This document shows, piece by piece, positions 1-64,000 of a stretch of 64,000 bases of DNA. Position 1 is the stretch's first letter. Every line of letters starts with the position of its first letter. The position numbers and the translations under genes were made by a program. Under the pieces are notes generated by a model. That model saw only the letters and a list, made by a program, of their open reading frames with translations, did no database searches and was not told the origin of the DNA. The stretch spans positions 1 through 64,000 of the IMG/VR virus record IMGVR_UViG_3300050013_000165. One strand, 5' to 3'. This DNA comes from a virus.

Positions 1-294
1 GAAGGCTTATTTCCATGCCCCCATTATCCCAAATGGGTGTATCAATTCAGCCGTCCATATAGGGAATTACAGCGATGTCATTTAACCAAAACAACCCCGC
101 TGGGTCCGCTAAGTGGGGCATCACCAATCGAAAAGAAGACTAAAGAAAAGGCGCATCACAAAGACGCTTGGGTATGGCAAGTTACAACCCAAAACGACGT
201 TGTGCCTTTGTTGAAGCTCCTTGCGCCTCTTATGATGTCGCGCAGACAAGCACGGATTTACGAAATTCTCGATTTGCTCGGGGAGGCACACTAA
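1..294 (+). CDS. LAGLIDADG-like homing endonuclease, 5' partial and possibly degraded
   Basis: C-terminal HHKDAWVWQV...LLKLLAPLMMSRRQARI pattern resembles single-motif phage LAGLIDADG proteins; start lies outside the window. Confidence 0.5.
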   Translation, partial: EGLFPCPHYPKWVYQFSRPYRELQRCHLTKTTPLGPLSGASPIEKKTKEKAHHKDAWVWQVTTQNDVVPLLKLLAPLMMSRRQARIYEILDLLGEAH

Positions 295-836
295 TGGCGG
301 GATCAAATACGGGAGGAACGTCCTTCCAATCGATCATGTACAACCCGCCGATGCCCATCAATCCTGGTGCAATCGTCGGTTCGATGCCTCCCCAGCCGTG
401 GGTGCGTTCGGTGCTCGATGCGCGCCGAATGATGTACAACCGGACCCCGGAAAGCGAGTATCCGAGCGGATTCCTCGGCACGATTACCGACCGTCGCGGG
501 GATCGAGTTCTCGACTCCCTGAAGGCTCGGGTCAATCAACGGAGCTATCAACGAGGAGTCCACCTCGGGGAGCGCATTGACCCCGGCGACTATCTCTGGC
601 CGGAAGAGTACGACCCAATGGACGGGCTCATTAGAGAGGCCACCACCGGGCTGCGCTATGCGCCCAAGTTGGAGTTCTTCCAGCCGACGCCGTCAATTGA
701 GGGCAAGCTCGCTCCACGGGGCTCTGAGTCGGTTCTCACTATCGATCAGCACCGTGCCTCGCAACTCGCCATGCTCCGGCCGAAGGCGAACCTGCCGTCG
801 CGCCGTGAAGCTAACCAGCGGATGATCGCAGCATGA
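294..836 (+). CDS. conserved phage hypothetical protein
   Basis: ATG overlaps upstream TAA; RVNQRSYQRGVHLGERIDPGDYLWP motif recalled from actinobacterial myoviruses. Confidence 0.7.
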   Translation: MAGSNTGGTSFQSIMYNPPMPINPGAIVGSMPPQPWVRSVLDARRMMYNRTPESEYPSGFLGTITDRRGDRVLDSLKARVNQRSYQRGVHLGERIDPGDYLWPEEYDPMDGLIREATTGLRYAPKLEFFQPTPSIEGKLAPRGSESVLTIDQHRASQLAMLRPKANLPSRREANQRMIAA

Positions 837-894
837 ACGAGGGCACCAACACCGGGTCATTTGAGCCCAGTTATACGCTCACGTATTCGAACAT

Positions 895-1173
895 TTGGCC
901 GAACGATCCAAATCCGCCGATGGCGTCGATTTTCGCTTTTCCCGAACAGCCCCTGAGCCCAAGGGACCCACTGGCAGCAGCGGTCGCTCCCTAATGGCGT
1001 TCATTACGGGGCAAGGTGGATCAGCCCCAGTGAGTGCACCCGGTTATGACGAGCCCCCACGCTCGACCGGTAATCGCATGTTCACTGACTACTCGCCAAA
1101 TGACGACACTCGGTATCGTGTCTTCAAGGACAGAAGGGTGATCTCAAATGGGCTTCCAACAAGGCGAAAGTGA
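895..1173 (+). CDS. hypothetical protein
   Basis: ORF in co-directional run; start uncertain. Confidence 0.4.
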   Translation: MAERSKSADGVDFRFSRTAPEPKGPTGSSGRSLMAFITGQGGSAPVSAPGYDEPPRSTGNRMFTDYSPNDDTRYRVFKDRRVISNGLPTRRK

Positions 1174-1408
1174 AGGACTGGCAACACCTCGAAGCGGAGG
1201 TGACGCAGACGCCGACGATCAGTCGGCGATGGCGCTTGTCCGGCTCGAAGGCGACAATCGCCCGTGGAAGCTTGAAGCATGGTCGAAGAGCCCCGATCAA
1301 TTGCGTGAGGAAGCCAAGGCGATGAACGCCGCAGGCTTCAGCGGTGTCGTTGCGGCATCAACTCGCCATTCTGATTCTCCGGCATCGGCTGCGCTCAGGA
1401 ACTTCTAA
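1148..1408 (+). CDS. hypothetical protein
   Basis: Stop overlaps next ATG (TAATG); start uncertain. Confidence 0.45.
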   Translation: MGFQQGESEGLATPRSGGDADADDQSAMALVRLEGDNRPWKLEAWSKSPDQLREEAKAMNAAGFSGVVAASTRHSDSPASAALRNF

Positions 1409-1608
1409 TGGCGTCGTGGACAAGCGACGACGGGGTCAACGTCCTACCGAAAGGTGAGGAGCTTGATCGTGCGCTTGCCGAGAATCAATCAGTCCGACAC
1501 ACGAACGGTGAGCACTATTTGAGCCGTCGAGACGATTGTCCCAACTGCAATGCTGCCGTTGAAGCAATGACTCCAAAATTGTTTCGGGATCGAAGGGGAA
1601 CTCGGTAA
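1408..1608 (+). CDS. small hypothetical protein with CxxC
   Basis: TAATG coupling at both ends; H...CPNC. Confidence 0.6.
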   Translation: MASWTSDDGVNVLPKGEELDRALAENQSVRHTNGEHYLSRRDDCPNCNAAVEAMTPKLFRDRRGTR

Positions 1609-1961
1609 TGCTTCCAACCCAAGAGTTCAGCGAGAACGTCGGTCCTCCTTGGACCCCGCCTGTTTGGACGGAAGGACCTGACGGTCTAATCGCACAAGCG
1701 AAGTCCGATTTGTTCCAGACCGACGCCGACATCGGACGCATTCTGTCGGCGAACGAGGCAGCCATGTCCGGCACCAAGCAAGCTCCTCAAAACGAAAGCG
1801 ACCAAGTCATTCCTGCCGATGCCAGCTCGAACAACAGCCGTAGTGAATTTTGGCAGAGCACGCTCAACGAGCTTCGCAAGACTGCTCCACTGGCGGGGAT
1901 GGACAACCCCAACAAACCAGGCGGTCCTGAAGCGACGCCGACACCAAACCCAAATGCGTAA
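1608..1961 (+). CDS. hypothetical protein
   Basis: TAATG-coupled ORF. Confidence 0.6.
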   Translation: MLPTQEFSENVGPPWTPPVWTEGPDGLIAQAKSDLFQTDADIGRILSANEAAMSGTKQAPQNESDQVIPADASSNNSRSEFWQSTLNELRKTAPLAGMDNPNKPGGPEATPTPNPNA

Positions 1962-2442
1962 TTACACTCCTCGGAGCACGGTTCCATTTGACGAACGGAA
2001 GGTAAAAGTCTGTCCACGGTGTAATCGACGACGCCTTCGTAAAAGCTGGAACATTCGAAAGGATGGGTCCTTCACTTCGTATTGCAAATTTTGCGAGAGA
2101 AAGCGAGTTGGACCTCTCGTCAAGAAATACGATGAACGTGATCGAGTTCGGCTTCGAGCCACATCGCTGAAGAGACATCACGGCATTACATTCGAAGAGT
2201 ACGAGGCTTTGCTTGCAGAGCAGGATGGCAAATGTGCCATCTGTGGGTCAGAGGGTGAATTTCCAAAGGAGATTGGAAAGCCTCTACTAGATACTCACCA
2301 ATTGGTGGTTGATCACAATCACGTCACCGGCAAAATTCGTGGCCTGTTGTGCTGGCGTTGCAACCTCGGGCTTGGTCACTTGCAGGACAATTTGTCCACT
2401 CTGCGGAGTGCAGTTGAGTACTTGGAGAAGTCCGATTCGTAA
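1954..2442 (+). CDS. endonuclease VII-family homing endonuclease
   Basis: HGITFEEYEALLAEQDGKCAIC...VDHNHVTGKIRGLLCWRCNLGLG; N-terminal CxxC pairs. Confidence 0.9.
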   Translation: MRNYTPRSTVPFDERKVKVCPRCNRRRLRKSWNIRKDGSFTSYCKFCERKRVGPLVKKYDERDRVRLRATSLKRHHGITFEEYEALLAEQDGKCAICGSEGEFPKEIGKPLLDTHQLVVDHNHVTGKIRGLLCWRCNLGLGHLQDNLSTLRSAVEYLEKSDS

Positions 2443-2464
2443 GCGCGCCTACAATGCCGACACG

Positions 2465-2758
2465 ATGGCCGAAGGAATTCGACACATCAGCACGCTTCGA
2501 TCTCAAATGATCGACAGTGGCGCAATCACGCCGACACTGCCTGGTGCAAATGCTCCGGCGTCGGCCGAGCAAATTGAACAGCTCGAAGGTCACTGCGTGA
2601 AGTGTCGAGACGCAGACAACAAGCCGACGAAGAAAACCTTCAACGTCGAGGGTCGAGAAACCATGAGGCAGGGACATACTCGGGCATTTGGAAAGTGTCC
2701 TGATTGTGGAACGAGCATGAGCACCTTCGAAAAGAAGCAGGTAGCAAATGCCGCGTAG
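2465..2758 (+). CDS. zinc-ribbon protein (DUF5679-like)
   Basis: CVKCR...GKCPDCGTSMSTF. Confidence 0.65.
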   Translation: MAEGIRHISTLRSQMIDSGAITPTLPGANAPASAEQIEQLEGHCVKCRDADNKPTKKTFNVEGRETMRQGHTRAFGKCPDCGTSMSTFEKKQVANAA

Positions 2759-3689
2759 CAATTACGAAATGGACAAAGACCTGTTTTCCGAAGAGAACAT
2801 GCCGGACGAAGACGAACAAGAGTACATGCGCAAGAAGATGACGGCTGCGAACTATCCGCACGCCGACGTGACGAACCCCGAGCAGTTTCGTCGTGTTGCT
2901 GCCCGAAACATTGCGAATATGCACGGAGTAACGACGCCCCAAGAACGCGAAGCTGGACGAACTTGGTATCCGCAAGTTCACGACGCCGTTGCAAAAGGCA
3001 TTAGAGGATCGAGCCTCACACATCTCGCCGGTTCAGGTCTCGTTGCGGCAGTGAGCCCCAACATGGACTGGGAGACCAACAACATCCATGCGTTCCGAGA
3101 GCTGACGGGGTTGAAGTCAGAGCAGTGGGATGCCATTCACCGATCTGCGGAATCAAGCGGTGGTCCGACGCACATCCGCAGTGCTGAAGCTCAACACGCA
3201 TTGCGAGGGCTCTCGATTTCAGCAGCGCCGGATCACGGCTTGGTAAAGGCGCATCGAATTCTGCAAGGTGAAGACCCGAACGAAGTTCTGCGTCGGCAAA
3301 ACTCTCCAAAAACGAACTCGTTCATGTCGAACATTCACGATCCCGAGGGGTCGCCTCACGTCACCGTTGATAGTCGAGCGCACGACATAGCGAACAACAA
3401 GATGTATCCGTGGACCTACAGCGGTCGGGGAATTACGAGTGCTGATTTGCCGTCATCGCATCGCATCTTGAAGTCGGGGCTGCCAGCCAAGAGCTTTGGG
3501 CAAAAGACTCGCTACGAGCATTTCGAAGACGCCTATCGAGACGCAGCAGAAGCTGTTGGGGAGCACCCGACAGCGATGCAGGCGATTACGTGGCTTGGCG
3601 GGAAACGGGTTGAGCGCTCTGGTCTGACTAAGTCGGGTCAGCCGCGGAAGCAAGGTCCGGCTCGTCACGGCCAGCCATATGAGATTTGA
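2748..3689 (+). CDS. DUF7178-like protein, possible DNA glycosylase-like helical fold
   Basis: WY...AAVSPNMDWETN...KTNSFMSNI...VTVDSRA...YRDAA...QAITW pattern. Confidence 0.6.
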   Translation: MPRSNYEMDKDLFSEENMPDEDEQEYMRKKMTAANYPHADVTNPEQFRRVAARNIANMHGVTTPQEREAGRTWYPQVHDAVAKGIRGSSLTHLAGSGLVAAVSPNMDWETNNIHAFRELTGLKSEQWDAIHRSAESSGGPTHIRSAEAQHALRGLSISAAPDHGLVKAHRILQGEDPNEVLRRQNSPKTNSFMSNIHDPEGSPHVTVDSRAHDIANNKMYPWTYSGRGITSADLPSSHRILKSGLPAKSFGQKTRYEHFEDAYRDAAEAVGEHPTAMQAITWLGGKRVERSGLTKSGQPRKQGPARHGQPYEI

Positions 3690-3873
3690 TTGCCTTCAGG
3701 CGCTCCCAAATCTCGTTTTCGGCACGGATGGCGTTGGAGATGTGGCTGTCGTCTGAATAGACGCTCGTGAGGCTTTCGAACGTCTCATAGAAGAAGGCGA
3801 AGTCCGTTTTGGAGATGCAGACGACGTCGTGGTATTCACCGCTCTCGTCTTCGACAACCATAATTTTCTCCAT
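3628..3873 (-). CDS. hypothetical protein (solitary antisense gene)
   Basis: Fills the gap between + strand genes; plausible composition. Confidence 0.45.
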   Translation of the reverse strand: MEKIMVVEDESGEYHDVVCISKTDFAFFYETFESLTSVYSDDSHISNAIRAENEIWERLKAIKSHMAGRDEPDLASAADPT

Positions 3874-3918
3874 GAACTGATTATAGGGCTCGGGTGTCTC
3901 AGCGGTACGATTCCGATC

Positions 3919-4272
3919 ATGTTGGTGCGCCCTTTTGATCAGCCGTGGGAGACGAATTATCAGCGGCAGGCCGATGACGCATTTGCGCGAGCAAACGAGC
4001 TAACCGACGAACAGCTTCGAGACCTTGGGCCACCCCTCCCCCAAATCGTTTACCTTCCCCCTCGATTTGGTTACCCCCCCTATGCCGAGCGCCAGTGGAC
4101 CGTAATGGACGTCTTCGGCATTACAAGAACGTGGTCTGGTGCTATTCCTGGGTTCCCGAGACTGCACGGCAAGGATCGAGTTGATTTCAGTCGTTCGCAA
4201 TCGAGCGATCAAGGTTCCGAGCGCAACTCCAATTCAGGCGATCCGCTCGGCTTGGGTGGTGTCTCATGGTAG
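3919..4272 (+). CDS. conserved phage hypothetical protein
   Basis: ATG shortly after a TACGAT -10-like box; PPLPQIVYLPPRFGY. Confidence 0.6.
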   Translation: MLVRPFDQPWETNYQRQADDAFARANELTDEQLRDLGPPLPQIVYLPPRFGYPPYAERQWTVMDVFGITRTWSGAIPGFPRLHGKDRVDFSRSQSSDQGSERNSNSGDPLGLGGVSW

Positions 4273-4424
4273 CGAAGCACATCATTGGCGAACACATCAA
4301 TGTGTCGTGGGAACGCCTGTGGGCTGAAGTCGCCAAATGCGACGTTCGATGTGCTAATTGCCATCGGATCATTACTGAGGAGCGACACCAAAAGAAGACC
4401 CGACCTGTTAGGTCGGCGGCGTAA
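4266..4424 (+). pseudogene. C-terminal remnant of an HNH endonuclease (52 aa)
   Basis: Own translation MVAKHIIGEHINVSWERLWAEVAKCDVRCANCHRIIT...; N-terminal CxxC and DH motif are absent. Confidence 0.65.
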
Positions 4425-4434
4425 GTTGGTAGTC

Positions 4435-4713
4435 GTGGCCTTCCGTGATCTCTTACACCCCACCCAGTTCGCTAATAACGGGCCTGTTGAACAAGTGACG
4501 CCTCGTCACGCTCAACTGGGCTCGGCGTACTTTGGGACGACCCACCCGGCCGACAAGGCGCTCGGATTCTCTCGATATCTTTCTGAGCTTCACGACACGG
4601 CGTCGGGCAAGGCGGCAGCACCCACCAAGGCCACGCACAGCGTGGAAGAGGTGTCGTCGATCTTGCACCAAAGTCGCCAGCAGTCTCACATGATGGGAGG
4701 CCCACATGCCTAA
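4435..4713 (+). CDS. hypothetical His-rich protein
   Basis: GTG start; N-terminal LLHPTQF motif. Confidence 0.55.
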   Translation: MAFRDLLHPTQFANNGPVEQVTPRHAQLGSAYFGTTHPADKALGFSRYLSELHDTASGKAAAPTKATHSVEEVSSILHQSRQQSHMMGGPHA

Positions 4714-4969
4714 TGGTGGCGTGATCACCGCTGCTTCAGTCAACGGGAGCAATGGCGGCATGGAGGATCGCTCGGCGACGGGCCTTCAGTTCCAGCGATT
4801 TCAAATGGGCGTCAACGCCCGAGGAAGCACACTGGGGATCGGCCGTCGAAGCGCCGTCGATCCGAACGTGCTCTTTACTCACACGATGTCCGGCGCTCAA
4901 TTTGGCACCGGCACCAACCCTCGGTCAACGGCGGAAGCCTGGGACCAGAGTAATCAGGAGGAAGCGTAA
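4706..4969 (+). CDS. hypothetical protein
   Basis: Overlap-coupled ORF. Confidence 0.6.
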   Translation: MPNGGVITAASVNGSNGGMEDRSATGLQFQRFQMGVNARGSTLGIGRRSAVDPNVLFTHTMSGAQFGTGTNPRSTAEAWDQSNQEEA

Positions 4970-5181
4970 TGGTCGCCCGTAATCAACGGAACCTCACCGA
5001 GGAACTTCTCGAAGGAGCAACGGACGGGGCGCTGAAGAAGCCCGCACCGAACTGGGGCAATCGTGTTGACGATGACACCGACTCGGCACGGGCTCTTCTC
5101 AGCGACGTCGAGGGCGGCTTTGACTGGGACTCAACGCACCCAGGCAACCGCCGTTACACACGCGGCTACGTCCGCTCCTAG
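4969..5181 (+). CDS. conserved phage hypothetical protein
   Basis: GGAGGA RBS, TAATG coupling, EGATDG motif. Confidence 0.65.
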   Translation: MVARNQRNLTEELLEGATDGALKKPAPNWGNRVDDDTDSARALLSDVEGGFDWDSTHPGNRRYTRGYVRS

Positions 5182-5241
5182 ATCGCCCATCGGCGAATCA
5201 GGGCAGTCGGCTGCCGCATCTCGCGTCAACAGACGGCTGCC

Positions 5242-5673
5242 CTACTTTTTCGTTGGTTGCCAAATCACCTTCTTGATTTCAGCGAGCGGTATCGGCTTGC
5301 CTTGATTGAAAGCCCGAGTGAGTGCGCCCTTCTTTCGTACAGCGAGTTTGGCTATTGCTCGTTTGTGCTCGGCGATCTCCGCATCAATCTCGTCGAGAAT
5401 TTCCCGGTCTCGGGATGCAAGCTCTTTCACGACACTGTTGACGCTGGTTTGAGCTAGTGGGATGTACCGACTGTTCCCAGTTCCGCACCGAATTGAAATC
5501 CGTGTTTTGTCGTAATGGTCGTGTTCGACAAATCGAAACATCGTGTCAGTGCGAGCACCCTTTACTGGCCGGGTCACGGAGAGATAGAAGGCTCTTAATT
5601 CGCCGTCTTGATAGACACGGTACTTACCGTTCAATAGATATTTTGGTTGCATCGTCAGGTTCCTTTCGGTCAA
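5242..5673 (-). CDS. hypothetical protein with coiled-coil C-terminus
   Basis: 143-aa antisense ORF; true start uncertain. Confidence 0.55.
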   Translation of the reverse strand: MTERNLTMQPKYLLNGKYRVYQDGELRAFYLSVTRPVKGARTDTMFRFVEHDHYDKTRISIRCGTGNSRYIPLAQTSVNSVVKELASRDREILDEIDAEIAEHKRAIAKLAVRKKGALTRAFNQGKPIPLAEIKKVIWQPTKK

Positions 5674-5849
5674 TCAATTTGATTTGACAATGCAATTTTA
5701 CTCTTCTCGGTTTTGCGCTCTCCGATTAGAAACCGACTTTGCTGGGATTACGCGAACGACTAAAAACTGAAGGTGCTGGTAGATGAAAAGTTCAAATTTC
5801 TGCTTGACAAGGTTTTGGCACATTTCATGAGAAAGGGTTTGATGAGCCG

Positions 5850-6359
5850 ATGAGACTGCTTTTGTGTCGTGTTTGCAAGACACTGGAAGAGCTTCCCGAT
5901 TACACCGGAGATGCCAACGACGACCGCACTTTGAACGAGTTGGTGCGACGTCACAATGTGCTCAGTCTTGAAGACCACCAGCGCGACGGCGTGGCAAGTC
6001 TTATGCACGTTGAGGATCGAGACTGGGAATTACACCGAGGGCCAATCCTCGACAAGATGAAGCAGAAGAGCGACGAGTTCGGCGGGTTCGGTGAACCTTG
6101 GATCAAGGATGCTCAGAACACGTACATGGAAGATGCCATGAAGTGTTACCGGCAACACGGACGACCTCAGGAAGGTTGCACCGACTGGTGGTCAGAATCG
6201 AAGCGCATTGGACGTCCGACCGCTGAAGGGCGTGCTGTTGTTGAGAGCAAAGACTTTCGAAAGCTCGGGCAACTCGACCCACATCTTTGTCAGTGGTGTC
6301 CGGTGGCGAGCTACGTTCGCACACAAGTCAACTTGAAGCGAGGAGCATATGACCGCTGA
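5850..6359 (+). CDS. conserved Cys/His-rich phage protein
   Basis: RLLLCRVCKTLEELPDY...EDAMKCYRQHGRP..C...HLCQWCP. Confidence 0.75.
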   Translation: MRLLLCRVCKTLEELPDYTGDANDDRTLNELVRRHNVLSLEDHQRDGVASLMHVEDRDWELHRGPILDKMKQKSDEFGGFGEPWIKDAQNTYMEDAMKCYRQHGRPQEGCTDWWSESKRIGRPTAEGRAVVESKDFRKLGQLDPHLCQWCPVASYVRTQVNLKRGAYDR

Positions 6360-6376
6360 CGCAATGCAGAGGAATC

Positions 6377-6838
6377 ATGGCCGGTAATGCAGCCGGTACG
6401 TTGATTCCGGTAGCCCATCGCTTGGGGTTAACAGTTGATGAGTACTTGGCTCACAAAGAAGCTGGCTTGAAATGGTGTTCGGGGTGCAAGGACTGGCATC
6501 CTACAGAAGACTTCTTTCGCGACAGGCGCAGAGCCGATGGGCTCGGACCAGAGTGTCGCCGCTTCAAGCGGTCGCACACCGCAACAAGGGTGAGAAGCAA
6601 ACGTGTTTATGACGCTCACAACGCAGTCAGGAGAGCGGTAGCGAAAGGAGTCTTACTGCCTCCGAACCTTCTTGCCTGTGTTGATTGCGGGCATGTATGG
6701 ATTGAGAACGAACGTCGTCATGAATACGACCATTACCTCGGTTACGACAAAGAAAACTGGCTCGATGTTCAATCGGTATGCACGACTTGTCACGCTGATC
6801 GAGAGAAAGTGAGAAGGAACAATGCTTCAATTTCCTGA
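6377..6838 (+). CDS. HNH-type homing endonuclease
   Basis: KWCSGC..., CVDCG...HEYDHYLGY...VCTTCH. Confidence 0.8.
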   Translation: MAGNAAGTLIPVAHRLGLTVDEYLAHKEAGLKWCSGCKDWHPTEDFFRDRRRADGLGPECRRFKRSHTATRVRSKRVYDAHNAVRRAVAKGVLLPPNLLACVDCGHVWIENERRHEYDHYLGYDKENWLDVQSVCTTCHADREKVRRNNASIS

Positions 6839-7403
6839 CATCACCGGTCTTCAGGTAATGCTGGCACCAGAGCAAGGTCAGCAAATCCACGACACGTTGC
6901 TCGCTCGCATTACAGCGCTCACCGCTGACTGGGCTCTCTATGCGATGAACTACTCGATCACCGATGCCGACGTGTTGAACGCCATGCAAGTGGTCTCGTT
7001 GGCTAATCCGGCGAGCCTGTCGGTGTTCGATGAGTCACAGTTCTTCGGCACGTATGAGAACCCACTCGTGCTCGCTTTCTGTCACGCAGTCCCAGCGGCA
7101 CAGTGGGGAATTGGTCCGGCACCAGATGGACGCGACATCGTTCACAACAAGACGTTCGCCGCTATCAATTCGAAGGAGGGTCTTGGGTGGGTCTTCACGG
7201 GCTCGTTCAACATCACGGCATCCGCACAGAAAGAGTGCAACAACGCTCTAATCATCGACAGCCATTCGATGGCGCTCTTCTATGCGGCCGAGACGCAGTC
7301 GCAGCTCTCTCGAATCCAGCACAACTACCCGACCCAACCACCAGTCGCACGGACGGCTGATTTGCTCGGTGCGCAGTTTGAGGGGATCGAGAGCGAGAGT
7401 TAG
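6822..7403 (+). CDS. phospholipase D superfamily (Nuc-like) nuclease
   Basis: Single HxK motif HNKTFAAIN followed by TGSFNIT..A...N. Confidence 0.8.
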   Translation: MLQFPDITGLQVMLAPEQGQQIHDTLLARITALTADWALYAMNYSITDADVLNAMQVVSLANPASLSVFDESQFFGTYENPLVLAFCHAVPAAQWGIGPAPDGRDIVHNKTFAAINSKEGLGWVFTGSFNITASAQKECNNALIIDSHSMALFYAAETQSQLSRIQHNYPTQPPVARTADLLGAQFEGIESES

Positions 7404-7441
7404 CGGTACAATGTTCTTGTCGTGGTAATTACCGTGGCATA

Positions 7442-7480
7442 AGAAACCCCCTCGGATTAACGCCGAGGGGTTTTCTCTTT
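7442..7480. terminator. intrinsic terminator, probably bidirectional
   Basis: AGAAACCCCCTCGG-7 nt-CCGAGGGGTTTTCT with A and T tracts on the flanks. Confidence 0.8.
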
Positions 7481-7773
7481 CTCTGGTTAAAAGCGCATGG
7501 GCGCTCCTTTCGTCAATACGTTGCGGTCCTGCTGTTGTCGCTCGATCCTCCGAGTGACGTTTCGAATTCGTCTTGCGTGACTTCCTTGCTGACGTAGCAG
7601 CCGTTCTTGGCGTCGTACTCGGAAAGCCGAATGAGCTGGCGAGTGGTGATTGCGTGCATGATTTTGTACCTCCTGGTTGCGGGTCCTTCGCCCGATGAGG
7701 CCAGTATAGGCATGGGGAATGCAATCTGCAACTACATTGCATTTGCCCAGGTAGATAGCCGAATCCGAAGAAC

Positions 7774-7803
7774 TTGCACGATGATACAGGTTGTGATTAC
7801 ACT
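7774..7803 (+). promoter_or_regulatory. putative SigA-type promoter for the helicase operon
   Basis: TTGCAC-18 nt-TACACT, then GGAGG RBS. Confidence 0.45.
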
Positions 7804-7834
7804 GTCTCGTAGGAACTGACTTGGAGGTCACGAA

Positions 7835-9487
7835 ATGGCACGCACTATTCCGAACAAGTACCCAGGCAAGTGCTGGGACTGCAAGAACGACGTAGGTGCC
7901 GGACTCGGTACTGCTACGCAACCGGAAGTAAAAGGTAACCCGTGGAAGTTGCAGTGTCGCGTGTGTGCAAGCGGGGAAGTCCCCACACCTGAAGTTGCGA
8001 CACCGACTGCGACTCGTCCGACGTTTCCTCTCACCGATGAGCAAATCGCTGCGGTCGCTTTGTTCGAAGAGGGCGAATCGATTGCAATTCAAGCGGGCGC
8101 AGGAACCGGAAAGACGAGCACACTTGTTGCGATTGCAAAGTCAACAAATCGTCTCGGTCAATACCTTGCGTTCAACAAGCCGATTGCGCTCGACGCTGCG
8201 ATCAAGTTCGCCGGAACGAATTGCTCGGCGGCAACGATTCACTCGGTTGCGCTTCGTCAAGTTCGATCTATCTACAACGCACGTCTGAAGGCTGCAAAGC
8301 CACAGCGCTCGTCTGAGATCGCTCGCTTTCTTGGGATCGACCCGTTCTTTTACACTGTGAACGAAGAAGACAAAGTCGTGCAGACGCACACGCTCGCCGG
8401 TTACGTCAAGCAGGCGATCACGAACTTCTGCAACTCAGCAGACAAGGCTCCTGGGCTTCGTCACATCGCCTACATCGACGGGCTCGACAAGCCAGGTGAG
8501 TACACCAACAACCGCAAGGTTGCACAGCACCTTCTTCCCTACATCCAAGCGGCGTGGTCGGACATCATCAAGAGCGATGGTTACCTTCGCTTCACGTACG
8601 ACCATTACCTGAAGATTTGGGAACTTGGTATCCACGGCGCACCGATCATCCCAGGCGACTACATCCTCTTCGATGAGGCGCAGGACGCTTCGCCAGTTTT
8701 CACCTCGGCCATCGAGCAGCAGGGCAAGCAAGTCGTCTACGTGGGCGATGCACAGCAGGCCATCTATGAGTGGCGTGGTGCGGTAAATGCCCTCGATAAC
8801 GTAAACGCCGACGCAACGACCTACCTCACGAACAGCTTCCGATTTGGTGAAGACATTGCAGCGATTGCGAACAAGGTTCTCGGTCACATTCCGAGCGCTG
8901 TTCTTCGTCTCGTTGGTCGCGGCGCTGCGGGCAAGGTTGACTTCTGCTCGACACCTGACGCCATCTTGACTCGCTCGAACGCCGGAGCCATCACGGTCGT
9001 GTTGGACTACCTCTCGAAGAACAAGCGAGTCCACCTTGTTGGTGGCGGCGGCGAGGTTGAGAGCTTCGCAAAGGCGGCAAAGGAGCTTCAGACCAAAGGC
9101 TCGACGACTCACCCCGAGCTGTCACTCTTCGACTCGTGGAGTGAAGTTCAGGATTACGCAGAGAACGACCCATCGGGTGGCGACCTTGCTCGCCTCGTGA
9201 AGCTCATTGACGACAACGGCGTCGAGAACGTCGTTCGTGCGGTGTCCAACACGGTTTCCGAAGAAGATGCCGACATCGTCGTCTCCACGGCGCACAAGTC
9301 CAAGGGTCGTGAGTGGGACAGCGTGAAGATCGCTGGTGACTTCTCTGAGGCTCGCACAGACGACGGAGAGCTTCGCTTGCTCTACGTGGCAGTTACACGA
9401 GCCCGCTTGCACCTCGACATCGAGTCGTGCGCCCCAGCCGTAGCAATTCGAGACGGCCGTTTCGGCCAGAAAGGAAGTCAATCATGA
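7835..9487 (+). CDS. UvrD/Rep-like superfamily 1 helicase with N-terminal Zn finger
   Basis: AGAGTGKT, FDEAQD, VGDAQQAIYEWRGA, STAHKSKGREW, LLYVAVTRA. Confidence 0.95.
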   Translation: MARTIPNKYPGKCWDCKNDVGAGLGTATQPEVKGNPWKLQCRVCASGEVPTPEVATPTATRPTFPLTDEQIAAVALFEEGESIAIQAGAGTGKTSTLVAIAKSTNRLGQYLAFNKPIALDAAIKFAGTNCSAATIHSVALRQVRSIYNARLKAAKPQRSSEIARFLGIDPFFYTVNEEDKVVQTHTLAGYVKQAITNFCNSADKAPGLRHIAYIDGLDKPGEYTNNRKVAQHLLPYIQAAWSDIIKSDGYLRFTYDHYLKIWELGIHGAPIIPGDYILFDEAQDASPVFTSAIEQQGKQVVYVGDAQQAIYEWRGAVNALDNVNADATTYLTNSFRFGEDIAAIANKVLGHIPSAVLRLVGRGAAGKVDFCSTPDAILTRSNAGAITVVLDYLSKNKRVHLVGGGGEVESFAKAAKELQTKGSTTHPELSLFDSWSEVQDYAENDPSGGDLARLVKLIDDNGVENVVRAVSNTVSEEDADIVVSTAHKSKGREWDSVKIAGDFSEARTDDGELRLLYVAVTRARLHLDIESCAPAVAIRDGRFGQKGSQS

Positions 9488-9705
9488 GCAACCTCAACAA
9501 CCTTCATATCCACGATTACTCGACTGGCGAACTGCCAGAGAGTGACGACCCGCAATGGGACACAAAGCAGCTTCAAGAGGAGTTTGAAGTTCTCGGGTTC
9601 TCTGCTCCATTTGTTGTCGTCCGGCGCAAAGCAGACGGCAAGAAAGGCCTCATGCAGTTCAATCACTCGCCTCGTGTCTATTTTGGATTCGAGCCCGAGT
9701 CATGA
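9484..9705 (+). CDS. conserved phage hypothetical protein
   Basis: WDTKQLQEEFEVLGFSAPFVVVRRKADG...HSPRVYF; ATGA coupling. Confidence 0.7.
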   Translation: MSNLNNLHIHDYSTGELPESDDPQWDTKQLQEEFEVLGFSAPFVVVRRKADGKKGLMQFNHSPRVYFGFEPES

Positions 9706-9881
9706 AACTGCGTTGTCGCTTCGGTTGGCACCGTTGGACCAAATGGGAGGAGGTCGGCACCGCAAGTCGTTGGGTCTTTGCCGACAACAAAGAAAAACTT
9801 GACCGTGGACGTCTTCCGGTTCAAGGGCGAAATTGCGAAGACTGCAACAAGCTGCAATTGAGGGAGCTTCACCTTGACTGA
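9702..9881 (+). CDS. small CxxxxH/CxxC protein (59 aa, not in ORF track)
   Basis: MKLRCRFGWHRWTKW...CEDCN; ATGA overlap. Confidence 0.6.
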   Translation: MKLRCRFGWHRWTKWEEVGTASRWVFADNKEKLDRGRLPVQGRNCEDCNKLQLRELHLD

Positions 9882-9998
9882 CCAAGAGTTCTTGAACAAC
9901 TTTTGGCAGATCGAAAAAGTCGCCGAACAGCTCGACGGCAACATCAACAATTTTCCACAAGCATTTCGGGTAACTAGAGAAAGAGAAGGTAAAAACTG

Positions 9999-10994
9999 AT
10001 GGGCTTGGATGTCAACCTGAGCTACTACCCCGACTACGAGCGCTCCAAGGCGCTTGAAGCGGCATACGAAGAACGGACGGAAGGGCTCTATGACCTTCAC
10101 GTCGAACAACCGGTCAAGGCATTGTTGGACGCTGACTTCGATCTTGCACACAAGGTGCGAGCGTTAGAGGCCAAGGCCAACGACTACCGAGGCACGACGT
10201 GGGAAGAACGCGATTCGGCGTCAAAGAAGGTTCGTGAACTCACAGGTCACGACAAGTTCTACGACGCGTACCGTGCAGCCGAAGAGATCATCCAAAAAGA
10301 GATGGGCGTCGGCAAGTACGGTGAAGACCTCACCAAAAAGAGCATCGAGACCACCTCAGCTCTTCACCCCGACCACTACTTCAAGGTTGGATACTGGCGT
10401 AGCTCGCACAACGGCAGCGGATTCGATCACGTCGTCGGCGATCAGTGCGGCTGGCGTCTCGAAAACATCGCCTTCGGCCCTGAGGGGTTCGTCGAGAGCG
10501 AGGGCTATGACCGAGTGCTCGACTGGTCTGCCGCATTAGAGCGCTCCGGACAAGCGAAGGCAGCGTATAGCGCCGTCATTGCCGAGGAAGCCGTGTCGTG
10601 CTCGGAGCACACACCGTTCTACATGCCCGACCGGAAGTTCCCGAGAAGCCAGAAGGAAGCCATCGAGATTTACCGGCAGACCGTCTCCGAGCAAAAGGAT
10701 CGCAAGCCGTTCCCTGGCGAAGAGGATTCAAAGGCGAACTGGTTCAGCAACGGCTCGGGTGATTACTACCTTGGCGAGCCCGCAAAGCTCGTGGCGCTTC
10801 TTCCTGGTGAAGGATTCATGATGAACCCACAAGGCGGGTTCAAGGGACCAACGATGTATGCGATCTTCCAAACCGACAAAGAGGGCAGTCAGTGGTATCT
10901 CGATGCGATTGAAATCATCGAAGAGACCATTCAGTACGTTCTCGATCAGCCAGAAGAAGAGCGTTCCAAGTACCGCATGTATTGGAGTGGTTAG
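9999..10994 (+). CDS. hypothetical protein
   Basis: 331-aa ORF, MGLD start, GYWRSS motif. Confidence 0.8.
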   Translation: MGLDVNLSYYPDYERSKALEAAYEERTEGLYDLHVEQPVKALLDADFDLAHKVRALEAKANDYRGTTWEERDSASKKVRELTGHDKFYDAYRAAEEIIQKEMGVGKYGEDLTKKSIETTSALHPDHYFKVGYWRSSHNGSGFDHVVGDQCGWRLENIAFGPEGFVESEGYDRVLDWSAALERSGQAKAAYSAVIAEEAVSCSEHTPFYMPDRKFPRSQKEAIEIYRQTVSEQKDRKPFPGEEDSKANWFSNGSGDYYLGEPAKLVALLPGEGFMMNPQGGFKGPTMYAIFQTDKEGSQWYLDAIEIIEETIQYVLDQPEEERSKYRMYWSG

Positions 10995-10996
10995 TC

Positions 10997-11506
10997 GTGA
11001 GCGCATGGATGGTTTCAAAAGAGCACATCGACGTCTTGGTGACAGCCAGCATCGCCCTCGGAATTATCCCGAAGGACGAAGCCGACATGACCGGCATTCA
11101 GTTGTGGGACGAGAACTGGAAGAGCATTAACTCTCGATACCCCGACACGATTGACGATCACGAAAGCATCCCTGGTCCCATTTCGTTTCGACCGGAACAC
11201 ATCGCCGAGTACACGTTTGACCCTCGTCCAACCGAGGATTTGATTTACGTGTACAAGCAAGCTGGTTGCTACGGCTATCAATCGTGTGAGCACGATGAAT
11301 GGAAAGACAGCACTGCTTTCAGGATCACAGGGGAAATAGAGACTGAGATTTTGAAGCACACGGGGCTCACCGAAGCAAGCATTCAGAACCACCCCTTGTA
11401 CAAAAAGGCAACATGGGGCGTGCACATTAAAGAAGACGGTTCTCTCTGGCTCGACTCAAATGAGTTCTATGCCTGGTGCCGGATTCAGAACGGTGTGGAT
11501 CAGTAA
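10997..11506 (+). CDS. conserved phage/plasmid hypothetical protein
   Basis: SAWMVS..HID...ENWKSINSRY...CYGYQSCEH. Confidence 0.75.
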   Translation: MSAWMVSKEHIDVLVTASIALGIIPKDEADMTGIQLWDENWKSINSRYPDTIDDHESIPGPISFRPEHIAEYTFDPRPTEDLIYVYKQAGCYGYQSCEHDEWKDSTAFRITGEIETEILKHTGLTEASIQNHPLYKKATWGVHIKEDGSLWLDSNEFYAWCRIQNGVDQ

Positions 11507-11559
11507 CAACAATTCGCAAATAGCGAGAAATGCCATTTCATTTCAACAAGGAGAACCAA

Positions 11560-12135
11560 TTGAGTACAAGAGCAATTGTTGCAGAGCCGTATGGTGATTC
11601 GTGGCGAGGTCGTCACACTCACTCAGACGGATACCCGACATATCGAGCGCGCCATCTTTGGGCGCTCGTAAAGAGGGACGGCTTTGAGAAGGTCCGTAAG
11701 ACCATCTGTGAGGATCACTATGGATGGTCAGTGATCGACGCAGAGCAAGCGGACTTGACGGCTGTCAAAGTTCCGAAGAGCTACGAAGAGGCACAGAAGT
11801 TTGGTTACGGTTCGCCGGAATACGAAGCTTTTAACCTCGGTCCACAAGGCAGCTACGGCGACGGTCGTTTCGTGAATGTTCCAGGCTACGGCGTGGCATA
11901 CACGACGGAAAAAGGTCAAAGTGATGCTGATGACTGGATGACGCCAGAAGACACTCGCGATAGTGAGTGGGCTTACGTTGTTGCGGATAATGGGCTTTGG
12001 GTGTTCAAGACACACATGGGTCCTGGCTTCAACACAGTGACACCGCCGACGCTTCTCGGCATCTTCAACTGGAATGAAGATGAGCCGAATTGGGAAGCAG
12101 TCGAGAACTCGGCTTACGAGTCGGCCGAAGCATGA
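11560..12135 (+). CDS. conserved hypothetical protein (HxDGYP family)
   Basis: AAGGAG RBS, TTG start, STRAIV...HSDGYP...EWAYV. Confidence 0.75.
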   Translation: MSTRAIVAEPYGDSWRGRHTHSDGYPTYRARHLWALVKRDGFEKVRKTICEDHYGWSVIDAEQADLTAVKVPKSYEEAQKFGYGSPEYEAFNLGPQGSYGDGRFVNVPGYGVAYTTEKGQSDADDWMTPEDTRDSEWAYVVADNGLWVFKTHMGPGFNTVTPPTLLGIFNWNEDEPNWEAVENSAYESAEA

Positions 12136-12332
12136 CGACAACTCCTGCGCCTGTTGAAGACGACGGTAAGCGATACAAGATCATTCGGTTCCATCAATTT
12201 GGCGGGTTTGATGGAGACGGGTACAAGAAGACCATTGCCTACGGTCAAACGCGTGAAGAGGCGCAGGAGCACTGTCGTCGTGAAGACACACACGGTAATG
12301 GCTGGTTCGATGGATACGAGGAGCAGAGATGA
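12132..12332 (+). CDS. small conserved phage protein
   Basis: YKIIRF...TREEAQEHC...WFDGY. Confidence 0.7.
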   Translation: MTTTPAPVEDDGKRYKIIRFHQFGGFDGDGYKKTIAYGQTREEAQEHCRREDTHGNGWFDGYEEQR

Positions 12333-12913
12333 AGGCACCATTAGAAAAAGCAATAGCTCGTGCGGATTGTGTAGACCGACACGTCTATTACATCAAGTCA
12401 CGCAATCTCAACTGTGGTGTCTTTCGCGAAGCGACAGGTGGGTTCATCGGCATTCGTGAGAAGTTCGACAGTCTCTATTTGTTCGAGGAGTACCACTGGG
12501 AGACGAGCAACACGTTCGGAACCGTCCAACCTTTAATTGACATTGGCGTTCTGCCAGAAGGCATTGAGTTGTTGGAGACAGTCGATGGCGGGTGCACGGG
12601 GTGCGGCAACCCGATCACTTACGATAACGACGTCAAGGCTCGAATGACGGCAGCAGGCCTCACGCTCACTGATGATGCTTATGAATGGCCGTGGAAACAC
12701 GACAACCCCGAAGACGAGATCGCTTGCGCTGAGGAGAACCCAGGCGGATCGCGCCGGAGGTATCAACCGTTGTTCGATTACCTCACTCCGATCAATGCCG
12801 GGATAGCGGCAGAAGAAAGAACCAGTAGGGCATTTTGGGAGTCTTGGATCGAAGAGAACTATGTCTCGAAACAGGAGGCAGCGAAGAAAAAGCCCAGGTC
12901 GGGGAGTATTTGA
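12329..12913 (+). CDS. hypothetical protein
   Basis: ATGA coupling; SRNL..GVF...FIGIREKF. Confidence 0.7.
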   Translation: MKAPLEKAIARADCVDRHVYYIKSRNLNCGVFREATGGFIGIREKFDSLYLFEEYHWETSNTFGTVQPLIDIGVLPEGIELLETVDGGCTGCGNPITYDNDVKARMTAAGLTLTDDAYEWPWKHDNPEDEIACAEENPGGSRRRYQPLFDYLTPINAGIAAEERTSRAFWESWIEENYVSKQEAAKKKPRSGSI

Positions 12914-12938
12914 CATACCCGGTTGCTACTCTTACACT
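12910..12938 (+). promoter_or_regulatory. SigA/sigma70-type promoter
   Basis: TTGACA-17 nt-TACACT upstream of the DUF932 gene. Confidence 0.7.
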
Positions 12939-12993
12939 GAGTAGTGGCATATTGCATGTTGCAAGCCACATTCCAAAACAAGGGAGAATGGAA

Positions 12994-14109
12994 ATGTCCG
13001 CAGAAACAGCCGAATGGCTGAACCAGAACATCCTCATCGGGCTCACCGACAAGCGCGGGAAAGCGTGGCATTACAAGGAGAGCGCACAAGGCAACGAACC
13101 AAATCATTACCCAGGTTTCATTCCAATCGACGACGTTGTTCGTCGGCTCTTCAACTTCGAGGCCATTGAGCCCCAAGCTGCGTATCTGCTTCCAGTCGGA
13201 GCGGGTCAGACAATTTCAGACCTTCGGGCGCATGGAAAGCAGATTGTCACCATTGACGGCCTTAATTATGAGGTCGTTGTTGACAAAGAGCACAAGGCAA
13301 TCGTCGATGCAGAGACCGGCGTCGTGTTCAACTACCCCGGTGTCGAGTGGGCGCAGCACCCCTACACGGGATGGCTCGTTGACGGTGTCGCCAACATTCT
13401 CGACACGTCGCGTGGCGAGCTTGGTTGTTCAAGCGCCGGACTTCTGAAGCGTCGTGGGCAAGCGTGGGTCGAGTTCTCGATTCCCGAGAACATCTCGACT
13501 CCCGAAGGTGTCACTTTCCGACCGAACATTCTCGGCTGGACGAGCCTCGACAGCTCACTCGCAACCGGGTTCAAGACCACCGACGAGTTCACAGTGTGCG
13601 ACAACACGCTTCGCTTGCGTCAACGTGATTGCGAAGGCTCTTCGACGTTCTACGCCAAGCACACGTCGAACAGCGGTCTTCGAATCGGCGAGGCTCGCCA
13701 GGTCTTGAACATTTTGTTCAAGGATGCAGACGACACTGCAAAGGCAATTCATGACCTCTGCGCCACCACGGTGACTGAGACTCAATGGCGTGGCGTGCTC
13801 GACGCTATCTTCCCGTTGCCGGAAAAGGAGTCCAACGAGAAGCCAGGACGTTCGTTCTCCATTGCCAACAACAAGCGCGAAGTGATCGACGGGCTGTACC
13901 GCACCGACGAGCGCTGCGCTCCTTGGGTCGGCACGGCGTTCGGTGCTGTGCAAACCTTCAACACCTGGAAGCTTCACCACGCAACCGTTCGCAACACGAG
14001 CGGCGGCGGGCGTGTGGAGCGCAACAAGATCAACGTCATCAACGGGCAGCTCGACGCCTGGGACACCAAAGTCCTCGACGCTGTTGATGCAGTTCTGGCA
14101 GTCGCCTAA
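12994..14109 (+). CDS. DUF932 domain protein
   Basis: SAETAEWLNQNILIG...SAGLLKRRGQAW...SLDSSLAT...VCDNT...GTAFGAVQTFNTW. Confidence 0.85.
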   Translation: MSAETAEWLNQNILIGLTDKRGKAWHYKESAQGNEPNHYPGFIPIDDVVRRLFNFEAIEPQAAYLLPVGAGQTISDLRAHGKQIVTIDGLNYEVVVDKEHKAIVDAETGVVFNYPGVEWAQHPYTGWLVDGVANILDTSRGELGCSSAGLLKRRGQAWVEFSIPENISTPEGVTFRPNILGWTSLDSSLATGFKTTDEFTVCDNTLRLRQRDCEGSSTFYAKHTSNSGLRIGEARQVLNILFKDADDTAKAIHDLCATTVTETQWRGVLDAIFPLPEKESNEKPGRSFSIANNKREVIDGLYRTDERCAPWVGTAFGAVQTFNTWKLHHATVRNTSGGGRVERNKINVINGQLDAWDTKVLDAVDAVLAVA

Positions 14110-14140
14110 CGATTTGGACACACGCAGGGTCCTCTCACTA

Positions 14141-14170
14141 GCCTCCTGGCCTTCGGGTCGGGGGGCTTTT
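14141..14170 (+). terminator. intrinsic terminator
   Basis: 11-bp stem with G-U pairs, cUUCGg loop, then TTTT. Confidence 0.8.
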
Positions 14171-14191
14171 GGGGTGAGTGAAAGGAACTCA

Positions 14192-14437
14192 ATGCAAACC
14201 ATAACGTGGACCAAGCACTTGATTACCGTTGCCCAGTTTCGGTCGAAGCCGATTCACGTCAACGAAGCAAAAGTCAATAACGATGGTGTCACCAAGCGCG
14301 TGCTGTTGCTTGAACAAGAAGGTAGCGAGAGTATCGAAGTCGATACGGAGTGCCTTGATCTCCTAATTAGGAGCTTGCAGCCTCTTCAGCGAACGTACCC
14401 GCCTTCCAAATCGGAAAGGCTGTTGACGACTCTATAA
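14192..14437 (+). CDS. hypothetical protein
   Basis: AAAGGA RBS before ATG. Confidence 0.55.
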   Translation: MQTITWTKHLITVAQFRSKPIHVNEAKVNNDGVTKRVLLLEQEGSESIEVDTECLDLLIRSLQPLQRTYPPSKSERLLTTL

Positions 14438-14441
14438 GAGG

Positions 14442-14675
14442 TTGCTAATGCTGACGGACTGGGCCGAACCACACGACCTGCCCGAGGCATTAGATCGTCG
14501 GAGAGTCATCACGGCCGAGATCGAAGAGATTCAAGCTCAGCTTGGCGACAAGACCAAAGAGCAAGATGCTGAATGGCGCAAGAAGGCGATTTGGGCTCTC
14601 ACGAACCGACTACAGGAACTCCGATTGGTGAAGGCATGGGTCAGAGAAAATCGAATGATGAGTCTGACGGTTTAG
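14442..14675 (+). CDS. hypothetical coiled-coil protein
   Basis: Helical-hairpin-like composition. Confidence 0.55.
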   Translation: MLMLTDWAEPHDLPEALDRRRVITAEIEEIQAQLGDKTKEQDAEWRKKAIWALTNRLQELRLVKAWVRENRMMSLTV

Positions 14676-14843
14676 AAGCACGTCACCTTCAAGGCAATCT
14701 CAATGAGCCCCTTGACGCTGTTTACGCTGTAATCCGTGAGTACTTTCCACGGGCAAACAAAGAAACGTGTGACCAGTTGGCATTCGCAATCGTGTACCGA
14801 GTTCTGCAAATGCGATCTGTTGAAGGGAATCTTTGGGCCGCTA

Positions 14844-15380
14844 CTATCGACCAGCCCGATCCTTCTCGTCTGCCTCCAACGCTCGACGACCTCTAGCTTG
14901 GCGGTACGTGTTGGCGACATCTCGCTCGAACTTCGGGCGGTCAAACCCTTTTGGTTCTTCAAACGATTTTGGTTCTTGTCGGTAGACGTTTGGAATGGAG
15001 TGCTCGCCGCCTAATGGGTACATCGAGCGTTGGTTCTCCATGACCATTTCATCAGTGGCCTTATGGCGACTGTGGATTACCTGCGTGTTGTCGAGGAAGG
15101 TCTTCCCATGTTCGGGGTCATCTTTGTCGGGAGACCACGCACCCACATAGACGCCGCGACGCCCGAGAGATTCGTTATGCCGCTGTGAGTATTCCTCGAT
15201 GTCGTTGCCGGTGATGTCGGAGCGCTTCAGCTCCTTCTCCGAGCCCGCCAGAGACACGGCGTAGCCTTTCTTGGGGCTCTTGCCTGTGGTGTGCTTGACG
15301 GTGAATCCTGTCTCGCCTTCTCCGTGGGGTTCCAGGCCTTCAGCGAGACCTTGGAACTGTGCTTTCGAGAGTCCGGCCAT
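14844..15380 (-). CDS. conserved phage protein (GFT..G..P..GY.VS / G.W / LD / Q family)
   Basis: GFTVKHTTGKSPKKGYAVSL...YVGAW...FLDNT...NQRSMY. Confidence 0.7.
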   Translation of the reverse strand: MAGLSKAQFQGLAEGLEPHGEGETGFTVKHTTGKSPKKGYAVSLAGSEKELKRSDITGNDIEEYSQRHNESLGRRGVYVGAWSPDKDDPEHGKTFLDNTQVIHSRHKATDEMVMENQRSMYPLGGEHSIPNVYRQEPKSFEEPKGFDRPKFERDVANTYRQARGRRALEADEKDRAGR

Positions 15381-15381
15381 C

Positions 15382-15879
15382 TCAGTACTCGTAATCCATG
15401 TTGAGGCTGCCTCCGTCCTCGGGAAAGACATTTGGGTTTGGTGGGACGCCCGCAGCGCCCTGCATCGGTCCGTCGCCGAGCGGTCCGCGGTTGAGAGGGT
15501 TGTAATCGCCATAGGCAACCACAGGGGTCATGTCGTACTGCCCCGCAGCGAGCCCGTTGTTGTCCGCAGTCCAATCGGGGATGTGTCCCATGCCCTCGGC
15601 CGTCCACTCCCCTGGCTGCTCCACAAAGGCGCTCTTGGAGCCGTTCTGAGCCGTCCAGCCGATCTTTGGCAGGTTCGCCGGTCCACCGGGCTGCACGGCC
15701 CAGTTGATGTCGTTGGAGCCTCCCATGCACTCGGGAACGTGACCAGGAGCACTCGCTAGATCGATTGCCATTTGTGCGTATTTGGCTTGTAGATCGGCGA
15801 TCTGCTCCGGCGACGTTGCAGAGTCCGGCCGACCGAAGATGCCACCTTGGATTTGGGTGTGGTAGCCGAGGTCGCTCAT
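15382..15879 (-). CDS. hypothetical Gly/Pro-rich protein
   Basis: Repeated WTA and QPG motifs; abuts the next gene. Confidence 0.6.
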   Translation of the reverse strand: MSDLGYHTQIQGGIFGRPDSATSPEQIADLQAKYAQMAIDLASAPGHVPECMGGSNDINWAVQPGGPANLPKIGWTAQNGSKSAFVEQPGEWTAEGMGHIPDWTADNNGLAAGQYDMTPVVAYGDYNPLNRGPLGDGPMQGAAGVPPNPNVFPEDGGSLNMDYEY

Positions 15880-15962
15880 GGCTTAGATTCTACGACCAAT
15901 GAAGATTGTTGTTGGGTTCTAACTGACTTGTAGTTGGATTGCCGGTAACGCATACTCAGTAA

Positions 15963-16544
15963 ATGGCTGCAAAGAACATCAATACACCACAGGCTCTGAA
16001 GCGTCGAATACGAGAGCAAACAATTGTTGACGACAACGGCTGTTGGATTTTCCAAGGAGCCAAAGATCGAGCAGGGTATGGGCGCTTCTATATGGGGCTC
16101 GGGCAGACTCGACGCACTCATCGCCTCACTTATGAATTGTGGGTAGGGCCAATTCCTGAAGGATTAGAGCTAGACCATCTTTGTAATACTCCGGCTTGTT
16201 GTCGTCCATCACATTTAGAACCAGTTACCGGATTAGAAAATAGGCAACGGGGGACAAAACGTCGAAAGCGATGCGGGCGCGGACATTATTACTCAAAGCG
16301 AAATACCTACATTACGCCGCAAGGTGTTCGAATGTGTCGAGAATGTCGTCGAATCCACGGAAGGATCAATGACGCCAAACGACGTCCTTCTCATCTTCCA
16401 AAGCGAATTTCTCCTAATCATTGTTTTCGTGGGCATCTTTTGACTGAAGAGAACACCTATCGCATTGATGGGGAACGTCGGTGTCGAAAATGCAGTGCCG
16501 ACCGGCAAAGAGGTTACCGCCAAGCGAAGAAAGAAGTTGCATGA
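15963..16544 (+). CDS. HNH homing endonuclease
   Basis: GCWIFQG...GYG...HRLTYE...GPIPEGLELDHLC...HLEPVT..EN plus two CxRGH...CxxC modules. Confidence 0.9.
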   Translation: MAAKNINTPQALKRRIREQTIVDDNGCWIFQGAKDRAGYGRFYMGLGQTRRTHRLTYELWVGPIPEGLELDHLCNTPACCRPSHLEPVTGLENRQRGTKRRKRCGRGHYYSKRNTYITPQGVRMCRECRRIHGRINDAKRRPSHLPKRISPNHCFRGHLLTEENTYRIDGERRCRKCSADRQRGYRQAKKEVA

Positions 16545-17206
16545 AGATTGTCATTGGATTTCCTGTGAAGGATAGAGCTTGGGTTCTCCCACAGATGCTT
16601 CAAGCGCTCGAACAGCAAGACGTGACCTTCGAAGTCGTGGCGCTCTATACGGCGTCGGAAGACGATACGGAGCAAATCCTCAAAGACCACGGCGTCGAGA
16701 TTCACTATGACGAGAGCCCCGGCAGACCGCGGCACAAGATCGATGGGCACAACTGGGGGACACTCGATCAGTTCGAGTACATGGCGACACTGCGTAATCG
16801 CCTCGTGGACATCTGCATTGAGAAAGATGCCGATTATTTCTTCTCCCTAGACAGCGACATCATCTTGCCGCTGAACGCATTAGAGAGCCTGCTCGCCTTC
16901 TCTCAAAGCCATCCTGGTGTTGTTTCACCGGCCGTCAATATGACCATCAATCAGACGGCGTGGAACATGATGCGCTGGAACGGATTGATCGGTGTCGCTG
17001 ATCGAACCGGCAGAGCTGCGATAGGTGAGACGGGGCAAGCCGACGTAATCATGGCCGCAATGTTGCTCGACCGATTAGGGATGACAGCGCGCTGGCGACC
17101 AAATCCCAATGGTGAAGACATGGGTTTCTGCCATGATTGCGAAGAGAAGGGAGTCCCTAGATGGTGGGTTCGAGAGATCGTGTGTGACCATCTTATGTTC
17201 AGATAA
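16541..17206 (+). CDS. GT-A (family 2-like) glycosyltransferase
   Basis: IGFPVKDR, RNRL, FSLDSD (DxD), GED. Confidence 0.85.
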   Translation: MKIVIGFPVKDRAWVLPQMLQALEQQDVTFEVVALYTASEDDTEQILKDHGVEIHYDESPGRPRHKIDGHNWGTLDQFEYMATLRNRLVDICIEKDADYFFSLDSDIILPLNALESLLAFSQSHPGVVSPAVNMTINQTAWNMMRWNGLIGVADRTGRAAIGETGQADVIMAAMLLDRLGMTARWRPNPNGEDMGFCHDCEEKGVPRWWVREIVCDHLMFR

Positions 17207-17625
17207 TGGCTGCTCCATACACACCCGAACTGTTTTGGGCCAAAGTAGTTAAGACCGAAACATGTTGGATTTGGCAAGGAAATAGTGACAATGGTCGGGG
17301 TTACTTTTCGATCATGTGGGCTCAAAAACGACGTTACGTGCATCGCGTAGCATGGGAGTTGGTCAATGGTCCCATTCCAGACGGATTACAAATTGACCAT
17401 TTATGCAGAAACAAGCGCTGTGTCAATCCCACTCACCTCGAACCCGTTACAGGACGCATCAACAAATTGCGTGGAAATACAATCACTCGGAGAAATGCGG
17501 AGGTGACACATTGCGTTCGAGGCCATCCTTACGACAAAGAAAACACCATTGTGGGGACTACGCCCCTTGGAACTCCTCGGCGAGCTTGTCGGAAGTGTCG
17601 AAAGCTTTATCGGATGTTTCGTTGA
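17206..17625 (+). CDS. HNH homing endonuclease
   Basis: CWIWQG...HRVAWE..NGPIPDGLQIDHLCRNKRCVNPTHLEPVT. Confidence 0.92.
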   Translation: MAAPYTPELFWAKVVKTETCWIWQGNSDNGRGYFSIMWAQKRRYVHRVAWELVNGPIPDGLQIDHLCRNKRCVNPTHLEPVTGRINKLRGNTITRRNAEVTHCVRGHPYDKENTIVGTTPLGTPRRACRKCRKLYRMFR

Positions 17626-18595
17626 GCTGTTGCTCGATCCAGGTGTAAAGCATTGCGAGTCCGTATTCGAGAGAGACTTCCGGTTCCCATCCGCAGACTT
17701 CTTTGGCGAGAGAAATGTCCGCATTGCGTGCATCTACACCGATTGCTCCATCGACATAGCGGCGACTCAAACGAACACCGCCAATCTGTTCGACTATTGA
17801 AACAAGATCATCAACGGTGACCGAACGGTCGCTTCCGATGTTTACCGGCTTTGAGTAATCGGATTCCATCAAGGCGATGGTTCCTCGAACGCAATCCTCC
17901 ATGTGAAGGTAACTGCGGAGCTGCTTGCCGGTCCCCCAAATCTCGATCTCATGGTTCCCTGTCTTGACGGCCGTTGCTACTTTGCGGCACATCGCTGCCG
18001 GAGCCTTCTCCTTGCCGTCGTTCCACGTTGAGTGCTCGCCGAAGACGTTGTGGTATCGAGCGATGCGGACTTCGAGTCCTTGCTCTTCGGCGTAATGCTT
18101 CATTAGCTCTTCCATGTAGAGCTTCGAGAATCCGTAGCCTTCCTCGGGCTGTGCAGGCCATGCCATGTCTTCTGACATTTGCCAATCGTTTGACTGACCA
18201 GAACCACCAACCATGTACTTGGTGTTTTGTAGATTTGTGTTGTAAACACAAGCGCTCGACGAAAAGAAGACCCGTGGTACTCCGGCTTTGACTGCTTCCC
18301 GAAGGATCGCTATGCCAATTTCAATGCTCTCGGCACACGCCACTTTGTGGGTGGTGATGTAACCGATGCCGCCCATGTTCTCGGCAAGATCGTAGATGGC
18401 ATCAGCTCCTCGAAACGCCCCCGAACCGCCAACTTTGGTGCAGTCGAGTTGCACGTTCTGTGCCTGATTGTGTAATTGCCACCATTCGTTCTTTGGCTTG
18501 ATGTCGATGGCTCGAACTTCGTTTCCTCGGACCAATAGCTCCCTAACCAAATGTCCGCCAATGGCACCACCGGCCCCGCAAACAACGATCTTCAT
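17558..18595 (-). CDS. GDP-mannose 3,5-epimerase-like NAD-dependent epimerase
   Basis: GAGGAIG, LAENMGGIGYI, SSSACVY, YGFSK, EKAPAAMCRK match the GME signature. Confidence 0.9.
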   Translation of the reverse strand: MKIVVCGAGGAIGGHLVRELLVRGNEVRAIDIKPKNEWWQLHNQAQNVQLDCTKVGGSGAFRGADAIYDLAENMGGIGYITTHKVACAESIEIGIAILREAVKAGVPRVFFSSSACVYNTNLQNTKYMVGGSGQSNDWQMSEDMAWPAQPEEGYGFSKLYMEELMKHYAEEQGLEVRIARYHNVFGEHSTWNDGKEKAPAAMCRKVATAVKTGNHEIEIWGTGKQLRSYLHMEDCVRGTIALMESDYSKPVNIGSDRSVTVDDLVSIVEQIGGVRLSRRYVDGAIGVDARNADISLAKEVCGWEPEVSLEYGLAMLYTWIEQQLNETSDKAFDTSDKLAEEFQGA

Positions 18596-18681
18596 TAGAG
18601 GTTCCCTCCGAGTCGGAATTGAATTGAGATCGACGGTAGCTGGCAAGTAGAAAGGGGTCATAGTCAATTTCGGGAGATCAA

Positions 18682-19254
18682 ATGTCGTTCGCCGAGGAGT
18701 ATTTGAACGAGACCCGTGCGATTATCGATCAGCTCGATTACGAGCAAATCGAAGCAATCGCTCAGGGTATTGCCGGAGTTAGACGGCTTTTCATCCTCGG
18801 TGTTGGGGGCTCAGCAGCAACGGCTTCACATGCAGTGAACGACTTCCGAAAGATTTGTGGTGTCGAGGCCTACGCACCAACTGACAACGTGGCCGAGCTA
18901 ACAGCGCGCACGAACGACAACGGTTGGGGGACAACTTTCGTTGACTGGCTAAAGGTTTCGAAGCTCGACAGTGACGACGGTGTTCTAATCCTCTCGGTCG
19001 GCGGCGGGGACAGCCACGGAGCTTCACCCAATCTTGCTGAAGCGATTAAGTACGCTCGCCGGACATTGGGAATCGAGAAGGGTATCGGAGCAACAATCTT
19101 TGGCATCGTTAGTCGCGACGGGGGGTACACGAAACGATTTGGTGATCGTGTGCTAGTAATCCCTCCGCTTTACGAGAACCGGATTACACCTCACACGGAA
19201 GGATTGTGTTCAGTGATCTTGCACTTAATCGTTTCTCATCCGGCACTCTCATGA
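18682..19254 (+). CDS. gmhA: sedoheptulose-7-phosphate isomerase (SIS domain)
   Basis: GVGGSAATASHAVNDFRK, ELTARTND, SPNL, TPHTEG. Confidence 0.88.
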   Translation: MSFAEEYLNETRAIIDQLDYEQIEAIAQGIAGVRRLFILGVGGSAATASHAVNDFRKICGVEAYAPTDNVAELTARTNDNGWGTTFVDWLKVSKLDSDDGVLILSVGGGDSHGASPNLAEAIKYARRTLGIEKGIGATIFGIVSRDGGYTKRFGDRVLVIPPLYENRITPHTEGLCSVILHLIVSHPALS

Positions 19255-19940
19255 AGCTCTTTTGCGATGGTGCCGATTTGCGCTCAATGGAGCGTTATGC
19301 CGAGGAAGATTTCATTCACGGATTCACCACGAATCCGACCTTGATGGCGAAAGAAGGTGTGCGACAGTACGAAACCTTCGCCAAGGAAGCGCTACGACTC
19401 ACGGTCAAACCGATCTCGTTCGAAGTACTGGCCGACGAACCTTCCGAGATGGTGCGCCAAGCTCGAATCATCGGTAGCTGGGGCGAAAACGTCTTCATCA
19501 AGATTCCAATCCAAACGACCAAAGGTCGCCACACGACTGAGATCATCTCGACGCTCAGTAGGGAAGGGTTCAGGATCAATGTCACCGCAGTGTTCACCGA
19601 GGCGCAGGTTTCTCGTGCAGCGACGGCACTCACTGGTGGCATCAATCGAGGGATCATTTCGGTGTTCGCCGGACGAATTGCCGACACTGGCGTTGATCCA
19701 ATAAGGACGATACGTTACGCACGAGACTGGGCAGGCAGATGGTCCGAAGTTCTTTGGGCGAGCCCGCGTGCAGTGTGGGACTACTACGCAGCCGATTATG
19801 CGGGCGCACAGATCATCACCATGACACCAGAGCTGATCGAGAAGATGCGAGCAAGTGCGGGCAAAGACCTCACTCTGTTTTCGCTTGAAACGGTGGTGAT
19901 GTTTCACAACGACGCCAAGGCTTCTGGTCTCTCGCTTTGA
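19251..19940 (+). CDS. tal: transaldolase (short TalC/FSA type)
   Basis: LFCDGAD, GFTTNPTLM, SFEV, IKIP, INVTAVF, SVFAGRIADTG, LWASPR. Confidence 0.92.
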   Translation: MKLFCDGADLRSMERYAEEDFIHGFTTNPTLMAKEGVRQYETFAKEALRLTVKPISFEVLADEPSEMVRQARIIGSWGENVFIKIPIQTTKGRHTTEIISTLSREGFRINVTAVFTEAQVSRAATALTGGINRGIISVFAGRIADTGVDPIRTIRYARDWAGRWSEVLWASPRAVWDYYAADYAGAQIITMTPELIEKMRASAGKDLTLFSLETVVMFHNDAKASGLSL

Positions 19941-20890
19941 TCATTACTCAAACCCCGCTGCGCCTCACACTCGGCGGCGGGGGCACCGACGACCCAACCT
20001 TCGTAAAGGAACACGGAGGCTTTGCACTAACGGTGGCAATCGACAAACACGTCTTCGTGGGCATTCACAAAATGCTCGATCCTGGCTATCGTTTGAAATA
20101 TGCCAAGGAAGAGATCGTCAACGAACTCGATGAGATCAAGCACCCGATGTTTCGGGAAGCGCTCCGCTATTACCAAGTTCCTCCTGGCGTTGAGCTTGTC
20201 TCTCTTGCTGACATTCATTCTGGTAGTGGTCTTGGTTCTTCTGCTGCCTTCACAGTCAGTCTTTGTCGTGCTCTGGCTGCTTTCACGGGTCGCCACCCCA
20301 TTCACCGCTATGAGATAGCTCGGGTTGCTGCACACATCGAGCTAGAAGTTCTTGGTCGCGGTGGAGGTGTGCAAGATCACTGGGCGTGTGCGCTCGGGGA
20401 CCTTCAGGCGTTGACGTTTCGTCGTGACGGCTCAGTTGATTACGACTACATCCCAATGCAAGGACACGTCGTCAAAGAGCTTCAAGCAGGGCTCTGCATG
20501 TTCCTGGTCGGCTACTCACGCGATGCCGACACGGTGCTCGTCGAACAGTCTCAGGACGGGCTCGCCGAGATCAAAGCTCGGGGGTATGAGGCCTACGAAC
20601 TTCTCTGTCAAGGTGAGCTTCGGACGTGGGCCGAGAACATGAATTACCACTGGGAGGCCAAGAAGAAGCGCTCGAATTTGATCTCGTCAAACGAGGTCGA
20701 TGAGATGTACGCTTACGGTCTCGCCAATGGAGCCATAGGCGGCAAGCTCGTCGGTGCCGGAGGTGGGGGCTTCCTAATGTTCTATACCGAGGAGCCCGAG
20801 CGATTGTCGTCGGCGTTCCGAGGCAAACTTCAAGAGGTTCAATTTGAGTTCACAGGAGATGGAACCGAAACCATCACACGCACTCCCTAA
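19937..20890 (+). CDS. hddA: GHMP kinase, heptose-7-phosphate 1-kinase
   Basis: TPLRLTLGGGGTD, GSGLGSS, QD, GGKLVGAGGGGF. Confidence 0.9.
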   Translation: MIITQTPLRLTLGGGGTDDPTFVKEHGGFALTVAIDKHVFVGIHKMLDPGYRLKYAKEEIVNELDEIKHPMFREALRYYQVPPGVELVSLADIHSGSGLGSSAAFTVSLCRALAAFTGRHPIHRYEIARVAAHIELEVLGRGGGVQDHWACALGDLQALTFRRDGSVDYDYIPMQGHVVKELQAGLCMFLVGYSRDADTVLVEQSQDGLAEIKARGYEAYELLCQGELRTWAENMNYHWEAKKKRSNLISSNEVDEMYAYGLANGAIGGKLVGAGGGGFLMFYTEEPERLSSAFRGKLQEVQFEFTGDGTETITRTP

Positions 20891-21419
20891 GCAGTTGCAG
20901 TGTGTGGTGCTGGCCGGTGGGTATGGCACTCGATTGGCTCCCCTCACCGACAACTGCCCGAAGATCATGGTGCCTGTTCTTGGGCGTCCCTTTGCCTATT
21001 GGCAGCTTGATCTCATGAAGAAGTGGGGCGTCACTGAGGTTGTCTATTGCGTCAATCATCTCGCTCACAAAGTGAGAGAGCTGGGCGACGATTACAAAGG
21101 CATCCGCTTGCTCTACAGCGAAGAGAAGAACCGACCACCAGATGCATTGTGGAAGTTTGCTGTTCGCAACGCACTCCCGCTTCTCGATGAAGAGTTCTTG
21201 TTGATGTACGGCGACTCTTATTTGCCGGACGTGGACATTGACTCAGTGAAAGCGTTTGGTCCTTCACTCATCACGTCGTGGCAAGGGATCGACTACGGGT
21301 TGTGGCACTGCCATCGAAGCGAGTTCGCATTCGCCGAGCTTCAAATCATCGAGCGCTTTCACGAGATCGGTTCTCTCGAAGGGCTCGTCGAGCTAGAGGC
21401 GTATCTACAAAACCGGTAA
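20859..21419 (+). CDS. hddC: sugar-1-phosphate nucleotidyltransferase (HddC-like, compact)
   Basis: LAGGYGTRL...PKIMVPV.GRPF, YGDSY, FHEIGS. Confidence 0.8.
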   Translation: MEPKPSHALPKQLQCVVLAGGYGTRLAPLTDNCPKIMVPVLGRPFAYWQLDLMKKWGVTEVVYCVNHLAHKVRELGDDYKGIRLLYSEEKNRPPDALWKFAVRNALPLLDEEFLLMYGDSYLPDVDIDSVKAFGPSLITSWQGIDYGLWHCHRSEFAFAELQIIERFHEIGSLEGLVELEAYLQNR

Positions 21420-22169
21420 TGGTGGGCGGCGCATGAAGTCGATGTTGCACTCGTTCGAGCCCTCAGGGTCGATGCGCCAGTTCGCCAACGGGTTGTCGCT
21501 CTTGTAGTACATCAGCGTTTCAGTGATGAACTTGAAGCGTGGCCCAGCGAGTTCGAGCGCAGTCAAGGTGAACTGCACATCACAGCCCTTCTCGTACCAC
21601 GCACCTATCTTCGGTCCACCGTCGTAATGAAACTGATCCACGGGGACGTTGTTGAAGATGCGACCTTTCATCGTTCGAAGGTGGTTGAAGTACACAGCGC
21701 CGAACGCTCGATAGGAGCGGTTCGCTATCACTTCCGGCGGGTACTCGCGTGCCGGTGGGCAACCAGGCTCTGGTGGGTCCGGTAGGTAGCTCCCATACGT
21801 CGCCAGCGTGTCGTCGGCGTAATAGTCGAGCAAGTGCGCAAGAACATCGGGGTGTGCAAAGCGATCACCATCAAGGTCAAGAAAGATGATGATGTCGTCA
21901 TCGGCAGGCTCCATCTTCTGGATGCCTTCCCAACGCATTTGGGTGTCGAGCTTCCACGGAGCTTCATCGTTTCCGTTGAAGATGATTTTGTTGGGGTAAT
22001 CAAGAAGGGCGCACTCTATTTGGTGTCCAGCGGGATCAGTCGCCCAGTCTTCGGTCTCATAGGAGATGCAGAGTTGCCAGTCCTTGACAGTCTGCATTCC
22101 AACGGAGGAGATCGTTTGGTGAATCTGTTGTGGTGTGCACTTCCAACCGTTGCTGATGATTTTGAACAT
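21405..22169 (-). CDS. GT-A glycosyltransferase (paralog A)
   Basis: LDLDGDRFAH..VL, TYGSY, HLRTMK, LELAG, Y..DNP. Confidence 0.75.
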   Translation of the reverse strand: MFKIISNGWKCTPQQIHQTISSVGMQTVKDWQLCISYETEDWATDPAGHQIECALLDYPNKIIFNGNDEAPWKLDTQMRWEGIQKMEPADDDIIIFLDLDGDRFAHPDVLAHLLDYYADDTLATYGSYLPDPPEPGCPPAREYPPEVIANRSYRAFGAVYFNHLRTMKGRIFNNVPVDQFHYDGGPKIGAWYEKGCDVQFTLTALELAGPRFKFITETLMYYKSDNPLANWRIDPEGSNECNIDFMRRPPLPVL

Positions 22170-22978
22170 TAGAACTTCTTCTTTAGTGGCGGCTTTGCCC
22201 TGAAGTTGTCATCGCACTCTTTGTTCTCGTTGTTATTCATGCGCCACGCCGAGAACGGATTGAGTGAGTTGTAGACCATCAGCACCTCTTCGATGTAGCG
22301 ATGGCGGTAGCCGACCATTTCGAGCGCGGGGATCATCGAGGTGACGTCATCGACTTTCTTATACCACTCTCCCTTTTTGTGTGGGTACTTTTCAGCGCCG
22401 TTGCCGAGAACGTCTTCGGACCACTGGAACTGATCGAGTGGGATTGCGTTGAAGACCTCGAACTTCATGGTGCGCAAATCAGCAGCACGATAGGGGGCAG
22501 AGCGAAACGAGCGATCCACAATGACCTTGTTGTCGTAGGGAAGGGCTCGCAGTGGAGAACCGACAGGTGGCACGTTCTCGTAGTTCCCATACGTCAAGAG
22601 CGGAAAGCCGTCAGCGTAAGCGTCGTGCACTCTGTCCAACACTTGGTGGTGTGCAAACCGATCCCCGTCAAGGTTGAGCCAAATGATGACGTCTTCGTCG
22701 TCGGGCTCCATCGCCTGAATTGCCTCATAGCGAGCCTTCGTACCGTAAATGAAGTTCTCTTGGCCGGTGCGAATTGTGTACCTGAATTGCGTGTCGCGAT
22801 CAGATGCCGCTTTGATCCACCATTTGAGTCGGTAATCGACAGAGAAGGTTTCTTCTTCGTTCTCTGACTCGTAGGAGATCATGACCTCAAAGTCACGACG
22901 ACTCTGCAAATCGATTGAGTTGAGGGTCCACATCATGGAGTCGAAACAGCGCCACCCGGCGCACACAATCTTAAACAC
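22169..22978 (-). CDS. GT-A glycosyltransferase (paralog B)
   Basis: LNLDGDRFAH..VL, TYGNY, LRTMK, YNSLNP; homologous to the neighbour. Confidence 0.75.
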   Translation of the reverse strand: MFKIVCAGWRCFDSMMWTLNSIDLQSRRDFEVMISYESENEEETFSVDYRLKWWIKAASDRDTQFRYTIRTGQENFIYGTKARYEAIQAMEPDDEDVIIWLNLDGDRFAHHQVLDRVHDAYADGFPLLTYGNYENVPPVGSPLRALPYDNKVIVDRSFRSAPYRAADLRTMKFEVFNAIPLDQFQWSEDVLGNGAEKYPHKKGEWYKKVDDVTSMIPALEMVGYRHRYIEEVLMVYNSLNPFSAWRMNNNENKECDDNFRAKPPLKKKF

Positions 22979-23516
22979 GAGGCGTCAACCGAAAGATGTC
23001 GTCTTTGAGATCACAATCGAAATCGTTTTTGATTGCGGTCTCTGCCACCCACTCGTAATGGGGGTAGTCCTTGAACTCCTCTGTGTGCTCCGGCATACCA
23101 CCAAAGAGACGAGCATCGTCGATGAGGATCACGCTCCCCTTTGGTGCAGTTACTGCTGCTTCAAGTTCCGCAACGATGGGGGTGTCGCTGTCGGCAGCTT
23201 TGGCTGTGCCGTCGCCCGAGTAGTGGCCGTCCAACCAAAAGAGAATTGGTTGGTGATCAATGACGAGATGCTTCAGTAGCTCGCCGCTGTTTCCATGAAG
23301 ACAAGTCACATGGGCGAAGGGTGCAAATCGTGCGCGACAGTGATCGTAAAGCCCTTCATCAAGTTCAATGGTGATGATCTTGTCGAAGTCTTCAATCAAG
23401 CCACCGGGAGTGGTTCCATATCCACTTCCACTTTCGATGAGAACGTGGAGATCGTAGGAACGGGCATAGCCACGCATCATGTTCATGCGCTGCTCGAACT
23501 CTAAGATGTGTGACAT
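22971..23516 (-). CDS. class I SAM-dependent methyltransferase-like protein
   Basis: IESGSGYG, TIELD, GNSG, FWLDGH, ILIDD. Confidence 0.8.
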   Translation of the reverse strand: MSHILEFEQRMNMMRGYARSYDLHVLIESGSGYGTTPGGLIEDFDKIITIELDEGLYDHCRARFAPFAHVTCLHGNSGELLKHLVIDHQPILFWLDGHYSGDGTAKAADSDTPIVAELEAAVTAPKGSVILIDDARLFGGMPEHTEEFKDYPHYEWVAETAIKNDFDCDLKDDIFRLTPRV

Positions 23517-24163
23517 CAGTTGCTCCTTACTGCCAGATAGTTTCGGTATTCGTAATCGTCGCTTGCGTCTCGAATGGGGCGCATGTGTCCGTCTCGGTAC
23601 TCGTAGATGGTGAAAGCCGATGGAAGCCAATCAATGGCGTCTTGAAGACGCTCACTCCACGGAGAGCCAGGTCCCCATGTGCCGCCGTACTCGAACTGCA
23701 CGGCCTGGATCATCTCTTCAGCAAGTGCGTGTGTTGCACCTTTGATGACAGGGACTTCATAGCCCTCAGTATCGATCTTCAAGAAAATGTCGTCTTCAAC
23801 TTTGTAATTGAGTAAATAGTTGTCAATGGTTGTGACACTGACTTCTTCCCACTCCTCGCCCTCGAACACGCCACGCAAGTGCGATTGACAAATGTCGTCG
23901 GTGCCGAGTGTGAGCTTTGTGCGTTCGATGATGTTCCCAACAGCCGTGTTGATTACCGACGTTCTCAAATCACCCGAGTACTTTTCAGCGAGAAGCATTG
24001 CAGCACCTGAGCGAGGTTCGAATAGGTGCGCCTCAACGTGCCCGCAGTGCTCTCGAACGCAATCGGTGTAGGCACCTTCTGCTGCACCGACATCGAACAG
24101 GACGAACTCGTCGTGGAATAAGTTGAAGACCATCTCGATAATGGCGTGCTCGTCAGCCTGCAT
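23516..24163 (-). CDS. FkbM-family methyltransferase
   Basis: FDVGA..G, FEP, LKIDTEGYE..VIKGA, QFEY. Confidence 0.9.
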   Translation of the reverse strand: MQADEHAIIEMVFNLFHDEFVLFDVGAAEGAYTDCVREHCGHVEAHLFEPRSGAAMLLAEKYSGDLRTSVINTAVGNIIERTKLTLGTDDICQSHLRGVFEGEEWEEVSVTTIDNYLLNYKVEDDIFLKIDTEGYEVPVIKGATHALAEEMIQAVQFEYGGTWGPGSPWSERLQDAIDWLPSAFTIYEYRDGHMRPIRDASDDYEYRNYLAVRSN

Positions 24164-24788
24164 TGTTCTTCCGTGCATAGAGAGCATCGCCCCAACCCTG
24201 GCCTGGAACCCAGCACGTCTCGACGCGATCAAAGTCCTTCAGAATTCCATCGAGTTCCCAAACCTGATCGCAGTCGATGTAGACCGGTTGGTCGTTGACT
24301 TCGCTCATTACAAATTGAAGCGATGGCAGAAGGCGGGCTGCTCCACGAAGAGCGTGAGCTTCAACACCCTGGATATCCAGTACGAGCATGTTCACATTGG
24401 TGATGTCGAACATGTCCACGAGTGTGTCGATACGTCGGGTCTTCATTGGCTTGGTTTCAACAACGGTGATCTCGGGGGAGAACTGGACGTGTGTGCCAAA
24501 GGAGAGGATCGAAGAAGACATGCCGTCGAGGTTGGTGACATTGAAGTTGAACTCGACTTCGTCTTCATCCCACACAAGAGCGTGGATTACTTTGTGGCCT
24601 CGGTGCACGACGTTCTGTGCGAGTGTCACGAGGATGTTGTCGTTGGCTTCCACCCACCACACGTTGTCAATCCCAGCGCTCTGGTAGTAGTCGGCTTCCT
24701 CGCCGATGCGAGCCCCACAATGAATGACGCCAGTCACCTTGTTAGCCAGATCGTATTTGGCAGCAATGGTGTTCCAATCAAGCAGCAT
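24153..24788 (-). CDS. FkbM-family methyltransferase
   Basis: GVIHCGA..GEE, EAN, SSSIL, LDIQGVE..ALRGA, EVN, WGDALY. Confidence 0.9.
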   Translation of the reverse strand: MLLDWNTIAAKYDLANKVTGVIHCGARIGEEADYYQSAGIDNVWWVEANDNILVTLAQNVVHRGHKVIHALVWDEDEVEFNFNVTNLDGMSSSILSFGTHVQFSPEITVVETKPMKTRRIDTLVDMFDITNVNMLVLDIQGVEAHALRGAARLLPSLQFVMSEVNDQPVYIDCDQVWELDGILKDFDRVETCWVPGQGWGDALYARKNNAG

Positions 24789-25638
24789 CTACGACTCTCC
24801 ATCCGGCGGGGAACAAAATTGACTCATCAATGAAATCGTTCAGGGGACCGTACACCTTGCTCGGGCGTACAACATGGTCCGGCGGAACATTAGCGAGAAT
24901 GGCTCCCCAAATCCCAAACGTGGAGCCCGTTACGACGAGGTAATCACACGCCGCAAGCGTGAACAAATCGATCCAATCAGATGGTTCGGTTGTTCCATAG
25001 AGCGGGTCGTGTTCTTTGAAGTAGTCGCGCCCGTTGCCAAAGAAGCAGTTTGACTTCCAGTGTTGTTGGCACCAAATAACGTCGTCTGAGATGATGACGG
25101 TGGAGCGGACAAACTCATTTGCTTTGTCGTGAACTTCTCGTTCAGCGGTCTTGTAGTAACCAAGCGACATGCACAGGTGGTAATCGAGATTGTTTGGCAC
25201 ACCTGGGTCTGCTCCACCAACTTTGTCTGAACGACGCACATGGATACCGAGACTGGTTCCAGAAGCGGTGCCGATGTAATCAGGATTGCCTGCAAGCATT
25301 TGCACAGCATGGTTACTGGGGGCCAGGTACTCACGAATCTCGTCGATGCAGTGCCAGAACAAATTGACGTCTTGAAGATATGGCCGACAACGAGGGTCCA
25401 TGTGATGAGTGAGTTCCGAGTCCATAGGAGTAGTTGCTGTCCCTGCCGATATATAGCCTGCCATTACCAAATTGATGGCGAACATCTCATTTGGAATTGA
25501 GAAGTATGGTCGGTAAATCCAATCGGCAGGGAAGATTGGGCGTTCGCCAAGAGTGCGAGCAACACCGACAGTGGATGCGAATTCGAAGAGAGCGTTGCCT
25601 AGACGACCAAATCGTCCGAGATTTGGGTAGGCAATCAC
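24778..25638 (-). CDS. GT11 alpha-1,2-fucosyltransferase-like protein
   Basis: GRLGN.LF, YLQD, IHVRRSD, SDD..WC, STFGIWGA. Confidence 0.88.
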   Translation of the reverse strand: MIAYPNLGRFGRLGNALFEFASTVGVARTLGERPIFPADWIYRPYFSIPNEMFAINLVMAGYISAGTATTPMDSELTHHMDPRCRPYLQDVNLFWHCIDEIREYLAPSNHAVQMLAGNPDYIGTASGTSLGIHVRRSDKVGGADPGVPNNLDYHLCMSLGYYKTAEREVHDKANEFVRSTVIISDDVIWCQQHWKSNCFFGNGRDYFKEHDPLYGTTEPSDWIDLFTLAACDYLVVTGSTFGIWGAILANVPPDHVVRPSKVYGPLNDFIDESILFPAGWRVVDAA

Positions 25639-26159
25639 GAAGCTCTCTTTTTTCTCGGCTTCGTTTCAGCTACACCTTTTGGCCGACCAGTGGACGGCTG
25701 CCCAACAATGTGTAATCCGTATCGCTCTGTGGCGATCTTCCGACTCTTGTTGCGAGGTCCGCTGATCTCGTTGTTCTCAAATCGTTTGATGGTGTTGCAA
25801 TTGGCACACAACAGTTGGTAGTCATCAAGATTTGCGAGCACCTTGTTGTAGAAGCGCCTCGTGCAATTACCTAGCTCGCGTTGTTCAGCAGTTCCACCAC
25901 CATTGATGTGATCGATCTGAAGAGCCCGCCAATCGTCGAACTCGCAACGAACACATTTGCCGCCCATTAGGGCGAGCATTTCCAGACGTCTTTTCAGCAT
26001 GCTCTTTTTTGAAGCGAGTTTGTTGTGTTCGATACACAGAGATGAGAAGCCATCCCGACTGTTTTTGTGCGTGTAGAAGCTGCTTATGGGCAAATCTTCT
26101 TTGCACTGCGGGCACCACTTGGTTTGCAACTCATCTCCTCCCCACCCCACTTCTTTCAT
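25635..26159 (-). CDS. HNH-type homing endonuclease
   Basis: GGKCVRC..DDWRALQIDHINGGG...YQLLCANCN. Confidence 0.85.
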   Translation of the reverse strand: MKEVGWGGDELQTKWCPQCKEDLPISSFYTHKNSRDGFSSLCIEHNKLASKKSMLKRRLEMLALMGGKCVRCEFDDWRALQIDHINGGGTAEQRELGNCTRRFYNKVLANLDDYQLLCANCNTIKRFENNEISGPRNKSRKIATERYGLHIVGQPSTGRPKGVAETKPRKKRAS

Positions 26160-27660
26160 AGAAGGGGTTGGAATTCCAGACTTCCACTTCGCCGCCTTGT
26201 CCGAACTCTTTTGTCATCCAGCACGCAAGGGCCAAGGAGTCGAGGTAATCGTCGTGAGCGTTCTTCTCGTTCTTTGGTGCGCCGACCAAAAGGTAGCGCC
26301 CTTTGTATTCCTTTTCAACATTCAAAATCTGCTGGATAAATCGTTGGTGGGTCATTAGACGTTGAGTGCGAGGATGTGCAGGCCAGCCGAGCAATTTGCG
26401 TTGGATTAGCTGCATTAAATGCTGCCAGCGCTCGGACTGATCAATTGGATTCATAGCGCAGGCAACTACTTCGATGCTCGGGAGGAGGGTCTGAAGGCGC
26501 TCGGCCACCGGGCCTCCCATGCCCTGAGCATCCACGGCAATCCGCATGACGTAATACCGCGACACGAACTCACAAATCTGTCGGTACTGGGACTCCCAAT
26601 TCTCACCGTGCAGTTCGAGCCAGTTCAAGATGCGATGGTTGAAGAGCCCAAACTCATCGGGGTGTTCCCAGTCCACCCAAATCGCCGTGCACACCGTGGA
26701 GTCGTGCTTCGCTGCGACGTCAATGCCAATCACGATTGGTGATTCGGTGTAATAGGGAACAGTCATCATGTCGTAATCACTTAGTTCTTCGATGATGTCT
26801 TCGGTGACGAACATGCCTCTGTCGAGTAGCCATTTGAGGCAGTACGACATTTGGAACTCGTCCGAGTCTTCGCCGAGCCGTTCTTTTTCCTTCTTGATTG
26901 CCTGTGCGTAGAACTTTGACTCCTTTGCTGCGCGCCGCCAGTCATAGGCGAAATGGTTCTTCTTGCCATTAGACGGTGAGCGTCGCTTATTTCGTTGGAT
27001 CGCTTCGAGGAAGTCAGATGTGTGCGTAGTCGGTGTCCCAATCTTCACAATGGTGCCGGACACAGCAGTCATCATCGGGTGAATACGACGGCGCACTGTT
27101 TCAGAGTCAGCGTCTTGCGCCTCGTCGATAATGATTAGGTGATACGTCGTGGACTCGATCTTCGCCTTAGGGAATGCAGTCTGCTTCCGGCAGAACGAAT
27201 GGTTGTGTCGCATTTGAATGAGGTTCCCGTTCGGGTGAGCCTCATCGTCGATTTCAGGATCAGCGAGAAACTGCTTGGCGTGCTCTGACGTTAGATGCAT
27301 TTCAATGCGACTGAAGAGCGTATCGGCCTGGAAATCAATCGGGGCGAACAGACCAATCATTACACCGTATTTGAATTTCTGAAGCACCTCATCGGTGGGG
27401 AACATCTTGGCGAGTTGGGGCAGGATTACCATCGCCGTCGAAACGACACAGCTAATGGTCTCGGTCTTGCCGCCCTGACGTGTTGCCTCGACAGTGATTT
27501 CGTCGGCGTCGCCAAAGATGAGCGAGAAGAAAATGCGATCTGCCATTTCGAGCTGGTAACTGCGCAGGCTGATTTCACACAGCGATTCGAGCAAAATCAA
27601 ACACTTGTCAGTCAACCATTGCGCCCAGGCGATGCGAGGATTAACTGTTTTTGTTGGCAC
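26131..27660 (-). CDS. terL: terminase large subunit
   Basis: RQGGKTE Walker A, IIIDEAQ Walker B, GTP coupling motif, GIDVA and HDDYLDS nuclease motifs. Confidence 0.95.
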   Translation of the reverse strand: MPTKTVNPRIAWAQWLTDKCLILLESLCEISLRSYQLEMADRIFFSLIFGDADEITVEATRQGGKTETISCVVSTAMVILPQLAKMFPTDEVLQKFKYGVMIGLFAPIDFQADTLFSRIEMHLTSEHAKQFLADPEIDDEAHPNGNLIQMRHNHSFCRKQTAFPKAKIESTTYHLIIIDEAQDADSETVRRRIHPMMTAVSGTIVKIGTPTTHTSDFLEAIQRNKRRSPSNGKKNHFAYDWRRAAKESKFYAQAIKKEKERLGEDSDEFQMSYCLKWLLDRGMFVTEDIIEELSDYDMMTVPYYTESPIVIGIDVAAKHDSTVCTAIWVDWEHPDEFGLFNHRILNWLELHGENWESQYRQICEFVSRYYVMRIAVDAQGMGGPVAERLQTLLPSIEVVACAMNPIDQSERWQHLMQLIQRKLLGWPAHPRTQRLMTHQRFIQQILNVEKEYKGRYLLVGAPKNEKNAHDDYLDSLALACWMTKEFGQGGEVEVWNSNPFYERSGVGRR

Positions 27661-28042
27661 GACACTCCAAATAAGTAATCAAAATCTTCAGGCGTTCGAT
27701 GTCGTCATTCAAAAGTCCTAATGCAATGTTGCAATTACGGCAAAGCAATCCTCGGATGCATTTGCCACAAGAACTAGTACCTGGACAACAACTGTGGTCG
27801 TGATCAACACAGAATAATTTGTGCCCGCCTCCTGGTTCTCGTGCTCCACAGATGCAGGTTCCACCTTGTCGCTCTAACAGCTTTTGGTACTCCGCAAGAG
27901 TGATGCTGTAACGGCTCAGAGATCGATTAGCTGATTTTTCAGGGTCGAGGTTTTTACGTTTCGAGGATGCTTTGTAGGAACACATTTGGCAATACGACCG
28001 AGGTCTTCCTTGCGCCGTCTTGAACTCACCTATTGGTTTCAT
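27641..28042 (-). CDS. endonuclease VII-family homing endonuclease; probable true start at 28100 across a frameshift
   Basis: YSITLAEY...QGGTCIC...VDHDHSCC...CGKCIRGLLCRNCN; upstream in-frame CEKC is cut from its ATG by one extra A. Confidence 0.85.
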   Translation of the reverse strand: MKPIGEFKTAQGRPRSYCQMCSYKASSKRKNLDPEKSANRSLSRYSITLAEYQKLLERQGGTCICGAREPGGGHKLFCVDHDHSCCPGTSSCGKCIRGLLCRNCNIALGLLNDDIERLKILITYLECRANKNS

Positions 28043-28165
28043 GTGTCCGCACTTCTCACAGGGAATTTTTCACATCGGCTATTGCGGTTTGTGTAGGCAT
28101 TGACAGTGACAGTACGATTCGGCTAATCCTGATACCAGGCAGTAACTATTTTGAGGAGATTTCAA

Positions 28166-28696
28166 ATGGCCGATGGCGAAGAGACCGAGACCCATACAGT
28201 GCGCGACAAGCGTGCGAGTGCACAGCAGATACACAAGCCCGGTGTCGAACTCGAAGGCGGCACCGACATCCCCGAGGAAGAGGAAACGAACCACGAAGCT
28301 CGACTCGTGCGTCCTGAAGATGAACTCACCGATGAAGAGCGTGCCGCTGCTGGAATTTTCTCAGATTCAGTTGGTGATGCACCTGTTGTAATCAATACTC
28401 CCTGCGCCTTCGTTGTCTATATCGATGCCGCTGGCAAATGGGCAGCCGACAACGACATGACCAAGGTGATCATCGCCGAGCGTCAAGCGGTCTTCGATGA
28501 CTTCTATCTCGCTGCCGCAATGATCCAAAAGGACGTCATGGTGCGTGAGACAGCAAATCTTGCCGCTCAAATGACTGTCGGATTTCAGCAGGCCACAATG
28601 ATGCAGGCGATGGAGGCCCAAAAAAATGCTGAAATCGCACGAGCAGCAGGCATGACCGGCAGCCCTGCGGGTCGTTTCATTCCACCGCACCGCTAA
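28166..28696 (+). CDS. hypothetical protein
   Basis: GAGGAG RBS; acidic N-terminus. Confidence 0.7.
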   Translation: MADGEETETHTVRDKRASAQQIHKPGVELEGGTDIPEEEETNHEARLVRPEDELTDEERAAAGIFSDSVGDAPVVINTPCAFVVYIDAAGKWAADNDMTKVIIAERQAVFDDFYLAAAMIQKDVMVRETANLAAQMTVGFQQATMMQAMEAQKNAEIARAAGMTGSPAGRFIPPHR

Positions 28697-29172
28697 TGGC
28701 GGGAGTCCTTCTTATCGGTGCCGAGGATGTAATCCTTGTTCCGTCAGCCGCAAAGGTGTACGAAGCACCTCGGCCCATTAGAGAGGGCATTGAACTGGTC
28801 CGGCAGCTTCAGAACTTCCCGACGTCGCGCTGCGCTGTAATCGTTGGTGCCACAGGCACAGAAGGCGCAGAGCACTGGTGCAAAATGAACGGACTCCCGC
28901 AGGTCTCGGTCGTCCCCATTGCCGTCGAAGATGCTGATTTGAAGCTAGAGACGGCTCAGTGGCACGCCATTGAGCGTCAGCGGGCTGCCGGACCCGTGAA
29001 CATGGTCCTGACGGCTTACCCCTACGTCTTCGAGATGTGTTCGAGAACTCACCAGGCGGTGCTATTGTACGGGCGCAGGGGCGGCCTCGAAGACATTCCA
29101 AAGCCTGAGTCGTGGGATACTTTGCAGGAGCGCTCGCGCCAACGTCGCGAGGCCATTGCGGAGGCATCATGA
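28696..29172 (+). CDS. possible degenerate HAD-fold protein
   Basis: LLIGAEDVIL...P.PIREGIELVRQL layout resembles HAD but the DxD motif is missing. Confidence 0.45.
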   Translation: MAGVLLIGAEDVILVPSAAKVYEAPRPIREGIELVRQLQNFPTSRCAVIVGATGTEGAEHWCKMNGLPQVSVVPIAVEDADLKLETAQWHAIERQRAAGPVNMVLTAYPYVFEMCSRTHQAVLLYGRRGGLEDIPKPESWDTLQERSRQRREAIAEAS

Positions 29173-29384
29173 AGCCCAACGATGTGTCACAGTCCCCAGT
29201 TAATCCACAGTACCCATTAGGGGCTACCAGCGATGAAGCAGAAATGCATCAGCAGCTTGTGGACAGAGACTTGCCCGGTCCTGGCGACATCGTTGCGCGG
29301 CTTGGTCGGCAATTCCAAATACCTCGGGCGCAGCCGGACTCACAAATGAGCCAGCGGCCGGGGATCAACGTAGGAGAGAGCTAA
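29169..29384 (+). CDS. hypothetical protein
   Basis: GGAGG RBS; coupled at both ends. Confidence 0.55.
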   Translation: MKPNDVSQSPVNPQYPLGATSDEAEMHQQLVDRDLPGPGDIVARLGRQFQIPRAQPDSQMSQRPGINVGES

Positions 29385-29707
29385 TGCCAGCAACGCAAGA
29401 ACGATTAGATGCAATGGTTGTGATGTTTCGGGAACTCCCAATTAACGAAGGATGGCCGGACACAGACACCAATATCGAGGGTCGAGTACACCAGGGGTTC
29501 GCCGTCGAAGCAGGAGACGTCGGTGGTGGTAATGAGGAAGACGTTCGCTTCTCGGCATTGCGCTTGCTTGCACGCAATTGTGCACAGTACGAGGCCTATC
29601 GAATTGAGAAGGACCCGCATGCCGGTCGTTTCGAGAACCTTCAAATCTTCCATGACGGAAATAAGTGGTGCTGGTATTGCACCACGCCCGCTCTTGCGGC
29701 GGTGTAA
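29384..29707 (+). CDS. hypothetical protein
   Basis: TAATG coupling at both ends. Confidence 0.65.
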   Translation: MPATQERLDAMVVMFRELPINEGWPDTDTNIEGRVHQGFAVEAGDVGGGNEEDVRFSALRLLARNCAQYEAYRIEKDPHAGRFENLQIFHDGNKWCWYCTTPALAAV

Positions 29708-31080
29708 TGGATTTCTATTTCGCTGGGGCTGAGAACCCTCAGTACGCAAAGGTCCTTGCTCGATTAGGAGTGAAGCACGTAGCTATCTCATTCAACGAGT
29801 GGCGACGACGTCACGCCAACGACAACCTCGATCTTCATTTCGCTGAAGACGTGAAGGTGTGCATTACCGCCGGGGTCTCCAAGAAGAATGAAGACTTCGA
29901 TTGGGACGACTTCGCTGCCGACTACTGCTTCTTTGCCGAGCACAATCTCGACGCTCTGGTCTACGACATCGACGCCGATGGATGCCCGCTTCCGGTTCGA
30001 ACAGAGGTGCGTCGAATTCTTGGTGACTTCCCCAACTCAGTGATCTTCCCAATGGAGGGCGAAGACCTCGACGAACTTGCACGAGAGTACGAACACATCG
30101 GAATTAACGCCCGACTCAACAAATCGAAACACATCACCGATCTCCGGCGCATTCGATCAAAGCTCTACGCCTCCAACATCACGAGCCCAACCACGCTTCG
30201 GGACGGTCGATTTGTTGCCACCACATCATTTGCTTGGCTCTCTGCACGCAAATACGGAGAGTTGTGGATATGGTCGCGCAACAAGCTCGTGCACTATTCC
30301 GACGACAATCGAGCAAAAGGCGTCAAAGCACACACAAAGGAGATTGAGGCGCTTGGTGTCGATCCTCTTGCGTGTCTGCAAAACGACACGAATTCGCTGG
30401 TCACAGTGGCTGTTTCAAGCATGTTGATGATGGAACAGTTCGTCTCTGGTCGCACCCGAGACGTCAAAGCTGTGGCTGCTACATCTGAAAATATCGTGAG
30501 TGCCGATCCCTTGGCAAAAGAGCTTTTTGGACCTGCTATAACCGTCCAAAACTCTGACCTTGTACCTGTTCGAGAACGTCAACGCGTGACCCTACCGGTC
30601 ATATCAATAGAAGACCAGGATGGCAAGCAAATTGTTCGTTCAAACGCCGATTCTTTGCGCCAGTGCAATAGCTGCTACATCCGCAATGATTGCCCTCGTT
30701 TTGAGGACTCTGCGTCGTGCGCCTTCTCTTTGCCGGTCACGATCTCCACTGCAAGGGATTGGGAATTGGTCGGGGCAGCCCTATTGGAGATTCAGGCAAA
30801 GCGAATTATGTTTGGTCACTTCGCTGATGAAGTGAGTGGTGAGGGTCCATCAGCACGAGTTGGACAAGAGATGGATCGCTGGTTCAAAATGGTTGCCAAC
30901 CTGAAGGAATCAATGGTTCCGATTCCAATGGCTGGTGAAGGGGCACTGTCCAAGGCATTCGGAGAAATGCCCGCCGAGCTAATGGGAGGTTTTGGTGCCA
31001 CCGAAGAAGAAGGCTCATACGACGAAGAAGACGACTTCGAAGAAGGAGTCGTTGTCGATAGGGTTGCCAGCGTGGGATAA
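29707..31080 (+). CDS. conserved phage protein: possible degenerate TGT-like barrel plus Cys4 domain
   Basis: FYFAGAE..., TSFAWLSARKYG, LRQCNSCYIRNDCPRF....CAF. Confidence 0.6.
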   Translation: MDFYFAGAENPQYAKVLARLGVKHVAISFNEWRRRHANDNLDLHFAEDVKVCITAGVSKKNEDFDWDDFAADYCFFAEHNLDALVYDIDADGCPLPVRTEVRRILGDFPNSVIFPMEGEDLDELAREYEHIGINARLNKSKHITDLRRIRSKLYASNITSPTTLRDGRFVATTSFAWLSARKYGELWIWSRNKLVHYSDDNRAKGVKAHTKEIEALGVDPLACLQNDTNSLVTVAVSSMLMMEQFVSGRTRDVKAVAATSENIVSADPLAKELFGPAITVQNSDLVPVRERQRVTLPVISIEDQDGKQIVRSNADSLRQCNSCYIRNDCPRFEDSASCAFSLPVTISTARDWELVGAALLEIQAKRIMFGHFADEVSGEGPSARVGQEMDRWFKMVANLKESMVPIPMAGEGALSKAFGEMPAELMGGFGATEEEGSYDEEDDFEEGVVVDRVASVG

Positions 31081-31177
31081 GGAGCCCCCGCAACTTGAAA
31101 TAAAAAGAACGCGTGTCGTTCGAACGGGGCGTCAAAAGATGCCACGTAATTGGGACAGCCCAGGAGGGCCACTGTAA

Positions 31178-31453
31178 ATGCCTACTTCACTTCACGAGGA
31201 TTACCGCTGTTCTTGTCGCATCCCAGTGCCAAAGGTCTTCAGGACTCCTGAGCAAGTCGAGAAGGGTGAGCGCGGCGATGACTGGGGCGTGTGTGTCACA
31301 TGCAACAACGTGTTCGACGAACGTCTCTACGAAATGATGTGTCGCAAGCACATCAAGAACTGGAACTTCGAATCGGTGGGCGATTACATCGCCAACTTTG
31401 ATCCCCATTATCGAGAGTTGATGGGGCTCGCCCCCTTAGCCGCCGAGCAGTAG
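31178..31453 (+). CDS. small zinc-binding protein
   Basis: CSC...CVTC. Confidence 0.6.
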   Translation: MPTSLHEDYRCSCRIPVPKVFRTPEQVEKGERGDDWGVCVTCNNVFDERLYEMMCRKHIKNWNFESVGDYIANFDPHYRELMGLAPLAAEQ

Positions 31454-31816
31454 CCGGGACCGCCGTCCAAAGATGGTTGGCGGCTTCGGTGGCGTGTTCT
31501 CCACATTCCATGCGTCAATGCCCTTAATGACTTCCTTCATGGGCTCGATGGCAGCACGACGGACCTTCTCTTGTTCGAGCAGGATGTCATAGGCGGCTTC
31601 GAGTTGCCCTCGTGCACCGAGAGCGCTGCTCGGTGGGTGTCCCGGCGGGATTGAGAGCAGCGTCTTCATGACAAGGCGTTGATCGGCCTGCATTCGTTGT
31701 CCGGCATAGAGAAACGCCATCATCTGTGAGCGCCAATTGACCTCGCGCAACAACAGCCAAATCGTTAGCACCGTGAGTGCCAACGCAACGGCCAGAACAA
31801 TCACGAGAATTTTCAC
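31436..31816 (-). CDS. membrane-anchored hypothetical protein
   Basis: GGAGG RBS, GTG start, N-terminal TM helix. Confidence 0.6.
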   Translation of the reverse strand: MKILVIVLAVALALTVLTIWLLLREVNWRSQMMAFLYAGQRMQADQRLVMKTLLSIPPGHPPSSALGARGQLEAAYDILLEQEKVRRAAIEPMKEVIKGIDAWNVENTPPKPPTIFGRRSRLLLGG

Positions 31817-32439
31817 TTCACGCCTCCAAATTTCTGTAGCTCGTCCCACCAGTCATCAACTGATTTGTTCAAATCGTCGAGCGTCCCGTCATTACGGAAC
31901 ACACCACTGAAGTCGTCAATGCCAAGTGAGTGTTCGCTTGAATGATCATTGAGTGGCCCTTTATCGCCTCGTTGAATCCACAAATCCCACCCGCTGTGAT
32001 AATGAATTGCGTCAAGTTCTTGTGGGTAGCGCACCCCAGTGATGACAACATTCTTCTGTTCAATTCGTGCCGGTTGGACGACATTCTTGAACAACCAATC
32101 AATCCAAATCCTCTCGTTGCCGAGAAGGTTGCGTCCGACGTCGGTGCCAAGTGTCTGAAACAACCTACGCACTTCGGGATTCTCTTTGCTCGCTGCATAC
32201 CCAATACGAGCATGTAGGTCTTGATAGCGCTCCATGCCGTATCGACCATCGGTGAAGTCTTCACCAAGGAATTTTCCATCGGCAAAGGCGTGGCAAACGG
32301 GAACCCAAGGATTGAGAATGAGCAATGCCTTCTCTAATCCAGATGAGCAACCACAACGCACCCAACCGTGTTTGGTTTCAAGCCGTTCTGCGAATGCATC
32401 CTTGCCAGCTTCTGCAAATCCACCAAGACCAAGGATCAT
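31813..32439 (-). CDS. deoxynucleoside monophosphate kinase
   Basis: ILGLGGFAEAGKD, RRLFQTLGTDVGR, VVITGVRYPQE, HSSE, NDGT. Confidence 0.9.
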   Translation of the reverse strand: MILGLGGFAEAGKDAFAERLETKHGWVRCGCSSGLEKALLILNPWVPVCHAFADGKFLGEDFTDGRYGMERYQDLHARIGYAASKENPEVRRLFQTLGTDVGRNLLGNERIWIDWLFKNVVQPARIEQKNVVITGVRYPQELDAIHYHSGWDLWIQRGDKGPLNDHSSEHSLGIDDFSGVFRNDGTLDDLNKSVDDWWDELQKFGGVK

Positions 32440-33155
32440 GGGCTGACATATCCGTTCTTGACAAACGATGCCCATGTAATCGGCATCAGGGTTGAAAACG
32501 ACTCTTCCATTTTGTCCACGAGGATGTTGATTTCCTTCATGGGATGTGATGGGAACTTGGCCTCTTCTTCGGTGAGTTCTTTGCGTAATGAAAGAATTGC
32601 CATCAAGCTTCGAGCATTGACGGTGTAATACTGCGACGAGAAGATTGAGACCGGCAGACACATGCGTGCGACCTCTTTTGCAATGCCATGTTTTAAAAGG
32701 TCTCGGTAATCAGTCCAAGCATCAGTAAAACTGCCTTTTAAAACATTGCTCAATGTACGATATTGAGCATCATCGCCTGGTGAGAAAATGTAATGTCCGG
32801 CTTTGCCTGTTTGAATGAGGTTGCGCTCTCGTGCTGGTATGTAGAACTTCGGACGCATCTCTTTATAGCGTCCGCTCTCCTCATTGATTGAGATACCAAT
32901 GCGGTGTCGATGCAGCTCTCGATACACAAAGATTGGCGCATCAGTGAAGAACGTGAACTGATTGTGCTCGAACGGTGTACCGTGCCGGTTCTTCATCAAG
33001 AAGTTAATGAGCCCGGCCTTCTCACTGTTGTCTGCATCAACCGCATCAGGCCCGAGCACACTCACGCGAGCAGCCGCAACTACGTCTTCATCCCTCGCAA
33101 GCGAGCGCACGAGTTGGCAAGTGATCTCCGAAGTGAATTCAATTTCGTCAGGCAT
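32436..33155 (-). CDS. thyX: flavin-dependent thymidylate synthase
   Basis: AARVS, HGTPFEH, RELHRHR..SINEESGRY, EVARMCLP, NARSL. Confidence 0.97.
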   Translation of the reverse strand: MPDEIEFTSEITCQLVRSLARDEDVVAAARVSVLGPDAVDADNSEKAGLINFLMKNRHGTPFEHNQFTFFTDAPIFVYRELHRHRIGISINEESGRYKEMRPKFYIPARERNLIQTGKAGHYIFSPGDDAQYRTLSNVLKGSFTDAWTDYRDLLKHGIAKEVARMCLPVSIFSSQYYTVNARSLMAILSLRKELTEEEAKFPSHPMKEINILVDKMEESFSTLMPITWASFVKNGYVSP

Positions 33156-33630
33156 GGATCAACGCATGAACAACGTTCGAGAACAAGTGGTCTTTGATTT
33201 GCTGTGACTCCGGTAATGCTGAATAAGGAACAAGGAGTGGGTGCTCTTTCTTTTCCTCATCTTTGACCGGGCCGAACTTCCAACCATGTTCGAGCTTGAA
33301 TGCGACCCACCCTTCGTGTGATTGCTCGGGTGTGTTGCCGTCAATGATCCCTTGAACACCAGAGGTGGCCGACTCCTGAGTCTCTAAGTCGAGGTTTTCC
33401 CATAATGGCGAAACAGGAATGGTCGTTGGTGCTGAGGTCTTGATCGGGTGAGCGTCGTACCATTTGCGACGTTCTTCGGGATCGCAAATGATTTGGCTTG
33501 GTGATCCAAGAGCGTGCCCCATCATGCCTGTCACTGCTCCGCACTGAGCGCAGTGGTAATGAGACCCACCGAAATCTTGATCGCAACAACGTGACCGGTT
33601 TTGGTATTTGGCAAAATCTGCATCACTCAT
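33148..33630 (-). CDS. RyR-domain protein with Cys/His N-terminus
   Basis: PEQSHEGW...GWKFGPVKDEEKKEHPLLVPYSALP..QQIKD. Confidence 0.8.
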   Translation of the reverse strand: MSDADFAKYQNRSRCCDQDFGGSHYHCAQCGAVTGMMGHALGSPSQIICDPEERRKWYDAHPIKTSAPTTIPVSPLWENLDLETQESATSGVQGIIDGNTPEQSHEGWVAFKLEHGWKFGPVKDEEKKEHPLLVPYSALPESQQIKDHLFSNVVHALIHA

Positions 33631-33631
33631 G

Positions 33632-33931
33632 CTAAGAGTCACGTCTGAGTCTCGCTTCCTGTCCACATCCATCGCATTTGAAGTAATCCATGTGCCCACC
33701 ACCAGTGGGACGCGACTCAATAAACGTCATGATGTCTTTGCACGTACAGACGGCCACCAATTCAAATTGGAGCTTGTCCGCATCACTGATGTTGTGTTCG
33801 AGCAGGAAATGCCCAACGCTCACATCAGCCATTGAGAATTCATCGGGTGGTAGCCAATGGCACACACCACAGGCGAGCTTTAGCTCAGGCTTGATCACTC
33901 TGGTCACCAATGGGCTCAATGACCGCACCAT
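33632..33931 (-). CDS. small zinc-binding protein
   Basis: CGVC..HFLLEH, CTC, CDGC. Confidence 0.55.
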   Translation of the reverse strand: MVRSLSPLVTRVIKPELKLACGVCHWLPPDEFSMADVSVGHFLLEHNISDADKLQFELVAVCTCKDIMTFIESRPTGGGHMDYFKCDGCGQEARLRRDS

Positions 33932-34295
33932 CCATCAGTGGTCGTATCTTGTCCAGAAGGTCCGGCGCAAAGATGAATGCAGGAAAGAACCCAGTTGTTC
34001 CATCGGCATCACCTTGTGGACCTACCAAGGCAACTTCCATGTTGATGTCGTCGTTGATCTTCAAGGTGCCCTTCGCAACCCAAAGCTCGTCAGTGAGAGC
34101 TGCAATAAGAATGTCGTGAATCACGCACTGAAGTTCGGCTTCTTCGTGCTCATTGAAGTTCTCGGCATCCAACACGTTCACATCAAAGCCGCCGTCGTCT
34201 ACTTCAAACTGTGCGCGCATTTCCGCCAAATGAGCAAGGAAATCAAGAATTGGAATGTTGTCGTGCTTCTTGTGCTTGTGCTTCTTTTTCCCCAT
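33885..34295 (-). CDS. hypothetical protein
   Basis: TAATG coupling in leftward operon. Confidence 0.6.
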   Translation of the reverse strand: MGKKKHKHKKHDNIPILDFLAHLAEMRAQFEVDDGGFDVNVLDAENFNEHEEAELQCVIHDILIAALTDELWVAKGTLKINDDINMEVALVGPQGDADGTTGFFPAFIFAPDLLDKIRPLMDGAVIEPIGDQSDQA

Positions 34296-34504
34296 TAGAT
34301 CACCCTCATTCTGATCTTCCATTCGGACTTCAGGCCTTGTTCGACGTCATCAGCGTAGGACTTAGTGACACGTCGAAGCAAGGGTGTGATGTCCCCACAC
34401 CAATCTGTTTCACCTGTTGTGGTGTCTTCGATCTCGAAAACAAATCCAGGGCGTACCAGTGGCATCTGCATTGAGGTGTGACGAGTTGTCTTCTTGGATT
34501 GCAT
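34295..34504 (-). CDS. hypothetical protein
   Basis: AAGGGG RBS; coupled to the next gene. Confidence 0.55.
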   Translation of the reverse strand: MQSKKTTRHTSMQMPLVRPGFVFEIEDTTTGETDWCGDITPLLRRVTKSYADDVEQGLKSEWKIRMRVI

Positions 34505-34528
34505 TTGATTCCCCTTCTTGAAATGAAA

Positions 34529-34786
34529 TTAGGTGCTGTCTCGTAATCGTTGTTGAAGCTCCAATGTGTACTTCTGCACGAGAGCGAGCGGATCGGTATC
34601 ACCGATCTGCGCCAGCAAGTTGACCACACCGCTGTGGCTGCACGCAACAGCGAACAAGATGAGAACGAGATCATCGTGCTCGATGTCTTCAAAGAAGTCA
34701 AAGAACGGCTGAACTTCGGTCGTGGTGAGAGCCATTGTGATTGCTGCGGTGGCATTTGATGCCACCTCTTCTTCACTCAATCGCAT
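34529..34786 (-). CDS. hypothetical protein
   Basis: GAGGT RBS. Confidence 0.6.
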   Translation of the reverse strand: MRLSEEEVASNATAAITMALTTTEVQPFFDFFEDIEHDDLVLILFAVACSHSGVVNLLAQIGDTDPLALVQKYTLELQQRLRDST

Positions 34787-34798
34787 CGTGCGGCCACC

Positions 34799-35137
34799 TC
34801 AGTGATTGCTGTTGATCGTCATAGATGAGTCCACACGTACAGGGGACCCACTGGACCTCGGACTCTCCACCTTCGGGCATGACACTTTGGGGATCGTTTC
34901 CGTTACAGGTGTGCTGCACGTTGGCCTCCACTCTCGCCAGTTCCGAAAGTACAAGGCTACAAAGAACGGGCAGGCAAATGTTGCCGACCACTCGTGCAAC
35001 CAAATGAAGATACCAGCCCATAAGAACTCGCTTGAAATGGCAATGAGCCAACCAAAGCGTCTCTTCTTGCCGGTGAACCAAACAGCCGTGAGACCCCACA
35101 GAGTCAGCACCAAGCCAGGTATTTGGTGTTCAATCAA
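34799..35137 (-). CDS. small PnuC-like membrane protein
   Basis: Three TM helices; G.K.R.GW......LW pattern. Confidence 0.55.
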   Translation of the reverse strand: MIEHQIPGLVLTLWGLTAVWFTGKKRRFGWLIAISSEFLWAGIFIWLHEWSATFACPFFVALYFRNWREWRPTCSTPVTETIPKVSCPKVESPRSSGSPVRVDSSMTINSNH

Positions 35138-35578
35138 TCAGTTGTTGCCCGCATCTCTTTGTCCATATCTTCCTCGGTCGATGTTCCGAATTTGATCTTT
35201 ACAACGTGCACACAACGGTGGTTTTGGATCAGGAACTTCATGCTCATGACCACGTAGACCGGGAGTGCAAAACCAACACGATTCCTTCTTTTCTAATCTA
35301 ATGCGTGGAGCAGACTTTACCTGAACAGACGGTGCCGCTTGTTTCTTTGGACGGCCAGGAGTTCTTTGTACTCTCTTCTTCGGGCTCGCTTTATCCTGCG
35401 CTTGTATTGGTAATTGCGTAGGAGGAGCAATAAGTTCTTCATATCGTCGTGTTTCAGGCTCTGATAATGGATCACGATGACCTAGCCGAAAGCATGGCCG
35501 ACAGACCCCACCAATTGCGGCTGGATTCTCTCCGCATACTGAACAGGTTGGCCGGTCAATCGAGAGCACAATAGACAT
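35138..35578 (-). CDS. hypothetical Cys-rich basic protein
   Basis: Four CxxC pairs. Confidence 0.55.
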   Translation of the reverse strand: MSIVLSIDRPTCSVCGENPAAIGGVCRPCFRLGHRDPLSEPETRRYEELIAPPTQLPIQAQDKASPKKRVQRTPGRPKKQAAPSVQVKSAPRIRLEKKESCWFCTPGLRGHEHEVPDPKPPLCARCKDQIRNIDRGRYGQRDAGNN

Positions 35579-35686
35579 TCAATTCACCCCTTCTGGCAAG
35601 CAAGAACAGTCGATCAAACTCCACCTGGTGATTCTCGATGAGAACTTTGACCGCTTGACCTCTTGCCTGGTTGTAAGCCTTCTCAC

Positions 35687-35923
35687 TCACCATCCCGCTT
35701 CCTCGCCCATCTCGGCACGGCGGTGCTCGTTACTGATCCTGATTCTTTCTCGCTCACACCGTGATGGCTCTTCTCGTGTCCACGTTCCTTTTTGACAATG
35801 ATGGATTACGAGGTTGCCCTTCACAGTGAGGAACATTGGATCATTACAAAGGCTGGGCGACCAGAAAGAGAAGCACAGAGCGCATTCGTCATGAGGGGCG
35901 GCAACACGAGACACAACCATCAC
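35687..35923 (-). CDS. hypothetical protein
   Basis: Coupled ORF in leftward operon. Confidence 0.45.
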   Translation of the reverse strand: MMVVSRVAAPHDECALCFSFWSPSLCNDPMFLTVKGNLVIHHCQKGTWTREEPSRCERERIRISNEHRRAEMGEEAGW

Positions 35924-36192
35924 TCCGGCAAAGGATGAGCTTCAAAACGAGAGAACCGACACTCGTAACTGATGATCTCGTTTCGTGCTCGCACAATGCG
36001 GTCGATTAGATAGAACCACTGACCGGCAGTGTCGGTAATGACGATGAACTCAGTGAGGTGTTCACTTGTCCATCGCTTGATGTGTGGGCTCATCTCAACG
36101 AGCTGTGTATAGAAGGTCTCCCTGTCATGAGCCTTTGTGATCGTTACTTCCCCCGCCTCATTAGAACGAGCTTCCATTATCCAATCACTCAT
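35920..36192 (-). CDS. hypothetical protein
   Basis: GGAGG upstream; coupled ORF. Confidence 0.55.
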   Translation of the reverse strand: MSDWIMEARSNEAGEVTITKAHDRETFYTQLVEMSPHIKRWTSEHLTEFIVITDTAGQWFYLIDRIVRARNEIISYECRFSRFEAHPLPE

Positions 36193-36355
36193 CGGCTAAT
36201 CCCTCCACTTGGCCTGTGTGTTTGTATTCGTCCATTTGCTCATCAGTGAGCCCACGTAATCCCTCGCACTCGCTAATGGGGAAGTGCAGTGGCCGGAGAC
36301 ATCGTGGACAGCATTGTTCAATACGAAACACTTGTGCTGTCGCCTCATCGACCAT
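36185..36355 (-). CDS. small CxxC protein (56 aa, not in ORF track)
   Basis: MVDEATAQVFRIEQCCPRCLRPLHF...; overlaps next start. Confidence 0.5.
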   Translation of the reverse strand: MVDEATAQVFRIEQCCPRCLRPLHFPISECEGLRGLTDEQMDEYKHTGQVEGLADE

Positions 36356-36441
36356 TAGCTAATCCTTCGCCTTCTTGTAATCGCACAACGGGGCAGTAGA
36401 ACATAAACCAACACCAGAGACAACAGAGAGAGTAGATCAAC

Positions 36442-36588
36442 TCACTCCGGTAGACAAGGGTCGGTGTCCTTGGTGATCAACCATCGAATGTAATCCTCTA
36501 ATGGCATCTCCAATCGTTCTGCCTTCTTACGTGCACGAGCCATTAGCCAATTAGGGATGCGTATCTGATAACGAGTGGAGAAAGACAC
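36442..36588 (-). CDS. ribbon-helix-helix DNA-binding protein (48 aa, not in ORF track)
   Basis: RYQIRIP strand, NWLMARARKKAERL helix, PLEDYIRWLITKD helix. Confidence 0.7.
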   Translation of the reverse strand: MSFSTRYQIRIPNWLMARARKKAERLEMPLEDYIRWLITKDTDPCLPE

Positions 36589-36769
36589 GACACACTCATT
36601 AGCACTCACGCATTACACAGTCAATAGATATGACATGTCACGTTCCCTTCATATTCACTCCTTCGCTTGCCTACCCTCTCCCAACTCCTTATGCACTCAC
36701 CATTTGGTAACTCATAACTCCATTGTCGTAATAACCCATCTAATCAACAGATCATTTGGTTATTCATGT

Positions 36770-36960
36770 GTAATGCCCGCTCTAATGCGTAACACCATTT
36801 ATGCATAATCCAAATGTCAAGACCTTTGACATGCCTCTTTGTAATGCATAATGCATGCATGAATATGCAGCTCTAATGCATGTAACTCCATATGCAGGGA
36901 TTATGCAACAACATTACATAATGTACGTTATGAGCTGTAATGCGTATCAAATGCGTGATT
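36770..36960. repeat. AT-rich non-coding tract with about 13 ATGC motifs
   Basis: Counted by eye; includes inverted repeat ATGTCAA-5-TTGACAT (36814-36832). Confidence 0.7.
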
Positions 36961-37123
36961 ACGCTCCACGAATGGTCAATGGTCGATGACCCCCCCATCA
37001 TTAATCGTAAATAGGGTCCCATACAACGTGCCAAGCGACATGGACACACAACGTTGCTAATGGTGCAGTAACTCACACACCACAAGAAATTTTTTGATGG
37101 AAAGTTGCATTGGGCATAACACA

Positions 37124-37375
37124 ATGGGAGGATGGCGAGATGAATCGACGGGACATTTGGGAGTGGCGATTTGCGGTCGCCCTGAATCGGTGCATCGAAC
37201 AAGCGAGCTACCGAAAGAGGTTCGCGACAGGCTCACGGCTTCGTTGCCATCCGACCCTCGCGACTTGCTGACCGACGAAGACAAAGCGTTTCTTGCCGAT
37301 CAAGCCGAACGCAATCGTCTTCGTAAGGCCCAAATCTCAATGGAAACCGGCATCCCAACGAACGAGGTCGGCTGA
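37124..37375 (+). CDS. hypothetical protein
   Basis: First + strand ORF after the strand switch. Confidence 0.5.
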   Translation: MGGWRDESTGHLGVAICGRPESVHRTSELPKEVRDRLTASLPSDPRDLLTDEDKAFLADQAERNRLRKAQISMETGIPTNEVG

Positions 37376-37922
37376 GTAAATGTCCACTAATACGAAAAGA
37401 CCCCCAGCCGAAGCCGAGGGCCGATCCGTTCTCCCTAGAACTGGGAGGTTTGTTGGGAGATCAATGAGCTTCACTATCCCAAAAGGTAGGAGCGATACCG
37501 ACAAGGTGATCCATTGTGATGTTCTCCCCACGCAGGCGAGCGGCCTTACACATCTCGGCGGCTTCGCGTGTCTCAACAAACACGCCGAAACAGAATGAAT
37601 CGCTCATGGGACCGGAGCGAACGTGAAAACCTCGCACGCCGCGATATTCACCGGCTCGGATTCTGATTTGTTCGTGCGAGGGGCAATCGCAGAAAAGTGG
37701 GGTGCAAATACCAGCGCCGCAACTACAGCGACCACAAACTTGACAAGTCATCTTGAACCTCCCAGTTCATGTGTTGTTGTCAACATGATAACAGGGCTGT
37801 CAATAGCGGTTGACCAGGAGAATTAGATGGCGATTACTCCGGAGGTTTTCATAACATGAAAACAATACTCAGTGAGGACGAATTAGACCTGGGAGACTGC
37901 CCATACCTCGCGCGATGGAACA

Positions 37923-38387
37923 ATGAAGCTGGGCACGATCCCGAAGCTGTTGAAAAGGTCTGGGATGCGTATTGCCCAAACGTATGCAGGTGGTGGGAAG
38001 TCAAAGAAATACCTTGAAACCGTGCGAGCACGGCTAGAGCGTGAGTTCTGGCTCTCGATTTGGCCGTGGTGGATCATCCAGTGGTTCCACACACGTTTCG
38101 AGCGTCGTGGGCTCCGCAGATGTCATAACGGTGATCACTGCGACATCATCGAAGAGACGTCGAACTGGACGACACTGACGCTCCTCTACACCTATTGCAA
38201 GTACTGCGGGCGTCCCTCGATGTGCACCTATTCGCATTATCCATACGATGGTTGGGCTCACTGTCACGACAAACATCGCTTCGAGCACGACACAGTTGAG
38301 CGTGTTCGGACGCTAATCAAACCAGAGCACTGGCGATCCATGATGGAGCGAGAAAGGACTTGGTTGCAGCGATGGCCTACCGGTTGA
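37923..38387 (+). CDS. hypothetical protein
   Basis: 154-aa Trp/His/Cys-rich ORF. Confidence 0.55.
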   Translation: MKLGTIPKLLKRSGMRIAQTYAGGGKSKKYLETVRARLEREFWLSIWPWWIIQWFHTRFERRGLRRCHNGDHCDIIEETSNWTTLTLLYTYCKYCGRPSMCTYSHYPYDGWAHCHDKHRFEHDTVERVRTLIKPEHWRSMMERERTWLQRWPTG

Positions 38388-38601
38388 ACGAACGCAGCAC
38401 CGTCCACGATGGAACGCTCGTCTACAACACAGATACGGATGAACAAGGGAAGGCCACGCGCATACACAATCATCTCAACGTGACGTGGCAGAACGGCCGG
38501 AGCACGCTGCATCCCATCGACCAGTTTCGTCGGCGCAAAGATGCAAAAGATTTGGAGTATTTAGAGCTTGCGCCGTGAGAATTAGGCATTACAATTGCAA
38601 T

Positions 38602-38696
38602 GAAGCGGCGGCTGGGCAGGAGCGGCGACTGGTGACATCGTCGGACCTGAGACCTCCAAATCGATAGGTTCCTTTCCCTGACCCAGCCGCTGCCCC
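38602..38696 (-). ncRNA. candidate structured RNA (long closing stem, two inner hairpins)
   Basis: GCGGCTGGG-T-CAGG pairs with CCTG-CCCAGCCGC; intergenic. Confidence 0.4.
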
Positions 38697-38698
38697 AA

Positions 38699-38878
38699 TT
38701 AGGCCTTTCGGCGTCGATACTTCGTTGAGCCGACTGCGTTGCACGCTCCGAAGTGTGGAGCGTTGTAGCAAACAGGACAGTGTCCTTGTGTTTGCCGCTT
38801 GCCGTGGAAGATGCCTCGATTGCGTAAGTACGCCGCCATCTCACGGTCTTTGTTCTTTTGGACTTGATTAGAAGCCAT
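38699..38878 (-). CDS. small basic CxxC-H-C protein (59 aa, not in ORF track)
   Basis: AAGGAGGTG RBS; MASNQVQKNKDREMAAYLRNRGIF...CPVC....H...C. Confidence 0.7.
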   Translation of the reverse strand: MASNQVQKNKDREMAAYLRNRGIFHGKRQTQGHCPVCYNAPHFGACNAVGSTKYRRRKA

Positions 38879-39171
38879 GACGAAAAGTTCACCTCCTTCA
38901 GGTTTACCTAGTCGTCATGGCGCGACTCCTTAATCATTTGAATTCCTTTCGTTCCGAATTTCGGAAAGCCGATCAACGTAGCACGCGATAATGCCCCGAC
39001 GCAGAGCGAGGGCGACTCTCTCTGAATCAGGGCATCGTCGGGAGCTACCCAACACTCGCCTGCGCTTGGTGAGCCGGTCATCTTCGTCACGGCCGGAATT
39101 TGGACTCCGGCTTGCTCGTCGATGGGAGTGCGGACTTTCGGCGCGCAGACCGCAGCACTCGCATTAGCCAG

Positions 39172-39244
39172 CTCCCCCAGGAGGACTTGAACCTCCGACC
39201 CTCGGATTAACAATCCGGTGCTCTGCCGACTGAGCTACAGGGGA
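39172..39244 (-). tRNA. tRNA-Asn (GTT), CCA not encoded
   Basis: Cloverleaf TCCCCTG/TGGGGGA, D arm GCTC/GAGC, anticodon loop TTGTTAA, T arm GGAGG-TTCAAGT-CCTCC. Confidence 0.93.
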
Positions 39245-39299
39245 ATGATGCATCTTGATCTATTAGCACCATTGACTCTAATGCTCGACTGGTGCAACA

Positions 39300-39584
39300 T
39301 CAATAACGAGCCAGCCGGACGAACTTGCGAAGCGAATAAATCGTCAAATCGACGTCCCCAGGCCCGCTCGGTTGTCCCTCTGGCTGTGTGCGCCAGGTGT
39401 GATGCTCGAACTGCTTGGCTAATCCGCAACCCTCTGCGGCTGTTTCAAGCTTGACCCCCATGAGATCGAGATCGTCTGTACCGGCAACGTGTAATCCGTG
39501 GATAGTTGAACCGATGATTACCCGCAAAAACTCGCCGGGGTAAGCCCGAGGTGATCCATCGGCATTCAATTTGATTTCAGGCAT
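39300..39584 (-). pseudogene. truncated Pol-beta superfamily nucleotidyltransferase (RlaP/YcgL-like)
   Basis: GSTIHGL...DDLDLMGV...DLTIYSLRKFVRLA then stop, before the expected GNP motif. Confidence 0.75.
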
Positions 39585-39815
39585 AACGCTCCATCGTGCA
39601 AATCGGGGAGTCCCCGCAGCCATTATCCATTACACATTAAGTCATTAGATAAAGATTCTAATGACATTACGCAATACAAAGATTCCTAATCTCTACTTTT
39701 CCGGTGAAGCGAGCGAAGCGAGAAGAGATAAAGGGGAGGCTCGCCCGTTGGTCGGTCAACGTAGTGAGAAAATCAGACTCTTGTCAAATGCCGAGGCAGA
39801 CGCTACGTTTTTTCT

Positions 39816-40052
39816 GTGCCGCTTTTCGACAAGCTTCTTGAATCCCCACGTCGTCGCTATCTCGATTTGAACAACAAGTGGCGACCTTCTCGACAGTCAG
39901 TTCAAGGTGTGGCTTGCCCGCATTGTGGAAGTCTCCCCGGCAAAGCATGCGTTCGATGGAGTCGAAGCGAGAAGAGAACCGTATTACGTAAATCAAATCA
40001 CGAGGAACGATTAGCTGCTCTTTTGGACTGGTTAGAGGAGACCCTTGGATGA
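39816..40052 (+). CDS. small zinc-finger protein
   Basis: VACPHCGSLPGKAC...HEER. Confidence 0.6.
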   Translation: MPLFDKLLESPRRRYLDLNNKWRPSRQSVQGVACPHCGSLPGKACVRWSRSEKRTVLRKSNHEERLAALLDWLEETLG

Positions 40053-40318
40053 GCGAGCCCCAACTGGTGTTTACGAAGCACAGCTTGACCGACAAATGGA
40101 AGAGTCAGATTACGGAAGCCTTCGCCGCCTGCCGAACGAATCAGGACGCCAACCATTTGTACAAGCGAATTTTTCACTTCTACTTCATCCGCAAGTTTCA
40201 CGACCCTGGTTACAACGAGCCTGAGTACCAGACTTGGAAGCAAGTGCGGGATTACATCTCTGAGGCATTACGTCGCCGCTTTGCTACTTTCGCTGGCTAC
40301 AAAGATACCAACGTCTAA
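40049..40318 (+). CDS. hypothetical protein
   Basis: GAGGAG RBS, ATGA overlap. Confidence 0.6.
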   Translation: MSEPQLVFTKHSLTDKWKSQITEAFAACRTNQDANHLYKRIFHFYFIRKFHDPGYNEPEYQTWKQVRDYISEALRRRFATFAGYKDTNV

Positions 40319-40392
40319 CAGGACTTTTGTCATATGGGAAGCATTATGGCATTACCGGTGTTAGATTCATTAGATGGACAAGGAGGTCCAAG

Positions 40393-40782
40393 GTGAAAAG
40401 GAACAGGCTGCACATAGCGTTTTGGATGTGGATGCTGCTTATCGGCGGGTTCGCTGTTTTACTTGGTTCGTCTTCACACACTGTTGATGGCATTGCCACC
40501 GGCATGATCCTTGTTGCTCTTGCTGCTGCTCTGATTTGGTTTCTCCGTTGCGGGTGGTCGGCTGCCCATTATTTCAATCAGCAACTCACCGTCGCTGCGA
40601 CCCCGGTCATGTCTCCGCAGGAGATCAACCAACGCTTCATTAACGACCAGGGGCGTGAGCCAACTATCGAAGAGGTTGCTGCAATTCAGCAAATGCTTCG
40701 TAATGAGCACAACGACGCCTTGGTGCGTTCGGGGATTGGCATTGGAGCACTTCTCTTCATTGGGCGTAGCGCCAGGCTCTAA
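40393..40782 (+). CDS. membrane protein
   Basis: AGGAGG RBS; 2-3 TM helices. Confidence 0.7.
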   Translation: MKRNRLHIAFWMWMLLIGGFAVLLGSSSHTVDGIATGMILVALAAALIWFLRCGWSAAHYFNQQLTVAATPVMSPQEINQRFINDQGREPTIEEVAAIQQMLRNEHNDALVRSGIGIGALLFIGRSARL

Positions 40783-40791
40783 ACTGGGCTC

Positions 40792-41175
40792 ATGCCACGA
40801 CGCCCAGGCGGATTAGGTGACTACGGTCGCCGTCGAGTAGACGATCTTCTTTCTCCCTTTCTGAGCGTCGATCCGGTCGAGCCCGAAGGCAACCCGGCGG
40901 CGCTCACCATCTCAATTCCCGATGAGCGAGAGTTTGTCCCCGATTACTGGGACACCTTTGATTCTTCGCGGGTCCGCGAAGCTGTCTATGACCGAGAGCA
41001 CCAGCGGCTCTATGTTCGGTTCGTAAAACCCGAGCCAGTCGGGACGCCGTGGACCTATGAAGGAGTGCCAGAGAATGTTTGGCGCAATTTCAAAGCATCA
41101 AAGTCGCAAGGGAAATTCGTCAATCGAGTTCTCAACCAGTACTCCTACCACCAAGGGACCTGGAACTCTCGCTGA
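40792..41175 (+). CDS. KTSC domain protein
   Basis: SSRV..A.YD...QRLYVRF...YEGVP..VW..FKASKS.GKFVN. Confidence 0.85.
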   Translation: MPRRPGGLGDYGRRRVDDLLSPFLSVDPVEPEGNPAALTISIPDEREFVPDYWDTFDSSRVREAVYDREHQRLYVRFVKPEPVGTPWTYEGVPENVWRNFKASKSQGKFVNRVLNQYSYHQGTWNSR

Positions 41176-41187
41176 TCAGGTGATTGC

Positions 41188-41604
41188 GTGATCGCCTTCA
41201 TCCATGCGAGCTTGCGTTACGACCTAGACCACCTCCGGCATTTTTTCGCCTTCGCATTTAATCCAGACAACTGGATCACCAACGGGTCCGAACAAGTCAT
41301 TGCGGCTCTCGTCATCTTCGTCTTCAGTGCATTTTTCGTGAAGAAAATTTGGCCCAAATGGAAGGCTCGCCTCAGCGCTCGACTGAAGAAGGGCGACACC
41401 TTTCTTCACGAAATTGTCGGGCACCTCCTGAAGCCACATCTCGATGCACACCATGATCGAATGGTGCGCTCGATCCGAGGCGAACTTCGAGCAAAGCCTG
41501 TGTTGCCTAAAGCTCCGCAGCGCTCTGCTCCGAGGTTGCCGACCCCGGCAAAGAAAAGCTCTCCAAAGAGGAGATCACCGACACGAAGGAGTTCTAATTC
41601 ATGA
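41188..41604 (+). CDS. membrane protein with basic tail
   Basis: One TM helix; Lys/Arg/Pro-rich C-terminus. Confidence 0.55.
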   Translation: MIAFIHASLRYDLDHLRHFFAFAFNPDNWITNGSEQVIAALVIFVFSAFFVKKIWPKWKARLSARLKKGDTFLHEIVGHLLKPHLDAHHDRMVRSIRGELRAKPVLPKAPQRSAPRLPTPAKKSSPKRRSPTRRSSNS

Positions 41605-42581
41605 CACGTACCGCTGGACGAGTAGGTCCGCATCGCGAAAGTCACGAGGAGTCGCTTCTCGTAACCAACTTCTCAGCGGCGGGCGAGTCCAATGCATATG
41701 CCGACTGGGATGGGACGCACGGCATTACCGAATGGGGAATGGACAACAACGGTCCTGACCCGACCAATCCTCCGGCGTTTCCTGACGGACTTGGTTGTTG
41801 TGGAGGTGCTGCACCTGATCACGGCAACATGGCGAAGAAGGACGACGTCTCGTTGCTCGGCACGCTTGGTCAACCAAAATTTTCTGGCATGCTCGGCACA
41901 TATTTTGCATTTGGTGTGTCACAAGGTGAGGTCGGCCAACCTCCGGCACCAGAAGATGAGCCCGACCAAGGTGTTGCAAATGCTCCTTGGTTGAAGTTCC
42001 TTTTCGAGAACGGGATCCTCGACGAGTACGCCGAAGTTCCGCTCGATCAGCTAGACACCTATGCGCCGATTGGCAACGGTCTTTTGATTGGTGTGCAGCT
42101 CGATGCGCAGGCGCAGCAACAGTTCGAGAATCAGGAGCCGTGGGACGGAGCGCCGGACCCCGAGATGGGGCACGACGTTTGGCTCATCAAGCTCAATGCT
42201 GATGGTTCGGGTGAGGTGATTAGTTGGGGAGCGAACCAGGCGTTCACTCTCAACTTCCGACAGAACAACATCACCGACGCTTGGTTGATTGGTGACAACG
42301 ACGACCCGACCGTGGATCATGACGCACTGCATGCAGCAATCGTTGCGCTCGGTGGTGCATCGAACAACCAAACGCCGCCAGCAGACGACACGCCACCTCC
42401 TGCGCCTCCGGCGAAGGGGAAGTCGAAGATCAAGGACGTGCTCGAATCCGTTGAACACGACATCGAAGAAGCTGTGCACGATGTTGATGAAGAAGCAAAG
42501 CGACTCGCCAGTGACGTCAGTAAGGGCGTTTTCGGTCGAAGCAATGCGGACGTTTCAAACGGGCCTGGTCCAAGACGGTGA
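41601..42581 (+). CDS. papain-like cysteine peptidase
   Basis: WGMDNN...GCC..A..H, D.G, GHDV, ISWG. Confidence 0.6.
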   Translation: MTRTAGRVGPHRESHEESLLVTNFSAAGESNAYADWDGTHGITEWGMDNNGPDPTNPPAFPDGLGCCGGAAPDHGNMAKKDDVSLLGTLGQPKFSGMLGTYFAFGVSQGEVGQPPAPEDEPDQGVANAPWLKFLFENGILDEYAEVPLDQLDTYAPIGNGLLIGVQLDAQAQQQFENQEPWDGAPDPEMGHDVWLIKLNADGSGEVISWGANQAFTLNFRQNNITDAWLIGDNDDPTVDHDALHAAIVALGGASNNQTPPADDTPPPAPPAKGKSKIKDVLESVEHDIEEAVHDVDEEAKRLASDVSKGVFGRSNADVSNGPGPRR

Positions 42582-42585
42582 CCTA

Positions 42586-42909
42586 ATGCCGCCAGGAGAC
42601 ATCACTGATGCTCGCCGCGTCTTCTCGTTTGATGAGATCGAGAAGGCTGGTGACTACTTCCTCGGTCAGATCGACGATGGAGGAGTTATCAAACCGATGG
42701 TTTGGTTTTTGTTACCTACTCACAAGGGAACAGACAAATTTGATCGGCCTGACGAGCACAGTGGTCTCCACGGTTTGACCGAACCACCGTGGACCATTCG
42801 AGAGTGTGGAGATGGTTCGATTGAAGTCAGAGCATCAATAGGATGCGGGCCAGAGCCTTACTATTGGCACGGCTACCTCGATGAGGGTAATCATTGGCGG
42901 GAAGTCTGA
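42586..42909 (+). CDS. DUF6527-like protein
   Basis: WTI...DGSIEVRASI.C...WHGYL..G.W. Confidence 0.55.
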   Translation: MPPGDITDARRVFSFDEIEKAGDYFLGQIDDGGVIKPMVWFLLPTHKGTDKFDRPDEHSGLHGLTEPPWTIRECGDGSIEVRASIGCGPEPYYWHGYLDEGNHWREV

Positions 42910-42985
42910 TGAAGGACTGCTCGCAACTGAAGGCTCGAATTGACGAAGTTGCGAACACCATTGATCAAGTTTTGGAGGAAAACGA

Positions 42986-43354
42986 GTGGCAGTTAACGAA
43001 GTCTCAATTAGGGCGCTCTACACCGCCATCGTCAAGCTCGAAAAAGGTGCCCCCCTTGTCCACGTCTCGGGGTGCATCCAACAGCACCCCCCGTTCCGTC
43101 GAGGAAAGGTCCTTATAGTCAAGGTTCTTCCCCGACGAGGCATTGCAGTTGGTGTGTGGACACGGAGAAAAGTTCCTGACTGGATGCCGGATTGGATGGC
43201 CGACGAACTCTGGATTTTGCCGGAGTCGTGGGATAACCTCCCTCCTGAAGATTTGACCAAATTCAAGGACATTGCAAATTGGTTTGCCGATGATGCTGAG
43301 ACGCCGAACAACAGCGAAACAGAACGAGACACCAAACCAGTCGAAGCTGGCTGA
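42986..43354 (+). CDS. hypothetical protein
   Basis: GGAGG RBS, GTG start; PPFRRGK motif. Confidence 0.55.
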   Translation: MAVNEVSIRALYTAIVKLEKGAPLVHVSGCIQQHPPFRRGKVLIVKVLPRRGIAVGVWTRRKVPDWMPDWMADELWILPESWDNLPPEDLTKFKDIANWFADDAETPNNSETERDTKPVEAG

Positions 43355-43574
43355 GCGCGCCTCGAACCTCGGTGACGATGAGTTAGTGAAGCTCCTCGAA
43401 GCGTCCATCGCATCTATGTCGAGCTACGTCCCCGAGTACCGCTCGACGAGAGATGTTGCTTTTCTCGGGGAGATTCGACTGTCGGCTGAAATGGCCTACT
43501 CACTTGCTGATGAACTATTCAGTCGAGGGCAAGACTCCGCAGTCAAGCGCACTCGACAGTTCTTGGGCCGCTAA
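43293..43574 (+). CDS. conserved helical phage protein
   Basis: TAATG-coupled to the GT gene. Confidence 0.6.
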   Translation: MLRRRTTAKQNETPNQSKLAERASNLGDDELVKLLEASIASMSSYVPEYRSTRDVAFLGEIRLSAEMAYSLADELFSRGQDSAVKRTRQFLGR

Positions 43575-44347
43575 TGCCTGTCGATGTTGTTGTCGTGAAC
43601 TACAAGACACCGGATTTGCTTCAAGACTTCATTCGTTCTTATGAAGCCTTGGAACTACCGGGTTGCACGCTCACTATTGTTGAAGTTGAAGCGAACATTC
43701 CTGAAGATTGGCTTCGTGCTGAAGAATCCAATTCAAGGCAAACTCTCTTCTTTCGGGAAAACATTGGATATGGAAAAGCGTGCAACGAAGGGGCAGCTCT
43801 CGGGCACAATTCCATAATTCTCTTCGCTAACGCTGACACCCTTTTGAGTGATGGGTTCAGGGAATGCCATGACGCTTTAAGAGACCATCCGAATTGGGGA
43901 GTTCTCGGACCTCGACAAGTGAACGAGTTCAACTGCTTTACTGCGGGCGGCATCCCTGGTGGACCTCACGGCCATGTTCAACGTGGTTGGAACCAAACCG
44001 ATGTTGGTCAGTGCAGCGATGTGCTTGAAGACGTCTACTCGGTTTCGGGTTCGCTTTATTTCATCAAACGCTCTGTGTGGAAAGAACTGACTGAGTGTCC
44101 GGTTTGGAAAGAGTATGCACCCAATGCTGTTGGAGCCTTCTTGGAGACGCGGCACTACTTCGAAGAGACGACGTGTTCTCGGCATCTCACTGCTCACGGG
44201 CACATCAATGTGTTCTACGGACCCGTGAAGATGACACACCTCTTTCATCGTTCATCAGATCACGGGGGTTGGCAGGATCGAGAGGTCACCAACAGCAAAA
44301 CGATGCACAGAGAATTTCTTGCGCTACACGGCATTGAACATGAGTAA
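43574..44347 (+). CDS. GT2 glycosyltransferase
   Basis: VVVVNYKT, NIGYGKACNEGA, NADT, VSGS, YFEE. Confidence 0.92.
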   Translation: MPVDVVVVNYKTPDLLQDFIRSYEALELPGCTLTIVEVEANIPEDWLRAEESNSRQTLFFRENIGYGKACNEGAALGHNSIILFANADTLLSDGFRECHDALRDHPNWGVLGPRQVNEFNCFTAGGIPGGPHGHVQRGWNQTDVGQCSDVLEDVYSVSGSLYFIKRSVWKELTECPVWKEYAPNAVGAFLETRHYFEETTCSRHLTAHGHINVFYGPVKMTHLFHRSSDHGGWQDREVTNSKTMHREFLALHGIEHE

Positions 44348-44777
44348 CAAACTTCGGTGTAGTGCTTGTCGGCTGAATAAGGGTGAAGCAGAGTTTGCAC
44401 TGAATTCCCGAACTAAGACTGGGCATCAAAATCAATGCCGTAGTTGCATGAAGAAGCACAACTCTCGTTATACAACTGATGATTACCGCTGGAAGAAAAT
44501 CCTTTGGATGTATCATCTGACCCGAGCGCAATTTGAAGCCCTCTTGAAAAAGCAGGGCGGTCGTTGCGCCATTTGTCGGACGAAACGCCCAGGAGGTCGG
44601 TACAACCGTTGGGTAATCGATCACGATCACAAGTGTTGCGACGGCCCTTATTCCTGCGGTAAGTGTGTTCGAGGATTGCTGTGCAATCGATGTAATCACG
44701 GTTTAGGAAACTTTGCAGATAATCAAAAAGCTCTTCAGCGTGCTGTCATCTATCTTGAACGAATCGAGCACGAGTGA
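44340..44777 (+). CDS. endonuclease VII-family homing endonuclease
   Basis: QGGRCAIC...IDHDHKCC...CGKCVRGLLCNRCNHGLG. Confidence 0.92.
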   Translation: MSNKLRCSACRLNKGEAEFALNSRTKTGHQNQCRSCMKKHNSRYTTDDYRWKKILWMYHLTRAQFEALLKKQGGRCAICRTKRPGGRYNRWVIDHDHKCCDGPYSCGKCVRGLLCNRCNHGLGNFADNQKALQRAVIYLERIEHE

Positions 44778-44880
44778 TGGAAGACATTCGAGATCGAGAC
44801 TGGTGTGCTTGTGTTGATCCACTTCTCAATCAGTGCAAGGAGCGTCACTGTCCGTGGAAGAGAAAGCGACTTGAAGAAGA

Positions 44881-45612
44881 ATGAGACTTTTTGCTTTTAC
44901 GGTTGGAAAGAACGAGGAGAGTCGATACCTGTCTTCCATGATTCGCAATCTTGATGGCTTTGTCGATGATCACTTTTTTTACGACGATCAATCGACAGAT
45001 CGAACATTGGATATTGCTGACGTTTTGGGTTGTGTCGCTATCCGGCGTCCTGATGGGGTGGCCTCTTTTTCAGAAGATGAGGGAATGTTTCGCGAAGCCG
45101 CTTGGAAGTCTTTTGAGCTTCATATGCATCCCCGGCTTGGTGATTGGGTTCTCGTAATTGACTGTGACGAGTTTCTTTCCATCAAAGGTCAGGGTGTCGA
45201 GTTCAACGACATCATGCGTGGTGGAACGGCCGTCAATCTGAGTATCCCCGAAGTTTTCGGCTTTGATACAGATGGGTGCCCTCTTGTTCGCACGGATCGA
45301 AAGTGGGGAACAATTTTTGCTCCCCGACTTTTCGCCTATCAAGAAAATGGTGGCTTCGCTCGGGGCAAGGTTGGTGTTCCTGCTGTTCCGAGTTACGTCA
45401 TGGCGACCCCGAATCGGGTCTCGACGGACGATGTCGTTTTGATGCACTTGGGGTACGCACGGTTTGAAGATCAAGAGATCAAATACGCTCGATACAACGG
45501 CGTCGATGGTCATTCTGACGAACACGTTCAGTCAATTGTGTCACCGGACAAGACGCTTGTTCGGTGCGAAGAGTGGAAGTGCAGGATTCCGTGGAAACAG
45601 TTGATGTCATAG
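44881..45612 (+). CDS. GT2-like glycosyltransferase
   Basis: KNEE.RYL, DDQSTD.T, IDCDE, HLGY. Confidence 0.88.
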   Translation: MRLFAFTVGKNEESRYLSSMIRNLDGFVDDHFFYDDQSTDRTLDIADVLGCVAIRRPDGVASFSEDEGMFREAAWKSFELHMHPRLGDWVLVIDCDEFLSIKGQGVEFNDIMRGGTAVNLSIPEVFGFDTDGCPLVRTDRKWGTIFAPRLFAYQENGGFARGKVGVPAVPSYVMATPNRVSTDDVVLMHLGYARFEDQEIKYARYNGVDGHSDEHVQSIVSPDKTLVRCEEWKCRIPWKQLMS

Positions 45613-46223
45613 TTCCAACCTGTGGCGATATCGATGTATGGAAGCCGTTGGCCGAGCGTGCTCAACAGTCGGCCTTCAACCAAGTTGTCAAAGCGAATCG
45701 AGTGATCTGGTCACACAAGGCGACGGTTTCCGAAGCTCGGAACTTCGGAGCTTCACTCAGCACCGGAGATTGGCTGATCTTTCTTGACGCCGACGATGAA
45801 CTTGACCCACGGTATATCGAGCACATGATCGCGGGGAGTGGAGATATACGGCAACCTTCGACGCTCGGGGTCGTTAATGGCGTCGAGGATGATTTTCCAG
45901 TTCTTATCGAGCAGAAGAGCCTCATCATAGGTAACTATCTGATAATCGGCTCGATGGTCCGGCGGAAGTTGTTCTTGTCGGTAGGGGGTTTCCGTGACTT
46001 CCCGATTCTTGAAGATTGGGATTTATTTATTCGCCTCGCACTGGCTGGGGCTAAAATTGGCAAATGCCCTGATGCCATTTATCGGGTGCATGTACTTCCC
46101 GATAGTCGAAATAAACAGGGAGACTCAATTCATGGCAGCGTCTACAGTCAAATCCAAAGGGAACACGAAGCCGCTTGGTTCGCAAAGTTCCACCGTGACG
46201 AGTCATCCTTGTACGTTGTGTAA
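45591..46223 (+). CDS. GT2 glycosyltransferase
   Basis: ARNFGA, FLDADDEL, GGF, EDWDL. Confidence 0.9.
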   Translation: METVDVIVPTCGDIDVWKPLAERAQQSAFNQVVKANRVIWSHKATVSEARNFGASLSTGDWLIFLDADDELDPRYIEHMIAGSGDIRQPSTLGVVNGVEDDFPVLIEQKSLIIGNYLIIGSMVRRKLFLSVGGFRDFPILEDWDLFIRLALAGAKIGKCPDAIYRVHVLPDSRNKQGDSIHGSVYSQIQREHEAAWFAKFHRDESSLYVV

Positions 46224-46608
46224 GCGACCAATTAAGAGCAAATACAAGCGTTGCAGTAACTGTCGTCAAGGTCAACGAGAGGATTATTACGCCAATCACG
46301 ACCGCTTATTGAAGAAAATGCGTGAGCGTGATCCAGAAGGACGATTTGCTTACAACATAAAGCGTTGGTACGGAATCACGCTTGACGAGTACAACTCTTT
46401 GTTGAAAGAGCAGGGCGGGGGGTGCGCCATTTGCCATTCGACAGAACCGGCAGGCAAAAGAGTCAAGCGGTTTTCTGTTGACCATGACCACCGGACCGGA
46501 AAAGTTCGAGGTCTGCTTTGTAATCTTTGCAATCACTTGCTTGGCTGTGCTCGGGATGATTTGCAGCTTTTAGTAAATGCCGTTGCGTATTTGGAGCGGG
46601 TGGCATGA
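46132..46608 (+). CDS. endonuclease VII-family homing endonuclease
   Basis: YGITLDEY...QGGGCAIC...VDHDHRTGKVRGLLCNLCN. Confidence 0.92.
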   Translation: MAASTVKSKGNTKPLGSQSSTVTSHPCTLCKRPIKSKYKRCSNCRQGQREDYYANHDRLLKKMRERDPEGRFAYNIKRWYGITLDEYNSLLKEQGGGCAICHSTEPAGKRVKRFSVDHDHRTGKVRGLLCNLCNHLLGCARDDLQLLVNAVAYLERVA

Positions 46609-46889
46609 CCAATAAAATTTATCTAAATACTAACGAAATTATCTTTCTAAACGCCGACCATCAATTAGTTGATGGAAGTGCTGTTCATCCTCTGATGTGT
46701 GAACAGACAATGGAGCACATGAGAGAAGTCCACGGTGTTACAGACGGTTATACCGAAGGTGCAATTTTGGACTTGTCGTGGTGGCTGCAACAACACTTGA
46801 AACTTCACCCACCAATTACTCGGAAGTGGCCTGACCTTAATGAGCCTGGGTATGGTCGTCCAATAAAAATGAAACCTGTAAAACGATGA
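46605..46889 (+). CDS. hypothetical passenger protein
   Basis: ATGA-coupled to the endonuclease; AT-rich. Confidence 0.6.
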   Translation: MTNKIYLNTNEIIFLNADHQLVDGSAVHPLMCEQTMEHMREVHGVTDGYTEGAILDLSWWLQQHLKLHPPITRKWPDLNEPGYGRPIKMKPVKR

Positions 46890-47071
46890 GTTTGTGGATT
46901 AGGTGCAAAATGGCCGGGGCTGTAATTTCGGCAGTACCCGAAGCCATCTATCGCGTTCATGTGAACGAGGGTAGTCGCAACAAACAGCCGCCAGAGTTGC
47001 ACGGTCAGACCTATATGCAGATTCAGCAGGAACACCAAATGGAATACATGCGAATGTTCGGTCGAACATGA
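46886..47071 (+). pseudogene. displaced duplicate C-terminus of the 45591-46223 GT
   Basis: 28 of 48 residues identical by manual alignment (AIYRVHV, SRNKQ, HG..Y.QIQ.EH). Confidence 0.85.
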
Positions 47072-47787
47072 TCTCGTTCCTGATCCCTTATCTCCCAAAT
47101 GGTGACGAATACCGAGAACGTGCGTGCAAGTACATTTTGGGGGCGTTGGCAATCGATTGGCATGAGCCAGATGCCGAAATCATCATTGGAGGAATCGAGC
47201 CGTTTAATCGGTCGGCAGCGCGCAACCAGGCGGCAAAGCGTGCCGATGGGGACATTCTCGTTTTTGTCGATGCCGACTCTTTTGTTCCAAAGCATCAAAT
47301 TCGTGAAGCCCTTTCTCTGGCCGAGGAACGAGGGTGGGCATTTCCTTACGATCACTATTGCTCTATGACGGAGATGGGGACCGAGAACTTCATTGCTGGG
47401 GCTGCTCTTCCTGATCCATTGAGCTGGGGAACTGACATGTTTGATCGTGACTATTACGAGTTCATTTTTCCCTCGAAGGACACTCCTGAGCCCGCAGTCG
47501 GCGGGTGTGTTGTTGTGACTAGAGCTGCTTTCGAAACGGTAGGCGGATACGACGAGCGCTTCATTGGCTGGGGAGAAGAGGATCGAGCCTTCATGCTCGC
47601 ATTAGACACGCTCGTGAATGCAGAGCATCGGGTGAGCGGCAACATCTTTCACCTATGGCACGAGCACCCCGAAGAGGAGTGTTTCGCTCAACCGAACTTC
47701 AGTGATAACCGGAAGCTCTGTAATCGCTACCGGGAAGCTTGCGGCAACCTTCAAATGATGCGGGAGTTGATCGCCGAACGAAACTGA
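47068..47787 (+). CDS. GT2/GT7C-like glycosyltransferase
   Basis: FNRSAARN, VDAD, GGYDERFIGWGEED, HLWH. Confidence 0.92.
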   Translation: MISFLIPYLPNGDEYRERACKYILGALAIDWHEPDAEIIIGGIEPFNRSAARNQAAKRADGDILVFVDADSFVPKHQIREALSLAEERGWAFPYDHYCSMTEMGTENFIAGAALPDPLSWGTDMFDRDYYEFIFPSKDTPEPAVGGCVVVTRAAFETVGGYDERFIGWGEEDRAFMLALDTLVNAEHRVSGNIFHLWHEHPEEECFAQPNFSDNRKLCNRYREACGNLQMMRELIAERN

Positions 47788-47853
47788 CTCGCTTTTGATT
47801 AGGGCCGTGCGGTACAACAGGCACAAAGCTCTGATCAAGAGGAGAGCCAGAAA

Positions 47854-48249
47854 ATGACAATTGCACCTTCGAACATTCCGCCGGAGCGGACGCCGCAGTC
47901 GTACCCGCGCTCAATGGGTCCCGACATGGCGGGTCGCACCGGTCCCTTGCGTTTCGAGGAGGGGCTTGCCACCGACACCGATGTGCCGGACTCGTACACC
48001 CACGGGATGCGGGACGGCTATGCGACCGGGCCTGGTTCACCGAACCACAACAACCCCGACTCGCAGTACAAGCACGCCGACGAGACAATGGCCGAGCGTG
48101 CCCACGTCGGTTCGGCTTCATGGACGGACGCCCCGAGCATGCTCCGGTCGTTCGTTGATGGCGTCACCGAGCCCCCGGTCACCTTCCCCGACGTCATGCG
48201 CTCAGGCAGTCGCTATGAGCGAATGAGTCCAGAAACGGTGACGGACTAA
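47854..48249 (+). CDS. conserved putative virion protein
   Basis: GPLRFEEGLATDTDVP...ERAHVGSASW; GAGGAG RBS. Confidence 0.7.
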   Translation: MTIAPSNIPPERTPQSYPRSMGPDMAGRTGPLRFEEGLATDTDVPDSYTHGMRDGYATGPGSPNHNNPDSQYKHADETMAERAHVGSASWTDAPSMLRSFVDGVTEPPVTFPDVMRSGSRYERMSPETVTD

Positions 48250-48269
48250 ATTTAGCCCTCGGGCTAAAT
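48250..48269. terminator. perfect hairpin (terminator or operator)
   Basis: ATTTAGCCC-TC-GGGCTAAAT right after the stop. Confidence 0.5.
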
Positions 48270-48361
48270 GCTTCTTGTAGTTGTGCATTTCAATCGGAGA
48301 ACGAATCGTGCTCCCAGGTAATGGCTGGGATTCCTTATGACTCTCACAGGAGGAGAGATAT

Positions 48362-48997
48362 ATGTCCGGCCTTTATCCGAGCACCGTTCTTGTCGAACGA
48401 TTTCTTGCATCCGTTTCCGCGGAAACGATGGCTCAGAAGTTCATTGCTCCGTGTGACCTCGAAATCCTCGGGATGCTTCTTGTCCTTGGGACTGCCGCAG
48501 GTGCTGGCGACGGCGTAACCGTCAATGTCAGCAACAACCCGGTGGCTCAGGCCAACGTCGCCAGCACGCAGTTGTCTCCTAACCCCTACAACCTTTGGAC
48601 GGCAGCAAACGTCCCCTCGGTTGCGGGTTCGGCGACGAGCAACATCACGTCGGGAACGATCACCACGAACGCCTACTTGGGAGCGTTGCTTGAAAACAAG
48701 CCTTACGCTCTCGAATACCCGTTCCCTGGTCCGCCGGGAACCGTTGGGTTCGAGACGGCGCAACAGACGTCGCAAATCACGTCGGCTCCGGTGACGACTC
48801 CTCCGACGATTGTCAAGTTCGGCATCACGGCGGGGCTCGTTGCTCCCGACAACACCTACACTGACGCGAACGGCTTCACAAGCACGCCAACGTCAACGGT
48901 GCACGAAGGTGACATTCTCTCCTTCGTGATCGGTGCCATCAGTTCCGTCGGGGCTGCCGCCAACTTGGAGATCGTGCTCTACGGCCAAGTTCGGTAA
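48362..48997 (+). CDS. Thr-rich putative virion structural protein
   Basis: AGGAGG RBS; beta-rich, Thr/Ser/Ala-rich. Confidence 0.65.
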   Translation: MSGLYPSTVLVERFLASVSAETMAQKFIAPCDLEILGMLLVLGTAAGAGDGVTVNVSNNPVAQANVASTQLSPNPYNLWTAANVPSVAGSATSNITSGTITTNAYLGALLENKPYALEYPFPGPPGTVGFETAQQTSQITSAPVTTPPTIVKFGITAGLVAPDNTYTDANGFTSTPTSTVHEGDILSFVIGAISSVGAAANLEIVLYGQVR

Positions 48998-49248
48998 TGA
49001 ACCAAGAAGACGCTCGACTGCCGCAACGGCCTAGAGCTATTCAGGTTTGCGGTGTGTGTAATCCTCCATTTCGGACTCTTTCGAAATCCGAAATGGAGGA
49101 TCACATCGAGAATTACCACGGCACGAATTGGGCTCCTGGCTCCCTGGTGCGTTCCAAAGATCAGTTGGAATTCCGACCACATCTGATGGACACACCTTGG
49201 GGCTCAGAGTTCAAGGAAGGACCGCTGAATCGTCGAAGGAGACGGTAA
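48997..49248 (+). CDS. small C2H2-like protein
   Basis: CGVC...HIENYH. Confidence 0.55.
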   Translation: MNQEDARLPQRPRAIQVCGVCNPPFRTLSKSEMEDHIENYHGTNWAPGSLVRSKDQLEFRPHLMDTPWGSEFKEGPLNRRRRR

Positions 49249-50103
49249 ATGTCAATTGTCAATTTGCGTGGTATCGATGCAGCAGGCCACCCATCCGCAG
49301 CAGCAGTAAAGGCCGCAGGGTGCAATGTGGTTGGCTTCTATTTGACCGGTAAGTTCGCTCCGACGTCCGCACTGATCGAGAGCTACTTGGCCGCTGGGCT
49401 CGGGTTGATATCGATCTTCGAGACCGGCGCACAGAACGCTCTCGGCGCAGCCGCACAAGCCACGACCGATGCTCACGCCGCATTAGCTGCAATGGCGTCC
49501 TTCAAGCAGCCCACGGGAACCGCAGCCGTCTTCACAGTGGACTTCGACCCGACCGCTGCGCAACTCGCTGCTGTTGGTGAGTACGCCCAAACTTTCGCTG
49601 GCTTTTTGCGCGCAGCCAAGAACCTCGTCACCGGTTACGGAGGGACGGCCACTCTTCAAGAAGTAGTGAGCCGTGTTGATTACACCTGGCAAGCAGCCGG
49701 TTGGTCAAATGGTGTGCTCTTCCCCGCAAACATTCGCCAGGAGATCACGCAAATCACTGTTGGTGGCGTGCAGTGCGACCAAGACGCCATCCTGAAGCTC
49801 CCGTTTGGTGCGTGGTGTTCGAAGGGCGTTTATCCACCGACGCCGGTTCCAATGACTGCCGACGAATACTGCACCGTGCACGGCATGGTCATTATCGATT
49901 ACGCCGAAGCAGAGATGTGCGTGTTTCCGGCAAAGCGAACGACGGCAAAAGGTAAGGCGTTGCCGGAGATCGGCTGGTATCAGTGGAACAATACGACCCA
50001 CGACATGATGCCGCACAGTGATGCCAACATCCCAAAGACAGGGACCCTTTATGCATTCAAGGCAAATTTGGACGCAGCGGTCATTCCGCACGCCGGGACA
50101 TGA
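49249..50103 (+). CDS. endolysin, DUF1906/Rv2525c-like glycoside hydrolase
   Basis: GIDAA, YL, IFE, FTVDFD, GYGG, WQAAGWS, D.D. Confidence 0.85.
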   Translation: MSIVNLRGIDAAGHPSAAAVKAAGCNVVGFYLTGKFAPTSALIESYLAAGLGLISIFETGAQNALGAAAQATTDAHAALAAMASFKQPTGTAAVFTVDFDPTAAQLAAVGEYAQTFAGFLRAAKNLVTGYGGTATLQEVVSRVDYTWQAAGWSNGVLFPANIRQEITQITVGGVQCDQDAILKLPFGAWCSKGVYPPTPVPMTADEYCTVHGMVIIDYAEAEMCVFPAKRTTAKGKALPEIGWYQWNNTTHDMMPHSDANIPKTGTLYAFKANLDAAVIPHAGT

Positions 50104-50109
50104 TTGGAG

Positions 50110-50592
50110 ATGTTTGCTGTTACAGGGCCGTTGGTAGGGAACGACTCGGGGACAATAATTCTCGTGGTTGTGTGTTCTCTTATTTCTGGATTAGGCGCTA
50201 CAGGGATAAGTGCCTTGGTTCACCGTCGCTCTGATGATCAGGCCAATCAAAGGTTCAATGCTGAACTGCGCGGGCGCAAGGACGTCCCAGGACTCCCCGA
50301 CGAGGAGAGCATTATCGAGCGCATAGCGAGCGTTGAGAAGATGCTGAAACCTGGAACGAACGGGGTTAGGACTCTGTATGACAAGGTTGATTCCATCGAG
50401 AAGGTGACAGCGGCTGCCGGTTTGGGAGCAGAGCACGCAGCCCAAGCAGTTACCGAGGCTGCAATGCATGCAGCTATGCGAGTTGAAGCCGTTGCCGAGG
50501 CGGCAGCCCGACGACTTGATGATGCAGCACAAGCTGCGGCGACTCGACTAGCAGATGCTGAGACAAAAAAAACTGAAACTGAAAGGGATTGA
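50110..50592 (+). CDS. membrane protein of the lysis cassette
   Basis: N-terminal TM plus Ala-rich coiled coil, next to the lysin. Confidence 0.6.
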   Translation: MFAVTGPLVGNDSGTIILVVVCSLISGLGATGISALVHRRSDDQANQRFNAELRGRKDVPGLPDEESIIERIASVEKMLKPGTNGVRTLYDKVDSIEKVTAAAGLGAEHAAQAVTEAAMHAAMRVEAVAEAAARRLDDAAQAAATRLADAETKKTETERD

Positions 50593-50596
50593 ATAA

Positions 50597-50785
50597 ATGG
50601 GACCAGTGAGCGCAGTTGCAATTTTCATCTTTTTGTTTCTCTATGGCCTGAATGAAGGCAAATGGATTACGGCCAGCGGCAGATTGCTCGGCGTTATTGC
50701 GATCATTGTTGGACTCGTGATCTTGATTGACACGTTCTGGTATCAGTCGAGTGCTCGTTGGGCTGCAAGACATCCCAACGGCTAA
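50597..50785 (+). CDS. putative holin (2 TM)
   Basis: 62 aa, two hydrophobic helices, lysis context. Confidence 0.5.
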   Translation: MGPVSAVAIFIFLFLYGLNEGKWITASGRLLGVIAIIVGLVILIDTFWYQSSARWAARHPNG

Positions 50786-50837
50786 TGTCGGGAAAGTGAC
50801 TAACCAGTTCTAATCGCCTCTTGTTACCTTTGATGGC

Positions 50838-51551
50838 GTGTCTGAGCAGCAAGCATTCTTCGATCCAAAGAAGCTCAATCCTCATCAGTTTGAGCCTGTC
50901 GGCAGTGCTCTTGAAGGAGCATCGCAGTACACACACGGGCGACACACGATTGAGGGATTAGACGACCGCATCAATGACCGGCACGCCGGTTACCGGACCC
51001 AGCTTGATTATCGCATGGCCGAGAAGCAGCCCGAGTCACCAAACATTCGCCGGAGTTATGGCGCATTTCGAGGTGCGGTCAACAAGCAATACGACTTCAT
51101 GACAAAGCCTCGCGAAGAAGGCGGCATGGGACTCCGTCACGAAGCGGTCAATTTTGACCCATATGAGCCTAGCGCTGAGGGTGCGAAGGCAATGGGCGAG
51201 GATGTCAAGCGTGGTGTAATTCGCACGCACGCCACGACTCCTGAAGAGTCGCACGCCTATTTGAGCCCCGAGGAGAACGACAAGTTCCGAGCGGTGCACG
51301 ACGTCTTCGGTCACGCAGCCACCGGTCGTGGGTTTGATCGTTATGGCGAAGACGTTGCGTACCTCAGTCACCGGCAGATGTTTCCGAAGAAGGCTGTTCA
51401 AGCACTCACCTCAGAGACTCGCGGGCAGAACACCTATTTGAATTACGGACCTGGGGGACACGGGGCAGGAACTTTCCCCGATCAGTCCAACAAGCTCATC
51501 GGGCTTCCTGCTCGGGCTAGTCGTGTCCGGCGTCCACGGAGAAGTGTGTAA
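50838..51551 (+). CDS. conserved phage protein with HDxxGH (zincin-like) motif
   Basis: ENDKFRAVHDVFGH...F...GE..A...H...ALTSETRGQN. Confidence 0.65.
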   Translation: MSEQQAFFDPKKLNPHQFEPVGSALEGASQYTHGRHTIEGLDDRINDRHAGYRTQLDYRMAEKQPESPNIRRSYGAFRGAVNKQYDFMTKPREEGGMGLRHEAVNFDPYEPSAEGAKAMGEDVKRGVIRTHATTPEESHAYLSPEENDKFRAVHDVFGHAATGRGFDRYGEDVAYLSHRQMFPKKAVQALTSETRGQNTYLNYGPGGHGAGTFPDQSNKLIGLPARASRVRRPRRSV

Positions 51552-53309
51552 ATGGCGATTAGCTTCGTTTCTAATTCTTACCGAGCGTCGTCATCAGACC
51601 TCACGATTGCGATTAGTCCGCTCGGGCTCGTTGAGCTTGCCGACGAAGAGTTCGAGGTTCACGGGCCACGCCTCAATCGGTACGCATCCAACTGGGCCTT
51701 CTACCTTGGGCACCACTGGTCGTATCGGCGCGAGATCGGCGAGCCCCAACTCACGTTCAACTGGTGTAAGACGTTCAGTGATTACCTCACGAACTTCGCA
51801 CTCACCAACGGAGTCAATTTCTCGTCCCCCGAAGCGACGTCGGCGATTGTGCCGGAGCTGTTGCGCCAGGTTTGGGAAGAGCACCAGCCAATGGGCAAGA
51901 TGGCTGTGATGTGGGAGATCATGCAGCAAGGCTCGGTCTCCGGCGACTCGTTTGTCAAGGTTGCATTTGAAGAGGCCTACGACGACCCGGCGGGCAACTT
52001 CCACCCACCGAAGATTCGCATCCTTCCGCTCAACAGTGCCTTCTGTTTTCCTGAGTACCACCCCCACGACATGTCGCGCCTAATCCGCTTCAAGATGAAG
52101 TACCGCTTTTGGGGAACGGCGCTCGAAGGCACTCGACAGGTGTTCTCATATACCGAGCTTTGGACTGAAGACGCCTTCCAGTCGTTCATCAATGATGAGC
52201 TAATCGAGAGCCAAGAAAACCCGCTCGGGGTAATCCCGTTCATCCATGTCTCGAACACGAAGGTGCCGTCGTCGCCGTGGGGCTTGTCTGACATTCAAGA
52301 CGTCACGGACCTCAACCGGCAGTACAACGAGACGGCCACATTGATTACTGACATCGTGAACTACTACGCATCGCCGGTCACGATCATTACCGGCGCGAAA
52401 TCGAACAACCTCGAACGCGGCCCCCGCAAGGTATGGGCAATTCCGAATAAGGATGCTCGTGTTGCCAACCTCGAAATTAACTCACAGCTCGATGGACCTT
52501 TGAAGTTCCTCGAAACGCTGAAAGAGAAGATGCACGAGATTGTCAACATTCCGATGAATGCTTTTGGGCAGGAGTTGCAGATCAGCAACACCTCGGGCGT
52601 CGCACTTCAAATCACGTTGCTGCCATTGATGCAGAAGTTCCGACAGAAGTCGATTCAGTACGAGTCGGGGCTTGTTCGAGTTAATGAGCTAATCATCCGT
52701 GTCGCTTCGGTCTATATGCCGGAGCTTTTGCAGTTCGATCCATCTCGGGATGTCTTGCCTGAACCCGGTCAGCTTTCCGTGCTCGATCCGCTTGATCCTT
52801 TGACGTTTCGAAATAGTGTCGAATTTGCCAACCCGATGCCCATTGACAAGACGTTGGCTCTTCAGGAAATCCAAATGGAGATGGCACTCGGGCTCTTGTC
52901 GAAGCGTGGCGCTCTTCGCCGTCTTGGCGAGGCTTACCCCGCAGAAAAGCTCGAAGAGCTGTATAACGAATTGCACCTCGACCAACTCGAACAAGGTGCG
53001 CTCGATTTGCAAAGCGCACAGCTTCAGGTACTCATTCCGTTTCTCACCGGCATTTCCCCGACAACTGGGGAGCCGGTTGGAGAGGAAGGAGGGTCCGCAT
53101 CTACGACCAGTGCCGGTCCTGCTGTTCAGTCTGCCGGTGGCCCAGGTGTCAACACGGCGACTGCAACACAACCAGGCTCGGCGATGCCAAACATTTTCGA
53201 CAATCCAGAGACGAAGGATTTGCTCACTCGGCTCTCCACACTGGCGGCGGGAACCAAAGTTCCGCAAGTTCGGAATCCACTTCATGATCCAGAGGACGAC
53301 AATTCCTGA
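51552..53309 (+). CDS. portal protein
   Basis: 585 aa; FYLGHHW, GDSFVKV, NPLGVIPFIH, WGLSDI, SNTSGVAL; precedes scaffold and capsid. Confidence 0.92.
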   Translation: MAISFVSNSYRASSSDLTIAISPLGLVELADEEFEVHGPRLNRYASNWAFYLGHHWSYRREIGEPQLTFNWCKTFSDYLTNFALTNGVNFSSPEATSAIVPELLRQVWEEHQPMGKMAVMWEIMQQGSVSGDSFVKVAFEEAYDDPAGNFHPPKIRILPLNSAFCFPEYHPHDMSRLIRFKMKYRFWGTALEGTRQVFSYTELWTEDAFQSFINDELIESQENPLGVIPFIHVSNTKVPSSPWGLSDIQDVTDLNRQYNETATLITDIVNYYASPVTIITGAKSNNLERGPRKVWAIPNKDARVANLEINSQLDGPLKFLETLKEKMHEIVNIPMNAFGQELQISNTSGVALQITLLPLMQKFRQKSIQYESGLVRVNELIIRVASVYMPELLQFDPSRDVLPEPGQLSVLDPLDPLTFRNSVEFANPMPIDKTLALQEIQMEMALGLLSKRGALRRLGEAYPAEKLEELYNELHLDQLEQGALDLQSAQLQVLIPFLTGISPTTGEPVGEEGGSASTTSAGPAVQSAGGPGVNTATATQPGSAMPNIFDNPETKDLLTRLSTLAAGTKVPQVRNPLHDPEDDNS

Positions 53310-53869
53310 TGGCATTGACGTCAGTTGAAAGACGACGGCTGTACGTCCAACGCCATCCCGAACGTGTTGCTGCTTCCAAGAAGTCCTATGGCGCAACCGA
53401 ACGAGGCAAGACGACAAAGAGGAATTACAACCGTCGATATTACGAAGAGCATGGCGAAGAAATTCGCTCCCAGGCGAGAGATTGGTGTAAACAAAATCTT
53501 GATCGCAAGCGGCAACTGAACCATGTTTGGCGTGATGCCAATAGAGAGCATTACAACGACACCCAGCGAAGTTGGTATAAGACCAATCGAGAACAAAACC
53601 TATTGCAGCGCCGTGCTTACGACGCTCTGGTTGCAGCCCAAAGGCGTGCTCGAAAGCGTGGGGCTCAAATTGGTGCGGTCACTATCGAGCTTCTTCAGGA
53701 GAAGTGGAATTATTGGTTTGGGCGTTGCTGGATGTGCGGAAAACAAGCTGAAGCTTGGGATCACGTAAAACCTCTAGCTAAGGGCGGTGCTCATTGCCTC
53801 GCAAACCTTCGTCCGGCATGCAAACCATGCAACAGCCGAAAACGAGATCGTTGGCCGTTTCGTAACTGA
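53309..53869 (+). CDS. HNH homing endonuclease
   Basis: CWMCG....WDHVKPLAKGGAH...NLRPACKPCNSRK. Confidence 0.92.
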   Translation: MALTSVERRRLYVQRHPERVAASKKSYGATERGKTTKRNYNRRYYEEHGEEIRSQARDWCKQNLDRKRQLNHVWRDANREHYNDTQRSWYKTNREQNLLQRRAYDALVAAQRRARKRGAQIGAVTIELLQEKWNYWFGRCWMCGKQAEAWDHVKPLAKGGAHCLANLRPACKPCNSRKRDRWPFRN

Positions 53870-53950
53870 CTTCCGGTCGGCATTAGCCATTAACTACTGT
53901 CGCCGACGTAACACTGTGGCCTTAATCGGAGAATTAGAAGGAGAGTTGTA

Positions 53951-54754
53951 ATGACACTCGATCCAGCAGCGGTAGTTCCTGGCGGAACTCCGCTTCACCT
54001 CCACATCGACCCGCGTGCTTCCGCAGTGCCGGATGGCTATATGTCAGCAGCGCAGGTCGAAGAGCTGCTAAATCGTGAGCGCGAGCGCGTTCGTCAGGAA
54101 GAGAAGAACAAGCTCTACCCTGAACTTGAACAGGTTCGAACCGAATTTCGTTCAGCGCAAGAGACGCTTGCAACGCTCACGACTGAGCGAGAGCAGCAGA
54201 TCGCCGAGCAGACTCGGATTGCCCAGGAAGCCGAAGCGGAAGCCGAGCGCCTTCGGCAAGAAGGACTCAGTGCAAACCAGCGCCTCGAAGAGTATCAATC
54301 TTCGATGGATCAACGATTTGCCCAAATCGAAGCCGAGCGTTCCGCCGAGCGAGCATTACTCGCAAAGGAATCGCGTTTGCGTGAACTCGACAACTACGCA
54401 TCACGGCGTGTGCAAGAAGTGACGCAGGCGGAAGAGATCATGCCGGAACTTGCCACCTTCATTCGTGGGAACAACGAAGACGAGATTGAGCAGAACATCG
54501 AAATCGCCAAGGCGAAGAGCGCCGAAATCGCAGCTCAGATCAGTGCGCGGTTCAACAGTGCGCCTCCACGTCGAGTGATGATGCCTCCGACCGGAGCGCC
54601 GCCCATCGACGTCGCCGCCTTCACCGGCAACGACCGTCAAATCACTGCACAAGAGATCGCCGACATGCCGATGGAGGATTACCGGCAAATGCGGGGGGCT
54701 CTTCTCGGTGCCGCAAGCGAGCGTGTTCGCACTCTTGGGGCGTATGCGCCGTAA
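53951..54754 (+). CDS. capsid scaffolding protein
   Basis: Coiled-coil, Glu/Arg-rich, directly upstream of the capsid gene. Confidence 0.8.
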   Translation: MTLDPAAVVPGGTPLHLHIDPRASAVPDGYMSAAQVEELLNRERERVRQEEKNKLYPELEQVRTEFRSAQETLATLTTEREQQIAEQTRIAQEAEAEAERLRQEGLSANQRLEEYQSSMDQRFAQIEAERSAERALLAKESRLRELDNYASRRVQEVTQAEEIMPELATFIRGNNEDEIEQNIEIAKAKSAEIAAQISARFNSAPPRRVMMPPTGAPPIDVAAFTGNDRQITAQEIADMPMEDYRQMRGALLGAASERVRTLGAYAP

Positions 54755-54888
54755 TAGTGCCTTGCATTGCATTAGTGAAATGCACTTTGATGTTTGATTA
54801 GCGGATTTTCTTTTGTAGAACCAAATCGTGGCTGCCAGAGTCAGGCATTAGAGGCTCGAATCATTATTGAGTAAAGGAGACTCAAAGC

Positions 54889-55881
54889 ATGGCCTCTGCA
54901 ATTACCGGCTCGCCTTATCTGGCCGCTTCGCCGACTGGATATGCGGGCGCAAACTCAACGCTTGGGCAGGCAATCCAGACGATTTGGTCCAAGGAAATCC
55001 TGTTCCAGGCAATGCCCATTCTGCGCTTCGAGCAGTTTGCGGTCAAAAAGACGGAGCTTGGTGTTCAGCCTGGTCTGACCATCAACTTCATGCGATACAA
55101 CAACCTGCCAAATGCTTCGCAGTTGGTGGAAGGTGTTCGCATGCAGACCGTCGCTTTGACGGCGAGCCAGTTCTCGATCACGGTTGCAGAACAGGGCTTC
55201 GCTGTGTCGGTCACGGAGCTGTTGCTCAATGCCTCGTTCGACGACGTCATGGCTTCGGCCTCCCGTCTGCTCGGACGAAACATGGCGCAGTACCTCGACT
55301 ACAGCGCTCGGAACACACTGCTTTTGGCGTCGTCAGTGATCTTCGGATACAACTACCTCGCCACCGACAACCCGCGGACCACGCAGTCGCCGTATGACCA
55401 CGGCTCCGCTGCAACGTCCACCAACGGGTTGACGGGGAACTACTACTTCACCCCGGCTTTGGTGAAGGATGCAGTATTGACCCTTGCTTCGAAGAACGTT
55501 CCTCGCCTCGGTGAGACCTACGTCTGCTTCGTGGCACCGACCCAGTCCCGAGAGCTTCGAGACTGCCCTGAGTTCATCGAGGTTACGAAGTACGCCGCCC
55601 CCGGCAACTTCGCCCTTGGCGAGATCGGTCGGCTTTGGGACTGCGTGTTCATTGAGACCACGCAGGTCAACCAAGCGCAGACCACGGCCGCTACTCCGGC
55701 CACGTACTACCAGGCGATCTTCATCGGCGACAATGCTTTCGGGCATGCGATTTCGTTGCCGGTCGAGCTTCGTGACGGTGGCGTTCTCGACTTCGGTCGA
55801 GAGCACGCTCTGGCATGGTACGCGATTTGGGGTCTTGGATTGATTACAGATTGGTCGGTCGTGATCGCAAATACCAACTAG
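54889..55881 (+). CDS. major capsid protein (N4-gp56-like)
   Basis: IWSKEILFQAMPILRFEQFAVKKTELG, GEIGR, DFGREHALAWY; AAGGAG RBS. Confidence 0.93.
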   Translation: MASAITGSPYLAASPTGYAGANSTLGQAIQTIWSKEILFQAMPILRFEQFAVKKTELGVQPGLTINFMRYNNLPNASQLVEGVRMQTVALTASQFSITVAEQGFAVSVTELLLNASFDDVMASASRLLGRNMAQYLDYSARNTLLLASSVIFGYNYLATDNPRTTQSPYDHGSAATSTNGLTGNYYFTPALVKDAVLTLASKNVPRLGETYVCFVAPTQSRELRDCPEFIEVTKYAAPGNFALGEIGRLWDCVFIETTQVNQAQTTAATPATYYQAIFIGDNAFGHAISLPVELRDGGVLDFGREHALAWYAIWGLGLITDWSVVIANTN

Positions 55882-55915
55882 TTGAACTCCCCAGTAGTTG
55901 TGTTAAACTGCTGGG

Positions 55916-56659
55916 ATGACAATCAGAACGTGTGCTCTGTGCCCAGCACAGAAAGCTCCATACAAACATCCAGAAGACCCTGAGCTTCGTATCTGTCAGG
56001 CGTGCAAGCGTCGATTAGAACGACAAGCTCGGGGTCTTTTGCTGCCAGGACCAAAGCCTGATCCAACACGACCAAGGTCACGATATGGAACACAACGGGA
56101 AGGAAGCCCAAATCGAATATCACGTCGTCAATTTGCGACTGAAACTCGCTGTGCCAACAATCACCTGTTTACCAATGAGAGCACGTATTGGCGCAAAGAC
56201 CCAAATGATGGAGTAGAGCGTCGAATCTGCCGAATTTGTTTGCGAGCAGCACAGCGCAAATCAAAAGGGCTTCCAGCAATTCCAGATGACACTCCGTTTG
56301 GACCACGCAATAAAGACAAGACGCATTGTCCACAAAATCATGAGTACACGCCAGAGAACACTTACACCTATAAGAGCGGTCTTCGTCGATGCCGAAAATG
56401 TATGCGAGCGCAGCAAATACGACACGATTATGGGATTGAGCCGGAGCAGTTTGACTTTTTTATCGAGAAGCAAGGAAATGCTTGTGCGATTTGTGAGCGG
56501 TCGTTTGAGGTGGAAACACCGCACGTTGACCACGATCACGCTGACGGGCATGTACGAGGCATTCTCTGTCGTCCTTGTAACTCGGGCCTCGGGTTCTTTG
56601 AGGATTCCCTGACGATGCTCAGGCGGGCCGTTCGCTACTTGGATAGGATTTCAGCATGA
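55916..56659 (+). CDS. endonuclease VII-family homing endonuclease with Zn modules
   Basis: YGI...QGNACAIC...HVDHDHADGHVRGILCRPCNSGLG. Confidence 0.9.
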   Translation: MTIRTCALCPAQKAPYKHPEDPELRICQACKRRLERQARGLLLPGPKPDPTRPRSRYGTQREGSPNRISRRQFATETRCANNHLFTNESTYWRKDPNDGVERRICRICLRAAQRKSKGLPAIPDDTPFGPRNKDKTHCPQNHEYTPENTYTYKSGLRRCRKCMRAQQIRHDYGIEPEQFDFFIEKQGNACAICERSFEVETPHVDHDHADGHVRGILCRPCNSGLGFFEDSLTMLRRAVRYLDRISA

Positions 56660-57078
56660 GCAGGATTTCACCGCAGGCTCAACGACTAAAGGACGCCGCC
56701 GCCAATGTCACCGGCCACCCAAAAAGCTTTTTTACGGTTCGCACCGAGAAGAACCGTTATGGCGAATACGGTGATGCTCATCTCGATTTGAACATCCGAA
56801 ATATCGTTCGAAAAGGAAATGGGCTGACGCATAGAGATGTTCACGAGAATCTTGCGGATCACGCCGATGATCTTGCAAAGCAAGGCTTGACCGTGAATGT
56901 GATTCACTCTTTGGACGGTCGCCGGAGCACCCATGTCTCGTCTACTCACAACCCTCGGCAAGAGGTGGCGGAATATCAAAATGGCAAGTGGAACACCCGT
57001 TCTCTGTTTCACGACCGTCGTCAATTGAGCGCCCAGGAACTTCGAACACTTCAAAAGCCGGATTCGGAGTGGAACTAA
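56656..57078 (+). CDS. hypothetical passenger protein
   Basis: ATGA-coupled to the endonuclease. Confidence 0.65.
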   Translation: MSRISPQAQRLKDAAANVTGHPKSFFTVRTEKNRYGEYGDAHLDLNIRNIVRKGNGLTHRDVHENLADHADDLAKQGLTVNVIHSLDGRRSTHVSSTHNPRQEVAEYQNGKWNTRSLFHDRRQLSAQELRTLQKPDSEWN

Positions 57079-57113
57079 CCGACTGGTCGGTGGTTGTGGC
57101 GAATACGAACTAA
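57078..57113 (+). pseudogene. orphan copy of the capsid gene 3' end (TDWSVVVANTN*)
   Basis: Matches MCP end TDWSVVIANTN* at 55846-55881 with mostly third-position differences. Confidence 0.9.
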
Positions 57114-57142
57114 CGTCTCCAATCGAGACGTCTGCAAGGCTG

Positions 57143-57168
57143 AGGCCCGCCCTTCGGGGCGGGTCTTT
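57143..57168 (+). terminator. intrinsic terminator
   Basis: AGGCCCGCCC-TTCG-GGGCGGGTCT-TT. Confidence 0.85.
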
Positions 57169-57169
57169 G

Positions 57170-57370
57170 CTATTCGAGGGCTTCTGTAATGAGGAAGCTC
57201 ACTCGTTCGTCGTCGCGCCATCGCACATAGAGATCGACCATTTCGTCAATCGCTTCCCACGTTGTGACGAATCCACAACGGGCGGCTTCTCGGGCAGCGG
57301 AATTGCGCAGACGAACACGCACCTCATCGTTGCTGATTGTCGTCCAGTACGGAACGAATCCGCCGAGCAT
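57170..57370 (-). CDS. hypothetical protein (solitary antisense gene)
   Basis: 66-aa ORF ending at the terminator. Confidence 0.45.
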   Translation of the reverse strand: MLGGFVPYWTTISNDEVRVRLRNSAAREAARCGFVTTWEAIDEMVDLYVRWRDDERVSFLITEALE

Positions 57371-57469
57371 TAGAGCAGCCTAACTGACGTGAAGTGGGAT
57401 TAGGCCGCATGGCAAGCTCTTTCTCATTGGGAACCCGGGACTAACCATGTCCCAAAAAGGAGAATTCAA

Positions 57470-58048
57470 ATGGCGCAGCCAAAAGGTAATCGAGGTCCAG
57501 ACCGGGCGAGTGCGGGAAGCCGTCGCTCTGCTCGTTCCCCCGGCGACATGACCGGGCGAGTAAAGGACCAACAGGCGAAGGCAGCCAAGGCTGATCTTGA
57601 AGAGCGCGGAGCAGAACTCACAATGATGAACTCAGCGCAGGCCGACGACGAAGAGCACGGTGTCTTCGACGGCCAGTCCGGTGACCGTGTTGATTTGCGT
57701 GATGCACAAAACCGTCACGTTGTAATCGATGACGAAGGCGATGACGATGAGAGCTTCCGATTCGCTCCTCAATTTGCCGAGGAAGAGCCCACTTTGACTG
57801 GTAAGGAAAGCGCCGAAACGCTTGCGCCAATCATCGCCGCCCGACGACAGCACGCAGCGCCTCCGGCGCACGCAGTTCGTTCGTCGATGGCAACCATTCG
57901 CGTCGATCAAGACATCGAGGATATGACCTACGGAGTCGTGAACGGCCGACCAAATAACTTCACACTCCGTGAGGGGTTGAAGTATCGATTGCCGCTTCCC
58001 GTGGCCGAGCATTTGAACGATCTCGGGTTGGTTCGCCAATGGTTCTAA
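57470..58048 (+). CDS. conserved head-region protein
   Basis: AAGGAG RBS; IEDMTYG...G.KY.LP..VAEHL...G. Confidence 0.75.
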   Translation: MAQPKGNRGPDRASAGSRRSARSPGDMTGRVKDQQAKAAKADLEERGAELTMMNSAQADDEEHGVFDGQSGDRVDLRDAQNRHVVIDDEGDDDESFRFAPQFAEEEPTLTGKESAETLAPIIAARRQHAAPPAHAVRSSMATIRVDQDIEDMTYGVVNGRPNNFTLREGLKYRLPLPVAEHLNDLGLVRQWF

Positions 58049-58061
58049 CGAGGAGAACACT

Positions 58062-58370
58062 ATGCCGTCCGTCCAACAGACGTTGGTCCCCAATCAGTTC
58101 TTTCGGTACACCATTACCGATGCAATTTGTCGCGGGGTCACTGTTTATCAAGTAGCCAACGTTGCAGAATGTTGGGCGACGGCAAATGGGCAGGACCCCG
58201 TTGTGCCCTCCGGTGGTGTTGAAGTGACCGATGGTCAAACGACTCTTTCGGGAGTTCTCGGATTGGCGGGTGCACGGGTCCTGCATCCTCCGTATCCGGC
58301 GGGCCAACCTGTTCAACCAAACATTCGAATTCTCTCGCAAGGATCGCCAACAATCGTAATCGAGTGGTGA
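58062..58370 (+). CDS. putative virion protein
   Basis: GAGGAG RBS; structural block. Confidence 0.65.
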   Translation: MPSVQQTLVPNQFFRYTITDAICRGVTVYQVANVAECWATANGQDPVVPSGGVEVTDGQTTLSGVLGLAGARVLHPPYPAGQPVQPNIRILSQGSPTIVIEW

Positions 58371-58374
58371 TCAA

Positions 58375-59214
58375 ATGGCGCTCGATAACCTAGTCAACCT
58401 TGCTTATTCGCTTGTAACTGGCGCACCGTCGCCGCCAACGTCGGGAACGGCGTGCACGGTTCAAGCGGGCATCACCTGGCCGACCGGCAACTTCGACATG
58501 TTGTTCTGGCCTCCCGGTGACATCCCTCTGCTTTCGAACGCAGAGATTTGTCGTTGTTCGGCGGTTGGCAACACAATCACGATGACTCGCGGTGCATATG
58601 GCACTACCGAGCAAGCCATCGCCATTGGTTGGCAGTGTGCTCAGGTCATTACGGCCGATCTCTTCACCGAGATTGTGGCTTTGATTAACGCCACTGTGAC
58701 GAGCTTCAATACTCGAACTGGTGCCGTGACCCTTGCTGCGGCAGACATCGAGGGGTTGTTCACCGCTGCGGGTCAGTTGTTTGTTGGAACTGGTTCAGGA
58801 ACTGGTTCGCTCCTTGCCGGTGGAGCAACTGGCACATTCCTTGGCGCTAATACCGGCGGGGCTCCCACTTGGAAGGCCGTCACGAGCAGTGTTGCTGCTA
58901 CGGCAAGTGAGGTTGAGTGCACCACCACCGGGGCTACTCAAATTGTCACCTATACGCCAAGCGGTGACGGAAACTTTCACATCAGTGTTTACTTTCGAGT
59001 CGTCACGGCAACGACCGTTGTCACCATTACGGTGACTTGGACAGACGCCACTGGTTCGCAAACAATGACGTTGATAAATGCTGTTTCGTGTGCAACTGGT
59101 TCGTACTCACTCACCGATTTCATGATCAACGCAGAAGCAGATGCGATAACCGTTTCAATGACCGCTGGAACCTCAAATCAGGTCTACGGTTCCGCTTCGA
59201 TACTCGTGGGTTAG
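58375..59214 (+). CDS. Thr/Gly-rich fibre or decoration protein
   Basis: VTSFNTRTGAVTL and LFVGTGSGT fibre-type motifs. Confidence 0.7.
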   Translation: MALDNLVNLAYSLVTGAPSPPTSGTACTVQAGITWPTGNFDMLFWPPGDIPLLSNAEICRCSAVGNTITMTRGAYGTTEQAIAIGWQCAQVITADLFTEIVALINATVTSFNTRTGAVTLAAADIEGLFTAAGQLFVGTGSGTGSLLAGGATGTFLGANTGGAPTWKAVTSSVAATASEVECTTTGATQIVTYTPSGDGNFHISVYFRVVTATTVVTITVTWTDATGSQTMTLINAVSCATGSYSLTDFMINAEADAITVSMTAGTSNQVYGSASILVG

Positions 59215-59225
59215 GAAGAATAAAA

Positions 59226-60080
59226 ATGGATACAAGGGGCGCAATCGATCTCGACGAAGAATTTCTTGGTCGTAAGTATCACGACAAGAGTTTGATTCGA
59301 CCGGCATTAATTGCTGCTCGTCGAAATATGGGCATGATGGCAACTGCAACTTTGCTCAATGGTGGATTGCAGGGAACAGCACTTACATCGCACGTTGCTC
59401 ACGGTAAGACGTTTAGTTCGGCTTCGGCCGGATTCAATCAAACTGGTTCGCTGTTTTGGGCCGCATCACCAGTGAATGGGGCGGTTTACAACGGCTCCCT
59501 TTACAACAACACCCTTAGTGTTCCATACAACGGATGCCCGATTTTTTTGGCAGGAGCTATTGGTAACAGTCTCACGGCGACGACAATCACGGATACGTTT
59601 AGTAGTAGTTATACGTGGACTTTGATTGATTCTGTTGCAATTGGTGCGGGAATCCAAAACAATTACATATGGATTGGGCAGGGCGGCTCAGGATTATCGG
59701 GAACTGTCGCCATCAATTTTTCCGGTAGCACAGACTGCATGGGATTCGCTGTTCCGATTATTGGATGTTCTCAGGCATCCGGCACCGGAGCCGTTGATGT
59801 GCACGGTCATAACAGCGGAAGTTCGTCAACCGCCTCTGGTCCTTCGTTGACACCATCCGTTGCGGGGGAAGTTGGACTTTGGTTTGCGGCCGCTCTCATG
59901 AACACCGACGCATTTACTAATGGCAATTACAAAAGCGGGGCTATGGCGATGTATGGGCCTTCTGTTGCTGGCATTTTAGAGACTGCTTGTGCGCTGCCAA
60001 CGTCTGCTCAAAATCCAAGTTGGGGGCTTAACGGATCAAATTATTGGGGCACGATGGGTGCAATTTTCAAGGGCGCATGA
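59226..60080 (+). CDS. Ser/Gly-rich fibre or decoration protein
   Basis: Beta-rich composition; structural block. Confidence 0.65.
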   Translation: MDTRGAIDLDEEFLGRKYHDKSLIRPALIAARRNMGMMATATLLNGGLQGTALTSHVAHGKTFSSASAGFNQTGSLFWAASPVNGAVYNGSLYNNTLSVPYNGCPIFLAGAIGNSLTATTITDTFSSSYTWTLIDSVAIGAGIQNNYIWIGQGGSGLSGTVAINFSGSTDCMGFAVPIIGCSQASGTGAVDVHGHNSGSSSTASGPSLTPSVAGEVGLWFAAALMNTDAFTNGNYKSGAMAMYGPSVAGILETACALPTSAQNPSWGLNGSNYWGTMGAIFKGA

Positions 60081-60084
60081 GCTT

Positions 60085-60231
60085 GTGACTACCATCGGAC
60101 GTCAATCATTACAACTCGTTGTGCAACCGGCACTCGTCGGAGATCAAGAAAATCTCGGCTTAGTTGTACAACCGGCAATGAAGCCGGATCAGGAATCACT
60201 TGACTTAACAGTGCAGCCCGCTCTTCAATAG
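60085..60231 (+). CDS. 48-aa peptide with three 15-aa repeats
   Basis: QSLQLVVQPA / ENLGLVVQPA / ESLDLTVQPA. Confidence 0.55.
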   Translation: MTTIGRQSLQLVVQPALVGDQENLGLVVQPAMKPDQESLDLTVQPALQ

Positions 60232-60241
60232 GATTTCTTCC

Positions 60242-61276
60242 ATGTCCACAGCGTCAATCACATTGAGAACTCGGTTCGAGATTCAGGACACCGGCATGCC
60301 TTTCGCGTGCGCTGTGGTGCTCGATGGCGTCTCGACTGTTTACGATTTGCCGGTTGAGTCAATTTCTTCGACGGCGACGCCTCCGACCGTAATCATTGAT
60401 GGCGCTGTTGTTCCGGCCAATCAAGCGACACCGGCTTACACATTTGATTACAAGCACGGGATCATCGTCTTTCCGACACCCCCACAACCGCAAGGTGGAT
60501 CGCTTCAAGTATCCGGTATTACCTACGACTACTTCATTGATGCGGAAGTCTCCCAAGCCGTAACCGACGCATTCAACTTGCACGTTGCTGACGAAGAACC
60601 GTTGCCGGTAATCGACCCGGTCTCCGGCGAACTGGGGATCAACTCGAACAATCAATATCTCGTGTCCCTTATGGCGGCTGTCGAGCTGCTTTGGTTTCGC
60701 GCAACGGATGCTTCGAAGGACATTGACATTCATACGCCCGAGGGAGTCTCGCTTCCTCGTGCGCAGCGTTATCGTCAAATCCTTCAACAAATTCAGGGAT
60801 TGCAGCAACAGTACAAAGACTTGTGTGCCGCACTCGGTGTCGGTATCTGGCGCATTCAAATCCTCAATCAGCGCCGAGTTAGTTACACGACAAACCGCCT
60901 CATCCCGATCTTTCGAGAGCAGAATTACAACGAGCCCTATACCGGGTTCTTTCCGACCACGGGGTTGGTTGGAGCACTTATTACGATCAATGGCAAATAC
61001 TTCAATAGAACAACTCAGGTCACCTTTGGTGGTGTTCCGGCACTCACGTCCGTGCCGTATCCATACTCGACTCCGTTGGTCGCCGGACAGTTCTCTGTCG
61101 TCAACGATGGGCAACTTCAGGTAGCTGTTCCTGTGGGAGCCATGACGGGCCAAATCGGGGTTGTCACGCCCTATGGCGTTGTGCTTTCGACGGCGCAGTT
61201 CGTTGTGGGGCAACCTGCTCCGTTCGTTGACTATGGACCAGAGCTGGTCCCGATCCCAATTCCTCCTGGTCATTGA
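60242..61276 (+). CDS. head-tail adaptor-like protein with IPT/TIG domain
   Basis: DIDIHTPEGVSLPRAQRY; ITINGKYF...VTFGG...VPVGA.TG.I.V.TP.G. Confidence 0.7.
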   Translation: MSTASITLRTRFEIQDTGMPFACAVVLDGVSTVYDLPVESISSTATPPTVIIDGAVVPANQATPAYTFDYKHGIIVFPTPPQPQGGSLQVSGITYDYFIDAEVSQAVTDAFNLHVADEEPLPVIDPVSGELGINSNNQYLVSLMAAVELLWFRATDASKDIDIHTPEGVSLPRAQRYRQILQQIQGLQQQYKDLCAALGVGIWRIQILNQRRVSYTTNRLIPIFREQNYNEPYTGFFPTTGLVGALITINGKYFNRTTQVTFGGVPALTSVPYPYSTPLVAGQFSVVNDGQLQVAVPVGAMTGQIGVVTPYGVVLSTAQFVVGQPAPFVDYGPELVPIPIPPGH

Positions 61277-61305
61277 TCGTGAAAAAAGTTCCGGTGGAGC
61301 ACTAA

Positions 61306-61821
61306 ATGCCGAACGCTAATGGTCCTTCAGATCGCCGGTTATGGCGAGAGATTTGGGGAGCGCGTCAAGCCTTCAAGGACTACCAACTCGAAGCTGGTCA
61401 ATGGGTCCAGTGGTTCCGTTTCAACAAGCCGGGGACCACAGCTAATCCGATCTATGACACCGGGCCTCAGCGTGTGTGGTATCCGGCGATCACTCTGCCG
61501 GTAATGCTGGCTGAGCAAACCCGAGCATCGCAGAACTTCGACGACGATGGGTTGTACCTCGTTTCTCGACTGCATTTGATCTTCAGCTACTACGCCTTCT
61601 TTCAAACTACGATGCCGGACCCTGACCCCTACGGACAGGATCACGTCAACGACCGTGTGGGCTTCGATACCACCCTCTTTTCGGTGGATTCGTTCATTCC
61701 TCACGGTCGCGTGGCGGGACAATGGTTGACGGTCTCGTGTGATTTGACTGAGGTCGCTTCCGAGGATTTGGCAGAAGACGTTCCCGCTCCGATGTTCGCT
61801 CCGTATGTGGTTGCCTCCTAA
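61306..61821 (+). CDS. head closure/stopper-like protein
   Basis: Position; PIYD.G...W, DRV.FD..LF.V. Confidence 0.6.
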   Translation: MPNANGPSDRRLWREIWGARQAFKDYQLEAGQWVQWFRFNKPGTTANPIYDTGPQRVWYPAITLPVMLAEQTRASQNFDDDGLYLVSRLHLIFSYYAFFQTTMPDPDPYGQDHVNDRVGFDTTLFSVDSFIPHGRVAGQWLTVSCDLTEVASEDLAEDVPAPMFAPYVVAS

Positions 61822-62297
61822 CTTGGAAAATTGAGCTTCGGGAACTCGCTTCCGTAATGCTTGATGGTTTCCCTATCCCTCGCAATTGCTGCTTCTTTTG
61901 GCGTGCCAAAGCCTCCGATATAGGTGTTTTTCTTATTCACTTTGAGCATTGCGATCCACATACCTCGGCGTGAGTCATAGTGGACCCCGATGAACCCTGA
62001 TTTGTTGTCAGACCTGATGTTGTTGTTCAGATTGTTTTGAGTTTTGGTTGCTAGTCGAAGGTTCTTTCGGCGGTTGTCCAATCCGTTGCCGTTGACGTGA
62101 TCTACATCGAACTCGCTTGGGGCTTGCAAGATCAGCCGGTGCATGAGGTGCGGCGATTTTCCGATGTTGCGTCTCGCGTAATACCGTCCTGGTTCGGATT
62201 CAAGTGTGGTCCAGTGCCATTGATTGAGGTAATCAAAATCTTCGTCATCGATCAATGCAAGTTTGCTTCTTGTTAGCTCGATTTGCGCCATTGACAA
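61818..62297 (-). CDS. HNH-AP2 homing endonuclease
   Basis: MHRLIL...VDHVNGNGLDNRRKNLR, SGFIGV, W.A, EAAIARD. Confidence 0.93.
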   Translation of the reverse strand: MSMAQIELTRSKLALIDDEDFDYLNQWHWTTLESEPGRYYARRNIGKSPHLMHRLILQAPSEFDVDHVNGNGLDNRRKNLRLATKTQNNLNNNIRSDNKSGFIGVHYDSRRGMWIAMLKVNKKNTYIGGFGTPKEAAIARDRETIKHYGSEFPKLNFPS

Positions 62298-62417
62298 ATC
62301 ATAGTCAGTTAGTGACTTCCATTTCGCTCTCCGCTTTTGGGATCATCGTTTCGACGGATCGCAGTGTCCGTTGAAGTACATGCGAAGTGCAATTGCCTAT
62401 ACGGAGGTGGTGGCGGA

Positions 62418-62822
62418 ATGTTCCGTCTAATCGATAACGCCATTAGCCCCCGTAAGCACTCGTTCGAAACCGCCGTCAAGCGCCTTCCTTCGGCTCACCG
62501 GGAGGCCCAGCACGCTGCGGTCACTCACCTTCACGGGCGTGCGATTGAAGCTCTCGACTCTGCTGGGCTCAGTCAGCACCGGAGAGCCATCGACGTATTC
62601 ACAGATCGACCAGAGCCCTACGTCGGAATCGTTGGCGGCCCGAGTGGTGACGAGATTTCCGATATTGAATTCGGGCGGCCACAACGAACCCTCGACAAAG
62701 AAGGGCGAGAACTCGACAGCGGGGCTCCAAACCCCGTTCTTCGAACCGCCCTGCATCGAGCACGACCAGAGGCTGAGACTGTCTACAACTCGGTCCTTGT
62801 TGATCGATTGGGGCTCGGATGA
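62418..62822 (+). CDS. neck/tail completion protein (putative)
   Basis: GGAGG RBS; DIEFG...P.P.LR. Confidence 0.55.
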   Translation: MFRLIDNAISPRKHSFETAVKRLPSAHREAQHAAVTHLHGRAIEALDSAGLSQHRRAIDVFTDRPEPYVGIVGGPSGDEISDIEFGRPQRTLDKEGRELDSGAPNPVLRTALHRARPEAETVYNSVLVDRLGLG

Positions 62823-63460
62823 CTCTGATTCCTACCCCTCAGACGGGAATGTGGCTGCGGGATGAAGACAACGCCCTGAAGACAAAACTCTCGGGTTTTG
62901 CCGTCTCGAACTACGGCCAAGGAGGTCCTGGCGGCGTTCCGAAAGAGAACATCGCTGTGTACTTCCGCTTCCCTGATCCCGAAGAGCGCACACGCACATT
63001 TCCCCACATCGCCATCGATCTAATCGACGTCGAGTACGACCAGACACGCGCCCACCGAGCCGGTGGCTACATCGTGCAGTATCCGTTGGAAATGGCAACT
63101 CCTCCGGTGGGAACCAACTTGGTCTCGGACGACATGCCTTGGCCCTCGACGCTCGTTTACCAACTGGCTGCATATTCACGTCAGCCGTGGCACGACCGTC
63201 AATTGTCATTGATGCTGTATCAATTTTTCCCCGAGCAGTTTGGGTTTCTCGATATGACTACGTGGGACGGCACTGTCCGTCGCGCCGATCTGCGTGGGGT
63301 TGCTCGACGAGACATCATCGATGCAAATCGCAAGCGAACGTTTAGAAATGTTTTCACGATTGGCGTTTCATCCGAACTTTACCTGTACCAAATCCAAGAC
63401 ATCATGCAAGTTCTTTCGGTTTCCGCTGACGTCGAAGTCAGCATTAACTCACCACTCTAA
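62819..63460 (+). CDS. tail terminator-like protein
   Basis: Precedes sheath; VYFRFPDPE...FPHI.IDL, YQ...YSRQPWHDR, DGTVRR. Confidence 0.65.
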   Translation: MTLIPTPQTGMWLRDEDNALKTKLSGFAVSNYGQGGPGGVPKENIAVYFRFPDPEERTRTFPHIAIDLIDVEYDQTRAHRAGGYIVQYPLEMATPPVGTNLVSDDMPWPSTLVYQLAAYSRQPWHDRQLSLMLYQFFPEQFGFLDMTTWDGTVRRADLRGVARRDIIDANRKRTFRNVFTIGVSSELYLYQIQDIMQVLSVSADVEVSINSPL

Positions 63461-63483
63461 GAACGTAAAGGTAAGGAGACGAA

Positions 63484-64000
63484 ATGCCTACACCAACCAC
63501 TGGGGCTCCCGGCGTCACTGTTGTCGAGAACCTGAGTCCTGCGTCGCCGCCACCCCCAGCCGCATCTCCTTCAGTTTGCGGCTTTATGGGAGAGCACTGG
63601 GCTGGCCCGGTCAACGAGGCTATCTTGTGCAATTCGTGGCAAGACTTCCAGAAGTATTTTCAGGGGTTCAACCCGAATTCTATTCCGACGCTTGCCAATC
63701 CATATCTGGCATATGCCGTGTCGAAGTTCTTCCAGAACGGCGGGACGATGTGTTACATCGTTCGTGTCATGTCGTCGGCGTCACCGGGCGCATCTGCATC
63801 AGCGACTCTTGTTGATGGCACTGCAACTCCTCAACAGACGTTGAAGCTGACGGCTGGTTCACTTGGGGTCATTGGTAACCCAGGCACGTGGGGCAATGGG
63901 CTCTTCTTTGCCGTTACACAGACGACAACGGCTAATCGATTCAATGTTGCCATCTACAACGGGGCATTGAACCAGGCGAATCTCGTTGAGACTTGGTACG
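63484..64000 (+). CDS. tail sheath protein, 3' partial (not in ORF track)
   Basis: Own translation: PGVTVVE...GP...SWQDF..YF.G...AV..FFQNGG..CYIVRV...NPGTWGN. Confidence 0.9.
   Translation, partial: MPTPTTGAPGVTVVENLSPASPPPPAASPSVCGFMGEHWAGPVNEAILCNSWQDFQKYFQGFNPNSIPTLANPYLAYAVSKFFQNGGTMCYIVRVMSSASPGASASATLVDGTATPQQTLKLTAGSLGVIGNPGTWGNGLFFAVTQTTTANRFNVAIYNGALNQANLVETWY

Follow-up and report, generated by a model that had tools for sequence, protein, structure and literature searches.

The window analysed here is a stretch of 64,000 nucleotides of viral DNA from the 101-kb record of a BRock-like actinophage from soil, and the locus of interest is the 3' end of its major capsid protein gene (Table 1). 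The capsid gene is intact, with an AT-rich spacer and AAGGAG ribosome site ahead of it, and has 4720 homologues, the best of which are 90–92% identical over the full length. It is followed by a nuclease gene with a hairpin abutting its start codon, a passenger ORF, a second copy of the last 11 capsid codons (hereafter, orphan tail) and two further hairpins. Two other loci of similar design were found about 10 kb away on the same contig.

Table 1 Features of the capsid locus and of the two similar loci in the same genome.
Feature	Position	Strand	Details
Major capsid protein gene, 330 aa, N4-gp56 family, intact	54889..55881	+	PF25209, E 7e-9
Copy 1, capsid tail in use	55846-55881	+	TDWSVVIANTN + TAG
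10-bp hairpin abutting nuclease ATG	55890..55915	+	fold of 55876-55935: -18.7 kcal/mol, z = -2.7
EndoVII-motif (DHHRN / beta-beta-alpha-metal) endonuclease gene, 247 aa, N-terminal Cys-rich repeats	55916..56659	+	PF02945
Passenger ORFan, 140 aa	56656..57078	+	start overlaps nuclease stop (ATGA)
Copy 2, orphan capsid tail	57078-57113	+	TDWSVVVANTN + TAA
Two hairpins (57113-57131, 57142-57167), then T-rich tract	57113..57177	+	terminator-like end of capsid transcript
Second instance, gene ending IEHE + stop	43574-44347	+	translation
Second instance, EndoVII gene likewise ending IEHE + stop	44319-44777	+	PF02945, E 3e-22
Third instance, glycosyltransferase	45564-46223	+	PF00535
Third instance, EndoVII	45994-46608	+	PF02945
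Third instance, passenger, 94 aa	46605-46889	+	
Third instance, orphan glycosyltransferase tail	46886-47071	+	

The duplication of the capsid gene end had been proposed by a sequence-only reading of the window, and a repeat search recovered the same two copies as the best-ranked direct repeat of the region (35 nt, 77% identity, 1232 nt spacing). Their peptides are identical at 10 of 11 residues, whereas the best 11-aa match in shuffled versions of the 3 kb downstream (n = 300) reached 6 of 11. The copies differ at 9 of 36 bases, eight of them at third codon positions and one at a first position (Ile to Val), so the earlier remark that the changes are almost all at third positions was borne out by the count (p = 1.3e-4 for at least eight of nine by chance). 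Because the differences are almost only synonymous, the two tails appear to have diverged as working capsid ends in separate lineages, i.e., they differ like alleles, as the paired gene ends of the WHO and mORF systems discussed below do. Both peptides are natural capsid C-termini, and that of the orphan is the genuine C-terminus in 8 of 120 relatives. The cassette-free relative L001 is equally similar to the orphan and to the tail in use (30/36 positions each).

The upstream edge of the orphan is sharp. Its first base (A, 57078) is the final base of the TAA stop codon of the passenger (57076–57078), as the same reading had pointed out, and the 48 nt upstream of 57078 never scored above shuffled sequences when compared with 78 capsid alleles. 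A likeness between GFGVEL, upstream of the orphan, and the capsid motif GLGLI was considered as a sign of longer homology and rejected as chance against the shuffles. Downstream of the orphan, the 57142–57167 hairpin has an 11-pair stem and a UUCG loop (-37.4 kcal/mol over 76 nt, z = -4.2), and the cassette-free relatives L001 and L002 have a comparably strong hairpin 7–25 nt past the capsid stop codon. The strong terminator expected at this position was thus found as a very stable hairpin, but with an imperfect T tract that a simple terminator scan did not list, for which reason we refer to it as terminator-like. In the search for capsid alleles ending directly in the orphan and its terminator, which the sequence-only reading had suggested as a check, no relative's capsid gene ended in the exact orphan DNA plus the 57142–57167 hairpin, and an exact search of viral contigs with this hairpin gave zero matches.

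The nuclease matched PF02945 with an E-value of 1e-21 (76.9 bits, against a cut-off of 23.6) and the PHROG "endonuclease VII" families, and its best relatives among solved structures are Hpy99I and T4 EndoVII. Members of the DHHRN family have a central DHDH, a CxxC on either side, an Arg after the DHDH and an Asn after the second CxxC (PMC6083498). The translation contains this motif in full (CAIC, then VDHDH, then R-G-I-L-C-R-P-C-N), which confirms the assignment to EndoVII made from the letters. Homologues with 55–62% identity (P0123–P0125) cover 96–98% of the protein length, supporting the ATG at 55916 as the start codon. There is no Shine-Dalgarno sequence before this ATG, and the hairpin that abuts it may limit translation of the nuclease or form an RNA 3' end. 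A promoter scan of the region found no promoter-like site between the capsid and cassette genes, and the cassette may be co-transcribed with the capsid gene, but the 10-bp hairpin lies in between.

The passenger had no family match in Pfam or PHROG, and only two remote relatives were detected among 1.8 billion representatives, P0162 (E 2e-5) and P0163 (E 5e-4). The core conserved among them stops near residue 115, and the final ~25 residues form an extension with pLDDT <40. AlphaFold2 modelling reached a pLDDT of about 55 whether or not the 3-sequence alignment was supplied; Foldseek comparison with PDB and BFVD yielded nothing at E 0.001 or better, and there was no usable match in the ESM Atlas. 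Neither the passenger, the 3-sequence alignment nor P0162 retrieved anything from viral, metagenome and genome collections, and the passenger was not present at any other locus examined.

Within the capsid gene, the junction lies between the codons for I319 and T320, where the stretch that is invariant in 120 homologues meets the variable tail of the protein; free-standing homing nuclease genes likewise sit in or beside a conserved target. Five consecutive codons span the junction (GGA TTG ATT ACA GAT), and each is a minority codon among 78 alleles. The capsid gene has a G+C content of 58% and a GC3 of 0.72, compared with 50–51% and 0.42–0.53 for the cassette, and GC3 declines from ~0.8 to 0.5–0.6 over the final ~45 codons of the capsid gene; this drop is statistically weak (~30–45 codons), and the opening 30 codons of the gene are low too. 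The orphan tail (GC3 = 9/11) resembles the capsid body, while the tail in use resembles the cassette. A sliding comparison of the capsid gene with those of L001–L003, to which its DNA identity is only ~80%, showed no clear mosaic boundary.

The presence of the cassette is sporadic among relatives. Its three closest cassette-free relatives (L001, L002 and L003; capsid 92–93% identical) have only 90–240 nt between the capsid stop codon and the next late gene, and the cassette is also missing from most of the 80 loci compared. Related EndoVII-type genes follow the capsid gene in six more distant relatives (L015, L023, L035, L041, L063 and L073), with 34–43% identity to the nuclease of the window across most of its length; Streptomyces phage LuckySocke has no nuclease after its capsid gene. 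In a quick tree, a split with 90% SH-aLRT support separated these six and the nuclease of the window from in-genome paralogues and nucleases of other sites, in a topology with many unresolved forks and long branches. Most after-capsid nucleases of the relatives have no orphan tail, which indicates that tail duplication is not obligatory in this nuclease lineage. Among the relatives we found no candidate donor, i.e., the same or a closer nuclease in a plain arrangement past the capsid stop codon, and the next late gene, tried as a lineage marker, gave one relative only (46% identity).

The design recurs at two more sites of this genome. As at the capsid locus, the order at 43574–44777 and 45564–47071 is gene body, inserted in-frame C-terminus, nuclease ORF and native C-terminus. 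The IEHE codons of the 43574–44777 pair differ synonymously only. At the third site, the glycosyltransferase tail and its orphan are identical at 30 of 58 residues (E 2e-19), the compositional polarity runs in the same direction as in the capsid case, and the 94-aa passenger is unrelated to that of the capsid locus. Duplicated ends were also seen in relatives: in L035 the after-capsid nuclease ORF and the capsid gene both end in VETN + stop, and in L085 an HNH_3/NUMOD4 nuclease ends in LRRVA + stop, matching the preceding helicase gene, with both Arg codons respelled. No duplicated end was found at the other EndoVII paralogues of this genome (1819–2442 and 27641–28042, minus strand), nor in four further BRock-like genomes, which have 0–1 EndoVII gene each.

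Given these patterns, we consider it likely that the 1232-nt unit at 55846–57077 is a free-standing homing-endonuclease element that consists of a replacement capsid tail, the EndoVII-motif nuclease and a cargo ORFan. A mobile cassette had been implied by the sequence-only reading, and the cassette-free relatives, the nucleases at the same site in other phages, the foreign composition and the two additional insertions in the same genome all strengthen that view. The capsid gene stays whole because the insert brings its own, differently spelled copy of the last 11 codons; we read the tail in use as the replacement end imported by the element, and the orphan as the native capsid end, displaced. 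During co-infection, the nuclease would cleave capsid alleles that lack it, within or close beside the invariant stretch encoding WGLGLITD, and the break would be repaired off the element-bearing genome, with the capsid body as the left homology arm. The recipient's tail from the break onward, together with its terminator, would then become the downstream orphan, leaving a hybrid capsid gene with the donor's tail at its end. The donor tail, respelled around the site, probably resists cleavage; an indirect hint that the nuclease would spare its own allele is the run of five minority codons at the junction of that allele. The cleavage site, the resistance and the direction of transfer are all inferred here. 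In this scheme the passenger would hitch-hike, though it could alternatively be a functional partner of the nuclease that, for example, protects broken ends or the donor allele.

The opposite polarity would leave the capsid gene, its present tail, the nuclease and the passenger as native, with the orphan, the hairpin and the late genes recombined in from another phage, i.e., a module exchange at the nuclease gene with an illegitimate crossover inside the other phage's capsid tail. Nuclease genes have been reported at the boundaries of genetic exchange between phages (PMC10448857), and the boundary after the capsid gene appears to be recombinationally active, since the next gene is so divergent among close relatives (38–53% identity, versus 92% for the capsid protein); the equal distance of both tails from L001 is in keeping with such an exchange as well. 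We nevertheless regard it as unlikely: the GC3 of the capsid body is like that of the orphan and unlike that of the tail in use or the cassette, the minority codons cluster on the capsid side of the junction, and the glycosyltransferase locus has a matching polarity. Less probable still is a duplication in situ, in which the tail was copied locally when the cassette inserted illegitimately and the two copies then diverged, with no foreign tail involved. Both tails have AAT as the third-last codon, which occurs there in none of the 78 other alleles, and share an uncommon TCG codon, as copies of one tail would. However, changes in a non-coding orphan should be spread over all codon positions, whereas eight of the nine fall at third positions, the remaining one exchanging Ile for Val; moreover, the two 36-nt copies are 25% divergent, as far apart as sequences from different phages of the group (about 80% identity), and the Arg codons of L085 were both respelled, by multiple changes, with the peptide retained.

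The record is a metagenome-derived virus contig, and the cassette could in principle mark a point where two strains were joined by the assembler. We consider this very unlikely, as 6 contigs encode the passenger protein and 4 the nuclease, from JGI and Logan assemblies, the passenger end and the codons before T320 have no common sequence to mislead an assembler, the gene overlaps are tidy at both junctions, and two structures of like design lie 10 kb off on the same contig. We give even less credence to a self-splicing intron or intein, by which the cassette would be removed from the RNA or protein and the orphan would be the true last exon. Spliced capsid genes do occur in phages: they are described for Cluster J mycobacteriophages (PMC3706429), and the capsid gene of the relative L004 has a group I intron after codon ~35 (RF00028, 40.3 bits, E 4.6e-9). 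The same method that detected the L004 intron, and for which it served as a positive control, found no intron family at 54700–57500 in a sensitive Rfam search with E up to 1, nor at 43000–58500 at the gathering score. The insert is coding except for 34 nt, which leaves no room for a ribozyme core, and the capsid ORF needs no splicing to be complete; thus neither the core nor the exons in need of splicing that define a group I intron were found. An intein or other in-frame insertion was ruled out, as 1232 nt is not a multiple of three and the insert contains stop codons.

If the homing-element interpretation is correct, the "home and rescue" design, demonstrated for the WHO elements of yeast and described for mORFs of fungal mitochondria, extends to tailed phages, to a nuclease of the EndoVII motif and to the most highly expressed structural gene, and a single phage genome has undergone three such events at three targets with unrelated cargo genes. 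It would offer a concrete, testable route for rewriting phage gene ends and moving ORFans, and the sharp boundary of the orphan predicts the position of the nuclease cut. More speculatively, EndoVII-type and other HNH cassettes of actinophages may form a general system that cuts, replaces a gene end and delivers cargo, each with a respelled resistant end for the invaded gene and a translationally coupled ORFan; we hold this broader idea to be possible but doubtful. Were it true, such units would be a main route to mosaic phage gene ends and to the spread of ORFans between phages, and a nuclease cleavage site would be marked wherever an orphan end begins.

Among known systems, the free-standing Seg and Mob nuclease genes of T4-like phages are intergenic with homology on both sides, and their insertions are not known to leave a duplicated gene end behind. 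Like the present cassette, they are optional genes between conserved genes, and they spread by intronless homing, i.e., by a double-strand break and its repair with co-conversion of flanking DNA (PMC2988022, PMC2790892). F-CphI of cyanophage S-PM2 (Fang et al. 2018, PMC6083498), in which the EndoVII motif has been tied experimentally to homing, is also a free-standing phage nuclease with the CxxC, DHDH, R, CxxC-N motif and adjoins a conserved target gene. The two nucleases have only the catalytic domain in common; F-CphI targets psbA, and its donor allele is protected by an intron (collaborative homing), whereas here protection would come from the respelled, split target.

The layout itself has closer counterparts outside phages, and no published phage example of it was found in the literature searched. 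In yeast, WHO elements (Coughlan et al. 2020, PMC7282813) likewise place a nuclease gene just 3' of FBA1, an essential, highly expressed aldolase gene. With every homing event a resistant copy takes the place of the resident 3' end of FBA1, which persists downstream as a fragment; resistant end and nuclease gene together make up the working unit, and successive rounds yield chimeric gene ends (PMC7282813). WHO nucleases are of the intein-like LAGLIDADG and zinc-finger type and act in yeast meiosis, in contrast to the EndoVII motif in a phage; the piece replaced here is 11 codons only and comes with an extra cargo gene, and cleavage and resistance were demonstrated for WHO but are inferred for the phage element. 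In fungal mitochondria, mobile endonuclease ORFs (mORFs; Beaudet et al. 2013, PMC3630166) that form gene hybrids have the same order of gene body, foreign C-terminus, endonuclease ORF and native C-terminus, with inserted and native ends that differ mostly silently, and the hybrids include atp6 in Allomyces and atp6, atp9, cox2 and nad3 in Glomus. Their nucleases are LAGLIDADG or GIY-YIG proteins of organellar genomes, and there the native end proved the more similar to relatives, whereas the two phage tails are equidistant from L001, with base composition favouring the polarity expected of such elements. The capsid locus is thus a clear phage example of a layout known from yeast and fungal mitochondria rather than a fundamentally new one.

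Its virus record is linear and 101,468 nt long, the window covering the first 64 kb, and the nearest cultured phages are the Streptomyces phages LuckySocke, Alone3, BRock and GiJojo (capsid proteins ~71% identical; genomes 112-116 kb). The sequence-only reading had claimed that the end of the major capsid gene is duplicated downstream of a cassette, i.e., an EndoVII nuclease gene and a 140-aa passenger ORF, and this was confirmed. The final 11 codons and stop of the capsid gene are present again beyond the cassette as an orphan tail, with 10 of 11 residues the same. The two tails differ at 9 of 36 bases, 8 at third positions and one changing Ile to Val (chance of such a distribution, 1.3e-4), and the best tail match in the shuffled downstream 3 kb never exceeded 6/11. 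Both peptide versions (ending VVIANTN and VVVANTN) are genuine C-termini among the 120 best homologues. As also claimed, the orphan starts within the passenger's stop codon, its first base being the final base of that TAA. The homology boundary is sharp, as no capsid allele matches the 48 nt upstream of the orphan above shuffled sequence.

Coordinates of the features discussed, in order along the window.
Feature	Position	Strand	Remark
EndoVII-type gene	1819-2442		
EndoVII-type gene	27641-28042	-	
Gene ending IEHE + stop	43574-44347	+	first part of second instance
EndoVII gene	44319-44777	+	second instance; overlaps end of preceding gene and also ends IEHE + stop, differences synonymous only
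Glycosyltransferase gene	45564-46223	+	third instance; then EndoVII, small ORF, repeated tail
EndoVII gene	45994-46608		third instance
94-aa ORF	starts 46605		third instance; ATGA-coupled, unrelated to 140-aa passenger
Portal gene	51552-53309	+	PF05133
HNH gene	53309-53869	+	PF01844 / HNH_5
Scaffold-like gene	53951-54754	+	
Major capsid gene	54889-55881	+	PF25209, N4-gp56 family
Capsid tail in use	55846-55881		final 11 codons + stop
EndoVII-domain nuclease gene	55916-56659	+	247 aa; PF02945, E 1e-21
Passenger ORF	56656-57078	+	140 aa; ATG overlaps nuclease stop
Orphan tail	57078-57113		
Small hairpin	57113-57131		terminator-like look on minus strand
66-aa ORF	57170-57370	-	
Next late gene	57470-58048	+	beyond a gap

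The locus was compared with 80 capsid loci from viral contigs, mapped using the window's proteins. In the closest three (L001-L003; capsid 92-93% identical) the cassette is absent, and the next late gene's homologue lies 90-240 nt from the capsid stop. A strong hairpin stands 7-25 nt past the capsid stop in L001 and L002, an arrangement that the orphan keeps in the window, with two hairpins 3' of it. In the second of these, a UUCG loop caps an 11-pair stem, and a T-rich tract comes next. At 356 nt, the spacer in the window exceeds that of L001-L003; the 66-aa ORF lying past the hairpins and before the next late gene could be assigned to no family and was matched in none of the fetched loci.

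An EndoVII-type gene directly follows the capsid gene in six more distant loci (L015, L023, L035, L041, L063 and L073), with products 34-43% identical to the window's nuclease along most of that protein. A quick maximum-likelihood tree placed the nucleases encoded after capsid genes, including that of the window, on one side of a split (90% SH-aLRT), and nucleases located elsewhere, along with the four paralogues from the window's genome, on the other. The tree is otherwise poorly resolved, so it gives moderate support to a nuclease lineage tied to the after-capsid site.

The same genome holds two further instances of the design, and in the one at the glycosyltransferase gene a 61-aa ORF repeats the tail of that gene (30/58 residues identical, E 2e-19). 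A scan for duplicated ends at all 32 nuclease ORFs among the loci compared revealed two more cases. The after-capsid EndoVII gene of L035 (L035:2787-3391) ends in VETN and a stop, matching its own capsid gene end with 3/4 codons respelled synonymously, and appears to carry an orphan capsid end too, one that is shorter and joined at another position. In the unrelated viral contig L085, the gene for an HNH_3/NUMOD4 nuclease follows a SNF2/DEAD helicase gene (L085:3172-5141) and both end in LRRVA and a stop, with respelled codons for Leu and the two Arg; here the end-replacing design recurs with a nuclease of a different family. As 4-5 exactly matched terminal residues anchored on the stop have an estimated chance of roughly 1e-5 per pair, these matches are far beyond chance, indicating that the end-duplicating design is recurrent and extends beyond one nuclease family. 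In three of the five cases, the reading frame of the nuclease continues into the native end and terminates at the stop there, which, we speculate, leaves both termination and any coupled restart of the downstream gene unchanged. This genome has an unusually heavy load of EndoVII-type genes, at least 5, compared with 0 or 1 each in five complete or near-complete relatives.

The passenger was assigned to no family in Pfam or PHROG, fold comparison gave nothing usable, and only two relatives, both remote, were detected among 1.8 billion representative proteins. The three align over ~110 residues with 29 invariant columns, indicating a real but very rare protein, whose final ~25 residues are an extension reaching the junction with the orphan. 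A small ORF is likewise ATGA-coupled to the after-capsid EndoVII gene of L015 (L015:3414-3725; 103 aa, weak phrog_6170 match). This ORF, the passenger and the ORF at 46605 are mutually unrelated and absent from all other loci, which we take to mean that such coupled ORFs are probably variable cargo, not a fixed partner.

The nuclease and passenger genes have a G+C of 50-51% and a GC3 of 0.42-0.53, compared with 58% and 0.72 for the whole capsid gene, in which GC3 is ~0.8 in mid-gene windows and 0.5-0.6 in the last ~45 codons; the orphan has 9/11. The junction codons of the working gene (GGA TTG ATT ACA GAT) are each found in just 4-16 of 78 other alleles, and the orphan carries the majority codons ACC GAC. 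This pattern, which rests on small numbers and has a parallel in the low GC3 of the first 30 capsid codons, fits a donor-derived, respelled end joined to a resident gene body, and makes the reverse polarity, with the right-hand module as the import, unlikely. In the test used for fungal elements, i.e., whether the native end is nearer to relatives than the inserted end, both tails were equally similar to L001 (30/36 positions each). Duplication in situ with later divergence is less probable again, leaving the third-position-only changes unexplained. We consider an assembly chimera very improbable, given that the cassette proteins are also on 4-6 contigs from two sources, that no sequence is shared at the junction and that two sister structures lie nearby in the same record. 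An intron or intein was ruled out: intron families were detected neither in 54700-57500 (sensitive Rfam search) nor in 43000-58500 (Rfam at gathering score), the 1232-nt insert holds stop codons and is nearly all coding, and no splicing is needed to complete the capsid ORF. As a positive control, the same method detects a group I intron in the capsid gene of L004.

That L004 gene (89% identical, from a close relative) is broken after codon ~35 by ~260 nt with stop codons (L004:5094-5317), matching a full-length group I intron model at 40.3 bits (E 4.6e-9), under the gathering score of 50. The portal genes of L004, L028, L046 and L080 match the window's portal protein as 2-3 pieces ~1 kb apart; no Rfam family was found in them at gathering score, and introns, inteins or nuclease insertions are possible. 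The window's HNH gene, a classical HNH of low GC3 (0.46) between the portal and scaffold genes, starts on the portal stop and has a homologue in L003 only, where it lies 5' of the portal gene. The portal end showed no duplication in the window, and the HNH gene product may be a further optional nuclease or an HNH protein associated with packaging.

The cassette reading is supported, and 55846-57077 may be read as one unit, a nuclease gene with a replacement capsid end, given its layout and the complete EndoVII / DHHRN motif of the nuclease; in F-CphI, this motif has been demonstrated to support cleavage of the homing type (PMC6083498). The predicted cut is probably in or beside the stretch that encodes the invariant WGLGLITD, which ends at the orphan boundary; the element's end would be resistant, and transfer would run from donor to resident gene. 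A 10-bp hairpin finishes exactly at the nuclease ATG, where there is no ribosome-binding site, and might restrict how much nuclease is translated from capsid transcripts. Our literature searches revealed no published phage case of a homing endonuclease that brings a replacement gene end. Elements of this kind are known, and the one here is a clear example from a phage, with an EndoVII-motif nuclease, a capsid gene target, ORFan cargo and three occurrences in one genome. In the WHO elements at yeast FBA1, a sensitive allele is cut and repaired from the element-bearing allele, so that the gene's 3' end is replaced and the old end pushed downstream, the functional unit being the nuclease gene and a resistance-conferring 3' end (PMC7282813). 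The layout in the window is the same as that of these elements (PMC7282813) and of the fungal mitochondrial mORF gene hybrids (PMC3630166).
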